DNA from: Macrostomum lignano
Lineage: Eukaryota
Reading direction: 5' to 3'
NCBI GenBank assembly: GCA_002269645.1
Contig: NIVC01001223.1
Span: forward strand, 62,001-126,000
Length of the DNA: 64,000 nt
The position numbers and the translations under genes are program-made. This document shows, one piece after another, positions 1 to 64,000 of this stretch. The notes beneath the pieces were generated by a model, which was not told the DNA's origin, did not search any database, and saw nothing but the letters and a program-made list of their open reading frames with translations. Within the stretch, counting starts at the first letter, position 1, and every line of letters starts with the position of its first letter.

Positions 1-685
1 AGCTGGGATCTATAGATACTGATGGGTGATCTGGGATCTACAGATACTGATGGGTGATCTGGGATCTACAGATACTGATGGGTGATCTGGGATCTACAGA
101 TACTGATGGGTGATCTGGGATCTGTAGATACTGATGGGTAAGCTGGGATCTATAGATACTGATGGGTGATCTGGGATCTATAGATACTGATGGGTGATCT
201 GGGATCTACAGATACTGATGGGTGATCTGGGATCTACAGATACTGATGGGTGATCTGGGATCTACAGATACTGATGGGTGAGCTGGGATCTATAGATACT
301 GATGGGTGATCTGGGATCTACAGATACTGATGGGTGATCTGGGATCTACAGATACTGATGGGTGAGCTGGGATCTACAGATACTGATGGGTGAGCTGGGA
401 TCTACAGATACTGATGGGGGAGCTGGGATCTACAGATACTGATGGGTGAGCTAGGATCTACAGATACTGATGGGGGAGCTGGGATCTGTAGATACTGATG
501 GGTGATCTGGGATCTACAGATACTGATGGGTGATCTGGGATCTACAGATACTGATGGGTGAGCTGGGATCTACAGATACTGATGGGTGATCTGGGATCTA
601 CAGATACTGATGGGTGATCTGGGATCTGTAGATACTGATCGGTGAGCTGGGATCTGTAGATACTGATGGGTGAGCTGGTATCTGT
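1..685. repeat. 28-bp tandem repeat (CTGGGATCTACAGATACTGATGGGTGA[T/G]), about 24 copies, inside a PSMC3 intron; open at the window edge
   Basis: CTGGGATC recurs at 3, 31, 59 and onward. Confidence 0.95.
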
Positions 686-791
686 TGAGACTAGCTGTGA
701 TGATTTGGAATCTGTAGGGATTAATGGAGATTATCGAGAATCTCATTCTAAATTAAAAAAACTATCTTAAAATGCAAAAAGCTACATTTAC

Positions 792-897
792 CAGTGCCAG
801 GAGGTCCATAGAGCAAGACACCCTTCGGCGGCTGAATCCCAATCGACTTAAATCGCTCCTTGTGTGTCATTGGCAACACAACAGCCTCGATTAGTTC
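792..897 (-). CDS. PSMC3: 26S proteasome ATPase Rpt5/6A, coding exon 3 ([36 protein letters not shown], Walker A); the gene continues left of the window
   Basis: ttttttag acceptor, G|gtaaat donor; in phase with the previous exon; AAA-ATPase Walker A motif. Confidence 0.95.
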
Positions 898-1084
898 CTA
901 AAAAATAGTACAATTCGTATTGATGACAGCTGAAGGAATTAACAGTTGAACTGCCGTGACTTCCCGTTCAGTCTCTACAGTTCGGTGCGCGCAAGGGTTC
1001 AAGACTCAAGTCATTGTCTAGTTCTGAGCCTGGCTATCAAGCTTTGCAGCAGTTCCCATCTATAAAGCATTAATTAGTTATGCC

Positions 1085-1268
1085 TACCAGTTTGGTTGCC
1101 TGTCTTAGCATTTAGTGTCTGTGTCCGTCTGCGCATCTGTCTGTGCGTCTGTGTCTGTCTGTCTGTATCTGCCTGCCTGCCTGACTGTCTGTCTGTGTGT
1201 CTATATTTGCCTGTCTGTCTGTTTGCTTGTGTGCGTGTCTGTGTCTGTCTGTCTCTGCCTGCTTGCCG

Positions 1269-1317
<49 letters not shown>

Positions 1318-1430
1318 TGTATCTGCCTGTATCTGCTTGTCTGTTTGTGTGCGTGTCTGTCTCTGTATCTGTCTGTCTGTATCTGCCTGTCTGCCTGTCT
1401 GCCTGTTTGTCTGTCTGTCTGTCTGTTGAA
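1085..1430. repeat. (TG)n/(TCTG)n microsatellite in PSMC3 intron 2
   Basis: Visible low-complexity TG/TCTG tract. Confidence 0.95.
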
Positions 1431-1458
1431 ATATACAGCTGCTTAAACAATAGTATAC

Positions 1459-1965
1459 CTGAATTTGCTTATCCAGACCGCCGATATCGCTGTACTGTTC
1501 AGTTGGTCTCTCGTCCACCTCCATCGCCTTGACCCTAGAGTCGTACTCAGCCGGCAGCTTCTCCAAGATAAGGAATGAATCCTTGTTAACGCCAACCAGA
1601 TCGGCTGGTTTCAGTTCCTCCGGCGGCACTAGACCGATAACGGGCAGGAAATAAGTCTGCCTAGTGCTAGTTTTAATCACGGCCGATTTGCCCTTGCGCT
1701 GCGAGTCCAAGTCAACATTGGCGCCGTCGGCCTCTTCGGCAGCGTCAATGTCCAGCAGTTCAATTACGTTGGACACTAAATAGGGCAGCTGTTTGTTTAC
1801 TTTAATTTTTTCGGCATTCTCTTTGATCTTTTCCTTCTGAGCGCTGGTCTCGTGGCTAACCCTAGTCAACTCGGAGCGCATAATTCGTATTTCATTGTCT
1901 AGTAGCCGAGTTCGACGAACTATTTCGTCATTCGACATGCGCAGCACCTCGTCGCCAAGGTTGTC
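1459..1965 (-). CDS. PSMC3: Rpt5/PSMC3 coding exon 2 ([11 protein letters not shown]...[17 protein letters not shown])
   Basis: Highly similar to the Rpt5 coiled-coil/OB region; ggacag acceptor, CAG|gtatac donor, phase 0 at both ends. Confidence 0.97.
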
Positions 1966-2729
1966 CTGTCCAGGGATTAAATATGGGCAGTCATTTTTGG
2001 TTTTATATTGTCAAAGGTTTTCAACTGCCTTTTTCATGTGTCAGAATTGCAGTGCCATTTGGCATCCCAGGTCCAAACTCAGGACGGCAAATGGAAAACC
2101 AGAATGCCAGTTGGCATCAGTCAAAATAATCAAAATCAAATGAAATATCTAACACCTACCCTATCATTTACACTCCTTTAGTTTGCAGACTTCTTGTTTA
2201 CAGATTATTCAAATTTGATAATTGATAAAAATTTTAAAATCCTTATGATTATACAATCATTGCTACATGTATTTATTCTTTGAAATTAAAATCATAATTT
2301 TTGGCAATAAAAAACCTAGATTTTAGCCCTATTGAAGTAAATTGAAAAAAGGCATAGATGTCTATTAAGCCTGCCAGTGAGCAGGCAAACTTTGATCTAA
2401 GGTATGCAGCTATACAGGATCACTGTCTATAAGATTACTGGTTCAATGGACAAATTACAAATAAATTATTTATCACCAACTGCTTGTGTGTTAACCAGCC
2501 CCAGCATGGTATACTACATATACTAAACTAAAATATACTAAAGCATACTTTTTAAAAATAATTTTTAAACCTATTTTTTACAATATAGTATACACAAGTT
2601 TTTATTTACCTTTTTTGCAAAGATGTTACAAGCCTTTAATATAGGTTGTCTTTTTTGTTTTTTTCATTTCTCTTTCTAATGATCAGTGACAGTCTTCTTG
2701 GCATATTTTTATGTGAAACTAGCTATCTA

Positions 2730-4140
2730 CGCCCCCCGTTGGGGAGCCAAATAAATGCAATAAACGTTTTTTTAATAAGCTACATGTAGCCTTGAAATCT
2801 TAAAAAATCTCCTGTCAAACTTCTAACCCTAACCCTAACCCTAAATTCAATATTTTGTCCATGAGTTTTTGCATGATGCTTCTATGATTTTTGCATGATG
2901 CTTCCATGATAAACATTTTAAAAAGCTACATGAGCTAAGTTATAAGCTACCCTAACCCTAACCCTAACCCGAATCTTAATGCAATAACCCTGAACCTAAC
3001 CCTAAACCTAAACCCTAATACCAACCCTAACACTAACACTACAGCCTGACATGTGCATAAGTTTGTGAAGCGCTAGTAGTATTTTTAGCTTAGTCTTAGC
3101 GTTGGGGAGCCAAAAATGCAGTACAAGTTTTTTAATAAACTACATGTAGCATCTCTTTGCAATATATCTTAGAAGTCCCTTGTAAGCCTTGACATGTCAG
3201 TAATTCCCCCCCCCACAAAATTTAACATATCAACTTCCCCCTTGACATCTCAGCGATGTCCCCAATAAGCCTTGAAATCTAAAAAAATCTGTCAACCTTA
3301 ACCCTAACCTTAGCCTAACCCTAACCCTAGCCTAACCCTAACCTAACCCTAAAGCATTGAAATTTCAGTAATTCTGAGTCATTATAGCACTACTACAGCA
3401 TTATAGCGATTCCCTGCAAGCCTCGACATCGTAGGGATTCCCAAATGAATCTCTTAACTTCGACATGAAGCTTCTTTTATTTTTTACATTACGCTTTTTT
3501 ATCAGCGATTCCTCCCCTGAGTAGCCAACAAATAATGTAATAAAAAGTTTTCAATAAACTACATGTAGCTTCTGACTTTAGCCTTGAAATCTCATTTATA
3601 CCCCCGTGAGCCTTGACATCTCCGCTATTCCCCCTGTAAGCCTTGACATGTCAGCGATGCCCCCCATAAAGCTTGAAATCTAAAAAATCCCCTGTTAACC
3701 TTAAAACCCGATAAAATATAACCCTCAACCCACACCTGACCTAAACCTAACTTTAACCCAACCTAAAGCCTTGAAATCTCAGCAACTCTTCTCCCTTAAG
3801 CCTTGGCTTTTTAGTGATTCCTTCTTTAAGAATCACAGCACTATAACGATTCCCTCCAAGCTTTGACATCGTAGCAATTCCCAAATGAATCTTTTAACTT
3901 CGACATGACTTTTCTTTTATGTATACATAGTGCTACTTTTATTTTTACATGACTCTGCTTCTATCAGCACCCCCCCCTGTGGCGAGCCAACAAAGAATGT
4001 AATAAAAAATTGAGTAAAGTACATGAACTTTGAAGTAGCTTCTGACTTTTGCTTTAAAATCTCAGAAACCCCCCCCCCGTAATCTCAGTTATTCTCTGAG
4101 AGCCTTGACATCTAAGTAAGTCTCCCCAGCACAGCAATAT
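2730..4140. repeat. Degenerate tandem module of about 400 bp (4 copies) containing (CCCTAA)n telomere-like tracts
   Basis: The recurring head 'gagccaa..aatgcaataaa..aataa(g/a)ctacatgtagc' starts near 2740, 3100, 3520 and 3980; TAACCC runs at 2822-2845, 2950-3030 and 3295-3352. Confidence 0.8.
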
Positions 4141-4154
4141 AGCTTCATTTAATT

Positions 4155-5085
4155 TTTACATGACACCCTTCATGTCTGACATGATGCTTCGATGATTTTT
4201 TACATGACGCTTCCATGATTCTTTACATGATGCTTCTATGATTTTTTACATGACGCATCTATGATTTTTTACATGACGCTTCTATGATTGTTTACATGAC
4301 GCTTCTATGATTGTTTACATGACACTTCTATGCTTTCTTACATGACACTTTTATGATTTTTACATGACGCTTCTATGATTGTTTACATGACGCTTCTATG
4401 ATTGTTTACATGACGCTTCTATGATTTTTTACATGACGCTTCTATGATTGTTTACATGACGCTTTTATGATTGTTTACATGACGCTTCTATGATTGTTTA
4501 CATGACGCTTCTATGATTGTTTACATGACGCTTCTATGACTTTTTACATGACGCTTCTATGATTTTTTACATGACGCTTCTATGATTGTTTACATGACGC
4601 TTCTATGATTGCTTACATGACGCTTCTATGATTTTTTACACGACGCTTCTATGATTGTTTACATGACGCTTCTATGATTTTTTACATGACGCTTCTATGA
4701 TTTTTTACATGACGCTTCTATGATTTTTTACATGACGCTTCTATGATTTTTTACATGACGCTTCTATGCTTTTTACATGACGCTTCTATGATTTTTAACA
4801 TGACGCTTTTATGATTGTTTACATGACGCTTCTATGATTTTTTTAAATGACGCTTCTATGAGTTTTATATGACGCTTCTATGCTTTTTACATGACGCTTC
4901 TATGATTTTTTACATGACGCTTCTATGATTGTTTACATGACGCTTCTATGATTTTTTAAAATGACGCTTCTATGATTTTTTACACGACGCTTCTGTGATT
5001 TTTTACATGACGCTTCTATGATTTTTTACATGATGCTTCTATAATTGTTTACATGACGCTTCTATGATTGTTTACATGACGCTTA
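4155..5085. repeat. 21-22-bp minisatellite (TACATGACGCTTCTATGATT[G/T]TT), about 43 copies
   Basis: Direct inspection. Confidence 0.95.
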
Positions 5086-7775
5086 CATGATTTCTTACAC
5101 TCACTCGCAAAGCAGTTATGACATAATCAACTTCTCAGGTAAGTCAGTATCAGTCTCAATTAAAGTTGACAATATGGTTACGCAATCTAAATCAAGTCTA
5201 GTGCTATATGCTTCCACACTACGTTTTCAACACTGTGACGCAATTGAATTCAGTGTCAAAATTCAGCCAGTACACAGACGATAAATAGAAAGCCTAGTGT
5301 GATGCAATCTATTTTAGAATCAGAATTCAACCAGTCAGTTTTTTCTCTAGCATTCTTACAATGCATTTCAAGTCGAAAAGTTTGCTTGACCTTTGCAAAA
5401 AAGCATGTTTTTTTGAATATTTAATCCCTTTAGCATTTAGCAATTTCATAGCCAAGATATATGTACTGTTACGGAAAAATTTCTGATCGAATGGCGCAAG
5501 TTTGAACAAAATTGGCTGAGCCATTTTTGCTAAAATTGATTGCGCACAAACAAGATTTTCATTTTTAGTATATAGGATATGTCTATTGGCATACATTGGC
5601 ATATAGGACCTAGGGAAGCAAATTTCATTCTAGTGTATACTATAATACAATCCTAACACTAGTGTGTTAAAGTTAAACATTTGCTTGCAACCATGTGTTT
5701 CCTATTCTTAAACAAATCATATAGACAGGAAAATGAAATTTTTGAACCAATTCAAATCAATTTTTATATTTGATAAAATCTATTTGAATATTGACTAATA
5801 TTGAATATGGGTATATTAGTCAATAATATACCCACCTTACTACTTATCAATCTGACCAATAGGCCTACATCTTTCTTTTTATCCAATAAATGCCCCCAAG
5901 ACAAAATGGCCAACCCTACTCTTCCATGTTTTGAGAATTAGTGCCCCATACACCTATGCTCTATAAACTTGATTCTTTATGCTCCACTTTTCCTAAAGCC
6001 TTAAAGCCTCATAAAGCCTTAATTTAAGTATAATATGCTTGCAACTGCTCAAGCACCCAGCTGCTTCTCTTTAAGATATGCCACCTATTATCCCATCCTA
6101 AATTTTCTTTCTCATTTATGAACCAAAATCCTTAAACTTGACTTGTCAACTCGAGAATTTTTTTAATTTCTAAATATAAATGATCATTTAAACTTTTCTT
6201 TTCTTAGAATACATTAACATTAGAACAAAGATAAAGGGTTGCAATCAAAAATGTCATTTGGCATGCTTGGCATGCATGAAAACAGTTGACTAAAAATGTT
6301 GGCATACTTGGTGTGAATTCATGCCTTTGCCACTTTCCTAAGCATAGGCTATTTGCAATGCATTTAGAGGAATTTTGTTAGTGCTAGCTTTATCTTATCA
6401 ATGCTTTTGGCCACATTATATACTAGATTGCCTATTATTACCTTTGCTAGGTTTTGACACGAATAGATATATTCCGAAATTTTGATTTTAATTTTCCAAA
6501 TTTTGTAATATTTAGGAGCAAATTTTGATTTCAAAAAATTTCAGAAGTCCAAATTTTGAAAGTGTCTAGTTGTGAAATTTTTTATCTAATTTTAATATTC
6601 TTAGAAGTTTGTTACTATGTTGAATCAGTGATATGTTTATACTATTTAAAAAGTATTTAGATTTATTAAAACTGTTTTATAAATATAGCATATTTGCAGA
6701 AATGTAGAAGTTTTTGTAAATTTTGCAGAACTTAACTGTAAAGGCATTTGCTATTATATTGTGTATTTTGTGCATATTATGTCAGTACAGATACATATAC
6801 AGTTTATACAATTATGTGTTATTGCTATTCAGTAATATAATGTACATGTATATTAACCTACTAGCTTACATTGAGTGATATTACATGTATATATAAAAGA
6901 TACAAGAGAGACAGACAAAGGCACTATGCATAAAGATAAGTATATACAATGATAGTATACAATGCCAAGTCCCAAGGGGTAACTATAGATTTTATAGTTT
7001 TTGCAGTGAAAAAGTATTTGAATTCAAAAGAGCAATCAGAACTCTATATATCTAGCGACTAATTTATCCTATATGCATATAGGCCTATATTTTGTTTTGC
7101 ATTAGCAGTAAATAAAAAATAAAAAAATGAATGTTTCTCATGCTAAATTCGTTTTTCTGAATTTTGATTTAGGAAAATTTCAATTTTATTTTCAATTTTG
7201 ATTTTAAAAAGTAGTGAATTTTGATTTCAATTTCAATTTTGAAAAAAAACTTTTAAAATACCTCTAGATGCAAATCTTGACACTCATTGTATCATTGTTT
7301 CTAATTACTTGTTTCATTGTTTACCAGGTTTGTGTACTAATTTGAAATTAAAAACTTTGAAATTTCAAATTGTTAAGAATTGATATGAATTTCTGGAGAT
7401 AGAAAAAAATTGTTATTTTATTGTTTCAATAGATTGGGGTACATCCAAAAATGCTAAAATCAGCTTCTTAAGTGAAGAAAATGTAAAAAAACATTGAAAA
7501 GATACTTACACAAACAATTTAGGAAGAATACCAAAAGGCAAAACTTTAAGCCTAGTTAGGCCTAGTTATATTAATAGGCCTAATACAATTGAATTAATTC
7601 CATCCAAGCCTTGACATCTTAGAAATCCCCCCAAGCCTTGAAATTTCAGCAATTCTCTCAGTAAGCCTTCACATTGCAGGATTTCCCCCAGAAAGATGCC
7701 AATTAGTTGAGTCTACTCTAGGCTAGCCAAGAATGATGATGCATCAAACAAACATAATTATTCCAGAAAGTTTAC

Positions 7776-7826
7776 CTCAGCATTTTGTTCATTCCAAATA
7801 GCAGTGCTAGGTTTTGTAGCCGTCAT
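7776..7826 (-). CDS. PSMC3: Rpt5/PSMC3 coding exon 1 (MTATKPSTAIWNEQNAE)
   Basis: ATG, 17 codons, GAG|gtaaac phase-0 donor; resembles the Rpt5 N-terminus (..W.E..E-D.LG.EVL.MS) and joins exon 2 in frame. Confidence 0.85.
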
Positions 7827-8284
7827 TTTGTTTGATAAAGATGTGTTTAGAATATAGTTTATTATTCTTAGAACTAGAAGCTAGTTACTAGTTTCAGATC
7901 TATAGACTATAGTATTAAAAGTCTTAGTAGTATACTATATCTATATCGCCTAACTAATCAATCAAGAAATTTGAAAAAAAGAAAGACAGCAAAAATACAC
8001 TCGGTTATCAAAACAGGATAAATTAACAGACTTTATTCAGTTCAGTTTAATTCAGCGCAAAAATTTGTGGAAAATGTGTGCATGTGAATTATAATTACGG
8101 ACCAACGAACATTTAAACAGCGATTAAGCTAGATTAACAAATATTTCAGCTTTTCGCAAAACTTTCTATTCATGCCAAAACATTGATCAACATTCGAAAA
8201 AAATATTCAACTTTATTAATAAATAAATCCTAATGCCTGTCTTGAAGATAAAAATTACATATTTTTAAATTGAGTGAAAATTCA

Positions 8285-8350
8285 ATAAACTCCGCGTAAC
8301 TCGTGCGGCCGGCGCACGCGAGATGCTGCAGTCAAGGTCAGGATAATCAG
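8285..8350. promoter_or_regulatory. GC/CpG-rich core of a probable bidirectional promoter between PSMC3 and AP3M
   Basis: Isolated CpG-rich patch (tccgcgtaactcgtgcggccggcgcacgcgag) in AT-rich DNA between divergent ATGs at 7826(-) and 8496(+). Confidence 0.6.
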
Positions 8351-8495
8351 GCTCTCCACGTTTAAAAGTGTGTTAGAATGATTCTACTTTAGTTTAAATA
8401 CGTATAGTGACGTTAGATAAAAAAATTTCTTGTGTTTAGAAAAAATATATATTAGTAGACTTAAGCGCAGCAGCTAACATTAGTAACAAAGAGCC

Positions 8496-8530
8496 ATGAT
8501 ACATAGTATTTTCTTTATAAACAATTCGGG
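8496..8530 (+). CDS. AP3M1: AP-3 complex mu subunit exon 1 (MIHSIFFINNS-G)
   Basis: Matches the mu3 N-terminus MIHSLFLIN; GG|gtaagt donor. Confidence 0.92.
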
Positions 8531-10317
8531 GTAAGTAAGCAGTGAAGACAGTTACTTAGCTCTGTTTCTAAAATATATTGAATGAAAACATTCTCAATCT
8601 CTCTGTATTAATTTAAGTCTAATAATTATTTACTTATTTATCTCATCTAATTTATTTAGCCTTATAGCATTGTTGCTATTTTTATTCATTTGTAACAAAA
8701 CTCTGTTGATAATAAAAATATATCATTAGTTTAGCATAAGCTGTACTTCGTTCTATCTATTAATGTTTTTTATCAGTGAATGATCTGCCTTATCTAATTA
8801 AGCTAAAAAATACTATATTTTTAAGGTTTATAGATCTATTAAAGTCAGGACATCAAGAAGATCAGAGTAGATTCTAGTATTAGACAAGATCAGATCAGAG
8901 TAGTTAATAAATCTATTGATTTATCAACAATATTGATCTACAATAGGCCTAAACCAATATGCTTTATTTTCTTAATCTAATAATATTCAGGTCAAACTTT
9001 ATATAATCCAAAAGATGGTACATGAGAAAATAGCAATTTGTTTTTTTGATAAATAAATTGTGCATTCTGTTAGCCTATTATGAATATGCTATGCATGCAA
9101 GTACAATTCACTTATTGTATATTATACAATATACATTCTACAGGCCCTACAAGTAGATATAAATATATATATAAAAATATAACTATATTATAAATGTCAT
9201 TTTTTAATCAAATGATAGCCTAAGCTCACTCAAGTTCAAACTCACCTTACCACTACCTATCCCCTCCTCTACTCTATATTATTATATATTTCTTTATTTA
9301 TTCTACTAAAATCTCTTCAACTCACATTTACTTTTTTACTTCTAATACTAACTTCTATTGAATTTGCTGCTTAAAAACACAAAACTTATACTATGTCAAG
9401 AAAAGTTGTTTTGCCAAAATGACTATTTTCTATAAAAGCTACTTAATAAAAAAGTTGCCAAAGTCAAGACAAGGTTATATACAAGACAGTATGTAATGAA
9501 CTAGAGTTATATCTGTTCTTTCTAAGAATTCTATTCACTTATCTACCCCTATCACATAGTCATAACCTAAAGATCATAACCTAAAAGATTATACCTAAAA
9601 GCATTTTGCCACATTAGTTAGACTATGTTAAAATTAAGTGCATTATGCAACTTTTACTATAAACTAATTTTATTTTTATATATTTCAAAATTGTATCCTC
9701 AAATTAGACCTTGAATATGATTTTGCATTTTGCCACTAGTTAAAAACCTAGATGATAAAACAAAATGGTTAGTTAGTTGAAGAAATAAATACATGACAAA
9801 TTAATTCTTAATCAGAATAGTGGACAAAAGCAGAGTTATATCTATTAGCCCACCATATTGTTTCTATAATTATTGTTTATGATATAATACTCAGTAGTTC
9901 TATCTCGCTTAAATTATTGTATTTTATACTTTAGGGCAAATATCCCTTTTTTTAATTTAGATTTCTATAAAAAGGAACTTTTTTAGACAATTCCTTTCTA
10001 TAATTTTTTCCTTATTTTTCTTTTAGTAGCAAAATGCCATAGCCCACAGGGTATCCCCTGAAAAACTTTGCTTTACCAAAATAAATAAATTCAAGCAAAA
10101 ATCAATAAGTATATATGAAATATGAAATATTCTTTTTTATGTACCTTTTAAACAAGATCAAGTTGCCAGACTCTAGGTTCTAGATATTGATCTAGATTTT
10201 ATCCATTACTATTTTATTCTTATACATAATAGCTTCTGCCCATTTTCTGAGCAGAAAATGGCCTCCTTAAGTTCAACTAGCTAGTGTTTTAAAGCCAGTA
10301 TGCCTTATTAATTTTAG

Positions 10318-10396
10318 AGATATATTTCTGGAGAAGCACTACAAACGTGTAATTCCAAAGTCAATCTGTGATTACTTCTTTGAAGAAGTTACAAAG
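10318..10396 (+). CDS. AP3M1: AP-3 mu exon 2 (DIFLEKHYKRVIPKSICDYFFEEVTK)
   Basis: ttttag acceptor, AAG|gtgagt donor; DIFLEKH..S.CDYFFE motif. Confidence 0.95.
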
Positions 10397-10504
10397 GTGA
10401 GTTTGTTTCTATATATTGACTTATCTGTCTTATGAAGTTGTATTCTTATGAAGTTGAAGTCTTATGAAGGCCTGGTTCTCATGACAATTCAATTAAATTT
10501 TCAG

Positions 10505-10723
10505 AATTCCTCTCCAGAGAATGTGCCGCCAATCATTCAGACGCCGAATCACATACTAATCAGCATCTATCGGGCCCAGATGCATTTTGTCGCAGTTTGC
10601 AAAAGCGAAGTTCCGCCGCTGTTTGTCATCGAATTTCTGCATCGCCTAGCCGACATAATCAAAGATTATTTTGATGAAGTGTCAGAGACCAGCATTAAGG
10701 ACAATGTTGTCATCGTGTATGAG
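10505..10723 (+). CDS. AP3M1: AP-3 mu exon 3 (NSSPENVPP...KDNVVIVYE)
   Basis: tttcag acceptor, GAG|gtacag donor; EVPPLFVIEFLHR motif. Confidence 0.95.
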
Positions 10724-11236
10724 GTACAGCAAACTTTAAATGGAGGTTTCTACTGGCATTCTGTTTTTTAGGATAGCAATTGTTGGGTATCCTATGACAA
10801 TTAGAGCTTCAGCTACTATTAAGGGTCAAAATCCTTACTACTCAACGATGGGAACGCCAACCAATGTCACCCGCTCGTTTAATAACATTCAGAACTGTCG
10901 ACAGTCCTTAACCCGAAACTGCGTTTTTCGTTTGCCAAAAAACGTCAAGCACTTAATGGATTTTTCAATTTTTCATTCATAAGTCTTAAGGACCTTCTTT
11001 AGTAGAAGCCAGAGTAGTTAGCCACTCTTCAGGCGACAGTAAAGCCGCAACCAGCAGCGAGGAGACGAGCCGTTACGTCCATTTCGCTGAACCACACTCA
11101 CACCAGGATGTACAGCAGCCCTCACTTTCTCATATCAGGCAGGTACACAAAGTTGACTAACATCGAAACCCAAACTGATGTGACAGCGCACGGTATCAAA
11201 CTCACGGTAGTTTTGGCTCGAGAGACGGGCACGTAA

Positions 11237-11790
11237 CAGCAACAAAAACAGACACAGTCCAGTAAGGTCAAGCGGTCAGGGTGCATCAGTTGGCGCCCCG
11301 GTGTCGGGCGCCTGGCGTCGCACAGCAGGCAGTCCATGTATCGACGGGTTCGATTTCGGGCCTGGCCCCGACTAAAGGGTGAACACAGCAGGACGTCCTA
11401 TAGACGCTGGGGACAGTAGCTCTCAGCCCAGATTACGTGGCCCGCCTATATAGCTTTATGGGCCCTCTCGTCAGCTTGACAGTCTGCGCGGAACAGCCCC
11501 GAGTTCGCCGAGTCCAGCTGCCGCTCTAGCGTGGCCGTCAGCGTCCATGTCTCGGCGTTATACAGCAGGGCGGTCTCAGCCACCACCTGCCACAGCCGAG
11601 CCTTCTGACGATCGGGCAGCGCCTCGGACTGAAGGACGGCCCGGATGGATCGATAGGCCGCCCAGGCGAGTCCTTTGCGCCACCAGATGTCCTTCTCATA
11701 TAGGGGGTCAGACCGGCGAGGTAGATGAACCGCTGACAGCGTGCGAGCGTGGCATTGAGAAGGTGATGGCCGCCATCTTTTTCCGTTGCT
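11237..11790 (-). mobile_element. Decayed 3' fragment of an RTE-like non-LTR retrotransposon in AP3M intron 3
   Basis: Minus-strand translation with breaks gives FIYL...WWRKGLAWAAYRSIRAVLQSEALPDRQKARLWQVVAETALLYNAETWTLTATLERQLDSA...AGHVIWAESYCPQ, a LINE RT thumb/C-terminus, ending in a short (TTG)-type tail. Confidence 0.8.
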
Positions 11791-12202
11791 GCGACATCTT
11801 GCGGCCAGTGTTGCTCGAGTACGGCGTCACAGTGTCTGTTGGATCGCTACAGAGACTGCGACTGCTTGGCGGAGGTGCTCCAGTCACTTGATCAAGAGCG
11901 GCCAAAGTCGGTCCAGACAATGCAGCTTCAGCAACTGCCTTTTTCGGCTTATCCGCCCAGCCTTGCGACTTCTTCCTCTTTCCCAAAATGAATAACTTTT
12001 AGGAGAGGCGGTTTGACTCTGCCTTGCAAGCTGAGCTGTACTTGTTCCAAAAAAGATGATTTGCATGGATCTGGATGGAAAATTATATTGAGAATTGTGA
12101 TTAGGTTCCTAAGTAACCATGGGTATTAAAATTCAGCTGAATCCAACAATGAGAAGTGCATTTTTCCGAGAACTCAACAAGCACCTCTATCACTATCCCC
12201 AG

Positions 12203-12728
12203 CTACTAGACGAAGTCCTTGATAACGGCTTCCCCCTAGCAACGGAGTCCAATATCCTCAAAGAGCTAATCCGGCCGCCTAACCTGCTGCGCAGCTTGGC
12301 GGACACCATGACCGGCCGGAACTCCACCGTATCGGCCACGCTGCCAACCGGCCAGCTGTCCAACATTCCGTGGCGGCGTAGCGGTGTGAAATACGCCAAC
12401 AACGAAGCCTATTTTGATATTGTTGAAGAGCTGGACGCAATCGTTGATAAATTTGGCGGCGCTGTCTGCGCTGAGGTGCACGGCAGCATCGACTGCCTCA
12501 TCAAATTGTCCGGCGTCCCGGATCTCACGCTCAGCTTCGTGAACTCGCGCCTGATTGAAGACGCCAGCTTGCATCCGTGCGTCCGGCACAGGCGATTCGA
12601 AGTTGAACGCCTGCTTAGCTTTGTACCGCCGGACGGCGGCTTCAGACTGATGGCCTATAGGGCCAGTTGCCATGGCAACCTGCCCGTACCGCTCGACCTG
12701 CGTCATACGATTAGCTTCAAACAGGCTA
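12203..12728 (+). CDS. AP3M1: AP-3 mu exon 4 (LLDEVLDNGFPLATESNILKELI...ISFKQA)
   Basis: ccccag acceptor, A|gtaagt donor; mu-homology domain motifs IPWRR.GVKY.NNEAYFD and LSFVPPDG. Confidence 0.97.
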
Positions 12729-13047
12729 GTAAGTTCATATGAAACAGCTATGGGGCCCATTGTATACTCATGTTTCCTGTAATTTACACCAATTACTATT
12801 GCCATTAGATCCAATATACGAAAAAATGATTATGTTGAACCATATATCTAGGTTAGCTATGTTATTGAATTTGAAGTCTCACGAAAGTAGAAAAGCCTTT
12901 AACAGTCACTAGTACTGCTCCCAGATCTGCAGAATCGCCTTTAACAGTCACTAGTACTGCTCCCAGATCTCTTATTACAGAAGCATTTTCATATTTGCCG
13001 TGAAAACCTATCTAATTGCTCCCACCACGGGCCAAACTGTTTCCCAG

Positions 13048-13274
13048 GCGGCAACAGCGGCCACCTCGAACTGACGGTGATTCCCCGACCGCCGTCCGGC
13101 CGCCAGCTTGAGGACCTCGTGCTGACGGTGCCGATGCCGCGGGCAGTGTCGGGCGCCAGCCTGGTGGCGAGCGCGGGCAAATACTCGTACGACACCGCCA
13201 GCCGCACTCTGGTTTGGACAGTCGGCCGGCTGGACTCTCAGAAGGGCGCCGGGTCGCCCACTCTGTGCGGAACG
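13048..13274 (+). CDS. AP3M1: AP-3 mu exon 5 (GNSGHLELTVIPR...PTLCGT)
   Basis: ttcccag acceptor, ACG|gtgtgt donor; phases consistent with neighbouring exons. Confidence 0.9.
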
Positions 13275-13444
13275 GTGTGTATTGGGGCTTGTCAAGTTTA
13301 GAGCCGGGCCAAACCCAGTGAAATCGATAAAAATAAGAAATCATATTTCTGAGGCATTTTTCCTCGAAAATTAGACAAATTTAAACATTGAATTCTCCCT
13401 TGTCACTCATATTTTGACTCAACAGACACGGTTATGGCATGAGG

Positions 13445-14015
13445 GGCTTCAAACACTTAAACTCACAATCCCTAAACCTCACAAACCCTAAACCTCACAA
13501 ACCCTAAACCTCACAATCCCTAAACCTCACAATCCCTAAACCTCTCAATCCCTTAACCTCACAAACCCTAAACCTCACATTCCTTAAACCTCACAATCCC
13601 TAAACCTCACAAACCCTAAACCTCACAATCCCTAAGCCTCACAATCCCTAAACCTCACAATCCCTAAACCTCACAATCCCTAAACCTCACAATCCCTTAA
13701 CCTCACAATCCCTTAACCTCACAATCCCTAAACCTCACAATCCCTTAACCTTACAATCCCTTAACCTCACAAACCCTAAACCTCATATTCCTTAAACCTC
13801 ACAATCCCTAAACCTCACAATCCCTAAGCCTCACAATCCCTAAACCCCACAATCCCTTAACTTTACAATCCCTTAACCTCACAATCCCCTAACCTCACAA
13901 TCCTTAAACCTCACAATCCCTAAACCCCACAATCCCTTAACTTTACAATCCCTAAACCTCACAATCCCCTAACCTCACAATCCTTAAACCTCACAATCCC
14001 TAAACCTCACGATCC
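13445..14015. repeat. 16-bp minisatellite (CCTCACAATCCCTAAA) in AP3M intron 5
   Basis: Direct inspection. Confidence 0.95.
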
Positions 14016-14276
14016 CAAATCCTCAACAAATCCTTCCATACCTTCATCTGACAAAAGTCCAATTAGCATTACCATTTACCACAACCTCCATTAATAATAT
14101 TGCTTGCTAATAGACTAGGCCTAATGATATGAAAAGTAAGGTCTTTTGTGAAAGAGAATGCTCTTAGGGCATGTAAAATTTTGGTCTTGCTAAGATTTGT
14201 GTCTATTAGCCTAACTTGTGCTAAGCACTCGTACAATGCCTTTGACGCTTGCACCCACTAACACAAACTAATGCAG

Positions 14277-14396
14277 CTGGTGATGCAGACTGGCGCACCT
14301 GTGCCGGACTGCCGGCCCAGCATCCTTGTTAGCTTCAGCATCACTGGTTGGACCATATCTGGCCTGAAAGTGAACCGGCTGGACCTGCATGGCGAG
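14277..14396 (+). CDS. AP3M1: AP-3 mu exon 6 (LVMQTGAP...ISGLKVNRLDLHGE)
   Basis: atgcag acceptor, GAG|gttagt donor; SGLKVNRLD motif. Confidence 0.95.
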
Positions 14397-14924
14397 GTTA
14401 GTACGGCTGTTATTATTGCTGAGTAATTTATAATAATAGTCTAAATAGCCTGCTAATCAAATTCAATTCTCAGAGCAAGCCGGTTCTGCATCAGAAAACT
14501 TCGGTAGGAGCTCTAAAATCCCAATTGTCCGGCACACTTTTTGTGCCAATATTTTATTACAGGCAATTTCGTTCTTAAGTTTTATTCGTGGCTTTTGATA
14601 TTACTATGCCGTAGTGGTTTGATTGCTTTTTTACATTTTGTGGCGTTTCCTGTTTATTTACAATCTTGGGCACTTTATAGGTTTATCTTACTACTATTTA
14701 TACTAATAATTGATATGCATTCAAAATTTATGGGATACATTGCCTGGCAATGTATGCAGCGTGCCAGCTTATTAATAGTAAATTGTAACATTTTTCTCCT
14801 TTTGTAGTTATCGTAATTATTGATTATGGCTAAGAATAGTCCTTGTGACTTCAAACAAAATTTGGATAGAGGACAAAGTTTTATGGATAGGGGACATTAT
14901 TGAGTATAGAAGGAAAGAACCGAG

Positions 14925-15760
14925 AGGAGAGAGGGCAAGGATTGAGGGGAGAGGGGATGGGATTGAGGGGAGAGAGGACAAGGTTGAAAGGAGAAGGGAC
15001 AGGATTGAGGGAGAAGGGAGGAGAGGGGACAGGATTGAGGGTGGAGGGGACAGGATTGAGGGTGGAGGGGACAGGATTGAGGGTGGAGGGGACAGGATTG
15101 AGGGGAGAGGGGACAGGATTGAGGGTAGAGGGGACAGGATTGAGGGGAGAGGGGACAGGATTGAGGGTGGAGGGGACAGGATTGAGGGGAGAGGGGACAG
15201 GATTGAGGGTGGAGGGGACAGAATTGAGGGGAGAGGGGACAGGATTGAGGGGAGAGGAGACAGGATTGAGGGGAGAGGGGACAGGATTGAAGGGAGAGGG
15301 GACAGGATTGAAGGGAGAGGGGACAGGATTGAGGGGAGAGGGGACAGGATTGAGGGGAGAGGGGACAGGATTGAGGGGAGAGGGGACAGGATTGAGGGGA
15401 GAGGGGACAGGATTGAGGGGAGAGGGGACAGGATTGGGGGGAGAGGGGACAGGATTGAGGGTGGAGGGGACAGGATTGAGGGGAGAGGAGACAGGATTGA
15501 GGGGAGAGGGGACAGGATTGAGGGTGGAGGGGACAGGATTGAAGGGAGAGGGGACATGATTGAGGGGAGAGGAGACAGGGTTGAAGGGAGAGGGGACAGG
15601 ATTGAGGGGAGAGGAGACAGGGTTGAAGGGAGAGGGGACAGGATTGAGGGGAGAGGAGACGGTTGAAGGGAGAGGGGACAGGATTGAGGGGAGAGGAGAC
15701 AGGGTTGAAGGGAGAGGGGACAGGATTGAGGGGAGAGGAGACAGGGTTGAAGGGAGGGAC
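14925..15760. repeat. 21-bp G-rich minisatellite (GGGGACAGGATTGAGGGGAGA) in AP3M intron 6
   Basis: Direct inspection; explains the RIEGRGD/SPLPSIL pseudo-ORFs. Confidence 0.95.
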
Positions 15761-16014
15761 GACAGAAGGTAGATGGACAGCGGCAGGGACACTTTAATTG
15801 CACTGGATTGGATGCTGTTTTACAACAGTAGGTATTTAGATAGAATTTACAATTGCATTTAATTGAGATCCACTGCTATACAGAAACTCGCATAATACTC
15901 CACTTGTGTATGAACTAATACGAGCGTAACTCTGGGGTTGTTGCTTCAAATGCTACTGGTACAGTGTTTTTACTATAAATAAATAAGACATAAATTCCAA
16001 CAAATAAATTGCAG

Positions 16015-16080
16015 AAATACAAGCCGTTTAAAGGTGTCAAATACGTGACGAAGGCGGGCAAACTCGAGTTCCGCACCTAA
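16015..16080 (+). CDS. AP3M1: AP-3 mu exon 7 (KYKPFKGVKYVTKAGKLEFRT*)
   Basis: ttgcag acceptor; canonical mu3 C-terminus; TAA stop. Confidence 0.97.
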   Translation, partial: KYKPFKGVKYVTKAGKLEFRT

Positions 16081-16409
16081 GTGGCTTTGCCACCTCGATT
16101 TGAGCAAGGAGTCAATTTTTGACTGCTAAATACTGGCTTGATAGTTTTTGTGTGTCTTTGTCTTTATTTTCTATTGTTTTGTAATGCGTCCCGTTATATA
16201 GCGCATGCAGCGGTGTTAAATTCTAGTCTTGCGACTGTCGTTTTTTAAGACGAATTTATCATCTGCTCTGGCAGTGCAACTGACAGCTGGCTAAGTTCTT
16301 TAATTTTACGAGTATCTTTTAGAAGCAGAAATCTCAGTTGTTTTCAAATTGGGGTCAAAGTTTTAATTAAATTGTGGGTACTTTGATTCACAGCCTGCTT
16401 CACAGTCTG

Positions 16410-18585
16410 TAAGATTCACAACCTCCCAGATTCACAACCTCCCAGATTCACAACCTCCCAGATTCACAGCCTCCCAGATTCACAGCCTCCCAGATTCACA
16501 ACCCTCCCAGCTTCACAACCTCCCAGATTCACAACCTCCCAGATTCACAGCCTCCCAGATTCACAACCTCCCAGATTCACAACCCTCCCAGCTTCACAAC
16601 CTCCCAGATTCACAACCTCCCAGATTCACAGCCTCCCAGATTCACAACCCTCCTAGATTCACAAACCTCCTACCGGTATATTCACAACATCGCAGATTCA
16701 CAACCTCCCAGATTCACAACCTCCCAGATTCACAACCTCCCAGATTCACAACCTCCCAGATTCACAACCTCCCAGATTCACAACCTCCCAGATTCACAAC
16801 CTCCCAGATTCACAACCTCCCAGATTCACAACATCGCAGATTCACAACCTCCCAGATTCACAACCTCCCAGATTCACAACCTCCCAGATTCACAACCTCC
16901 TACCGAAAGATTCACAACCTCCCAGATTCACAACCTCCCAGATTCACAACCTCCTACCGAAAGATTCACAACCTCCTACCGAAAGATTCACAACCTCCCA
17001 GATTCACAACCTCCCAGATTCACAACCTCCCAGATTCACAACCTCCCAGATTCACAACCTCCCAGATTCACAACCTCCCAGATTCACAACCTCCCAGATT
17101 CACAACCTCCTACCGGAAGATTCACAACCTCCCAGATTCACAACCTCCCAGATTCACAACCTCCCAGATTCACAACCTCCTACCGAAAGATTCACAACCT
17201 CCCAGATTCACAACCTCCCAGATTCACAACCTCCTACCGAAAGATTCACAACCTCCTACCGAAAGATTCACAACCTCCCAGATTCACAACCTCCTACCGA
17301 AAGATTCACAACCTCCCAGATTCACAACCTCCCAGATTCACAACCTCCCAGATTCACAACCTCCCAGATTCACAACCTCCCAGATTCACAACCTCCTACC
17401 GGAAGATTCACAACCTCCCAGATTCACAACCTCCCAGATTCACAACCTCCCAGATTCACAACCTCCTACCGAAAGATTCACAACCTCCCAGATTCACAAC
17501 CTCCCAGATTCACAACCTCCTACCGAAAGATTCACAACCTCCTACCGAAAGATTCACAACCTCCCAGATTCACAACCTCCCAGATTCACAACCTCCTACC
17601 GAAAGATTCACAACCTCCCAGATTCACAACCTCCCAGATTCACAACCTCCCAGATTCACAACCTCCCAGATTCACAACCTCCCAGATTCACAACCTCCTA
17701 CCGGAAGATTCACAACCTCCCAGATTCACAACCTCCCAGATTCACAACCTCCCAGATTCACAACCTCCTACCGAAAGATTCACAACCTCCTACCGAAAGA
17801 TTCACAACCTCCCAGATTCACAACCTCCCAGATTCACAACCTCCTACCGAAAGATTCACAACCTCCCAGATTCACAACCTCCCAGATTCACAACCTCCTA
17901 CCGAAAGATTCACAACCTCCCAGATTCACAACCTCCCAGATTCACAACCTCCCAGATTCACAACCTCCTACCGAAAGATTCACAACCTCCCAGATTCACA
18001 ACCTCCCAGATTCACAACCTCCCAGATTCACAACCTCCCAGATTCACAACCTCCCAGATTCACAACCTCCCAGATTCACAACCTCCCAGATTCACAACCT
18101 CCCAGATTCACAACCTCCTACCGAAAGATTCACAACCTCCCAGATTCACAACCTCCCAGATTCACAACCTCCCAGATTCACAACCTCCCAGATTCACAAC
18201 CTCCTACCGGAAGATTCACAACCTCCCAGATTCACAACCTCCCAAATTCGCAACCTCCCAGATTCACAACCTCCTACCGGAAGATTCACAACCTCCCAGA
18301 TTCACAACCTCCCAGATTCACAACATCGCAGATTCACAACCTCCCAGATTCACAACCTCCCAGATTCACAACCTCCCAGATTCACAACCTCCCAGATTCA
18401 CAACCTCCTACCGGAAGATTCACAACCTCCCAGATTCACAACCTCCCAAATTCGCAACCTCCCAGATTCACAACCTCCTACCGGAAGATTCACAACCTCC
18501 CAGATTCACAACCTCCCAGATTCACAACCTCCTACCGGAAGATTCACAACCTCCCAGATTCACAACCTCCCAAATTCGCAACCAA
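16410..18585. repeat. Mixed 16-bp (AGATTCACAACCTCCC) / 22-bp (AGATTCACAACCTCCTACCG[A/G]A) tandem array
   Basis: Direct inspection. Confidence 0.95.
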
Positions 18586-19519
18586 TTTGTGAGAATGTTT
18601 AGTGCCTGTGTGTCAGCGATAGCTTTCTATAGTGGAAATCATTTCCTAATAAATGTATTCCGTACTATAATTTTTTTCAGTAATAATAGTTGACGTTGTT
18701 GGTGCTAATTTGTTTTACTGGTTATAATTTTGTGTCTGTCTCTAGTCCACTATTTATAATACTAGCTGCTATTACTACTGTTACTATTGTTTATATTATT
18801 ATTATTCCAAATGCAAACACAGCGTTTCCTCTGAGAGCCCTTTTATTGATTTATTTTTTGGTGATTGGCTTACTTCGTGTTGTGAAAGAATATTTACTGC
18901 TTCTTTATTGTTGCCTGTCACTTTCTGCAAGCATACTTTTATAACAATCAGTCCTATTGTCCGCCTTTTCCTATTTCCTGTAATACATTATTTTGTCTCC
19001 GTGTCTTCAGTTGTCGCCGCAATATTTTTCTTGAATATTTTTTTCATTATTAGAAGAATTTATTTTGATTTATTTGTTTTCTGGCTGTACTAATTATTAT
19101 ATTGTTGTGCGTCCTGTTGCCATCCAAGTTTATTTGTTTGTTTGCAAATAAAATTATTAAACTGATTTAACTATAACAGTCTGTTTTTTTCCTTGTCTCT
19201 CTGATAAATTAATTCTATAATATTACAATTCTGTTTGTTTGTGTTTCTTATTATTATTAAGAAATGTGCCATTTTTATTATTTCAGGCACAGGAAATGTC
19301 CGTAGGATATTAAATTAACACAGAATCCTAACTTTCAAAGCAGAAAAGCTCTACGAATATCAACGGACCTATAAGAAAAGCAAGTCATATCAAAAGATAA
19401 ACATCGGGTCTGCCTGCTATCAAAAGCAATTAATCGATTTTGTGCTGTAAAATGAAAAACTATACTTTCAAATGAAACTGAACTAAATAAAAAACCTGCC
19501 GAAAAATTTCCAAGAAACG

Positions 19520-19925
19520 TAAGTTTCCCTAGTAGTGCTAGTAGTACATGATATTGTGCATGTAAATTGTTTGCATATACCGGCACTAGTAGTACAATAT
19601 GATTGTGTACTTGTACACAGCTTGCATATACTAGTAGTACAATATATGATTGTGTACATGTACACAGCTCGCAAATACTAATAGTACAATATGATTGTGT
19701 ACATGTACACAGCTTGCATATATAATACTAGTAGTGCATTATGATGGCGTACATGTACACAGTTAGAATATACTATACGAGCTACTAGTAGTGCAATATA
19801 ACGGTGTAAATATGTACACACGGTTTGAATCTACATTGTACTGGTAGTACATATGATTGTGTACTTTGCTTGCATATATTAGTAGTACAAAATGATGGTG
19901 TATAGTACATGTACTTTAATAGCTA
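19520..19925. repeat. Degenerate repeat of about 45 bp (CTAGTAGTACAATATGATTGTGTACATGTACACAGCTTGCATATA)
   Basis: About 8 imperfect copies. Confidence 0.8.
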
Positions 19926-20500
19926 CTAGTTAAAAAAACAAAAAAGGACCGAGTTTCTTTATTTTTAATAATTATAAGCACTTGTACAGGTATACCACTT
20001 GGCCTGCAGCCAATATGTATTTATTAATCGCATAATCGATAGCTTTAGTCAAAATAAATTTTCAATCAACAGAGTAACAACGAATGCAAATATTGTGTCA
20101 CTATCCAATATTTAGTTATTAATGACCCGCCCATGTCGAACAGTCGAGTGCAGTCATCTTTTTTCCTTTGAATTCGGCAGCGAAAGCCGCACATGTTATC
20201 GCCGCATCGAAAACCAACTGAAAAAACTTGACTCAAAAAATTAGGCATCAAAAAAGATTCAGCACAACGATAGATAATGTAAGTACCAATTGAACTTTCA
20301 ATTATAAAACTTCAGTTATATGCAGACTTATTAAAACATTTTAACAAATCTTATGCCACACATTCTACTCTCAGTAGCTTCATAAGATTATTTATCACAA
20401 TGGGAGATTGGGGAGGTTAGGGCGGCTGCACAGGTGGTGAAAGAGTTCTGAGTTGAAGTTGAAAATTCAAATTCGTCAGTCTGCAGAGCACATTCCAGTC

Positions 20501-21060
20501 TCAATTGGCCAAGTAGATCACCTGGTGGCGCTCCATCAACTCGATGTCGCGCTCCAGCTGCTTCATCTCGCTCTCGATTCGCTCTTTGCGGTTCTTCTTG
20601 GGCACCGTGTCGGTCATGACGCTCAGCGACTGGTACTGGTGGTGCAGATCCTCCCAGTTCTTCTTCAGGCCGAACACGATGGCTTGGCGCTCCTCGTCAG
20701 TCAGCTGCTGCATGGCGCCCCGTTGCCGCATCTCCTTCACGTAGTTGTCGTATTCCTCCTGGGCCCGCCGGATCTCGTCGGCTCGCTTCTTCAGATACTC
20801 GGGCACCTCGCCGTAGTCTTTGCGGTTCCGGTAAACCGGCTCCAGGCCGCTCGGGTCCAGCGAGAACTTGTCGCCTTTGCGCGAGTCAACCAGATTCTTC
20901 TCCGGCTTCTTCGCCACGGACAGGATGTTCTCAACGGCGTTCTGGGCGATGAAGTTCTTCTTGGTCTTGATGCCCATCACTGGGGGCGCCTCGTTCGCCT
21001 TCGGCACGGGCGGCCGGCGGGGCTGACTCGACCTATCGTGCTCGTTCGGGTCGACGACAA
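20501..21060 (-). CDS. ENKUR: Enkurin exon 3 (VVDPNEH...PPVPKANEAPPVMGIKTKKNFI...LERDIELMERHQVIYLAN*)
   Basis: Enkurin domain (KDYGEVPEYL, GLKKNWE..H.YQSLSV); ccatcag acceptor; TGA stop. Confidence 0.95.
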
Positions 21061-21312
21061 CTGATGGCGTGGAGGAGGGCAGTGTGGGGTCGCAATCATG
21101 CTCAGACTTTTATACAAGTTTTCATTTAACACGTGCATTAGAAAGTTCCACCGATTTTACTAATATTGAATTTCGTGAGCAAGTTTTGAGAAAGATGATG
21201 CTTAGGAAAAGTCTCTCACAGGCTTGGAATGATACAAGCTATAAATTAGATTTTAAATGCATCAATTTATCCAAGTTGTGAGTAATAGTTGACTTTTATC
21301 TGTGCTACTCAC

Positions 21313-21458
21313 CTGCCGGGGGTTTGGTCTCTCTTGTGTGCTTCTTGAGAAACTCGTTGGGCTGGGCGGTAGGTACTTGGGCCTCGCCCATGGTTTTGTG
21401 AGCGAATCGGTTGGCTGCATACTCATCCTTCACTGTTGACTTGAACCTGGACTGGTGC
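21313..21458 (-). CDS. ENKUR: Enkurin exon 2 (HQSRFKSTVKDEY...KTMGEAQVPTAQPNEFLKKHTRE)
   Basis: aaaatag acceptor, G|gtgagt donor; KTMG.A.V...P..FLKKH motif. Confidence 0.93.
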
Positions 21459-22418
21459 CTATTTTGGTGTAGAAGAGAAAAATGTCATTGTAGTCAGTGC
21501 ATTCATATAGCCTCTATCACTCACTGACATGTCTCTAATCTATTGAGGTTTTGGTATGGGTTAAGTAATTGTTGATTTTTTATATTTTACACGATTCATA
21601 AGCTTGAATATATTATAAACTATGAATCTATTATATATTAAATCAAATATTAAGGAAAACCATATATGCATTTTGTACTTTTTGAGCTAATTTAAAATGT
21701 GAATTTATTGTTATTAAACTTATAAGTGGTAGAAAAATGTCTTACAGTATGTTATGTCTTAATAAATGTTCTCTGTTACATTTTATTTAAAAAAATTGAC
21801 TGATAGCCTACATCCACTAGCTAGTTGAATTGAATGACATAATAAAATATTTTATGTAAGAACTTTTTCTCTCAAGGTCAGCAAAAAGACCTGCTTTTAA
21901 TTTCCTAATTGAAAGAGGGGCAATAATAAATAAAAGATACGTAGAGGATAAATTAAACAGTAGCTTTCTCAAAAAAGTGGTAGTGGCGCCAATAACATTT
22001 TTATTAAATACTCACTCTAGGCAAAAATAGTAGCAGTAATAAGTCTACAAAACTGGAAAACAAAGCTACTTCTAGTAGATTTTTTAGTTTTAAATACAAA
22101 CTGCCTATAGGTATGGGTTTTTAGTTAATTAGTTAGTAGTGACGACGCCAAATTTATACCAGCTGGGCGGCTACGTTTTAATCTGAGTTCAAGCACGAAA
22201 TATTTTATTCAAAGTAGGTGCAAATAGATTTTGAGCTCCAATAATATTTTATTATAATGTAGAGATATTTCTTATGTTTCTTATTTCTTATGCGGCAACG
22301 ATACCTTATAAATAGCGCTTGATATATCTAAACGAATACAGATGCGTTCTAACTCTAGTCCTTCGGGCAAAAAAGTTTTAGTGAAAATTGAGAAAATAAG
22401 CAATATTGATCAACATAC

Positions 22419-22489
22419 TTGGGCGGCCTTGCAGCTGCTGCTTCTTGGCGCGGAATAAGATTGTAAATGTTTTCTGCGTGGCTGCTCAT
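22419..22489 (-). CDS. ENKUR: Enkurin exon 1 (MSSHAENIYNLIPRQEAAAARPP-K)
   Basis: E.IYNLIP motif; AA|gtatgt donor; the spliced CDS is 777 nt (258 aa). Confidence 0.92.
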
Positions 22490-24629
22490 ATTCGTTTGTT
22501 ACTTTGTCTTGTAATGAATGTACTTCGTATAATAGTACAAGGCTACCAAAGTTTGTTTAGTTTTGAGCCAATTTTACGCTGCGATTATGATCTTTAAAAT
22601 ACTTTGAAACGATGCACGATCTGCTTAGATACAAAAAAATATAATTAAATGCAAAAATATGTATAAAAAATTGTTTGATTCTTGTTTTTATTGACCATTT
22701 ATACTGAAGTAGAATTTATATTTATATACCTGTTATTTATTGTATGTTTTTTGTTAAACTCTTTCTAAACTATCTAAAGAATCCGTAAATTTAATATTTT
22801 CTGACAGTAAACTTCTACTATTTGAATCTAATAAATTCTCAGTTAGATGGCGAACATACATATTTTAAGAAATATGTCATGTATAACGTATAATAGTCTT
22901 TTGGTTTCAAACCATTTGGCTATGAAGTCTTCGATTTATGAAATTTCCGATTTCCAGAGAAAATATTTTGGAAGAGAGATGGGATTAGAGTTGCAATTTT
23001 GCAAAGCAATTTGTTTGATTGTTTGCCTCAGGAGTCCAAAAACTTAAACTTAACATTCTTCTAACTAACTCAAACTGAAAAAATTACACTACAAGTAGCA
23101 TTACATGTAGATAATTAATTTTTATAACAAATTCGAAATTCAAAAAAAAATAAGAATAAAAGAAATTTTTGGAAAAGCAGAAAATATCAGGTTTCATGCT
23201 TATGCTTTAAAAGCGAAGCCAGCAGTCTGACAAAATTGAGAGTTACGAGCACTTAAGACTTTCCAGAAAGTCTGCTTAGAGTCGGTATACATGTAAGGCA
23301 AATCATGGATTAGGACAGGCTTACAGGCGCCATCTTAGTGAAAATGGCGCCATCATAGCAATTAGTCTTTATTATATTTCAGTCTAAAAGCACTGCAATT
23401 GATTTAGTAAAACCCTTCAAAACCCCTTAGCCTTTTTCCTAACGGATGAGCAAAGTGCATTAATTTCGTATTATTGTAAAAAAGAAATTAGCGCCTCTCG
23501 AAAGATTCAACTTGGAAAAAGTAAAGTTTACATGAGCAGAGCAAGCGCGCACGATCTTTCGAGAAATTAAGATTATTACGAGCTATCCCGCCCAAGTGCG
23601 CCAAAATTCTGATCGATGACAGAACTTTCTAAACAATTGGACTACAACGCAACCAAAAAATAAAACGTAAATCCAACGCGTAACGCAATGTACGGACAAT
23701 CCACATGCGGCCTGCCTATGGTGCGGAGCTTGCGTCTGCAATCATATCATTACATACTCGTATCTATAGTCCTCGACGTCTGCGCGGTGCTTGTAGCGTT
23801 GGAGCCAGCAGGATGTCCCCGCAGAGTGCAGAGGCTTGGACAGTATAGACTCAGAGCAAGTGCATATTACATATATTACATATTACACTATTACATATAC
23901 TGTATAGAGCCCAAATCGATCGATACGATCATATCATGTCATCAAATACCTAGATCTGATCCTACATACGCTTTAGTAAAACTCATATTTTGAAACTGAG
24001 TTCAAAATGGCATCCTGGCTAGGTCCAAATTCAAAGTAAATACCGGAGATTCCCAGCTGGAATCTGTGGAAAAGTTCAAAATCAATTAAAAAAGCAACAT
24101 CTCTACCCCATCCTGTACACTGCTGAGCCTCTGACATACAGAAGTTGCAGAAGTCAGCAAGCTCCATGCTTATAAAATTCCAAAATTCCCAAATTAAAGT
24201 TGATCTGTTATCATGACGCACGCAATCACTCAAAAAAATGTAGGGTTTTAAAGCTATACAACTAAACCATAGAATTCCGAAATGTACTCGTATATCTCAG
24301 CCATGGGCAAGTTTCGATTTGGGAAGCATGCAATCACTGTAAGATGCAATGAAATCGTTTAATTCTTACAATTTAAAGCTTGTAAGAGAATCCAGTTGTA
24401 AAAATACTCGCTTATAATAGGCTACATGACCCCAAAAAGGGTTTGTACTAGCCTCAGACTATTACATAAAAACTGGCTTAATTAGTCAAGCTTTAGATGT
24501 ACATGTATGTCATTCAAAGAATTTAGAAAGTGCACAGTACAAATGAAAATGGAAGTTTTTGCTGTACTGCTCAGAAGCTGCACTAGATTAACAGAACCGG
24601 GTTAAATGCGGAACCAGTGTCAAATTGGT

Positions 24630-25030
24630 GAAAAAAACAACAATAGCAATAAAAATAACAGCAGCAGCAACAACAACAACAACAGTAAAAACAACAACAA
24701 CCACAACCACAACAACAACAACAACAAAAATAACAATAACAGCAACAATAACAGACACAGCCCAGCAAGGTCAAGCGGTCAGGGTGCATCAAATGTCGCA
24801 CCGCCGAGCGAGCCCGCGAACGAAGTCCACCCGGGCAGTGTCGGGCGCTAGTGTTCAGCAGGACGTCCTGCAGAAGCTGGGGGCAGCAGCTCTCGGCCCA
24901 CATCACGCGGACAGGCGTTGCACGGGCCCTCTGGTCACAGGGCCTCGGTCCCGACACTCTCGTCAGCTCGAAAGGCCTCGCGGAGCTGCCCCCGAATGCG
25001 CCGAGTCCAACTGTCGCTCCAGTTGATTCA
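24630..25030 (-). mobile_element. Second RTE-like LINE 3' fragment with a long (TTG/TGT)n tail
   Basis: Shares aaggtcaagcggtcagggtgcatca, cagcaggacgtcct and gccgagtcca blocks with 11237-11530; encodes LERQLDSAHSG...WAESCCPQLLQDVLL; (CAA)n tract at 24630-24755. Confidence 0.8.
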
Positions 25031-25899
25031 TGGACCCCAGCTTCAGGCACCGGCGGAACAGGGGGGGGGGTGCAGCTGCTCCTTCTCAAGAGGTCAAGGA
25101 GGTCACCCGCCCCTAGTGAAAGTGAGGGTCATGTTTCATGATCATGCATGGGCGAGACAGATCAGAGTTAGTTACGAGAGTAAGTCGACACTGCAACAGT
25201 GATGATGCAGTCCTCCTGTGCTCAGCGGTGCGTGCAGCGTCTGGGCCGCCAAAAAAATTATAGTCATGTTTTTATCTATGCCGATTAATTAAGCAGATCT
25301 ATGCTTGATTTAGGGCTCAACTGCGCTGCCAATGAAGCGCAGCTCAGGATTTCAAAAGGCCCCGCCAGCCATTTAGGCGTCCGTCAGTCAGGCCGTGCCG
25401 CTTTCACTTTGCAGAAAAAAAGGCTGTCCTATAGCTGTGCGTATGCCGGCCTGTGTTCCCTCATCATCATCATATCATCCCCATGCGCTGGAAATCTTCT
25501 TCTGGCTGGAGCCGCAAAGACGGGGCTTCTAGGGCTCCCAGCTTCCTTCATCATCTTCACCCGATTCCTTCAAGGCTTTACAGTTTTTTCTCAACAAAGA
25601 GACTTTTTTCTTGCTCTCCCCATTCCTTGGCGGCCGCTTTTTCTCGGGTTTGCTCTGCTTGGATTCAGCCAAGCCAAAAAATGCCTTAATTATGCGCTTT
25701 GGCGGCGATAAGCCACTCAAATCCAAGCCTCGCAACTCCGCGGGTGCGTCTGTGAAGTTTTTCCGCCAAGCTCAGCTACCCTTTCTCCGCTGTCTGGCCA
25801 TCCCCGCGGCCGCTCCCCTTCCGCGGGGTGGAGGAGAGGATGTGTCGAGACACAACTGCTCAAACTCCCGCGCTCCGTTGTCCCGCCGCGGCGGTCCCA

Positions 25900-25945
25900 A
25901 AGCGCCAATCTCATTGGCTGAGACCGCCAGCCAATCGGAGCCGCT
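25900..25945. promoter_or_regulatory. Cluster of three CCAAT boxes in GC-rich DNA about 180-210 bp upstream of the zinc-finger gene ATG
   Basis: gcgCCAATctcATTGGctgagaccgccagCCAATcggag. Confidence 0.55.
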
Positions 25946-26116
25946 CGCACTGAACGGAGATTCTGGCTGGCGCCCACCATCGAGTTGCGAGTCCCCGTGT
26001 CCCAGTTTTTAATGGGGGGGCGACCGCCACACTGGGCTGGCTTCTCCGCTCGTCCCAACCATCTGCAGAGAGACCCCAACAAGCTGCTGTCTGACTCCCC
26101 AGTTCAAGCACTCAGG

Positions 26117-26845
26117 ATGGCCTTCAACGCAGCCACAGAGGGCCGGGCCATGCCTGGCTCAGCCTACCCGCCTGCGGGCCCGCCGCCGCCTCCGTCGCCG
26201 TCTCAGCGGCAGTCGCACTTGCACGGCGGTCAGCTGCACCCGCCACATCCGTCGGCATCGAATCTTCATCATCCGGTGTCCCAGGTGCACCCGCCACCGC
26301 CGCCGCCGCCGCCGCCGGCTGCATTTTTCTGGCCGCTGAGCTACCCGGCGGCTTATCACCATCCAGCCGCACCGGACCTGGAGAATTTCTACCGTTTCGG
26401 CTATCCGAGCGCCCTGCAGATGGGCGGCAGCAGCGGCGGCGGCGGCGGCAGCGACGCCAGGAAGTCGGCCGAGATGCCAATCGACGCTTCTTCTGCATCG
26501 GCTGGCGGCTTCTCCGGATTTGGCAGCCACTCCAGCAATTCGCACCTGCAGCACCCGCACCTGCAGCAGCAGCACCATCAACAGCACCAGCACCAGCAGC
26601 ATCACCATCAGCAGCAGCAGCAGATTTCTAGCCCGCAGAAGGCCATCATCAGCGGTGGACAAAATTGCAACAGCGAAGATGCCGGCGACACCTGCGTCGG
26701 CGACGACGGCGACTGCGACGGCGATGCTGACTGCAACATCGGCGACGACTGCGGCACCAGCAGCGGGGGCGTCGGTGGTGGCGACAGCGGCGGCGGAGTC
26801 GATGGACCGCCGTTTCGCGGCTTCAAGTGCAAAATCTGTCATCAG
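26117..26845 (+). CDS. ZNF362: lin-29/rotund/ZNF362-384-family C2H2 factor, exon 1 (Pro/His/Gln-rich N-terminus ending FKCKICHQ)
   Basis: GC-rich ORF; CAG|gtgaga phase-0 donor in the middle of finger 1; the exact start ATG is less certain. Confidence 0.8.
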
Positions 26846-27003
26846 GTGAGACTTGCCGCTGGGGGTTGCAGGTGGCAGTTTGCCCAAACCCATTCTTCTC
26901 TTGGTTCCTGGCGAGTTCGAAGAAATTTCATTATAACAAATGATTGCCAATTTTTCATGATTACTTGAATTTGGCAAGAGGCAGGAGGCGTACGCTGGAG
27001 GAA

Positions 27004-27410
27004 ATTGGAGGTGACTGCAGCTCTTAGGAGCGCCTATATTTGGTCTCTTGGTAGGCGCCCCCTGTCACTTGGTTGGCGCCACTGTCTCTTGGTTAGTGCC
27101 CCTGTCTCCTGGTGGGCGCTCCTGTCTCTTGTTTGGAGCCCCTGTCTCCTGGTTAGCGCACCACCCTTGTCTCTCGGTGGGCGCTCCTGTCTCTTGGTTG
27201 GCGCCCCTGTCTCTTGGTTGGCGCCCCTGTCTCTTGGTTGGCGCCCCTGTCTCTTGGTTGGCGCCCCTGTCTCTTGGTTGGCGCCCCTGTCTCTTGGTTG
27301 GCGCCCCTGTCTCTTGGTTGGCGCCCCTGTCTCTTGGTTGGCGCCCCTGTCTCTTGGTTGGCGCCCCTGTCTCTTGGTTGGCGCCCCTGTCTCTTGGTTG
27401 GCGCCCCTTA
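27004..27410. repeat. 20-bp minisatellite (GCGCCCCTGTCTCTTGGTTG), copy A of a family
   Basis: Period 20; shares a leader with the arrays at 31889 and 36903. Confidence 0.92.
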
Positions 27411-28365
27411 GCCCTCTTTTCAAGGCCGTTGGATGCGAAATCCGTTCCAGAGGGGGGCAAAACTTGAGCTCAAGTTTGGTTGCATCTTTATGTAGTTTTT
27501 CCCCAGAGTAATAAATTTCGGCAAAAATCTCCCTCTAGCAGTTTCAGGGTCGCTTCATAAGTCTGTGGAAATTTTGCTTTACCAAAGAATTGAAATATTT
27601 GTTCAAGTTTCATGTTTCTCTGACTCTCCTCCGGACCCCCGAAGGAGGAATGGCTGACGGTCGCTCCTTCCTACACAAGTTCCACAAGTTCCACGAGTAT
27701 CTCTCAGTTATCCCCACACAGCTTTCACAAGCAGGCGCAGCCATTCACATCCACAATGGAAGCGCAATGCATGAGAGACTGAGTCTGGGAAGAGGCAGAC
27801 ACAATGAGAGACAGCGGTATAGGCAATGAGATTTCAGTTGTTTGCAGCCGGTTATTTCATGCAGCACGGCTGACGGAAGCCCTGATTGACAGGATTGTCA
27901 GCGTGTCGGTTGCGCAGATCGGCAGCAACAGTCATTCATGCGGCCGTGCCTGGGGCCTCTATAGCGTTCGACTCATTTTCCTGACTGCAACCGAAACTGC
28001 CTAGATGCCCCCTCCCATATTGATTCTTTCATTCAACTTATCGATGCAAAGCATTCACGCTGCAGTGCATGCAGCAGATTATTGGCTAGTGGCAGGTATA
28101 GTTGGTAGCTAGTTAATCTGTACATGTATTGTTGTAACTCGCTCTAGAGTGAGTCTGCGCAGGTTTTTTTCTCTTCAGCTTTATTGCAATGTATAGCAAC
28201 TCGTTCAGACGTACGTGCCTCATAGTTAACTGGGTGCCTATCTTAAGGATATATTTTTTAGGATTCTAAGCAAGCAAAACATTTTAATGTTAGATTTGTT
28301 TAGATTTGAGGATGGATTAATAAGTTTGAGCAGTTTAAATTCTCCATATTTTTTCTGTGTTGGGA

Positions 28366-29245
28366 TAAGGAAGTATTGGGGACTGGGGAAGTATTGGGGA
28401 TTAAGGAAGTATTGGGGATTGGGGAAGTATTGGGGATTGGGGAAGTATTGGGGATTGGGGAAGTATTGGGGATTGGGGAAGTATTGGGGATTGGGGAAGT
28501 ATTGGGGATTGGGGAAGTATTGGGGATTGAGGAAGTATTGGGGACTGGAGAAGTATTGGGGATTAGGGAAGTATTGGGGACTGGGGAAGTATTGGGGATT
28601 GGGGAAGTATTGGCAATTGGGGAAGTATTTGGGATTGGGGATGTATTGGGGATTGGGAAGTATTGGGGACTGGGGAAGTATTGGGGATTGGGGAAGTATT
28701 GGGGATTGGGGAAGTATTGGGGATTGGGGAAGTATTGGGGACTGGGGATTGGGGAAGTATTGGGGACTGGGGAAGTATTGGGGATTGGGGAAGTATTGGG
28801 GATTGGGGAAGTATTGGGGATTGGGGAAGTATTGGGGATTGGGGAAGTATTGGGGATTGGGGAAGTATTGGGGACTGGGGAAGTATTGGGGATTGGGGAA
28901 GTATTGGGGATTGGGGAAGTATTGGGGATTGGGAAGTATTGGGGACTGGGGAAGTATTGGGGACTGGGGAAGTATTTGGGATTGGGGAAGTATTGGGGAT
29001 TGGGGAAGTATTGGGGATTGGGGAAGTATTGGGGATTGGGGAAGTATTGGGGATTGGGAAGTATTGGGGACTGGGGAAGTATTGGGGACTGGGGAAGTAT
29101 TTGGGATTGGGGAAGTATTTGGGATTGGGGAAGTATTTGGGATTGGGGAAGTATTGGGGATTGGGGAAGTATTGGGGATTGGGGAAGTATTGGCAATTGG
29201 GGAAGTATTTGGGATTGGGGATGTATTGGGGATTCGGGAAGCATT
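28366..29245. repeat. 18-bp G-rich minisatellite (GGGGAAGTATTGGGGATT)
   Basis: Direct inspection. Confidence 0.95.
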
Positions 29246-29751
29246 GGGATCGAAAAAGTATTGAAATTATGGAATTTTTCTGTTTGACAAAGTTTGAAAG
29301 AACTTTTTTCTTTGTTTTTAATTTGTAAACTTAACTTCTATCATTAGGCAGCTACAATCAGAATGAGCACCGGCTTGTTCAGCTTAAAAGCTACAAACAA
29401 GCAGCTCTGCGACTTCATGAGAAGCATTTCCCGAGCTTATATGGGTCGATATAGGACAGTGTCGGGGATTTTCCGAGCCTGTATTGAGGACAACTCCGTA
29501 TGCTTCAGTGTGCGTGGAAGCTTCAAAACTTTTTGAGCCTCAGCCAATGCAGTGGGTCGCTCGTGGTCTGCCAGCTTGATTGACAGGGGCGCGTGCGCTT
29601 TGCAAAGGGCTCTAGGCTTGCTGGAGTTGGGGACCAGCTCATCATCATACAGACAGCATGGCTAGTGAGTGGACTTAATCGTAAATGAGGGGCTGACTAA
29701 TTCTATTAGGAATTATAGGGGCTGGGAGAGCTGTAGCTTTCTGTTTCAATT

Positions 29752-30930
29752 ATGGACTTGGGATTTTGGACTTGGGATTTGGGACTTGGGATTTGGGACT
29801 TGGGATTTGGGACTTGGGATTTGGGACTTGGGATTTGGGACTTGGGATTTGGGACTTGGGATTTGGGACTTGGGATTTGGGACTTGGGATTTGGGACTTG
29901 GGATTTGGGACTTGGGATTTGGGACTTGGGATTTGGGACTTGGGATTTGGGACTTGGGATTTGGGACTTGGGATTTGGGACTTGGGATTTGGGACTTGGG
30001 ATTTGGGACTTGGGATTTGGGACTTGGGATTTGGGACTTGGGATTTGGGACTTGGGATTTGGGACTTGGGATTTGGGACTTGGGATTTGGGACTTGGGAT
30101 TTGGGACTTGGGATTTGGGACTTGGGATTTGGGACTTGGGATTTGGGACTTGGGATTTGGGACTTGGGATTTGGGACTTGGGATTTGGGACTTGGGATTT
30201 GGGACTTGGGATTTGGGACTTGGGATTTGGGACTTGGGATTTGGGACTTGGGATTTGGGACTTGGGATTTGGGACTTGGGATTTGGGACTTGGGATTTGG
30301 GACTTGGGATTTGGGACTTGGGATTTGGGACTTGGGATTTGGGACTTGGGATTTGGGACTTGGGATTTGGGACTTGGGATTTGGGACTTGGGATTTGGGA
30401 CTTGGGATTTGAGACTTGGGATTTGGGACTTGGGACTTGGGACTTGGGACTTGGGACTTGGGATTTGGGACTTGGGATTTGGGACTTGGGATTTGGGACT
30501 TGGGATTTGGGACTTGGGATTTGGGACTTGGGATTTGGGACTTGGGATTTGGGACTTGGGATTTGGGACTTGGGATTTGGGACTTGGGATTTGGGACTTG
30601 GGATTTGGGACTTGGGATTTGGGACTTGGGATTTGGGACTTGGGATTTGGGACTTGGGATTTGGGACTTGGGATTTGGGACTTGGGATTTGGGACTTGGG
30701 ATTTGGGACTTGGGATTTGAGACTTGGGATTTGAGACTTGGGATTTGGGACTTGGGATTTGGGACTTGGGATTTGGGACTTGGGACTTGGGACTTGGGAT
30801 TTGGGACTTGGGATTTGGGACTTGGGATTTGGGACTTGGGACTTGGGACTTGGGATTTGGGACTTGGGATTTGGGACTTGGGATTTGGGACTTGGGATTT
30901 GGGACTTGGGATTTGGGACTTGCGATTTGA
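29752..30930. repeat. 14-bp satellite (GGGACTTGGGATTT), made of two heptamers; G-quadruplex-type pattern
   Basis: Direct inspection. Confidence 0.97.
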
Positions 30931-31888
30931 GATTATTTTGTTCGATTTTAAGCTAATTTCGAATCTATTTTTAGTTCATTTATTTAGGATGAGGGGCAAA
31001 TACTTTACAGTAAATCCTTTTCATTCACAATACGAGTAGTTAAGTGTTGACAAAAAGACAAAAAATAATTTAAAACTGAAATCAGGAACACAAGTTATCT
31101 TACCTATAGATGAGTCAGAACTATCAATAACTTTCGTCTGTCATCAGAATCCTCACATCTCTTCATCTTTTTTTGCATCCCGAAGCCCCCAGCTCCCTAA
31201 AATAGTGCGGCGCAGCTCAAAGGGAATCTGCAGCCTCCAGAGGCTGATTTTGCTGAATTGAAGAAATACGGAAACAGAAGCAGAAGTGAAGAGACGCGAC
31301 CGGCCGCTTTGTTGCCATCCAGTGGAATAATCCGGCAATGAGCGGAGCTGAATAAGTGGCCATTGCTCAGCGTCTGTCCTTCATCTCTCTGTCTGAAAAT
31401 TTCAAGTAGGCAGGCAGGCATAATAGGGGTACCGCACACAAGGACCTGCCACTCCATGCAGTGAGTCGTCTGCTTTTGGGATGGGTGGATGAGTCGTCTT
31501 TAACAGCCGGCTCTGCAACAATTTGTAGCGAGACTGCGGCTGCAGCTCCCGCGGCTCTCATTAAAGCGGCCAAGCCGCTCGTGAGGATGGGTGATGAGGC
31601 GGATTGCATCTCATGCGTAGATTTAGCTTAGCACTGCATTTTGGGTCAAAGGCAAACACTCAAATTTCTGCAAACACTCGCTGAACAAAATAAACAGATA
31701 TCTGTGCTCTGAATGGGGAGCAGTTGAGGAGTGGGATGGCAGAGACAGACTGGGAGAAATTAAATATATCCCCTCTGCTTATTTATGATATTTATTTGCG
31801 ATTTCGTTTGATGGGAGACCAAGTTGCTTCACCACCTATCTCTAATTATTGTTCCCTTTATTCTTTCACCGTTCTTTCAGCAGTTTCA

Positions 31889-33005
31889 ATTGGAGGGGCC
31901 GCAACCCTAAGGGATGACAATATTAGGTGTCTTGGTAAGGCGCCCCTGTCCTAGTCGGCGGCCCCTGTCTCTTGGTGGGCACCCCTGTCTCTTGATAGAC
32001 GCCCCTGTCTCTTGGTGGGCGCCCCTGTCTCTTGATAGGCGCCCCCGTCTCTTGGTGGGCGCCCCTGTCTCTTGGTGGGCGCCCCTGTCTCTTGATAGAC
32101 GCCCCTGTCTCTTGGTGGGCGCCCCTGTCTCTTGATAGACGCCAATGTCTCTTGGTGGGCGCCCCTGTCTCTTGGTTAGCGCGACTGTCTCTTGGTTAGC
32201 GCGACTGTCTCTTGGTTAGCGCGACTGTCTCTTGGTTAGCGCGACTGTCTCTTGGTTAGCGCGACTGTCTCTTGGTTAGCGCCCCTGTCTCTTGGTGGGC
32301 ACCCCTGTCTCTTGATTAGCGCCCCTGTCTCTTGGTGGGCGCCCTGTCTCTTGATTAGCGCCCCTGTCTCTTGGTGGGCGCCCCTGTCTCTTGGTGGGCG
32401 CAACTGTCTCTTGGTTAGCGCCCCTGTCTCTTGGTGGGCGCCCTGTCTCTTGATTAGCGCCCCTGTCTCTTGGTGGGCGCCCCTGTCTCTTGGTGGGCGC
32501 CCCTGTCTCTTGGTTAGCGCCCCTGTCTCTTGGTTAGCGCCCCTGTCTCTTGGTTAGCGCCCCTGTCTCTTGGTGGGCGCCCCTGTCTCTTAGTGGGCGC
32601 AACTGTCTCTTGGTTAGCGCCCCTGTCTCTTGGTGGGCGCCCTGTCTCTTGATTAGCGCCCCTGTCTCTCTGTGGGCGCCCCTGTTTCTTGGTGGGCGCA
32701 ACTGTCTCTTGGTTAGCGCCCCTGTCTCTTGGTTAGCGCCCCTGTCTCTTGGTTAGCGCCCCTGTCTCTTGGTTAGCGCCCCTGTCTCTTGGTGGGCGCC
32801 CCTGTCTCTTGGTGGGCGCAACTGTCTCTTGGTTAGCGCCCCTGTCTCTTGGTTAGCGCCCCTGTCTCTTGGTTAGCGCCCCTGTCTCTTGATTAGCGCC
32901 CCTGTCTCTTGGTAGGCGCCCTGTCTCTTGGTTAGCGCCCCTGTCTCTTGATTAGCGCCCCTGTCTCTTGGTGGGCGCCCCTGTCTCTTAGTAGTCGTCC
33001 CTGTC
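31889..33005. repeat. 20-bp GCGCCCCTGTCTCTTGGT family array, copy B
   Basis: Same unit and leader as 27004 and 36903. Confidence 0.92.
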
Positions 33006-35254
33006 TGTAGGTGAATGGCTTCCGAGATTTTATACTTATAACTAATAGAATTTAGTTTCTTTAAACCCGACAATCAATTTCCCAAAATGGAATAAAAATT
33101 CTTAAAAATTTACGACCCCCCCCCGCCAAGACTGGCCTCACCCCACCCCCTAAAAGACTTTGAACTGATGGTTATCAGATATTTGGCAAAGTTGTCCTGC
33201 TATCTATGGCAAAAGCTCTGAGCTATACTGCTCCCAACCCCAACCAAGATGTGACCAGTTGATCTGTCAAGCTTGTAAATCACCAATCTAGAAAGCTCGT
33301 GAGCAAATCAATTGACCTGACAATGCCCCGAATCGAAGCTAAGGTCGATGACAGGCTTCATAGGATGACAGGGCAATGAATGGGTCCAGGATTCTTAGGG
33401 ATAGATAATATATATAATATTTTTTCTAAATCTTTTTCACAATGCAAGTTTAATAGTGTGTGTCTCGCAGATTTGAGAGAGACCAGCTCCCCCCATGAGG
33501 GCACTGTTGTTGAGCCCCGAGGCTATCAATCAGACCCCCCCCCTATTATATAGCTCTAAGGTATAAGGGTTGTGAGTTGGGATTTCGATTTGACAGCTTG
33601 TATAGAGAATTCACATACAGGACACCCCTCGATTCCCTCATATTTATATGCCTAGACAGGCTAAAACCACTAAGCAACTATATACGAACTAAGCTGTATT
33701 CATAATGTTAATTATTTCTCCATCAAAGATTGTTCAAGGCGTTCGGAACAAATAACTGAAACACAAAATCTCTATGCAAAGAATTTAAGCTTTGGTTTAC
33801 AGGTATTGATGGGGCATATTGTCATTTTGATGGAGAACAGGGGATGTTGGAGATGTAGGAGATGTATAGGATTCTTTGTTGCAAATGTACTCCAACAAAG
33901 AATTTCTATAATATGACGGCCCCTGTTGCTTGGGTAACCATGGACATCGAACTCCTAAATCCATATACTAATGGATTAGAAACCCATCTGACTTCTATTT
34001 CTGAAAATCTGTGTTACACTACCTTAAGAGCTTAGTGGAAATAAATATGATATATTCCATATGGGGACTTGTATTATGTCCCGTGTCAATCATAAAAAGC
34101 AATTGCCGCAGACCAGCAAGAATCGTCTCGAAGTCTGTCTTCCTTCTCAGCCGTCCCTTCAACAGTCTTCCCGTATTCGGGAGAACTTTTTTCTCCCACC
34201 ACCACTCTTGGCAGCAGATCCTCCGGCTTCTCACGCGCTGGAGCCGCCTGCAACTCTTGACTGAGCCCCCCCCCCCCTATACATACTATGCATATAGAGC
34301 TGCATGTAGAGTTCATCTTTCTTTTTTCTCTGCGCGGAATCCCCCCCCCCCCCCTGCTAGGCTATGAGCCCCGCCCCGGTGTCATGGAACCCATGCGGAA
34401 GGGGTGCCCGATAGTAGCTTCATCAGGAGCCAGCCTCCCGCAGCGGGTCTCATTAGCGGCTCTGTGAGTTCCCTGCGCAGCAAGTGTTCAACTGTGAAAC
34501 AGAGACTGCAGGGAAGGAACCGAGGAAGCTGGCAGTCGATAACAATTTCAGTCCCCGCGCTTCCTTGAGTTGCCTTTTTCTTCTGGTCTGAGGAACTTGA
34601 GTAAGGAAGCAGCGTGATGGCCGAGTCTATAAAAAAACCACTCGCATGACTTGGGGGTTGCTAATTAAGTTCTGCAGGTTAGGAGCTGGGAGTTGGAGGG
34701 GCAAGTCAGGTTTTTTTATTGTTCGATACCTGCTTGAGGCCTAATTAAATGAAGATTTCTTGCCGTTGCGGCGGAGCAGGGGAAAAACTGATTTCTGCAG
34801 AGAATTCAAGTTGGGGAGAAGTTGCGGTCCGATGGGCTTGCGAGTCGACTTCCCCGAGGAGTCAGTTTTTTCAAATTTAACGGAATTTCTCAGAATTGGA
34901 ATTACGCCCCCCTTCATGAACAAAAACTTGAATGTTGCGAGTGAGTCCTGAAACACCATAGAAAATAGATGCGAAATGAAAAACAAAACTGTTTAAATTT
35001 TTGTTGTGTCAGCCGGATTCTGGTTTTAATCCTGCAGTGTATCCGGTCCCGGGAGCTTTGGATTTACATTTTTGATGCGAATTAAAAATCTAGCTTAGCC
35101 ATTCTTTTATTTAATTAGACTCTAAATTTAGATCTGCCGTAGATCTACTATAGATACGAGTTAGATCTTACTTAAACTTGATTTGAATTTGTTCAAATAG
35201 CTAGACCCGGTTTATTTAGAGGCAAAGGGTTGCTGTGTGAAATTACTAATAATA

Positions 35255-35663
35255 CCTGGCGCACTTTAAGCGACATTGTCACACAACTGGCGAGAGGCAT
35301 CGCTGCCCATTCCACTGACTCCCCTGAGCAGGCACACAAGCGCGCGGATACGTACGCAGTCATACGCACAGGCACACACTCAGGAGTGTACAGCGGCCCT
35401 GACTTTATTTATCGTTAGGCATGTACACTTCACTGTGCCTTGGGGTTAGCCGTCAAGGCCGTTAATTGCACGAGCAGAGCCAAGCCGAGATTCCAGTTCA
35501 GCCCCAAATTAATGCGACTGCACTTGGAATCGAGCCTGGGCCGCTGGCACATCAGAGCGCCGCACTGGACCACTGGGCTACGGCCTCCCAAATAGACACG
35601 GTTTGTTCAGATTTCGCGGAATGGGCAGAATGGTGCCCACAGCCCCCCCACCTTGAAATCCCT
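35255..35663 (-). mobile_element. SINE-like insert with a tRNA-derived segment (35510-35588), bracketed by 17-bp direct repeats
   Basis: Minus strand GGCCG-TAGCCCAGTGG (A box)...GGCTCGATTCC (B-box-like); TGAAATTACTAATAATA at 35238-35254 and 35664-35680. Confidence 0.6.
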
Positions 35664-36902
35664 TGAAATTACTAATAATATCTATATTATTTATTGTTAT
35701 TATAGCCTGAAAACTCATTCTGATCCGACGTAGTGACTCACATTGGTAGCAATGAATTCTAGCGATTCTGTGCTCTATACAGCATCAATTCAAGAAGGAT
35801 TTGCAAATAATTCTTCTCAGAGAGAGCAGCACGGATGCAGTAGAGAAGCTGGGTATGAAAAAAAAGATTGTCTCCATCTCTGAACGCTCAGGACGTGCCT
35901 CGGTCAGCGTTGGCAACGTCAAAACTTGTGCTCCGGGGAGGGGAATTGGGAAGAAAATATTAGGGCTGGCGGGTTGGCCTGCATAGCAAAGAGTAGTCGA
36001 AGGTGAAAATGGGGAAAATGATGCGGCGTTGAGAAGGAAGAGGGGACAATTTTTTCCGGTCAATTTTTTCATGCATTTTTCTTTTTTCTGTTCGTGGCAT
36101 TGTGTTGTTGCGGCCGCGGCTCGTGCGATGGGAGGGGAGGAGAGGACGTGAGCGGGGAGGGGGCGGAATTCGTTGGACAAATTGGGAGCAGACGGGTCGT
36201 GGAGGGAATCCGAGCGAGCTAAGAGGGGGGGTTTAAGGATGAAAAAACATCAACGAGCATTTTTATGGAGCAGCGCGAGGCCGCTCCTCCCCCATCTCCC
36301 TCTCCCTGCTCAGGGCCGAACGAGAATCCCTCTTTTACGAAAGTTTTTTTCCGCTCGATCCGCGGCGCCATAGCGGGCAATTAGGCAACTGGGGGGGGGG
36401 GGGGCGCACGTGATGCCAAGGCTAAATGCGAGGCGGAGGGCCCTTAATTATTAGAGCTGGCCGTGCGGGATTCGGGGGATAGAAAAAACACATTAGAGCC
36501 GATGGGTAGCTATATAATATTGCCGTTCCCACTTGCTCGTCACCCATCTCATTCATTTGCATTATAAAGTGTGGAGCTCGGTTTGGAATATTAAAAAAAA
36601 ACTCAAATCCTGCTCGACTATAAGCCTGGAGTCCCCAGGTGTCTCCCCGCCCAGGTGAGGGGACCGGGGGCGATTGTTAACATGGCGACTGGAGCGATTC
36701 GAAGTTTATTTAGGGTTGCGATAATTATAATTTACATAATAAACTGGTGCTGCATACTACTGACTGACATTTCACATGGTAGTATAGTTGGGACCAGTTT
36801 CGAAACTTTGTTAAATATTTGTTACTGATAAACAAATCCAGGGAAAATGACCTCAATGACCTTCCTAGGATGCAGCTGAAATGGCGTAGTACGCAGGAAT
36901 TT

Positions 36903-37745
36903 ATTGGAGGGGCCGCAACCCGAAAGGCACCAATATTCGGTCTCTTGGTAGGCGCTCCCGTCTCTTGGTTGGCGCCCCTGTCTCTTGGTTGGCGCCCCTG
37001 TCTCTTGTTTGGCGCCCCTGTCTCTTACTTGCCGCCCCTGTCTCTTGTTTGGAGCCCCTGTCTCTTGTTTAGCGCTCCTGTCGCTTGTTTGGCGCCCCTG
37101 TCTCTTATTTGGCGCCCCTGTCTTTTGTTTGGCGCCCCTGTCTCTTATTTGGCGCCCCTGTCTCTTGTTTGGCGCCCCTGTCTCTTGTTTAGCGCTCCTG
37201 TCGCTTGTTTGGCGCCCCTGTCTCTTATTTGGCGCCCCTGTCTTTTGTTTGGCGCCCCTGTCTCTTATTTGGCGCCCCTGTCTCTTGTTTGGAGCCCCTG
37301 TCTCTTGTTTAGCGCTCCTGTCGCTTGTTTGGCGCCCCTGTTTCTTATTTGGCGCCCCTGTCTTTTGTTTGGCGCCCCTGTCTCTTATTTGGCGCCCCTG
37401 TCTCTTGTTTGGCGCCCCTGTCTCTTGTTTGGCGCCCCTGTCTCTTACTTGGCGCCCCTGTCTCTTGTTTGGAGCCCCTGTCTCTTGTTTAGCGCTCCTG
37501 TCGCTTGTTTGGCGCCCCTGTTTCTTATTTGGCGCCCCTGTCTTTTGTTTGGCGCCCCTGTCTCTTGTTTGGTGCCCCTGCCGCTTATTTGGCGCCCCTG
37601 TCTCTTGTTTAGCGCCCCTGTCTCTTATTTGGCGCCCCTGTTTCTTATTTGGCGCCCCTGTCTCTTGTTTGGCGACCCTATCTTTTGGTAAGCGCCCCTT
37701 TCACTCGGTAGGCGCCCCTGTCTCTTTATAGACACCCCTGTCTCT
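36903..37745. repeat. 20-bp family array, copy C (GCGCCCCTGTCTCTTGTTTG variant)
   Basis: Period 20; shared leader. Confidence 0.92.
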
Positions 37746-38178
37746 TGGTAGACGCCTCAGTCACTTGGTAGACGCCTCAGTCACTTGGTAGACGCCTCAG
37801 TCACTTGGTAGACGCCTCAGTCACTTGGTAGACGCCTCAGTCACTTGGTAGACGCCTCAGTCACTTGGTAGACGCCTCAGTCACTTGGTAGACGCCTCAG
37901 TCACTTGGTAGACGCCTCAGTCACTTGGTAGACGCCTCAGTCACTTGGTAGACGCCTCAGTCACTTGGTAGACGCCTCAGTCACTTGGTAGACGCCTCAG
38001 TCACTTGGTAGACGCCTCAGTCACTTGGTAGACGCCTCAGTCACTTGGTAGACGCCTCAGTCACTTGGTAGACGCCTCAGTCACTTGGTAGACGCCTCAG
38101 TCACTTGGTAGACGCCTCAGTCACTTGGTAGACGCCTCAGTCACTTGGTAGACGCCTCAGTCACTTGGTAGACGTCCC
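37746..38178. repeat. Perfect 20-bp array (ACGCCTCAGTCACTTGGTAG), about 21 copies, derived from the adjacent array
   Basis: 15/20 identity to the neighbouring family unit and contiguous with it. Confidence 0.95.
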
Positions 38179-38366
38179 TGTCAGCAAGGCCGGCGAATTC
38201 GACGTCCATCAGAAGCGGCAAAAGTTGAGCTCCTGTCCCCTCTTGGACCCCTCTGTCCTCTCCCGCCCTTCCCTGGTGCCAATATTTGATATAAAATCTG
38301 AGCCACTGGTTTTATTTCCTAAGAAGTCAACAACTTACACTGTCTCAACCCCCTTTCCGCTACCAG

Positions 38367-38984
38367 CTCTGCTTCAACAAGCAGGACCTGCTGCTGCACA
38401 ACAGCTCAGTGCACAAGGCCGACCCGAGGCCATTCCAGTGCGACACCTGCGGCAGGCAGTTCGCCACGGCCGCTTACCTGTGCCAGCACCGCCGCATTCA
38501 CACCGGACAGCGGCCGTACGGCTGCAAGTACTGCGACAAGCGGTTCACCCAGCTGTCGCACGTGCAGCAGCACGAACGAATTCACACGGGCGACAAGCCC
38601 TACCGCTGCTGGCACTGCGCCAAAAGTTTCACCCAGATGAGCAACCTGCAGAGCCACCAGCGCCAGCACACCAAGGACAAGCCGCACCGCTGCGACGCCT
38701 GTCACATGTGCTTCGACTCCAGGGAGGAGCTGGACACCCACGCCGCCGCCAGGCACAGCACCAACAAGTACAGCCGGGTGCTGCTCTGCCGGGTGTGCGG
38801 CAAGGCCTACAACTCCGAGACTTATCTTAGCAAGCACCTGGCCAAGCACCGGGACAAGGCCAGGCAGGCGGAGCATCAGCAGCTTCAGCAGCAGCAGCAG
38901 CAGCAACAGGCTGCAGAGTTTGCCGCACATCGCTCGCCTCTGCCGCCGCCTCCGCCGCCTCCGCCACAGCTGCCGCCACCGCCT

Positions 38985-39018
<34 letters not shown>

Positions 39019-39260
39019 TTCATCAGCACCTTCACCACCATCATCACCACCACCAGGCGACGTTGTCTCAGTCGACGTCGAGTTCTTCGCCTCCGACTGG
39101 ACACGCGGCCGCTGCCGCCGCCGCCGCTGCCGCAGCCGCTGCGGCCGCCGGAGGCTACTCAACGGCCTTCCACGGTGGCGTCCCGTTCCACACCGCGCAG
39201 GCTGCGGCGGCTGCTGCGGCGGCGGCCGGGCCCGCTGGACCGTTCAAGTTCGCCTTCTAG
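38367..39260 (+). CDS. ZNF362: lin-29/rotund/ZNF362-384-family exon 2: rest of finger 1, fingers 2-6, then poly-Q/P/H/A tail
   Basis: ctaccag acceptor; diagnostic motifs TQLSHVQQH, TQMSNLQSHQRQHTKDKP and CGKAYNSETYLSKHLAKH; TAG stop. Confidence 0.9.
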
Positions 39261-40224
39261 AGAAGACTCGAGGACCGCTTCGATGATAAGAGCAGTGTCG
39301 CTTGTCATTCTAGTCTAACATCCAGGCTTGAAAGGGATTTCACAAGGCCTAAACTAGCTTAACTTGTCTATTCTTTTATTGGCCTGTAAATTGCTTGTTT
39401 GTTATAAAAAATGGCGCACATTTTTACCGCTTGCTACTGAGAGTAGCGAGCGGTAAGCTTCTCTTAATAATTGTGTTAAAAGTTGGAATAATAACGAACG
39501 GTAAATAGATAACTACCAGCATACCTATCCAACCCAATTCGTCAGTTGCCCTGTTGTTGTCAGGCGGAACTGAGTTTAAAAATATTTTCGAGCCGCTGTC
39601 TTGTTTTCGCTTGTCTGGGGATTTCTGACAGATATTGCCATCAGCCTATGCTGTCACTGGCGTCTGAGCGGGTTTATTGATAGCCATCGCTTCGCCGTGC
39701 CATATGAAGGCCGTTTCCATATATGGCAGTCAGTTCTCTTTTTTGCACCATTCTTCATTGCCCAACTTGCGGAAACCTATTCACAGCCGATATCAGGCGG
39801 GAACTCCCCCCTCTCCCCCTCATTTGATCAATCGAAAGCACTTATTGTATAGGGATTCGCTCGTACTAGAAAAAATTTGCTTTTACTATAAATAAACTTA
39901 CACTGTCGCTTGTTGTATAGTTGTGCGTGTAATTTGTTTTATTACCTTATAATTGATGGCTCATATCTTGTAATCATGCCGCTGCCCCATACCTTACATC
40001 GCTCTCTATATTATTGAAAAAAAGGAGATTAACACAACTATCGCTGTTCAGTGCCGCTACTCCAGTAATACCCAAATCTTTTTCTGCGTATCTAACTGTC
40101 AGTATGTACTTATATTGTCATTGTTAGCACTGACTTTAATAATATACTCTTATAGGCTGCAAATCGCTGTATGTGTGAATCTAATCGAATAAGTATGCTC
40201 ACTTGCTCGAGTCAGTCTTTCTGG

Positions 40225-40452
40225 GGGACTAGGGGATTGGATAGATGGACATGATAGATGGATTAGCGGATTAGATAGATGGACTAGATAGATCGATTAG
40301 CGGATTAGATAGATGAATTAGCGGATTAGATAGATGGATTAGCGAAATAGATAGATGGATTAGCGGATTAGATAGATGGATTAGTGGATTAGATAGACTG
40401 GCGGATTAGATGGATGGACAATCGGATTAGATAGATGGTCTAGCGGATTAGC
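40225..40452. repeat. Degenerate repeat of about 21 bp (GATGGATTAGCGGATTAGATA)
   Basis: Direct inspection. Confidence 0.8.
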
Positions 40453-40541
40453 ATGTGAAATAAGCATGTTTGAGAATAAAGTTCATTAATTTCTTATCCA
40501 TTCTTAAATCGATTCAGACCCTGCGCCATTCGCACACCACT

Positions 40542-41185
40542 TCCCACACGGTCATCCAGTTCCCACACGGTCATCCAGTTCCCACACGGTCATCCAGTTC
40601 CCACACGGTCATCCAGTTCCCACACGGTCATCCAGTTCCCACACGGTCATCCAGTTCCCACACGGTCATCCAGTTCCCACACGGTCATCCAGTTCCCACA
40701 CGGTCATCCAGTTCCCACACGGTCATCCAGTTCCCACACGGTCATCCAGTTCCCACACGGTCATCCAGTTCCCACACGGTCATCCAGTTCCCACACGGTC
40801 ATCCAGTTCCCACACGGTCATCCAGTTCCCACACGGTCATCCAGTTCCCACACGGTCATCCAGTTCCCACACGGTCATCCAGTTCCCACACGGTCATCCA
40901 GTTCCCACACGGTCATCCAGTTCCCACACGGTCATCCAGTTCCCACACGGTCATCCAGTTCCCACACGGTCATCCAGTTCCCACACGGTCATCCAGTTCC
41001 CACACGGTCATCCAGTTCCCACACGGTCATCCAGTTCCCACACGGTCATCCAGTTCCCACACGGTCATCCAGTTCCCACACGGTCATCCAGTTCCCACAC
41101 GGTCATCCAGTTCCCACACGGTCATCCAGTTCCCACACGGTCATCCAGTTCCCACACGGTCATCCAGTTCCCACACGGTCATCCT
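40542..41185. repeat. 19-bp perfect minisatellite (TTCCCACACGGTCATCCAG), about 33 copies
   Basis: Period 19. Confidence 0.97.
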
Positions 41186-42028
41186 GTCCGGCCGCCATCC
41201 AGGCTGGTGATCAGAGAAAACCTAAGCCTGTGAGGCAGCTGAGCAGGATGCGATTTCACATTGAAAGATTCCGTAAACAAAAAAGGCTGCTGGGCAATGC
41301 AAATTTGAAATCTTCGTTTGATGCAGACGCAGGTCGGGCGCAAATCATGTGGGCAAACTGTGTTGTCAGAGACTCCAAGGAGTCTCAGATTTTAGATCTC
41401 TCAGATTTCAGATCTCAGATCTCAGAGTTGCGCAAATCAAAGAGCTGACTCTCGCGCGATGTCTCAAAGTCAAAGCGCCAGGCAATTACTGAAACGGAAG
41501 ATCAAAATATTCGCACCTGGGTACAAAGCCGTTCCGTTTCTGCTTCTCGCAGTCAAAGAGACTTCCTCTGAGTTCTAAAAACAGTCAGGATGCCCGGGAG
41601 CGTCTTTGACATTCCAGCGCCGGCTTCTCACCCAGATGCACTCAGGATAATGAGCGGGCGGCAAGCAGAAGCCGTGCAGGTGAGAACTGCCCGGCAACGA
41701 GGCTGTCGGGGGGGGGGGCGAGACGGATTAGATATCCCCACGGGGATGCGGACTCAGAGCAGTCTCCTGATGCGCAATGCAGACCCACAACGAAGTCTTG
41801 ATATTTTTAGTCTGGCCAGCACTGGGCTTAATGGCTTATGAGATTAGCTGGGACATTTTTCAGCTTGGCTACCGAGTGAAACTGGGATCGATGAAGCTCA
41901 AAAATTGCCTATTTTAGCCGGCAACTTTTTGGTGGATGAGCTGGACTTCGCACCTGTCCCGCATCGATACAGAAAACTTGCACTAGGTCTGCTCAGTCGA
42001 CCATGTGGAAGTTATTTAGGACGGAATA

Positions 42029-45000
42029 GATCTGGGATCTGGGATCTGGATCTGGGATCTGGATCTGGGATCTGGATCTGGGATCTGGATCTGGGATCTG
42101 GATCTGGGATCTGGATCTGGGATCTGGATCTGGGATCTGGATCTGGGATCTGGATCTGGGATCTGGATCTGGGATCTGGATCTGGGATCTGGATCTGGGA
42201 TCTGGATCTGGGATCTGGATCTGGGATCTGGATCTGGGATCTGGATCTGGGATCTGGATCTGGGATCTGGATCTGGGATCTGGATCTGGGATCTGGATCT
42301 GGGATCTGGATCTGGGATCTGGATCTGGGATCTGGATCTGGGATCTGGATCTGGGATCTGGATCTGGGATCTGGATCTGGGATCTGGATCTGGGATCTGG
42401 ATCTGGGATCTGGATCTGGGATCTGGATCTGGGATCTGGATCTGGGATCTGGATCTGGGATCTGGATCTGGGATCTGGATCTGGGATCTGGATCTGGGAT
42501 CTGGATCTGGGATCTGGATCTGGGATCTGGATCTGGGATCTGGATCTGGGATCTGGATCTGGGATCTGGATCTGGGATCTGGATCTGGGATCTGGATCTG
42601 GGATCTGGATCTGGGATCTGGATCTGGGATCTGGATCTGGGATCTGGATCTGGGATCTGGATCTGGGATCTGGATCTGGGATCTGGATCTGGGATCTGGA
42701 TCTGGGATCTGGATCTGGGATCTGGATCTGGGATCTGGATCTGGGATCTGGATCTGGGATCTGGATCTGGGATCTGGATCTGGGATCTGGATCTGGGATC
42801 TGGATCTGGGATCTGGATCTGGGATCTGGATCTGGGATCTGGATCTGGGATCTGGATCTGGGATCTGGATCTGGGATCTGGATCTGGGATCTGGATCTGG
42901 GATCTGGATCTGGGATCTGGATCTGGGATCTGGATCTGGGATCTGGATCTGGGATCTGGATCTGGGATCTGGATCTGGGATCTGGATCTGGGATCTGGAT
43001 CTGGGATCTGGATCTGGGATCTGGATCTGGGATCTGGATCTGGGATCTGGATCTGGGATCTGGATCTGGGATCTGGATCTGGGATCTGGATCTGGGATCT
43101 GGATCTGGGATCTGGATCTGGGATCTGGATCTGGGATCTGGATCTGGGATCTGGATCTGGGATCTGGATCTGGGATCTGGATCTGGGATCTGGATCTGGG
43201 ATCTGGATCTGGGATCTGGATCTGGGATCTGGATCTGGGATCTGGATCTGGGATCTGGATCTGGGATCTGGATCTGGGATCTGGATCTGGGATCTGGATC
43301 TGGGATCTGGATCTGGGATCTGGATCTGGGATCTGGATCTGGGATCTGGATCTGGGATCTGGATCTGGGATCTGGATCTGGGATCTGGATCTGGGATCTG
43401 GATCTGGGATCTGGATCTGGGATCTGGATCTGGGATCTGGATCTGGGATCTGGATCTGGGATCTGGATCTGGGATCTGGATCTGGGATCTGGATCTGGGA
43501 TCTGGATCTGGGATCTGGATCTGGGATCTGGATCTGGGATCTGGATCTGGGATCTGGATCTGGGATCTGGATCTGGGATCTGGATCTGGGATCTGGATCT
43601 GGGATCTGGATCTGGGATCTGGATCTGGGATCTGGATCTGGGATCTGGATCTGGGATCTGGATCTGGGATCTGGATCTGGGATCTGGATCTGGGATCTGG
43701 ATCTGGGATCTGGATCTGGGATCTGGATCTGGGATCTGGATCTGGGATCTGGATCTGGGATCTGGATCTGGGATCTGGATCTGGGATCTGGATCTGGGAT
43801 CTGGATCTGGGATCTGGATCTGGGATCTGGATCTGGGATCTGGATCTGGGATCTGGATCTGGGATCTGGATCTGGGATCTGGATCTGGGATCTGGATCTG
43901 GGATCTGGATCTGGGATCTGGATCTGGGATCTGGATCTGGGATCTGGATCTGGGATCTGGATCTGGGATCTGGATCTGGGATCTGGATCTGGGATCTGGA
44001 TCTGGGATCTGGATCTGGGATCTGGATCTGGGATCTGGATCTGGGATCTGGATCTGGGATCTGGATCTGGGATCTGGATCTGGGATCTGGATCTGGGATC
44101 TGGATCTGGGATCTGGATCTGGGATCTGGATCTGGGATCTGGATCTGGGATCTGGATCTGGGATCTGGATCTGGGATCTGGATCTGGGATCTGGATCTGG
44201 GATCTGGATCTGGGATCTGGATCTGGGATCTGGATCTGGGATCTGGATCTGGGATCTGGATCTGGGATCTGGATCTGGGATCTGGATCTGGGATCTGGAT
44301 CTGGGATCTGGATCTGGGATCTGGATCTGGGATCTGGATCTGGGATCTGGATCTGGGATCTGGATCTGGGATCTGGATCTGGGATCTGGATCTGGGATCT
44401 GGATCTGGGATCTGGATCTGGGATCTGGATCTGGGATCTGGATCTGGGATCTGGATCTGGGATCTGGATCTGGGATCTGGATCTGGGATCTGGATCTGGG
44501 ATCTGGATCTGGGATCTGGATCTGGGATCTGGATCTGGGATCTGGATCTGGGATCTGGATCTGGGATCTGGATCTGGGATCTGGATCTGGGATCTGGATC
44601 TGGGATCTGGATCTGGGATCTGGATCTGGGATCTGGATCTGGGATCTGGATCTGGGATCTGGATCTGGGATCTGGATCTGGGATCTGGATCTGGGATCTG
44701 GATCTGGGATCTGGATCTGGGATCTGGATCTGGGATCTGGATCTGGGATCTGGATCTGGGATCTGGATCTGGGATCTGGATCTGGGATCTGGATCTGGGA
44801 TCTGGATCTGGGATCTGGATCTGGGATCTGGATCTGGGATCTGGATCTGGGATCTGGATCTGGGATCTGGATCTGGGATCTGGATCTGGGATCTGGATCT
44901 GGGATCTGGATCTGGGATCTGGATCTGGGATCTGGATCTGGGATCTGGATCTGGGATCTGGATCTGGGATCTGGATCTGGGATCTGGATCTGGGATCTGG

Positions 45001-45129
45001 ATCTGGGATCTGGATCTGGGATCTGGATCTGGGATCTGGATCTGGGATCTGGATCTGGGATCTGGATCTGGGATCTGGATCTGGGATCTGGATCTGGGAT
45101 CTGGATCTGGGATCTGGATCTGGGATCTG
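42029..45129. repeat. 13-bp satellite (CTGGGATCTGGAT), about 238 apparently identical copies
   Basis: Direct inspection. Confidence 0.98.
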
Positions 45130-45639
45130 AGTTATATTTATAAGAGTTATGGTTATAAGGTTATAAGAGAAATATTTAATATCTCCCACTAGCACTGTTC
45201 TGAATGCATTCCCATGCACTTAAAGAGCTACACATAGCGGAAATGGATTTTGATCCGCTAACGCAGTGTATGTCTTTTCCTAGAATTGCAGTGCGGGCAC
45301 AACTGCGCGATGCACTAATGCGATAGCAGCGACCTAGTAGCAGAAAAACAATTTGGTTCCACAATGTTGACAGCATATTAATTTGTCTTAACAGTGGCGC
45401 CTCCAGCAGCTTGGAAAGATGTTGGAAAACAGAAACATTACAAACTGAATTACATGTAGAATTATCTGATCTCTCATTGGCTGCAGATTATCTATAAATA
45501 TGTGGGTACCAGCGGCGTCTCGGACACTGCAGAGAGCCGAACTGCCTCTCGGACACGTGTGACCGTGTGACACCCAGCTCTAACCGACTCTCCTATTCTC
45601 CACTGGGTAAGCTTCACTGCGGCACATTTATAACTGTCA

Positions 45640-46025
<386 letters not shown>

Positions 46026-46065
46026 GCCAGCCAATCCCCGCCTCCCTCTTTGCCAGCAGAAAACG

Positions 46066-46323
46066 ATGGCATTCATTCTTAGCCGCCGCCACCTGTTCCT
46101 GACTGTCATCGCCCTGGGCTGCATTCTCGCGGCCGCCGGAGATGCCGCCGGCGCCGCGGCCAGCTCGACGAGTGGCTGCACCCGGGAGGTCGGCGCAACC
46201 GCCGAGTGTCGCAGCCACGCCGACTGCTGCGAGCCGAACCTCTGTCTGAAGAAGCGGGGCAACACGGTCGGATACTGCTGCTGCACCTGGCCCTCCTACG
46301 GCAGCGAGGCTGATGGCAAATAA
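46066..46323 (+). CDS. Putative secreted cysteine-rich (ICK/knottin-like) peptide precursor, 85 aa
   Basis: Strong start context (acgATGG), marked GC3 codon bias, hydrophobic signal peptide, C-x9-C-x5-CC-x4-C-x10-CCC pattern, terminal GK*. Confidence 0.75.
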   Translation: MAFILSRRHLFLTVIALGCILAAAGDAAGAAASSTSGCTREVGATAECRSHADCCEPNLCLKKRGNTVGYCCCTWPSYGSEADGK

Positions 46324-46984
46324 TGAGCCGATGCGGCCCCGGCAACATTGAGACAAAAACACTCGAAAAACAACGTTGGAAAATACTGGCCCCGAAACTC
46401 CCCACCCCCAGTCCTTACTGGCTCCGTGAACTGAGCACGAATTTTGATTGCTGCTTTTAGTATAGCTGCTTTGCTTGTCCAATTTATAAAAATCTTTAAT
46501 GGGAACACAAAAGTACATGCGATATTTTTTTAAATCTGACTGAATTGATGTTCTGCGCAGTGTGTGAATATTCTCTGTCATGAATTCATGTGAACTTTTG
46601 TCACTGAGCGCGCGCTAATGTACTTCTGGTTGTGAATGCTGCCCGTGTGAAATTTCTTGTGAATCGAGGTGACTATTTAGCTAATGTAATACTCTGAACC
46701 AATTTAAATATAAATTTTAACGGCAAAACATGTTCAAAGGCAAAGTGCGCTATCATTTTACAACAGTTTTTTACTCACAGCAGACTACTCACAGCCGGCT
46801 GAAAAAGTAACGTTAGCAAGACCGGAGAATGGGTGCATGAGCACTTACATGTATAAGTGCATAACCACATCTACATGTATCTAGGATTCAATATATTTAT
46901 TTATCTGCATGGATAAGTGCGTAATATACTTCCTCACTGTGAAGATCACATGGTCAGGCCATGGACACACGTACTATAAGCCTT

Positions 46985-47150
46985 AGACCTTCGGCCAGCT
47001 ATAAAGCTGTGGCAAAACAAGCAGTTGTCTATGGCCCAAACTTTGACCAGCTATAAAGCTCTGTGAGAAAACAAGCAGATGTCTATGGCCCAACCTTAGA
47101 CCAGCTATAATTAGGTTGTGTGACAAAACAAGCAGTTGTTTATGGCCAAA
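46985..47150. repeat. Three degenerate repeats of about 55 bp (ccagctataaagct...aaaacaagcagttgtctatggcccaa)
   Basis: Direct inspection. Confidence 0.75.
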
Positions 47151-47244
47151 GCTCACTAACCTCGTAGAATTTCTAGCTTGGATACTTCTCACTTAGCTTG
47201 ACAAAAGCAGCTATTAAGCATACCCACCTTAACCCGCGTTACTA

Positions 47245-47928
47245 TAGCATTTTGCGTTGCACTTAAGCTTACGGGCAAATCACTTGATCCTAAGTGGCAG
47301 AATTACACTGGCGAGGCAGCTGCCGATCGATTCTATGGTCTCAACTGGTGGCTAGTAGGCAATTTACTTTAGCCTTGGGGCACAGACTTAATCCATTTAT
47401 GCTCTATCGCAATTTGAAAAGCTTTCAATCGGCCGCCCAGTGGGTGGTGTTGTGGCAAGGGTATAATTTTAATCAGTCAATATGAGCAAATGAGCAAATT
47501 GATGACGGCGTCCAGTAACTTCGTATCGCCTTCGGATAGACAAAACAGTCTTAATGTTGACCTGGAATCATCGCGCGACGTCGACCGGCCGCTCATCCCT
47601 GTCTAGGGTCGATGACGAGGCTGTGCTTTTCATCCCTCATCCTTGACCACGGTCTACGTTGTTGTCCGTCACCAATTCCATCTGGTGCAGTTTCATAGCT
47701 AGCTTTGCTGGCCTCATCTTCCGAGCTCATGTTGCTGCGAGCCTTAGCTTCTAGTTCGCTTTGATAGAGCATGAATGGATTAAGTCAGTGCCCCCAAGGC
47801 TTAAGTAACTTGCCCGGCAGCCAACGGTTTGGGCCATAGACTCGATCGGCAGCTGCCCTCGCCAGTGTAATCCTGCCACTTAGGATCAAGTGATTTGCCC
47901 GTAAGCTTAAGTGCAACGCAAAATGCTA
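47245..47928. mobile_element. Non-autonomous DNA transposon (MITE) with TIRs of about 165 bp and a probable TA target-site duplication
   Basis: 47245-47408 is the reverse complement of 47763-47928 (termini TAGCATTTTGCGTTGCAC...); TA on both flanks. Confidence 0.88.
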
Positions 47929-48611
47929 TATTTTATTCAAAAGCGAAGTACAAGCTGCAGGATGTGCCAGGGAGGCAAGTAATTGCATTTAGTGTTTGGG
48001 AATGCCGAAGCCGGAGGCCTAAAATTTTCTCACTTGCCATGATGTGAAATTCATAGAACTATAAATTAATTTATTTTTTACTTTATATGTTATTTGCTCT
48101 CGTAATGCTTGTAACTGAGACAAAAATAAAGAAAAAGAAAAAAAGACGATTTCCCAAATTTAGTTAAAGAAACCCATTAAATTATGCACTAAAAAGCGAG
48201 CAGAAAAGATTCCGTGCATTTTATTTAGGAATGTCAATTGGAAGCGAATCGACCTGTTAGTTCTAGAACAAGACAGAAAAACGGTTTATATCATATGCAA
48301 ATCTATATCGAATATATAGCGCATTTTCCAGGAATGCTACTGACAAGTAGACAAGCAAGCAATAAATCAACTAAAAGCGAGAATTAACGTTTACTACGGT
48401 CGAGGCATTGGCAGACATAAATATAAAAAATAATTATTTGACACAAAGTTCTCGATTGAGATTTCAGATTTGGTTCAAGGACCACTAGAAGAAGATTCTA
48501 GTGGTCCTTGATTTGGTTCTTTTAAAAATAATTTCTCGATCTAGCCGTAAAAACGGTTATAAGATTGTTTTAAAATTTATTGAAATTTGCTCGTCAGCGA
48601 AGTAATGGTAG

Positions 48612-49220
48612 TGGGCTGGTCAGAAGGGAGTGTACACTGTGGGACTGCTAATTAGGGGCTGGTCAGAAGGGAGTGTACACTGTGGGACTGCTAATTAGGG
48701 GCTGGTCAGAATGGAGTGTACACTGTGGGACTGCTAATTAGGGCTGGTCAGAAGGGAGTGTACACTGTGGGACTGCTAATTAGGGGCTGGTCAGAAGGGA
48801 GTGTACACTGTGGGACTGCTAATTAGGGGCTGGTCAGAAGGGAGTGTACACTGTGGGACTGCTAATTAGGGGCTGGTCAGAAGGGAGTGTACACTGTGGG
48901 ACTGCTAATTAGGGCTGGTCAGAAGGGAGTGTACACTGTGGGACTTCTAATTAGGGGCTGGTCAGAAGGGAGTGTACACTGTGGGACTTCTAATTAGGGC
49001 TGGTCAGAAGGGAGTGTTCACTGTGGGACTTCTAATTAGGGGCTGGTCAGAAGGGAGTGTACACTGTGGGACTGCTAATTAGGGGCTGGTCAGAAGGGAG
49101 TGTACACTGTGGGACTTCTAATTAGGGGCTGGTCAGAAGGGAGTGTACACTGTGGGACTTCTAATTAGGGCTGGTCAGAAGGGAGTGTACACTGTGGGAC
49201 TTCTAATTAGGGCTGGTCAA
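48612..49220. repeat. 43-44-bp minisatellite (GGGCTGGTCAGAAGGGAGTGTACACTGTGGGACTGCTAATTAGG), about 14 copies
   Basis: Direct inspection. Confidence 0.95.
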
Positions 49221-49744
49221 GTGGGGAGTGTAAAATTGGGTCTCGGACTATTTGGTTTGAAAAAATTAAATATTGTGAACATTCATAAAAATCATAGTGT
49301 TTTTTGTTATTAAAAAAATTGCACAGAGCTCTCTGTGCAGATTAAAAGTTGATTTAAAAACAAAAAGAATCAAGAATGTCGTAAGTACAGCTGCATTAGT
49401 TAGTTGGTTTAAAAGAGAATGTACTCGTCTACGCATAGAATAAGATTTTATATTTGCACGCAAATATCACAATTATTTAAGATTAAATTTCATCAAGTGT
49501 CTAGAACAGCGACCGTGGACTCAGCAAAGCACTTCTGTAGGATCTGAGACTGCGAGGGGCAGACATTAGCAGTGCTGCTAGACGATGTAGCTCGCTGATG
49601 TAGTTGGACTTGTGACTGAGCCTGCAATTGCACAGATTATGCAGTATTGTATCCCCAGATCTGCAGTGCATGTCTAACCATCTGTCTAGACAAGCAACTA
49701 GGCCCGTGTTTTCCCTTCCATGTCTGAAGAAAATTGAATAGCAA

Positions 49745-51272
49745 GGTCAAAATTCCTGATCCCAATCTGAGATCCCAGATTCCCGATCCCAATCTGAGAT
49801 CCCACATTCCTGATCCCAATCTGGAATCCCACATTCCTGATCCCAATCTGAAATCCCACATTCCTGATCCCAATCTGAAATCCCACATTCCTGATCCCAA
49901 TCTGAAATCCCACATACCTGATCCCAATTTTAAATCCCACATACCTGATCCCAATTTTAAATCCCATATTCCTGATCCTAATCTGAAATCCCACATTGAT
50001 CCCAATCTGAGATCCCAGATTCCCGATCCCAATCTGGAATCCCGGATTCCTGATCCCAATCTGCAATCCCAGATTCCTGATTCCAATCTGAGATTCCAGA
50101 TTCCTGATCCCAATTTTAAATCCCAGATTCCTGATCCAAATATGAAATCCCACATTCCTGATCCCAATCTGAAATCCCACATTCCTGATCCCAATCTGAA
50201 ATCCCACATTCCTGATCCCAATTTTAAATCCCAGATTCCTGATCCTCATCTGCAATCCCACATTCCTGATCCCAATCTGAGATCCCACATTCCTGATCCC
50301 AATCTGAAATCCCACATACCTGATCCCAATTTTAAATCCCATATTCCTGATCCTAATCTGAAATCCCACATTGATCCCAATCTGAGATCCCAGATTCCCG
50401 ATTCCAATCTGGAATCCCGGATTCCTGATCCCAATCTGCAATCCCAGATTCCTGATTCCAATCTGAGATCCCAGATTCCTGATCCCAATTTTAAATCCCA
50501 GATTCCTGATCCCAATCTGAAATCCCATATTCCTGATCCAAATATGAAATCCCAGATTCCTGATCCCAATCTGAAAACCCAGATTCCTGATCCTTATCTG
50601 CAATCCCAAATTCCTGATCCCAATTTGAAATCTCACATTTCTGATCCCAATCTGAGATCCCAGATTCCTGATCCTAATCTGAGATCCCGGATTCCTAATC
50701 CCAATCTGAGATCCCAGATTCCTGATCCCAATTTGAAATCCCACATTTCTGATCCCAATCTGAAATCCCAGATTTCTGATCTTAATCTGAGATCCCGGAT
50801 TCCTGATCCTAATCTGAGATCCCAGATTCCTGATCCCAATTTGAAATCCCACATTCCCGATCCCAATCTGAGATCCCGGATTCCTGATCCCAATCTGAAA
50901 TCCAGGATTCCTGATCCTAATCTGTAATCCCAGATTCCTAATCCCAATCTGAAATCCCAGATTCCCGATCCCAATTTTAAATTTCATATTTCTGATCCCA
51001 ATCTGAGATCCCAGTTTCCTGATCCTCATCTGCAATCCCACATTCCTGATCCCAATCTGAGATCCCACATACCTGATCCCAATTTGAAATCCCACATTTC
51101 TGATCCCAATCTGAGATCCCAGATTTCTGATCCCAATCCATAATCCAGGATTCCTGATCCTCATCTGCAATCCCAGATTCCTGATCCCAATCTGAAGTCC
51201 CACAGTCCTGATCCCAATCTGAGATCCCACGTTCGTGATCCCAATCTGAGATCCCAGATTCCTGATCCCAAT
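49745..51272. repeat. 27-bp diverged minisatellite (TTCCTGATCCCAATCTGAAATCCCACA-like)
   Basis: Period 27; source of the SQIPDPNLR pseudo-ORFs. Confidence 0.95.
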
Positions 51273-51284
51273 TTGTGTGCTCAC

Positions 51285-51744
51285 TCCTGCCGCCATAGCC
51301 CGAAGGCTTCCGATTCCTGTTGGCCGACAGCGAAGAAGCCGAAGAAGAGACCGTCGCCATTGCCAAGTCGTCGTTTCCGCCGCCGCGACCGACGCCGCCG
51401 ATGCCGTTAACTCTGCCGCCGTCGCTGCCCGAGACGAACTGCACCGGCGGCAGTCCGACTGGCGACGGATAACGCGTCTGCTGGTTGTGAAGGCTGCTGG
51501 GCTGTTGCTGCTGCTGCTGTTGTTGCTGGGAGACGGGCCGCTGCGGCTGCGACTGCCGCCGGGGATTCTCCGTCCGAAGCGGCGGCGGCGGTGGGCGCCA
51601 TTCGGGATCGAGCTCTGAGTCGAATTTTGCTAAGGACGGGGCCGTCGGTCCGAATAAAATGTAGCAGAAATTTGCGCAGCCGCCGCCGTGGTCGAACGGG
51701 TTGATCAGATCCGGGTTGCGCTTTGTGTTGTACAGGTCCTTGAT
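51285..51744 (-). CDS. ZDHHC14: ZDHHC9/14/18-type palmitoyltransferase coding exon 5 (IKDLYNTKRNPDLINPFDHGGGCANFCYILFGP + low-complexity tail); the terminal exon is not resolved
   Basis: accaccag acceptor continues TNED|IK; probable A|gtgagc donor at 51285. Confidence 0.85.
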
Positions 51745-51789
51745 CTGGTGGTTAGGGAGAGGGTTGATGAGAAGTAGCACTAGTGTTGG

Positions 51790-52085
51790 CCAGGGCCTTC
51801 CCGAGGGTCTGAGAGCCGTGCTACATTTCCCTGGGTGTCTAGAACCTGGCCCAGATCTCTGTAGATTGGGCTAGATCTCCCTGAGCATCTAGAGACTGTG
51901 CTACGAGTAATCACCCGTAGTATCTTCGCTCGTATGGACTGCGCACGCTAGAACACCCTGAATATCTAGAGGCTGTGCTGGATCTCTGAGGATCTGTAGA
52001 CTGTGCTAGACTACTCCTGGGTATCTAGAGAATGTGCTAGATCTCTGAGTATCTGGAGGCTGTGCTAGAGATTCTCCACAATCCA
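51790..52085. repeat. Degenerate short repeats (ctgtgctagatctct...tctagag) in a ZDHHC intron
   Basis: Recurring motif, poorly periodic. Confidence 0.6.
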
Positions 52086-52098
52086 CAGCAGCGCTCAC

Positions 52099-52201
52099 AT
52101 CCTCATTCGTGGAGGTCTCGCGGCAGATCAGCAGGGTGTGGAAGCCGCCAAGTCCAACCACAGAGAACAAGGAGAAAAATGCCACCAAGATGACTACCAG
52201 A
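52099..52201 (-). CDS. ZDHHC14: ZDHHC coding exon 4 (S-LVVILVAFFSLFSVVGLGGFHTLLICRETSTNED)
   Basis: TM4 and TTxE-like motif; AC acceptor of the U12 intron; GAT|gtgagc donor. Confidence 0.93.
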
Positions 52202-52312
52202 GTGCAGACGGGAAGATTGAGTTGAGTTAAGGAAAACAAACACTTTAATTGCTGCTTAAAAATATCAAATATGGTAAAACTAGGTTTAAAAGTATTTTTT
52301 GACAAAGGATAT
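52202..52312 (-). other. U12-type (minor spliceosome) AT-AC intron, 111 nt
   Basis: 5' splice site ATATCCTTT; branch site TTCCTTAAC (52226-52234); terminal AC; removal restores ...RESPT-S-LVVIL, matching the family DSPAS-VL region. Confidence 0.92.
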
Positions 52313-52367
52313 CTGGTAGGCGACTCTCTCAGCACCTGGATAAAGTCTCCATTTTTTTGCCTGCTCA
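52313..52367 (-). CDS. ZDHHC14: ZDHHC coding exon 3 (L-SRQKNGDFIQVLRESPT-S)
   Basis: atttcag acceptor in phase 1 with exon 2; ends at the U12 donor. Confidence 0.9.
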
Positions 52368-52869
52368 CTGAAATGATAGAATTGAAATGCAATAGACATG
52401 GTTAGGTAGCAGCGGTTTCATTTAGTATGGCGATAATGATCACTAGTTCAGAAAAAATATAAAATTAAGAAATGGCATCTCGTAAAAAAACTAATACTCA
52501 AACAAAACAAAACTCGAGGAAGAAAATTCAAGTAGAAATTCCATTTTTTCTAAGATCGTTGATTTCCGTGACACCCCAACTCCCAAAGATCCCAATCTCC
52601 ATCACACCCCAGCACACCAAAGATCCCAATCCCCGTGACAACCCATGACACAGACCCCAATTCAATTGGGAGACTTCTCAAGAGATCTCATTCTAGTAAA
52701 TATCAAATTTTCAAAGAAATCACCCATTCTCCAGAGATCTGGATCCAAATCAGTATTGGTGTCTTTTCAAAAGCAAAAATTCCAAAGTCCAGCTTCCAAA
52801 TAAGGATCCTTTAATCTGGAAAGTATCCCACTCTGACAAAGAAAATCCGTCCCAACTCAAAGCACTCAC

Positions 52870-53151
52870 GAATAACCAAATTGATGCAGCCGAACACCAT
52901 AATGTAGACACAATAGACGGTCACGCTGGCCAAGAACAAATAAAAATATCGATAATTCCGCCTGCCAACGCAGTTGCCAACCCACGGGCAGTGGTGATCG
53001 AATCTGTCAACGCAATTGTCGCATGTAGAACAGTGGCTGGCCCTTGGCGGCCGCCACAGCTTGCAGGTCTGGCAGAATTTCAGCTTGAATAATCGGCCAT
53101 TGATTCGAATGTCGCGCAATGTCTCGTATTGCGGAACCGTGCTGTGCGAGG
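52870..53151 (-). CDS. ZDHHC14: ZDHHC coding exon 2 with the DHHC Cys-rich domain ([44 protein letters not shown])
   Basis: DHHC motif; C|gtgagt donor; acceptor at 53151 inferred from phase. Confidence 0.93.
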
Positions 53152-53204
53152 CTTGACGTGGGTTTTATTATCGATTTATAGATTTTGTCAGATTGTGGCT
53201 GATT

Positions 53205-56200
53205 TTGAGCCCGATTAGCCAACCAATATTGACAGTTTTTGAGCCCGATTAGCTAACCAATATTGACAGTTTTTGAGCATAATTAGCCAACCAATATTGA
53301 CAGTTTTTGAGCCTAATTAGCCAACCAATATTGGCAGTTTTTGAGCCCGATTAGCCAACCAATATTGACAGTTTTTGAGCCCGATTAGCTAACCAATATT
53401 GACAGTTTTTGAGCCTAATTAGCTAACCAATATTGACAGTTTTTGAGCCCGATTAGCCAACCAATATTGACAGTTTTTGAGCCTAATTAGCCAACCAATA
53501 TTGACAGTTTTTGAGCCTAATTAGCTAACCAATATTGGCAGTTTTTGAGCCCGATTAGCCAACCAATATTGACAGTTTTTGAGCCTAATTAGCCAACCAA
53601 TATTGACAGTTTTTGAGCCCGATTAGCCAACCAATATTGGCAGTTTTTGAGCCTAATTAGCCAACCAATATTGGCAGTTTTTGAGCCCGATTAGCCAACC
53701 AATATTGACAGTTTTTGAGCCCGATTAGCCAACCAATATTGACAGTTTTTGAGCCTAATTAGCCAACCAATATTGGCAGTTTTTGAGCCCGATTAGCCAA
53801 CCAATATTGACAGTTTTTGAGCCCGATTAGCCAACCAATATTGGCAGTTTTTGAGCCCGATTAGCCAACCAATATTGACAGTTTTTGAGCCCGATTAGCC
53901 AACCAATATTGGCAGTTTTTGAGCCTAATTAGCTAACCAATATTGACAGTTTTTGAGCCCGATTAGCCAACCAATATTGACAGTTTTTGAGCCTAATTAG
54001 CCAACCAATATTGGCAGTTTTTGAGCCCGATTAGCCAACCAATATTGGCAGTTTTTGAGCCCGATTAGCCAACCAATATTGGCAGTTTTTGAGCCCGATT
54101 AGCCAACCAATATTGACAGTTTTTGAGCCCGATTAGCCAACCAATATTGGCAGTTTTTGAGCCTAATTAGCTAACCAATATTGACAGTTTTTGAGCCTAA
54201 TTAGCTAACCAATATTGACAGTTTTTGAGCCTAATTAGCTAACCAATATTGACAGTTTTTGAGCCCGATTAGCCAACCAATATTGACAGTTTTTGAGCCT
54301 AATTAGCCAACCAATATTGGCAGTTTTTGAGCCCGATTAGCCAACCAATATTGACAGTTTTTGAGCCCGATTAGCCAACCAATATTGACAGTTTTTGAGC
54401 CCGATTAGCCAACCAATATTGGCAGTTTTTGAGCCTAATTAGCTAACCAATATTGACAGTTTTTGAGCCTAATTAGCTAACCAATATTGACAGTTTTTGA
54501 GCCTAATTAGCTAACCAATATTGACAGTTTTTGAGCCTAATTAGCCAACCAATATTGACAGTTTTTGAGCCTAATTAGCCAACCAATATTGACAGTTTTT
54601 GAGCCTAATTAGCCAACCAATATTGGCAGTTTTTGAGCCCGATTAGCCAACCAATATTGACAGTTTTTGAGCCCGATTAGCCAACCAATATTGACAGTTT
54701 TTGAGCCCGATTAGCCAACCAATATTGGCAGTTTTTGAGCCTAATTAGCTAACCAATATTGACAGTTTTTGAGCCTAATTAGCTAACCAATATTGACAGT
54801 TTTTGAGCCTAATTAGCTAACCAATATTGACAGTTTTTGAGCCCGATTAGCCAACCAATATTGACAGTTTTTGAGCCTAATTAGCCAACCAATATTGGCA
54901 GTTTTTGAGCCCGATTAGCCAACCAATATTGACAGTTTTTGAGCCCGATTAGCCAACCAATATTGACAGTTTTTGAGCCCGATTAGCCAACCAATATTGA
55001 CAGTTTTTGAGCCTAATTAGCTAACCAATATTGGCAGTTTTTGAGCCCGATTAGCCAACCAATATTGGCAGTTTTTGAGCCTAATTAGCTAACCAATATT
55101 GACAGTTTTTGAGCCTAATTAGCTAACCAATATTGACAGTTTTTGAGCCTAATTAGCTAACCAATATTGACAGTTTTTGAGCCTAATTAGCCAACCAATA
55201 TTGACAGTTTTTGAGCCTAATTAGCCAACCAATATTGGCAGTTTTTGAGCCCGATTAGCCAACCAATATTGACAGTTTTTGAGCCCGATTAGCCAACCAA
55301 TATTGACAGTTTTTGAGCCCGATTAGCCAACCAATATTGGCAGTTTTTGAGCCTAATTAGCTAACCAATATTGACAGTTTTTGAGCCTAATTAGCTAACC
55401 AATATTGACAGTTTTTGAGCCTAATTAGCTAACCAATATTGACAGTTTTTGAGCCTAATTAGCTAACCAATATTGACAGTTTTTGAGCCTAATTAGCTAA
55501 CCAATATTGACAGTTTTTGAGCCTAATTAGCTAACCAATATTGACAGTTTTTGAGCCTAATTAGCTAACCAATATTGACAGTTTTTGAGCCTAATTAGCT
55601 AACCAATATTGACAGTTTTTGAGCCCGATTAGCTAACCAATATTGACAGTTTTTGAGCCTAATTAGCTAACCAATATTGACAGTTTTTGAGCCTAATTAG
55701 CTAACCAATATTGACAGTTTTTGAGCCTAATTAGCTAACCAATATTGACAGTTTTTGAGCCTAATTAGCTAACCAATATTGACAGTTTTTGAGCCTAATT
55801 AGCTAACCAATATTGACAGTTTTTGAGCCCGATTAGCTAACCAATATTGACAGTTTTTGAGCCTAATTAGCTAACCAATATTGACAGTTTTTGAGCCTAA
55901 TTAGCTAACCAATATTGACAGTTTTTGAGCCCGATTAGCCAACCAATATTGACAGTTTTTGAGCCTAATTAGCTAACCAATATTGACAGTTTTTGAGCCT
56001 AATTAGCTAACCAATATTGACAGTTTTTGAGCCTAATTAGCTAACCAATATTGACAGTTTTTGAGCCTAATTAGCTAACCAATATTGACAGTTTTTGAGC
56101 CTAATTAGCTAACCAATATTGACAGTTTTTGAGCCTAATTAGCTAACCAATATTGACAGTTTTTGAGCCCGATTAGCTAACCAATATTGACAGTTTTTGA

Positions 56201-56355
56201 GCCTAATTAGCTAACCAATATTGACAGTTTTTGAGCCCGATTAGCTAACCAATATTGACAGTTTTTGAGCCTAATTAGCTAACCAATATTGACAGTTTTT
56301 GAGCCCGATTAGCCAACCAATATTGGCAGTTTTTGAGCCCGATTAGCTAACCAAT
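53205..56355. repeat. 34-bp minisatellite (GAGCC[CG/TA]ATTAGC[C/T]AACCAATATTG[A/G]CAGTTTTT), about 92 copies, in the first coding intron of ZDHHC
   Basis: Period 34. Confidence 0.98.
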
Positions 56356-56543
56356 TTTTGGCGAATTTCAAAACCTCGACGACCACCTGAAGTCCCTACA
56401 AGTCTATTACATTAGTTGGGTTCTGAGACAGATTAAATGTATTTTACAGTGTAGCTCGTACTTTTCCATGGAAATCAATAAAGTGCACCCGAATCCAGAT
56501 TCTCCCTATCTAAAAAATCAAGCTCTAAAAGATGCAAACTCAC

Positions 56544-56844
56544 CCATCTCAGCCTCCATCCAGGCAGCCTCGTCGGGCCCAGCCCTGGGAATGATGCCCG
56601 GATCGCTCAGGGTGGTGCGCAGCAGGCAGGCCAGCACAAAGCCACACTGCAGCACGGCGAAAACTGGCACAGCTGGCGACAGATTCACTGCCAAAAAACG
56701 ACAATCGAACGCGAAGAATAGTCCCGAAAACACCACCACCAGAAGCAGGGTTAGGTAGAACACTGACAGGTTCCTAGCGCACACGCAGCGACCATTGCAG
56801 GTGATCCAGCTCTTACCCTTGTACTGCTCCCAGCGCTTTGGCAT
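56544..56844 (-). CDS. ZDHHC14: ZDHHC coding exon 1 (MPKRWEQYKGKSWITCNGR...SDPGIIPRA...EAEM)
   Basis: ERF2-clade N-terminus (W...G....CNGR), TM1-2, DPG motif; G|gtgagt donor. Confidence 0.93.
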
Positions 56845-57278
56845 TGCAACACCCTCCTGCTTTTAGCTGGTCAGCTTCAGTGAGCATGCAATAAATTATA
56901 AAGGCTGCTAAATAGGCATAAGAAGCAGCTGCCTATAAGCTGTACTAAAAAATGTTAAATCATAGAATAAATTAGAAAAAACAAAGTTTTAGTGTATCTA
57001 TATTTTAAAATATATCTAACTACAATTTTTAGTATATTGGATTTGATTGGTTTGATTATGGAAATGGGACATCTAAAATAGTTTACTAACTTTTTAAAAA
57101 TCTCCTATAACCTTATGAATAAAAATATAAGTACTTAATTGCTTTAAACATGAAATGAGTCATTTCACTTGACAAAAAAATTAACAAAGCAAATTTTACA
57201 ACCAAGCTTTGAATAATTTATGCAAATCAAAAGAAAAAAACATGTTAGTTTTAAATAGTCGCTTATAGAATATGTAAT

Positions 57279-57855
57279 CCAGGTTGCGGATGGTATGCAT
57301 GTACGCCGGAACTTTTCCGGCGTACAAAACGGCCACCCTCAGTCCTTGGCGTACACAATCGGCGTACACAACCCCTGGCGCACTTTGTTGGCGTACACTA
57401 TTGGCGTACACAAGTAACACAGCCACGCATACTTTTTTGGCGTACAAATTTTGGTGAATCAATTCATGCCGTGCATGAAAATTGTAATGTAAATTAATGT
57501 TTTTACGTAAAGTAAAGGAAAATTTATATCGTCAGTGATAAACTTTTTGCTTATTTTAAGTTAAAAAAAAATTAAACTAGTGTAAAATTTTGCTGAAAGT
57601 ATTAACTTTGCATGATATTTTTTGTAGGTGTTATTTAAGTTTGTTTAAACTGACAATATTCGTAATATTTTAAAGACACTTTTCATACGAAAGCCTTTCC
57701 TAGAAAACTCTACTCGTGAAAACCGAATGACCCTTTTTTTGGAATTTTTAGTGTACATTTGAGTGCAACTTTTTGTTTTTGGCGTACACTGGCGTACAAA
57801 GTCCTTGACGCCCGAATTTTTTCCGGCGTACACGGGTACATGATCCGCACACTGG
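57279..57855. mobile_element. Non-autonomous hAT-type element (577 bp) with an 8-bp TSD and GGCGTACA subterminal repeats
   Basis: TATGTAAT at 57271-57278 and 57856-57863; imperfect TIRs CCAGGTTGCGGAT / ATCCGCACACTGG. Confidence 0.88.
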
Positions 57856-60800
57856 TATGTAATAGGCCTAATATTTAAAATAGGCAGATCCTGACCTGAT
57901 GGATGAAGCCACTGTTGGCAATAGTTGATACATGTGAATCTGATTTATGAAAATCCCACAAAATTCACCCTTTTAATTTTATGGATCCATGCAACAATGA
58001 TTTAGAAGCTTATATGTGAAGATGGGTATGAAATTTCGTACATACTGAGAATTCATATTGTTTTATTCTCTGGCATTGCACTTTAAAGTCCTTCGAAAGT
58101 ATATTTAGCTTTAATGTAAATTAAAAAAATGTCAACCTTAATTATTCAGAAATTTATTCTTCTACTTTTAATATTTTCATTCAGAAATACAAAACTAAAG
58201 TAAAAAATTTAGTTTTAAAAAATTGTCTTAGATTATAGAATTTTTAATTGATTATTTTTTTTAACAATCTAATCTAAGCACGTTCTGCATACAAGTAATG
58301 AGACTATGATGAGTTAGTTAGAAGAAAGGCAATACTTGAAAATACGAAGTAAATTACAAAACTGAAATCCGCCAAATAACAGATTACTTCTAAAGTTTAT
58401 AATGCAAAAGAGGTATATCGTTTTTAAAGAAATAATTTAATAATATTTGTTTATGTAAACTATTTTATTAATCAGTTCTTTTTAAAATTACAACTATACT
58501 TTGTTAAGAAGAGTTGTTCTAATTTTCCGGACTTTTACACTTGAAAATATGACATTTGACATGACAATCAGTCAATGCATTCTTATGCAATACAGGTACT
58601 AGCCAATACTAGGGACAGGAAAACGAAAAAAAGTTGGAAATTGATTTATTATTCTCTTAGTCCTCGAAAGGCATTATTTTGATTGGATTAAGTTTTACCA
58701 CAGACAAAAAAGTCACTTGAATTCAAGAATTCAAATATACATTTAACACTAAAATAGTCGGAACTCGCAGTACTCCAACGTTTGTTGTTTCACATCAATA
58801 GTATTGAGTAGTCCCTGTTGCAATATTTAAAACAATACAACAATTAGTATTGCAGGACACAGACGCATCATTAAAACTTGCGAGAACATTTCACATGTCA
58901 ATCACCTTTTCTCTAATACATCACAGCTATAACTCTAATTCAACGCAACTGGGGAAGGGAGGCAGGGCCACCACTCTTCAGTGGAGATTCGGAAAAGATG
59001 AACGGGTGAACCAAGTGCACATTCGCCAAAATACAGGCCGGCCCCTTTGGTCTTCACCCAAATGCATCCGGTTCAGCCATTAAATGCCAACACGAACGAA
59101 ACAGAAGCAGAAAAAGAAAACCTTACTTTGGATAGCTTAAGAAAGGGGTAAGCTGCTTAATTTTACAAGTAAAAAAGTATTTTAGAAAGTTTTTTGTTTT
59201 ACTATGTATTTGTAAAGCGCGCACATTTGGCCGAAGGGTCTCCCTAAAACACGCCCCGCACCGCCCCAGCAGCGCTACACGTTATAACAATTTGGTTTGT
59301 AAGACTTTGCAAAATAAGTTTTATGCTAAGATAAAAATTTTAATTAAATGCATTTATTTTATTAGAAGTAGAAAATCCTAAGTTTAAAGAATTTTTAGCA
59401 GAAAGCGCACTAGACTTGTCAACAGGTATTCAACTTTACCGTGTTACATTAGTTTGTTGAATCGTGAATAGAAAATAACACGTGCTTATATAATACGTTG
59501 AATCTAATACACTTATACACGGTCATTTTGTTAGGAGCTCCACTCATGATGAAGCTCTCTGAATATCTAAGCTAACACCAACGGTAAAGTAATTACATTA
59601 AGACAATTCTAAACTAACCAACAAGCAATATACACGCTTCAAGTATCTAACCAAAGAACTAGAAAACCAACAAGTCCAGGTAAGCTACTTTAGTCATCTA
59701 GCGTAGCAAAGCGAAAGTAAAGCCGTAGGCCCCCACAACAGTGTCAATAACTTAATGTATCTTTGGTTCTCTTTCAACAAGAAATACCGTCTGCCTGCTG
59801 AGTAAACGAAGTGGTTGTAACTACATTTCATCTGCTATTTAATAGCATAACTTGGTTAGCCTAGCCCTAGGTCTAGGTTATAGCCAAAATTTCACTCGAA
59901 TGTTGTTACAAGCCTTTTTTTAATTTAGCGGCAGATTTTGCATCTTTAACGCCCCCAAATTTTCTGGAATTTTTTTCACCTACACTTGCACTTTTTTACT
60001 CTGAATCTCTGATGTTATTTTTTATTATTTCTCCTGCATTTGATTTATATTTAATGTCTAATGCATTATTCGATTGTATATAGTATTGATTATAGTTGGC
60101 TCATTTCATTTTTCAGACACTAAACATAAATAATTAATTCAACAATATGCCAGTAATAAAGTACATTTTTATGATAGTAACAAATTAAAACAGCATATTT
60201 TTTCAAAGTCTATATTAACCAATATAATTAGATGGCTTAGAAAAAATACACAGTAAGCAAAATAGCACATATTCCAGATTGAAAAAAGGACAAGTTCTAA
60301 TAACAGGGAACACAAAAATTAAAAAGTAACAGGGATATATTAGAATTTAACATTTCAAGAGAACAAAAAAGTGCTTTTCAAAAATGTTATAACAGAAAAA
60401 GTTGTAACAGTGCCATTTACTTAAAAACAAGAAAAAACATTATTAAACTAAAAGACTATTTACACTTAATTAGATCTTACTCTTTTAAATTTGGAAAAAA
60501 AGGCAAAAATGTTCAAAGTTGCAAAAAATATTGTTTTTTTATTCTCAAATAGACAAGTAGGCAAAATAGGCAAAATGGATTCTCAATAGACAAAATAGAA
60601 AAAAGTAACAAATAGTAACATCTGATGCATAAAGTGCCATTTTATATGAAATTTTTCTTGCTATATTGAAAGTAAAATAAATGTTGGCATTATAGCAATG
60701 AAGTAAGTTGAACACTTAATAATATAAATAACTTTAAGCATACAAACAGAAAAGGTTTAGACATAAAAAGTTTAAGTAAATACATAGCCATTTTCTTATC

Positions 60801-61374
60801 AGCAAACAATTTAATAATAATATGATGATTAGCTATAAATGAAAACCTCTAAACTATGATCTCATTGCCATTACCATTATGACATGGTTGTGCATTGTGC
60901 ACTCTTGGAATTCACTGTCCTTAACATTTTCATGCAAACAGACAGTTCAAAAGCACTCAGGTCCCAATACCTGACTCAGCACCCCTATCTAGCCTATCTA
61001 TTCTCCATACTCATGAACATTATCATGTACTCAATGTACCAAAATCTGTTTCATCAGTCAATAAATAGGCACTGCCACATGCTTTTTTCACCTTAGTGAA
61101 ACAAACTTACCAAGAAACAGGCATACAAACACAAGCTCATTGCTATACTATATACTACAAGCTATTTTTCTTTTAATCTATTTCACAGATTCACACAACT
61201 CTTTATTCAAAGTCCACTTCTTGCAGGGCTTTTTATGAAATGTAAATGCCCATTTGAAAATAATCATCAGTACTCTGCTATATATAATAAACGAGCTATG
61301 CTAGAAATTAGCTAAATTATTATTACCACAGGACGAAAATACAACAGTTTCGTAGCTTCAGAGTTGATAGAAAA

Positions 61375-64000
61375 TTAACCTTTCGGCTGACGTTTGTATA
61401 TAACTAGTCGAGCATCTGACGAAATATTTTTCAGCAAAGACGTAGAAGTGCTTAGCTCTGTGGTCATTAGATCGTCCAGCAAGTAGCATATGTCACCTTT
61501 TGATGGAAATACATAAGCGACGTAATGACCTTCGTCGACTCGTTCTCCCAGGTGCACAATCACACTTTAGAGGCAATAGCGCTGATTGTTATAGTCAATT
61601 TCTGGCGTTAAATCGAAGCCCACTCGGTTCTTGACAATAGTTGCCTGGCTTCTCAAGAGCCTGTTCACGACGAAGCACAGGAGAGGTGGCGCATTTTGAG
61701 GAGTTCTGCTATGAACGCAGCTACTTGTCTGACAGGCTGTGCATGTGATGTCATCAGACTCGTCCGGTCGTAGTGCCGCATTCACAAGCTGAATCAGCTG
61801 CTGTCCTTCAACTGGTTGAACCACCACGAATGTTTCATGCAAACTTTCAGTAGTCGCGGCATTATTGCACCGGAGACATAGGGTGGACCCGCCGAGCTAA
61901 AATAATAAAGCCAAACAGCTGAGACGGAATTGAAAACATCGATTTAAAGTGCCTGTACTCTCTTACTGCCATCTATGCTGTACGTGTCCGATCCTGGATT
62001 CATATTTGTTTACATGTATTTGCCTCTTTTTACTACATTAGTTCCCTATGATATTGTCGTTTCAAATGGTTTCCGTTCAAAAAGTAAAGCAAGTTTCTGT
62101 ACTCGTAAGTGCTTTTTGAAATTTAGAAACGAGAAGTATTACCTGAATTCTAAACTGGCGACGAATAGTCTGCAGCTTTTGAGAAATGAGCACGAAAAAT
62201 TCAAAGCAGTCGTTATATTCGTTGGTATTTATTTGACCAGCCGTACAGCATTCTTCCAATGCAGTGTTGTACAAATATTCGCTGAATCCAGATCTGCTCG
62301 AAATGTTGGCCAAGAGTCGTATAAGAAAGGACGAATTCACGGCTGTTTCAGAAAAATTTCTCCCTGACAATGCCGCACCAACTGCGTGAAGACTGGCGTT
62401 GAACCAACAGAGTTTTCCATTACGATTGGGTAGGCCGAATGGACGATAGCCTGATGTCGATAGCGCCGAAGCTTCGACAGTAACAAAACTGGCGACATGA
62501 TCAGAACAATCAACAAAAGCATGAGCGGCTGGCTCGTTTATCACTGTTGGCAGTGGCGGATCTAGGATTTTATTTAAGGTGGGCGGTCCAAGTTTGTGGC
62601 GCAACATGAGTATGAGGGGCGCCAATTTTTAAGCTAGGGGCGCAAAAAATGCGTGTAGGGGGCGAAAAATCAAGTTTAAAGGGCACAAACTTAGGTTTTT
62701 TGGGGGGGGGGCAATATGTTTCATCCAGCTGTTTCGGGGGGGGGGGGGGCGCTCCCCCCCCCCCCCCCCCCCTAAATCCGCCCCTGACTGTTGGTATTCG
62801 TGGAAACTCACCATTGCTACGGTTAGCAGACTCACAAGTTATAGATTCATGTGCACGTTCATGACGCCAAAGCTTATTTTGTTCGATGCGTTCCTCTCGA
62901 GAAAATCCTTTGCGTCGACGTCCCTTATTCGATCGAGAAGCTTTTAAGATTTTGCCGATTCCTACAGGCTTCTCGGCAACTCGGGGCAATCCAATTTTTC
63001 GTCTAACCGCTGCGATATGCGAACACGATTGAGCAGAGACACAAGAACACGAAGCAACGCCGTTGCTAAATGTCACAACATTATTTCGTCCGGCAACGTT
63101 AGTCACTATGAAGTTACCAAGAGTAGGGTTGAATGAAACTTTATGTTGCTCACTAAGCAAGCTGATCCGTGTCGACTGTTCGTTGTCGTCTAGATCGACA
63201 TTAACTCGCACAGATTTGTGGCTAGATTCTCCAACGGGCTGGTGAACAGGAGTACCAGTAGCATCATTGGACAATGAAGGCCCCGTGCCACCTGACTCAT
63301 TGCTGTTGCTATCATAGAAACTCATGTTGGGACGTATGACAGTCACTTTAATCGCACCAATTTCTCGAATTTCTCGAGTCGCTGAAGTCTGAGAGTGCCG
63401 GCGTTGAATGTTCGCAGCTATTTGTTCTAACGACAACGATGGAGAGAGTGTTACAGTTTCGGGCGACTGTTGTAGATGTTGGAACTCCGGCTTTAGTGTA
63501 GTTTCCTTGGCCACACAAACCACGAAGAATTTCGTTCCTGTAGTATCGAGAAGTTTGGTAAAGTCCGACAATGCAGTCATCGATCGTTGCATCCTTGAAG
63601 TTAAGCACACGCTTGAGCATTGCGTTTATTGATTCTGATTGGTTCTGAGTTACACCGGTAACTGGGCAGTAGTGCGATTGTAGAATCCACTTTGCAAAAA
63701 ATTTAGGGATTAATGGGTGAATTTGATTGTCAAAATAAGCGGCAAAACTTGGATTCCAGTTTTTTTTGCAGCTTGCATACTGGGCATTGTACTGCTCGAT
63801 GCTGTCTGTTTCTAGCAGGGAGAGTAGATCTGCTGAAATCATGTCTTCATCAGCCGATGTTCCACCGTTCTTGCGAATCCAGAACCGGACGTCCCGCTTC
63901 AGATGGTTCCAGCATCCCAAAAATCGGATATTGGGGAAGACAGAAGCCATCGAATTTCTCAGCCCAATTTCTCCATCCATAACGCATGCCACATTAGTAG
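61375..64000 (-). pseudogene. Decayed Mutator-like (MULE) transposase - SWIM finger - USP/C19-like peptidase gene; its 5' part lies beyond the window
   Basis: MULE motifs (VMDGEIGLRNSMASVFPNIRFLGCWNH; TQNQSESIN), SWIM CSC-x5-CSH, USP Cys box (GLPNRNGKLCWFNASL) and His box (IVHLGERVDEGHYVAYV..YLLDD); one frameshift (near 63497), one MITE insertion, one in-frame stop (61567-61569) and a GT-AG intron at 61897-62142. Confidence 0.85.
62551..62786. mobile_element. 236-bp hAT-type MITE inserted in the MULE ORF
   Basis: TIRs CAGTGGCGGATCTAGG / CCTAAATCCGCCCCTG; 8-bp TSD ACTGTTGG at 62543-62550 and 62787-62794. Confidence 0.93.

What the first reader, a model, noticed from the sequence alone, without database searches (positions are those of the whole stretch)
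46066..46323. Orphan secreted knottin-like (toxin or neuropeptide-like) precursor with 8 Cys and a possible amidation signal
Seen: a GC3-biased 85-aa ORF in AT-rich and repeat DNA, with a signal-peptide-like N-terminus (LFLTVIALGCILAAAG), a short Ala/Ser spacer, C38-x9-C48-x5-C54C55-x4-C60-x10-C71C72C73, an internal KKR and a terminal GK* followed by a second stop. Established: the C-C-CC-C-C order with CxxxxDCC is the inhibitor cystine knot framework of conotoxins and spider toxins, and Gly-Lys ends are substrates for carboxypeptidase/PAM amidation. The terminal CCC is atypical. Inference: a possibly undescribed lineage-specific defence, predation, reproductive-gland or signalling peptide.
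Basis: partly seen in the sequence, partly recalled or inferred. Interest (0 to 1): 0.75.

Follow-up and report, generated by a model that had tools for sequence, protein, structure and literature searches.

The report
Flatworm secreted knottin-like peptide gene
This is a real, small, flatworm-specific gene (Macrostomum lignano) for a secreted 8-cysteine mini-protein that most likely folds like spider and cone-snail "knottin" peptides; it has one sister gene, no known relatives elsewhere, and no known function.

Summary
The ORF is exactly as described: 46066-46323 (+), 85 aa, signal-like N-terminus, C38-x9-C48-x5-CC-x4-C60-x10-CCC, KKR, GK, two stops. The window is Macrostomum lignano contig NIVC01001223.1. 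The ORF is an annotated single-exon gene in an annotation built only from RNA-seq transcripts. It occurs in three near-identical homeologous copies, each between a C2H2 zinc-finger gene and a DHHC gene. An exhaustive search of 1.84 billion protein representatives found one true relative, the M. lignano paralogue Mlig007253 (105 aa). It has the same 8-Cys framework, the same MxxI(L/V)SRR start and unrelated UTRs. No Pfam family matches, and no other organism has a detectable relative. AlphaFold models of both paralogues (pLDDT 65 and 73) show the Cys V-VI beta-hairpin. Their best PDB matches are mostly knottins (robustoxin, PcTx1, Hc3a, EETI-II), but none is significant. The Gly-Lys amidation signal is not conserved (the paralogue ends GEK), and KKR lies inside the predicted hairpin, so the neuropeptide-processing reading is weak. 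Verdict: a genuine, lineage-restricted, secreted knottin-like peptide family. Fold is probable; disulfide pairing, tissue and function are untested. Modest interest.

The parts
46066..46323 (+). Complete single-exon CDS of the 85-aa precursor (stop TAA 46321-46323; a second stop TGA follows at 46324-46326)
   Evidence: sequence and translation; annotated gene model of exactly this range on three contigs of GCA_002269645.1; GC3 0.81
46066..46140 (+). Predicted signal peptide, residues 1-25: n-region with R7 R8, h-region L10-L21, c-region AAAG, likely cleavage G25|D26
   Evidence: hydropathy maximum 2.94 over V14-A22; -3/-1 rule. Heuristic only, SignalP was not available. The MxxI(L/V)SRR start and a hydrophobic core are conserved in the paralogue.
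46141..46320 (+). Predicted mature peptide D26-K85 (60 aa, about 6.1 kDa, pI about 5.6); no basic propeptide cleavage site before the first Cys
46177..46284 (+). Cys-rich core C38-C73: C-x9-C-x5-CC-x4-C-x10-CCC. Invariant between paralogues: 8 Cys, R49, H51, D53, P57, N58, K63, R64, G65, G69; P76 lies just after the core.
   Evidence: framework and paralogue alignment; AF2 hairpin N58-L61 / G69-C73; knottin-dominated structural neighbours, none significant
46249..46257 (+). K62-K63-R64, a basic patch in the Cys V-Cys VI loop (MKR in the paralogue). It aligns with the KRR of the PcTx1/Hc1b hairpin. Unlikely to be a convertase site.
   Evidence: alignments to pi-hexatoxin-Hc1b and PcTx1; position relative to the predicted strands
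46315..46320 (+). C-terminal Gly84-Lys85, a formally possible amidation signal that is not conserved in the paralogue (GEK)
46036..46059 (+). Strong 3' splice-acceptor-like site (ccccgcctccctctttgccAGcAG), 7-10 nt upstream of the ATG. Candidate cis- or SL-trans-splice acceptor. Exon start to ATG = 9 or 6 nt, in frame with the AUG that ends the M. lignano spliced leader.
   Evidence: 14/16 pyrimidines; such sites occur about once per 2.3 kb of strand; SL sequence ends ...TTGCATG, PMC5173321; 39% of transcripts are trans-spliced. Use of the site is inferred, not shown.
45665..45983 (.). (TATC)n microsatellite immediately upstream (context, not part of the gene). It leaves only about 80 bp of unique DNA before the ATG. 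Its length differs among the homeologous copies: 71, 55 and 29 units.

Best explanation
A genuine, transcribed, lineage-restricted gene of the flatworm Macrostomum lignano. It is one of a two-gene family, and each gene is present in three homeologous copies of this neopolyploid. It encodes an 85-aa precursor. Inferred steps: the N-terminal 25 residues direct it into the ER and are removed; the ~60-residue product folds into a compact four-disulfide mini-protein of the inhibitor-cystine-knot (knottin) type. The likely knot is C38-C55, C48-C60 and C54-C71, with the fourth bond made inside or with the C-terminal CCC triplet. The peptide is then secreted and acts outside the cell as a stable ligand. 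It most plausibly binds a channel or receptor through the conserved H-x-D-CC...K-R-G surface around the Cys V-VI hairpin. Shown: the gene, its copies, its paralogue, the conserved framework, the coding signature. Inferred: secretion, the knottin fold, the pairing. Conjecture: target and biological role (exocrine defence or prey capture, reproduction, or endogenous signalling).
For: Gene reality. The identical 85-aa model is annotated on three contigs, each flanked by a C2H2-ZnF gene and a convergent DHHC gene. That annotation derives solely from RNA-seq transcript assemblies, with non-coding and repeat-overlapping transcripts removed (PMC5730564). GC3 is 0.81 against flank GC of 0.42-0.45. A strong splice acceptor lies 7-10 nt before the ATG. 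An in-frame stop lies upstream and a double stop downstream. Family. Exhaustive phmmer over 1.84e9 representatives finds the M. lignano paralogue at E = 1.4e-6 with 52% identity over 33 aa. All 8 Cys plus R49, H51, D53, P57, N58, K63, R64, G65, G69 and P76 are invariant, and the N-terminus is shared. Constraint. Among homeologues of both genes, the CDSs carry 4 synonymous and 2 non-synonymous changes; both non-synonymous changes are in the signal/pro region, none is in the Cys domain, and there are no indels. Fold. AF2 models of both paralogues give core pLDDT 73-82 and the same hairpin. Foldseek top hit for both is robustoxin, rmsd 1.3-1.4 A over 26 columns. About 11/17 and 20/26 of the listed hits are knottins. 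The only PDB sequence hit is an ICK domain of pi-hexatoxin-Hc1b. hhalign to PcTx1 gives probability 75% over 17 columns.
Against: No sequence or structure match to any knottin is statistically significant: PDB phmmer/hmmsearch E = 0.27-0.87, Foldseek E >= 0.95, no Pfam hit. AF2 confidence is only moderate with a two-sequence alignment, and AF2 may simply reproduce the fold it associates with this Cys spacing. Loop 1 (9 or 12 residues) is long for a classical ICK. The CDS-versus-flank substitution contrast among homeologues is weak (p = 0.07 and 0.27). An apparently strong value (p = 2e-6) proved not robust. dN/dS between the paralogues is 0.75-1, which fits fast loop evolution or weak constraint. 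The signal peptide was judged by heuristics only. No tissue, protein-level or functional data were found.
Confidence: 0.7

Rival explanations
1. It is a neuropeptide or peptide-hormone precursor. The precursor is cut at the dibasic KKR and C-terminally amidated via Gly-Lys in the regulated secretory pathway of neurons or endocrine cells.
For: The window gene ends ...D-G-K-stop, and Gly followed by a terminal basic residue is a classical carboxypeptidase/PAM substrate (established knowledge). A K-K-R triplet is present. Signal-peptide anatomy is present. Some endogenous hormones are cystine-rich.
Against: The paralogue ends ...P-G-E-K, so no Gly precedes the basic residue and the amidation signal is not a family feature. 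KKR/MKR lies in the loop of the predicted Cys V-VI hairpin inside the disulfide core, where the same basic motif is a structural and functional loop in PcTx1/Hc1b. Cleavage there would give a two-chain product rather than release a peptide. There are no repeated peptide copies, no flanking dibasic sites and no match to any neuropeptide family in Pfam.
Confidence: 0.1
2. It is an antimicrobial or host-defence peptide (defensin-like or knottin-type AMP) secreted into mucus.
For: It is a small, secreted, Cys-stabilised peptide that is lineage-restricted and evolves fast in its loops. The paralogue's mature part is basic, pI about 8.9. A few defensins appear at the bottom of the Foldseek lists.
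Against: The window gene's mature peptide is slightly acidic (pI about 5.6; 6 K+R versus 7 D+E), which is unusual for membrane-active AMPs. Structural neighbours are overwhelmingly channel- or receptor-binding knottins rather than defensins. There is no amphipathic cationic surface evident from the sequence.
Confidence: 0.1
3. It is not a functional protein-coding gene. It would be a chance ORF in a GC-rich island, a decaying pseudogene, or an exon or UTR piece of a larger transcript wrongly called as a gene.
For: The ORF is very short. A longer ORF exists on the opposite strand. Homeologue comparisons have little power (p = 0.07 and 0.27). The dN/dS between paralogues is near 1 outside the core. 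Only ~80 bp of unique DNA precede the ATG, so no obvious promoter is present. An older UniRef model fuses the paralogue to a 275-aa upstream stretch.
Against: The paralogue has unrelated UTRs yet keeps the reading frame, all 8 Cys, 10 further residues and the N-terminal motif, with length differences only in whole codons. GC3 is 0.81 and 0.95 in this frame. The antisense ORF is broken in the paralogue. All six gene copies are intact, with non-synonymous changes only in the signal/pro region. The upstream in-frame stop and the Met-plus-signal-peptide start argue against an internal exon. The 380-aa model lacks a Met and has a low-complexity extension, so it is an artefact.
Confidence: 0.08

Closest known systems
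Spider ICK toxins of the PcTx1 / pi-hexatoxin (Hi1a, Hc1b/Hc3a) group, which are ASIC1a modulators
   Same: Framework C-C-CC-C-C with loop 2 = 5-6, loop 4 = 4 and loop 5 = 9-10. Shared local motif H-x-D-C-C-E-x-x-x-C-x-K-(K/R)-R(-G-N) spanning Cys III-V and the basic hairpin. These toxins recur among the structural neighbours of both models.
   Different: Similarity is confined to 14-22 residues and is not significant at database level (E = 0.27-0.87). Here there are two extra Cys (CCC at the Cys VI position), a longer loop 1 (9 or 12 versus 6), a 12-residue acidic C-terminal tail, and no basic propeptide in the window gene. The source is a flatworm, not an arachnid, so convergence on a common scaffold is more likely than shared ancestry.
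delta-Hexatoxins (robustoxin / delta-atracotoxin; Pfam PF05353)
   Same: 8-Cys, four-disulfide knottins containing a run of three consecutive Cys (sequence verified). Best Foldseek match for both paralogue models: TM about 0.5, rmsd 1.3-1.4 A over 26 columns.
   Different: The CCC triplet sits at the Cys III/IV site in delta-hexatoxins and at the Cys VI site here. The Pfam Atracotoxin match is only E = 2.3, far below its cut-off. Foldseek E-values are 0.95 and 1.9.
kappa-Hexatoxin-Hv1c (Janus-faced atracotoxin), an ICK with an extra vicinal disulfide
   Same: Six knot cysteines plus two additional adjacent cysteines that bond to each other (PMC4029134). This is the simplest way for the present peptide to satisfy 8 Cys if C38-C55, C48-C60 and C54-C71 form the knot, leaving C72-C73.
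   Different: In kappa-HXTX the vicinal pair lies in a loop, not at the C-terminal end of the last strand. No sequence similarity was detected. The pairing here is wholly untested.
alpha-Nemertides, ICK neurotoxins in the epidermal mucus of ribbon worms
   Same: Precedent for knottin peptides made by a soft-bodied, non-arthropod, non-molluscan spiralian worm and secreted in epidermal mucus, where they act on prey or predator sodium channels (PMC6410017). This is the most plausible ecological analogue.
   Different: alpha-Nemertides are about 31 residues with 6 Cys and hydroxyprolines. No sequence relationship was detected in the exhaustive search. The localisation and activity of the Macrostomum peptide are unknown.

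Membership tests
Inhibitor cystine knot (knottin) fold class | Six cysteines in the order C-C-CC-C-C with short loops | tested here: met
   C38-x9-C48-x5-C54C55-x4-C60-x10-C71, and the same in the paralogue with loop 1 = 12. Loop 1 is longer than in most knottins (my own knowledge of typical ranges).
Inhibitor cystine knot (knottin) fold class | Disulfide connectivity I-IV, II-V, III-VI, with the third bond threading the ring formed by the other two | not testable with these tools
   Model coordinates were not exposed. This needs MS/NMR mapping of the folded peptide.
Inhibitor cystine knot (knottin) fold class | Beta-hairpin carrying Cys V and Cys VI, as part of a small antiparallel sheet | tested here: met
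   AF2 strands at N58-L61 / G69-C73 in the window peptide and at the equivalent residues 30-34 / 41-45 in the paralogue. Core pLDDT is 73-82, moderate confidence.
Inhibitor cystine knot (knottin) fold class | Significant structural similarity to solved knottins | tested here: inconclusive
   Foldseek versus PDB: the hit lists are dominated by knottins, but the best E-values are 0.95 and 1.9 and TM is 0.3-0.6 over 20-30 columns.
Curated ICK toxin sequence families (Pfam spider, cone-snail and plant knottin families, including Atracotoxin PF05353) | Profile match above the family's gathering score | tested here: not met
   No Pfam family reaches threshold for either paralogue or for the mature domains. 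The best toxin hit is Atracotoxin at E = 2.3, 8.8 bits versus a cut-off of 25.
PcTx1 / pi-hexatoxin ASIC-toxin family | Database-significant sequence similarity over the whole knot | tested here: not met
   PDB phmmer E = 0.87 and profile E = 0.27, over residues 51-72 only. The pairwise hhalign probability of 75% over 17 columns is not corrected for database size.
Amidated neuropeptide / prohormone | C-terminal Gly followed by basic residue(s), conserved in the family | tested here: not met
   Present in the window gene (DGK-stop) but absent in the paralogue (GEK-stop).
Amidated neuropeptide / prohormone | Dibasic convertase sites that flank and release the bioactive peptide | tested here: not met
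   The only basic cluster (KKR / MKR) lies inside the disulfide core in the predicted Cys V-VI hairpin loop.
Classical secretory protein | Cleavable N-terminal signal peptide | tested here: inconclusive
   n/h/c anatomy and -3/-1 sites are present in both paralogues by a hydropathy heuristic. No trained predictor such as SignalP was available.
Taxonomically restricted (orphan) gene | No detectable homologue outside the lineage | tested here: met
   The 5.8e9-protein word search returned self only. Exhaustive phmmer of 1.84e9 representatives returned self plus the M. lignano paralogue; the four other hits are repeat-protein artefacts. The JGI metagenome scan gave one spurious bacterial hit. Limit: the query was a single 53-aa sequence, and other Macrostomum transcriptomes may not be in these collections.

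The most novel reading that the evidence does not exclude
This would be the first inhibitor-cystine-knot peptide family described from a free-living flatworm (Macrostomorpha). It would carry a non-canonical fourth disulfide formed within a C-terminal Cys-Cys-Cys triplet (a vicinal C72-C73 bond or a C-terminal staple). It would be used as an exocrine toxin or defence peptide that gates or blocks an ion channel through a PcTx1-like basic hairpin, an independent invention of the spider and cone-snail solution in Platyhelminthes.
Probability: 0.12. Interest if true: 0.65.

Novelty: new member of a known kind. Interest (0 to 1): 0.35.

Why it matters
If the fold and secretion are confirmed, Platyhelminthes would join the animal lineages that evolved or retained knottin-type secreted peptides, here with an uncatalogued C-C-CC-C-CCC framework. 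M. lignano has transgenesis (PMC5730564), and by my own knowledge RNAi by soaking and a transparent body, so the in vivo role of such a peptide could be tested directly. That is hard in spiders or cone snails. The practical value is modest: one more stable disulfide scaffold with a possibly channel-directed loop. As it stands, the gene is an uncharacterised 'hypothetical protein' with a plausible fold assignment, not a surprise for specialists.

Tried and rejected
(1) The word-indexed search of 5.8e9 proteins returned self only. Three later attempts with the paralogue or profiles timed out. The last allowed search found no candidates.

(2) Four of the five non-self hits of the exhaustive search (P0002, P0004-P0006) are repeat proteins whose scores are summed over 4-7 repeats and which lack the framework. 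I rejected them.

(3) The metagenome scan gave one hit, L006. It is an 8-residue match in a non-coding frame of a GC-rich bacterial contig, so I rejected it.

(4) The CDS-versus-flank substitution test for the paralogue first gave p = 2e-6. On redoing it with three copies and without a divergent or repetitive stretch, it fell to p = 0.27. I withdrew the strong value.

(5) Expression look-ups failed. The paralogue ID Mlig007253 is absent from full text and from the supplements of PMC5730564, PMC7336406 and PMC12896417. The family's peptide motifs are absent from the supplements of the seminal-fluid screen PMC5977470. The window gene's own ID is hidden by the tools.

(6) The planarian toxin preprint (10.1101/2025.01.09.632098) mentions neither Macrostomum nor knottins. 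The 'Macrostomum + knot' hits are root-knot nematodes.

(7) Rfam found nothing in the window. The bacterial promoter/terminator scan was not enriched and is irrelevant here.

(8) I considered insulin-like, hevein-like, granulin, WAP, EGF and hepcidin frameworks by Cys spacing (from my own knowledge) and rejected them. Spacing or Cys number does not fit, and Pfam gives no hit.

(9) I looked for the disulfide pairing in the AF2 model, but coordinates are not exposed.

Full report
**Observation.** The ORF is present exactly as reported. ATG is at 46066, and TAA at 46321-46323 is followed directly by TGA. The 85-aa product is MAFILSRRHLFLTVIALGCILAAAGDAAGAAASSTSGCTREVGATAECRSHADCCEPNLCLKKRGNTVGYCCCTWPSYGSEADGK. 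Its cysteines are at 38, 48, 54, 55, 60, 71, 72 and 73, plus Cys19 in the hydrophobic N-terminus. KKR is at 62-64 and GK at 84-85. GC3 is 0.81, against 0.42-0.45 GC in the flanks. Neighbouring bona fide exons in the window have GC3 of 0.56-0.82, so this is the coding signature of the genome rather than an oddity. The gene lies on a ~1-kb unique island in a landscape that is about 31% tandem arrays.

**Source and gene status.** The identical protein is an annotated gene model on three contigs of assembly GCA_002269645.1. The literature identifies this assembly as Macrostomum lignano Mlig_3_7. The window corresponds to NIVC01001223.1, roughly 62001-126000. In each copy the gene lies downstream of a C2H2 zinc-finger gene on the same strand and 3-4 kb from a convergent DHHC palmitoyltransferase gene. 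The three copies fit the known redundancy of this neopolyploid assembly. The GenBank annotation was produced only from genome-guided RNA-seq transcript assemblies, after removing non-coding and repeat-overlapping transcripts (PMC5730564). An annotated model therefore implies an assembled transcript.

**Gene boundaries.** An in-frame stop lies 23 codons upstream. A strong acceptor-like site (14/16 pyrimidines plus AG) lies 7-10 nt before the ATG, and such sites occur only about once per 2.3 kb of strand in the non-repeat part of the window. The M. lignano spliced leader ends in ATG (PMC5173321). Splicing at 46057 or 46060 would put that AUG in frame with the ORF. This is a noteworthy inference, but I could not test it.

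**Relatives.** A word-indexed search of 5.8e9 proteins found only the query. An exhaustive phmmer of the mature part against 1.84e9 cluster representatives found one true relative, P0003, at E = 1.4e-6. Four other hits are repeat proteins with inflated summed scores and no shared framework. P0003 is M. lignano BOX15_Mlig007253 (g1-g3), a 'hypothetical protein' of 105 aa, again a single-exon CDS in three copies.
- The two genes share the start MxxI(L/V)SRR, a hydrophobic core and the framework C-x9/12-C-x5-CC-x4-C-x10-CCC.
- Residues R49, H51, D53, P57, N58, K63, R64, G65, G69 and P76 are invariant.
- Their UTRs are unrelated, so the duplication is old.
- dN/dS is about 0.75 in the core and about 1 elsewhere. 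A fixed framework with fast loops is typical of secreted disulfide-rich peptides.
- Nothing was found in JGI metagenomes apart from a spurious bacterial match, and no Pfam family matches.

**Constraint among recent copies.** The window gene's CDS has 1 synonymous substitution in 258 bp, against 13/694 in the flanks (p = 0.07), and 0 versus 66 indel columns. For the paralogue, a first two-copy test looked very strong. It was inflated by a divergent or repetitive flank, and the three-copy redo gives 5/318 versus 37/1590 (p = 0.27). Taking both genes together, 4 of the 6 CDS changes are synonymous. The two non-synonymous ones (A21T, A40V) lie in the signal/pro region, and the Cys domain has none. 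This is consistent with purifying selection but has little power.

**Product.** Heuristic analysis shows n-, h- and c-regions, with a likely cleavage at G25|D26 in the window gene and G34|Q35 in the paralogue. The mature window peptide would be 60 aa with pI about 5.6, and the paralogue's would be basic. AlphaFold2 models built on the two-sequence alignment have moderate confidence: mean pLDDT 65 and 73, core blocks 73-82. Both place a beta-hairpin exactly between Cys V and the CCC.

**Fold comparison.** Foldseek against the PDB gives no significant hit. Both lists are nevertheless led by robustoxin (rmsd 1.3-1.4 A over 26 columns) and dominated by knottins: PcTx1, Hc3a, Hi1a, Pmu1a, Hm1a, jingzhaotoxins, Magi4, xibalbin, Evasin-3 and EETI-II. 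By sequence, the only PDB match is an ICK domain of pi-hexatoxin-Hc1b, at E = 0.87 and 0.27 with the profile. PcTx1, verified against 1lmm, aligns over H-x-DCCE...C-x-K-(K/R)-R at hhalign probability 75%. Robustoxin, verified, shows that an 8-Cys knottin can carry a CCC triplet. The kappa-hexatoxins show that two extra adjacent Cys can form a vicinal disulfide (PMC4029134). The knottin assignment is therefore the best-supported fold class. It is not proven, and membership of any named toxin family is not met.

**The processing signals.** The Gly-Lys end is not conserved, since the paralogue ends GEK. KKR/MKR sits in the hairpin loop within the disulfide core.

**Function.** I found no expression-site or functional information. 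By analogy with mucus knottins of ribbon worms (PMC6410017), the peptide could be an exocrine defence or prey-capture product. Alternatively, by analogy with the many unannotated secreted prostate transcripts of M. lignano (PMC5977470), it could be a reproductive secretion. Choosing between these needs in situ or single-cell data.

**Verdict.** This is a real, lineage-restricted, two-gene family of secreted knottin-like peptides with an unusual C-terminal Cys triplet. It is a new member of a known kind, of modest interest until its tissue, disulfide pairing and activity are known.

Noticed in passing
window 42029-45129; 53203-56355; 16412-18583; 27043-27408, 31930-33006 and 36940-38182: About 31% of the window is tandem arrays. 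They include a 13-bp unit x238 at 99% identity, a 34-bp unit x93 in the DHHC gene region, and the same 20-bp unit (GTCTCTTGGTTGGCGCCCCT) forming three separate arrays within 11 kb.
   Followed up: partly
window 45665-45983 (and L002, L003 at about 9600-9910): The (TATC)n microsatellite just upstream of the peptide gene has 71, 55 and 29 perfect units in the three homeologous copies, while the adjacent 390 bp including the CDS are almost identical.
   Followed up: partly
window 46003-46581 (-): A 192-aa ATG-ORF lies antisense to the peptide gene and is longer than the gene itself. The equivalent frames are interrupted in the paralogue, so it is a by-product of the GC-rich coding sequence.
   Followed up: yes
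window 11122-11337 (-) and 24583-24903 (-): Two spurious Cys-rich ORFs, one with 31 Cys in 106 aa, share a ~65-bp dispersed segment that abuts a (TGT)n-type microsatellite. This is a short interspersed repeat, not a peptide family.
   Followed up: partly
window 63348-63992 (-): Weak similarity to a Mutator-family transposase (Pfam PF00872, E = 8e-4, below the gathering score). Probably a decayed DNA-transposon remnant at the window edge.
   Followed up: no
paralogue copy g3 (L007 6001-6318); UniRef A0A1I8IXX4: An older 380-aa 'Secreted protein' model is the 105-aa paralogue with a Met-less, low-complexity 275-aa upstream extension. It looks like an annotation artefact from an earlier assembly.
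   Followed up: partly
window 46162-46320 (mature peptide) and the paralogue: Both sequence (Pfam TGase_elicitor, E = 0.25-0.5) and structure (Foldseek rank 2 for both models, 3tw5_A) weakly point to a Cys-rich piece of the Phytophthora GP42 transglutaminase. This is not significant and remains unexplained.
   Followed up: no
window 49578-51780 (-): The called range of the neighbouring DHHC gene begins at about 49578, so it includes the 27-bp minisatellite (49752-51272). An adjoining ORF (50977-51780) has a poly-Gln run, so part of that gene's 3' end may be repeat-derived.
   Followed up: no

Follow-up and report, generated by a model that had tools for sequence, protein, structure and literature searches.

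Does a Mutator-like transposable element (MULE) at the end of a 64,000-nucleotide stretch of Macrostomum lignano DNA (contig NIVC01001223.1, positions 62,001 to 126,000; hereafter the window) encode its own ubiquitin-specific protease (USP, family C19), or has repair of a broken sequence merely made it seem so? We consider it likely, with a probability of roughly 0.8, that an autonomous animal MULE with a transposase-USP fusion has left a decayed copy at this locus. Protease-carrying MULEs are a known kind of element, to which the USP version is a new addition. A proteasome Rpt5/PSMC3 exon, compared to place the host, has best matches at 84% identity, and its best named matches come from a spider (83%) and a barnacle (80%); it fits an invertebrate host without confirming Spiralia.

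Read on the minus strand from position 64000 to 61375, a single conceptual frame leads from the MULE core through a SWIM-like CxCx6CxH finger and a basic stretch into a USP (C19) domain; once repaired, it yields a conceptual protein of 711 aa. The initial annotation had proposed this MULE-SWIM-NLS-USP order, and the sequence bears it out, with every listed element present in its place on the minus strand. The frame is interrupted by a 2-bp frameshift, a 236-bp hAT-type MITE, one TAA, and a GT-AG intron, and the window edge at 64000 cuts the element, leaving the N-terminal half of the transposase outside. Its features, in reading order, are as follows.

63498 to 64000 (motifs in 63998-63498), minus strand: C-terminal part of the MULE DDE core, cut by the window end; assigned by phmmer and the conserved columns of relatives.
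63496 to 63498, minus strand: frameshift (2-bp deletion) between ...GQGNY and LKPEF...; relatives read across it.
62787 to 63496, minus strand: variable linker, SWIM-like zinc finger, and basic NLS-like stretch KGRRRKGFSREERIEQ; assigned by alignment to relatives.
62551 to 62786, no strand assigned: hAT-type MITE of 236 bp, inserted in coding sequence, with terminal inverted repeats (TIRs) and an 8-bp target-site duplication (TSD).
62543 to 62550 and 62787 to 62794, minus-strand reading: TSD of the MITE, CCAACAGT, an 8-bp direct repeat.
62143 to 62542, minus strand: USP exon 1, with Cys box GLPNRNGKLCWFNASL and QQD-type box NEYNDCFEFF; aligned to USP14 and other USPs.
61897 to 62142, minus strand: GT-AG intron of 246 bp, phase 0, with a pyrimidine-rich acceptor.
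61378 to 61896, minus strand: USP exon 2, with the CLRC...CTAC zinc ribbon, PPLLCFVVNR, His box VIVHLGERVDEGHYVAY, and YLLDD; assigned by Pfam UCH and alignments.
61375 to 61377, minus strand: natural stop TAA, about 10 codons past the end of the USP domain.

Alignment to relatives backs each of the repairs that had been proposed for the frameshift, the MITE, the intron, and the stop. Around 63497 the sequence runs GQGNY, A, CTA AAG CCG GAG TTC (NY-x-LKPEF), and a 2-bp deletion was assigned because relatives align across this point, P0020 reading NYRLKPEF and P0003 NFQLRPQF. The insertion has the short TIRs and 8-bp TSD of a hAT-type MITE: its 16-bp TIRs, CAGGGGCGGATTTAGG and CAGTGGCGGATCTAGG, are identical at 14 of 16 positions, and both ends match CAGKGGCGGATYTAGG (2 matches vs 0.11 expected). 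An internal G17/C14 palindrome lies inside it, and no further copies of the MITE were found in the window. The frame is restored exactly, at RIPTV/INEP, when the MITE and one of the two repeats (244 bp in all) are taken out. The premature in-frame TAA (61569-61567) falls inside the USP domain, where the aligned residue in the intact relative P0050 is Lys, and the intron sits 6-7 codons upstream of the first CxxC of the zinc ribbon. No PHD finger follows the window USP. The window copy is dead, disabled by the frameshift, the TAA, and the MITE insertion.

By its significant similarity to MULE transposases, the N-terminal part of the frame is classed as Mutator-like (MULE/MuDR). A phmmer search with this part returned 916 relatives at E<=1e-3, the best at E 4e-42, and the second catalytic D (MDGE), CWNH (the CxxH motif), and the catalytic E (QSESIN) fall in columns that relatives conserve as D(R/G)E, CWNH, and SES.N; the C/DxxH test covers the second D and the E, the first D of the DDE triad lying beyond position 64000. 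In Pfam the fragment reaches 20 bits with Transposase_mut, where 21 are required, and 15.7 bits with MULE, where 27.6 are required, and so stays below both cut-offs. A Pfam census of 54 long relatives detected MULE in 30, CG-1 in 13, C48 in nine, PHD in seven, SWIM in three, and UCH in one.

Downstream of the core, CSCVSAQSCSH (63049-63017) has the CxCxnCxH signature and aligns with the CxCx6CxH of relatives, and the basic stretch aligns with their KSGRKKPR block. Pfam SWIM (PF04434), with matches up to E<=1 allowed, found none in this part of the window; among the 54 relatives it matched three, for example P0137 at 22.6 bits. On motif and alignment, and with no Pfam match, the finger is best called SWIM-like. 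The SWIM assignment of the initial annotation accordingly holds as a motif that aligns with relatives but not as a Pfam score, and of the three Pfam families it expected, only UCH exceeds its cut-off, whereas MULE falls below and SWIM finds no match.

The C-terminal part of the frame qualifies by its sequence as a USP (C19) domain with Cys/His/Asp motifs. With the exons joined, Pfam UCH (PF00443) scores 43 bits (E 5e-11; cut-off 23.9), and exon 2 alone scores 39.5 bits against the same cut-off. A three-sequence USP profile searched against the PDB matched 88 sequences, all of them USPs (best E 5e-8); a single-sequence search with the USP part returned nothing at E<=0.01. Whether this region would score as a USP at all had been set as a check, which the Pfam and profile searches passed. 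The profile alignment places GLPN..CWFN of the window opposite GLTNLGNTCYMN of USP14, and VHLG....GHYVAY....DD opposite THQG....GHYVSW....KFDD, in keeping with the catalytic triad that the earlier reading had taken to be retained. The catalytic Cys codon lies at 62409-62407, the His codon at 61527-61525, and YLLDD at 61476-61471; the whole domain is present, including the Cys4 zinc ribbon. Compared with cellular USPs (USP14, USP36, USP28, USP12/46, USP7, and a USP17-like protein), the Cys box, QQD-type box, zinc ribbon, His box, and Asp all align, but the window domain is very divergent (14 bits per unit for its similarity to the USP17-like protein), is fused to a transposase, and lacks other USP accessory domains. 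AlphaFold2 models of the window and P0050 USPs, built from 4-sequence alignments, were unusable (pLDDT 36.6 and 36.0); thus, support for the USP fold comes from sequence only. The CWFN Cys box was considered as a signature of MULE-borne USPs and dropped, because an unrelated USP without a MULE (in L008) has CWFN too.

Two divergent relatives from other assemblies share the architecture of the window copy. P0050 (L001) is one uninterrupted 729-aa ORF that runs through MULE core, SWIM, basic stretch, and USP with zero edits, its USP scoring 57 bits with Pfam UCH; the L001 copy carries frameshifts in its N-terminal part. In P0087 (L002), one ORF spans the MULE core to the Cys box and is followed by a phase-0 GT-AG intron and then a CEVC...CANC exon, the intron being homologous in position and equal in phase to that of the window. 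P0087 was also the sole match in a word-indexed search with the SWIM-to-USP alignment. Other copies hence link MULE and USP, one within a single ORF and one with its next exon, and judged from these sequences the MULE-USP fusion is genuine. Metagenome scans for further MULE-USP loci yielded none, returning two ordinary USP genes without a MULE (L007 and L008), and a scan of viral contigs found no such loci.

At the position that the USP occupies in the window, other relatives carry other proteases. C48 (Ulp1), often with PHD, lies there in about 21 of the 150 best relatives, and a C48 ORF lies downstream of P0005; in the window, neither Pfam scan nor tblastn detected C48. A complete 5.56-kb MULE (L006), bounded by TIRs of about 80 nt, contains an OTU ORF inside its TIRs, separate from and 2.1 kb downstream of the transposase ORF. 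On the transposase-core tree, the core of the window copy is sister to P0001 (98/100) and adjoins the OTU-linked P0004. The KKSG.KK...D.D..APDS block, which C48-type relatives have just upstream of the protease, is retained in P0050.

Several transposon-borne proteases invite comparison with this one. The Ulp1/C48 MULEs (MuDR-type elements of Hydra and Branchiostoma and plant KI-MULEs/VANDAL-type; PMC2836005) share with the window copy, by sequence, a transposase clade, as well as the order of core, SWIM, basic stretch, and cysteine protease for ubiquitin-like modifiers; their protease is Ulp1 (clan CE, family C48), with or without PHD, whereas that of the window is a USP (clan CA, family C19) without PHD. 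OTU-carrying DNA transposons, namely Medicago MULE transposases (PMC1702500) and Ginger1 and Helitron/Helentron elements (PMC2836005), likewise carry a deubiquitinase-type cysteine protease, although the OTU family differs from USP; the OTU element L006 and the window copy share a sub-branch. Helentron VTD modules are active deubiquitinases by experiment and have been proposed to shield transposition proteins from degradation (PMC9741609). Like the window USP, they are transposon-encoded proteases with all catalytic residues, but they differ in their unrelated fold and active-site topology and in their carriers, which are rolling-circle elements rather than cut-and-paste MULEs. The protease family itself recurs in Trichomonas vaginalis XP_001314237.1, an IS5-like transposase_11 fused to peptidase C19 (PMC2836005). 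Compared through the description in that paper, it pairs C19 with a DDE transposase as the window copy does, but the transposase is of the IS4/IS5-like superfamily rather than Mutator and the host is a protist. Literature searches for MULE together with USP or UCH found no paper, in line with the initial annotation, which had recognized no USP cargo described for MULEs; the Trichomonas fusion, however, gives a DNA transposon with a USP some precedent.

Some features of the locus would suit a MULE-derived gene domesticated by the host, or the pseudogene of such a gene, in which a transposase-derived DNA-binding/SWIM scaffold joined to a USP is no longer mobile. MULE transposases have been domesticated repeatedly, as in FAR1/FHY3 and MUSTANG; introns are present; the element occurs once in the window, where no second copy was found; and no TSDs were seen, nor anything convincing in the way of TIRs around the window copy or in L001 and L004. 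When the conceptual protein of 711 aa was compared with word-indexed proteins, it had no match and hence no close paralogue; at 25-35% identity such an index lacks the necessary sensitivity. Such a gene would nevertheless be hard to reconcile with a window copy whose frame is interrupted by a stop, a MITE, and a frameshift, with the N-terminal frameshifts of the L001 copy, with catalytic D, CxxH, and E motifs that are kept, with a TIR-bounded element among the closest relatives, and with relatives that are patchy, highly divergent, and transposon-like. We therefore regard this reading as very unlikely; the initial annotation had named a single-copy conserved host gene as an outcome that would count against it, but what the window contains at this locus is a pseudogene. 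Still harder to credit is a one-off capture or juxtaposition, with a MULE lying beside a host USP gene or pseudogene, or holding a Pack-MULE-style fragment, and a continuous frame that is an artefact of repair. Capture of host gene fragments by MULEs is established (PMC6431247), the window frame requires four edits, and the C-terminal half of the USP is about equally similar to ordinary USP genes (L007 and L008) and to P0050. However, P0050 has the same order in one ORF with no edit, the P0087 ORF joins the MULE core to the Cys box, and what is present is a full USP domain with all catalytic motifs, not a fragment. The window edits, moreover, are independently justified by the TSD-exact excision of the MITE, the alignment at the frameshift, the Lys at the TAA, and the shared intron position.

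Cellular USPs are overwhelmingly ubiquitin-specific, which speaks against a further reading, one that accepts the fusion but takes the USP-fold domain to act elsewhere, as a self-processing protease that frees the transposase or on another modifier (SUMO, NEDD8, or ISG15-like). This reading draws on the divergence of the domain from cellular USPs, apparent in the single-sequence PDB search and the low USP17-like similarity, on the SUMO-type protease being the module replaced in relatives, and on the proposal that OTU-fused MULE transposases in Medicago have a processing role (PMC1702500). The Helentron-borne VTDs, conversely, are true deubiquitinases (PMC9741609), and three deconjugase folds at one position would fit a shared role on ubiquitin or ubiquitin-like modifiers better than self-processing that evolved three times independently. 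Indeed, the interchangeability of three unrelated deconjugating folds would point to deconjugation, not polyprotein self-processing, as the selected activity. A self-processing role, or a modifier other than ubiquitin as the target, seems unlikely.

With a decayed MULE-USP element as the preferred reading, the layout of the clade begins with a CG-1-like DNA-binding N-terminus and a DDE core with CxxH, continues through a SWIM-like finger and a basic, nuclear-localization-like stretch, and closes with a C-terminal cysteine protease. This last module is Ulp1/C48 in most relatives, often followed by PHD, an OTU ORF inside one TIR-bounded relative, and a full USP (C19) in frame with the transposase in the window and at least two divergent relatives. 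The mark removed by the transposase-tethered protease might then be ubiquitin or some ubiquitin-like modifier, and its substrate either the transposase or chromatin or repair proteins where the element excises or integrates. This accessory job would equal that of the Ulp1, OTU, and VTD modules in other DNA transposons. Deubiquitinase activity, together with a role in transposase stabilization or in chromatin marks, is pure inference on our part. Proteases of the ubiquitin/SUMO system (Ulp1, OTU, and VTD) occur in DNA transposons of several superfamilies. We put forward only tentatively, at somewhat less than even odds, the broader proposal that an animal MULE clade has an exchangeable C-terminal protease cassette (Ulp1/C48, OTU, or USP) whose USP version is a working tethered deubiquitinase. 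If true, a USP-class enzyme would for the first time be shown to serve as a transposon accessory function, and there would be evidence that MULE transposition in animals needs the removal of ubiquitin-family marks. USP, the largest deubiquitinase family, would join Ulp1, OTU, and VTD among transposon-borne proteases, and would do so within one MULE clade; such a natural domain swap would narrow the possible functions, favouring ubiquitin-like deconjugation over self-processing. The 729-aa ORF of P0050 offers a small, intact, expressible case for determining the modifier and substrate of a transposase-tethered protease. As a caution for annotation, MULE-USP genes may be mistaken for host USP genes.

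The distribution of the fusion bears on how it arose. Three USP-bearers were found, vs about 21 C48-bearers among the best 150 relatives; the contigs of P0001, the closest relative, and of P0062 end too early to show a USP downstream. On the transposase-core tree, the three USP-bearing transposases do not group (0/100 bootstraps), so that the tree does not support one coherent USP-MULE family. MULE cores may instead have acquired the USP repeatedly, or exchanged it.

The feature in which a Mutator-like (MULE) transposase is joined to a ubiquitin-specific protease (USP; peptidase C19) lies on the minus strand of the window, from its edge at 64000 to a TAA stop at 61377-61375. The coding sequence comprises four pieces (A-D, 5' to 3'), interrupted by an insert and an intron:

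63998-63498, minus strand: piece A, the MULE core, ...ACVMDGEIGL...FLGCWNHLKRD...GVTQNQSESINAMLKR...RGLCGQGNY
63496-62787, minus strand: piece B, in a shifted frame, with a low-complexity linker; starts LKPEFQHL, ends EFPRIPTV; past the linker, a SWIM-like motif VTFSNGVASCSCVSAQSCSHIAAVRRKIGLP, then a basic stretch KASRSNKGRRRKGFSREERIEQNK
62551-62786: frame-breaking MITE insert, 236 bp, with ends CAGGGGCGGATTTAGG and the reverse complement of CAGTGGCGGATCTAGG
62542-62143, minus strand: piece C, USP exon 1, GLPNRNGKLCWFNASLHAV and NEYNDCFEFF; last residues RRQFRIQ, at a GT
62142-61897, minus strand: intron, 246 bp, GT start and pyrimidine-rich AG end
61896-61378, minus strand: piece D, USP exon 2, CLRC, CTAC, PPLLCFVVNR, YCL-TAA-SVIVHLGERVDEGHYVAYV and YLLDD

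The MITE has a degenerate terminal inverted repeat (TIR; two matches against 0.11 expected) and is flanked on both sides by the 8-bp direct repeat CCAACAGT; excising 244 bp, the insert plus one copy of the repeat, brings ...RIPTV and INEPAAH... together in frame. Its interior holds a G17/C14 palindrome, GGGGGGGGGGGGGGGGGAGCGCCCCCCCCCCCCCC (62728-62781), expected to form a strong hairpin. At the frameshift junction, the window has NY-x-LKPEF and its relatives in a multiple alignment have NYRLKPEF or NFQLRPQF; because the relatives read straight across, the frameshift is assigned to a 2-bp deletion. Opposite the premature TAA, an intact relative has a Lys codon position (FLKSAIVHLG). The initial annotation had joined the frame through four repairs (frameshift, MITE, intron and TAA), and each is independently backed by the relatives' alignment, repeat-exact excision or a shared intron position. 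With this deletion, a nonsense codon within the USP and a MITE within its coding sequence, the window copy is dead. Its 5' half falls outside the window, and no second copy of any of pieces A-D was found elsewhere in the 64 kb, nor was Ulp1, OTU, PHD or N-terminal MULE sequence found across it.

The 711-residue conceptual product, with X in place of the frameshift and the stop, was run exhaustively with HMMER against 1.84 billion representative proteins and returned 916 matches at E<=1e-3, including 277 at <=1e-10 (best 4e-42). Nearly all lay over residues 1-200, with the SWIM region as a second matching stretch. D(G)E, CWNH and SES.N fall on columns conserved among the relatives in a multiple alignment, bearing out the MULE core first read from the window. 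The window fragment alone scores slightly below the Pfam cut-offs (Transposase_mut, 20 versus 21 bits; MULE, 15.7 versus 27.6 bits), as expected of half a domain. The proposed SWIM finger holds in its motif and in the alignment of CSCx6CSH with CxCx6CxH of relatives, but is not backed by a Pfam score. Among 54 long relatives, Pfam recognized MULE in 30, CG-1 in 13, Peptidase_C48 in nine, PHD in seven, SWIM in three and UCH in one. CG-1, the CAMTA DNA-binding domain, forms an N-terminal DNA-binding region in its 13 bearers (e.g., positions 90-395 of locus L002), and its scores in the MULE clade hint that the DNA-binding domains of MULEs may be linked to CG-1.

On Pfam UCH, the joined exons reach 43 bits (E 5e-11; gathering score 23.9), and exon 2 alone scores 39.5 bits. 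A PDB search with a single USP sequence gave no match; with a profile of the three MULE-borne USPs, 88 sequences were matched (best E 5e-8), and 88/88 were USPs, among them USP14, 36, 28, 12, 46, 15, 8, 7 and 30. In the profile alignment, the Cys box falls on the catalytic-Cys box of USP14, and VHLG....GHYVAY....DD on THQG....GHYVSW....KFDD. The Cys4 zinc ribbon is retained in the window. Two AlphaFold2 runs, each with a four-row alignment, gave a pLDDT of ~36, so that support for the USP fold claimed by the initial annotation comes only from the sequence comparisons.

When the USP part of the window was compared with the 150 best relatives by local phmmer, three proteins matched. P0050 (729 aa; locus L001, ENA assembly ERZ25039471) is a single uninterrupted ORF requiring no editing, in which CSCSFRFSCWH follows a MULE core (HD...DRE...CWNH...CES.N), and a basic stretch leads on to a USP with a Pfam UCH score of 57 bits. 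In P0087 (628 aa; locus L002, Logan assembly of SRR24204725), one ORF covers a MULE domain, CDCKNSPRCCH, a basic stretch and GLPNFGETCWFNSGIQC, and stops at a GT; ~200 bp downstream, an AG precedes the exon RTTYSICEVCKC...GVCANCG. This intron is in phase 0, 6-7 codons ahead of the first CxxC, placed as in the window; P0050 has none there. At least three sequences, with pairwise identities <35%, thus share a MULE core, SWIM, basic stretch and USP in that order, and the linkage predicted for other copies exists: in intact members of the group, transposase and USP-type protease are made as one polypeptide. P0013 (NCBI KAM4815304.1; Thomomys bottae, a pocket gopher; 3205 aa, 'low quality') was rejected as a relative. 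It consists of ten identical 321-aa USP17-like units, is unrelated, and evidently results from reading through an array of tandem USP17-type genes; it surfaced only because ten weak USP matches sum up. The N-terminal part of the L001 copy is frameshifted as well, and the lesions in this and the window copy fit decaying transposons rather than a maintained host gene.

An iterated local HMM detected a C48 (Ulp1 SUMO-type) domain in ~21 of the 150 best relatives, such as P0003 (CG-1, MULE, SWIM, C48, PHD) and P0048; on the contig of P0005, a C48 ORF lies immediately downstream of the transposase ORF. The block KKSG.KK...D.D..APDS, just upstream of the protease in C48-type proteins, is still present in P0050; the two types therefore share a backbone, with the exchange located downstream of this block. 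The window copy groups with P0001 as its sister in 98/100 bootstrap replicates of a neighbor-joining tree built from 175 columns of the transposase core in 33 taxa, and the pair adjoins P0004 and P0002; the contig of P0001 stops short of where a protease could be seen. The three USP-bearers form a clade in 0/100 replicates, in a tree whose deep branches lack resolution. P0004 lies on a 382-kb contig (locus L006), assigned to an animal genome because a RING/B-box gene adjoins it:

L006 7351-12906: complete MULE, 5.56 kb; TIRs of ~80 nt starting GGGAGTCACTAAAACCCGG, with GGAAC repeats within
L006 8001-9755: P0004 transposase ORF, inside the TIRs
L006 11899-12462, same strand: OTU-protease ORF, inside the TIRs (Pfam OTU, 40.7 bits)

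A second, outer inverted repeat (7269-7292/13606-13629) suggests that this element is nested inside another transposon. With each protease seen among the relatives, one clade therefore carries C48, OTU or USP, and the USP may have come in once or several times. The C-terminal half of the window USP resembles ordinary USP genes (L007, L008) about as much as it resembles P0050, and the one trait that links USP modules specifically is the shared position of an intron. A CWFN Cys box was rejected as a mark of MULE-borne USPs, being found in an unrelated USP too. The intron-less USP gene at L008 2100-3300 combines this box with a long region of QEEAQRK-type repeats and has no MULE part; its metagenomic contig (Ga0209542_10000395, 106 kb, 23% GC) may belong to a protist or giant virus.

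Mutator elements with Ulp1 (plus PHD) have been described in Hydra, lancelet and plants (PMC2836005), and MULEs with OTU in Medicago (PMC1702500). In a Trichomonas protein, an IS5-like transposase_11 domain is fused with a peptidase C19 domain; a USP beside a DDE transposase thus has one earlier mention, for another superfamily (PMC2836005). No description of a USP in a Mutator element was found in the papers searched; a Repbase entry may exist.

The protease may ride with the transposase into the nucleus via the basic stretch. Its substrates there would be the transposase itself or, at the donor or target site, chromatin or repair factors, and it would strip them of ubiquitin or a related modifier. 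Deconjugation is proposed because Ulp1 or OTU occupies this position in related elements, because other transposon superfamilies bear Ulp1, OTU or VTD (PMC2836005; PMC1702500; PMC9741609), and because deubiquitinase activity was shown for the VTD domains of Helentrons, which have been suggested to shield transposition proteins from degradation (PMC9741609). The main functional rival is self-processing of the fusion by its USP domain, a role put forward for Medicago MULE transposases fused to OTU (PMC1702500). Exchange of three proteases in a single clade, of interest to transposon and ubiquitin specialists, makes the function accessible to experiment.

Elsewhere, the window contains exons of host genes:

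1201-1947, minus strand: proteasome Rpt5/PSMC3 exon, with no more than 84% identity to its closest matches in the protein collection; a spider and a barnacle give the best named matches, placing the host among the invertebrate animals
12119-12742, plus strand: adaptor-complex medium (mu) subunit exon
20501-21007, minus strand: enkurin-domain protein exon
38409-39260, plus strand: C2H2 zinc-finger protein exon with poly-Q and poly-A tails

Minisatellites are unusually dense over 3-56355, with at least 15 arrays of 13-43-bp units (e.g., 42029-45129, 53203-56355, 16412-18583 and 29754-30929). Among them are 3.1 kb of a 13-bp unit (99% identity) and 3.2 kb of a 34-bp unit, and the arrays give rise to numerous long spurious ORFs.
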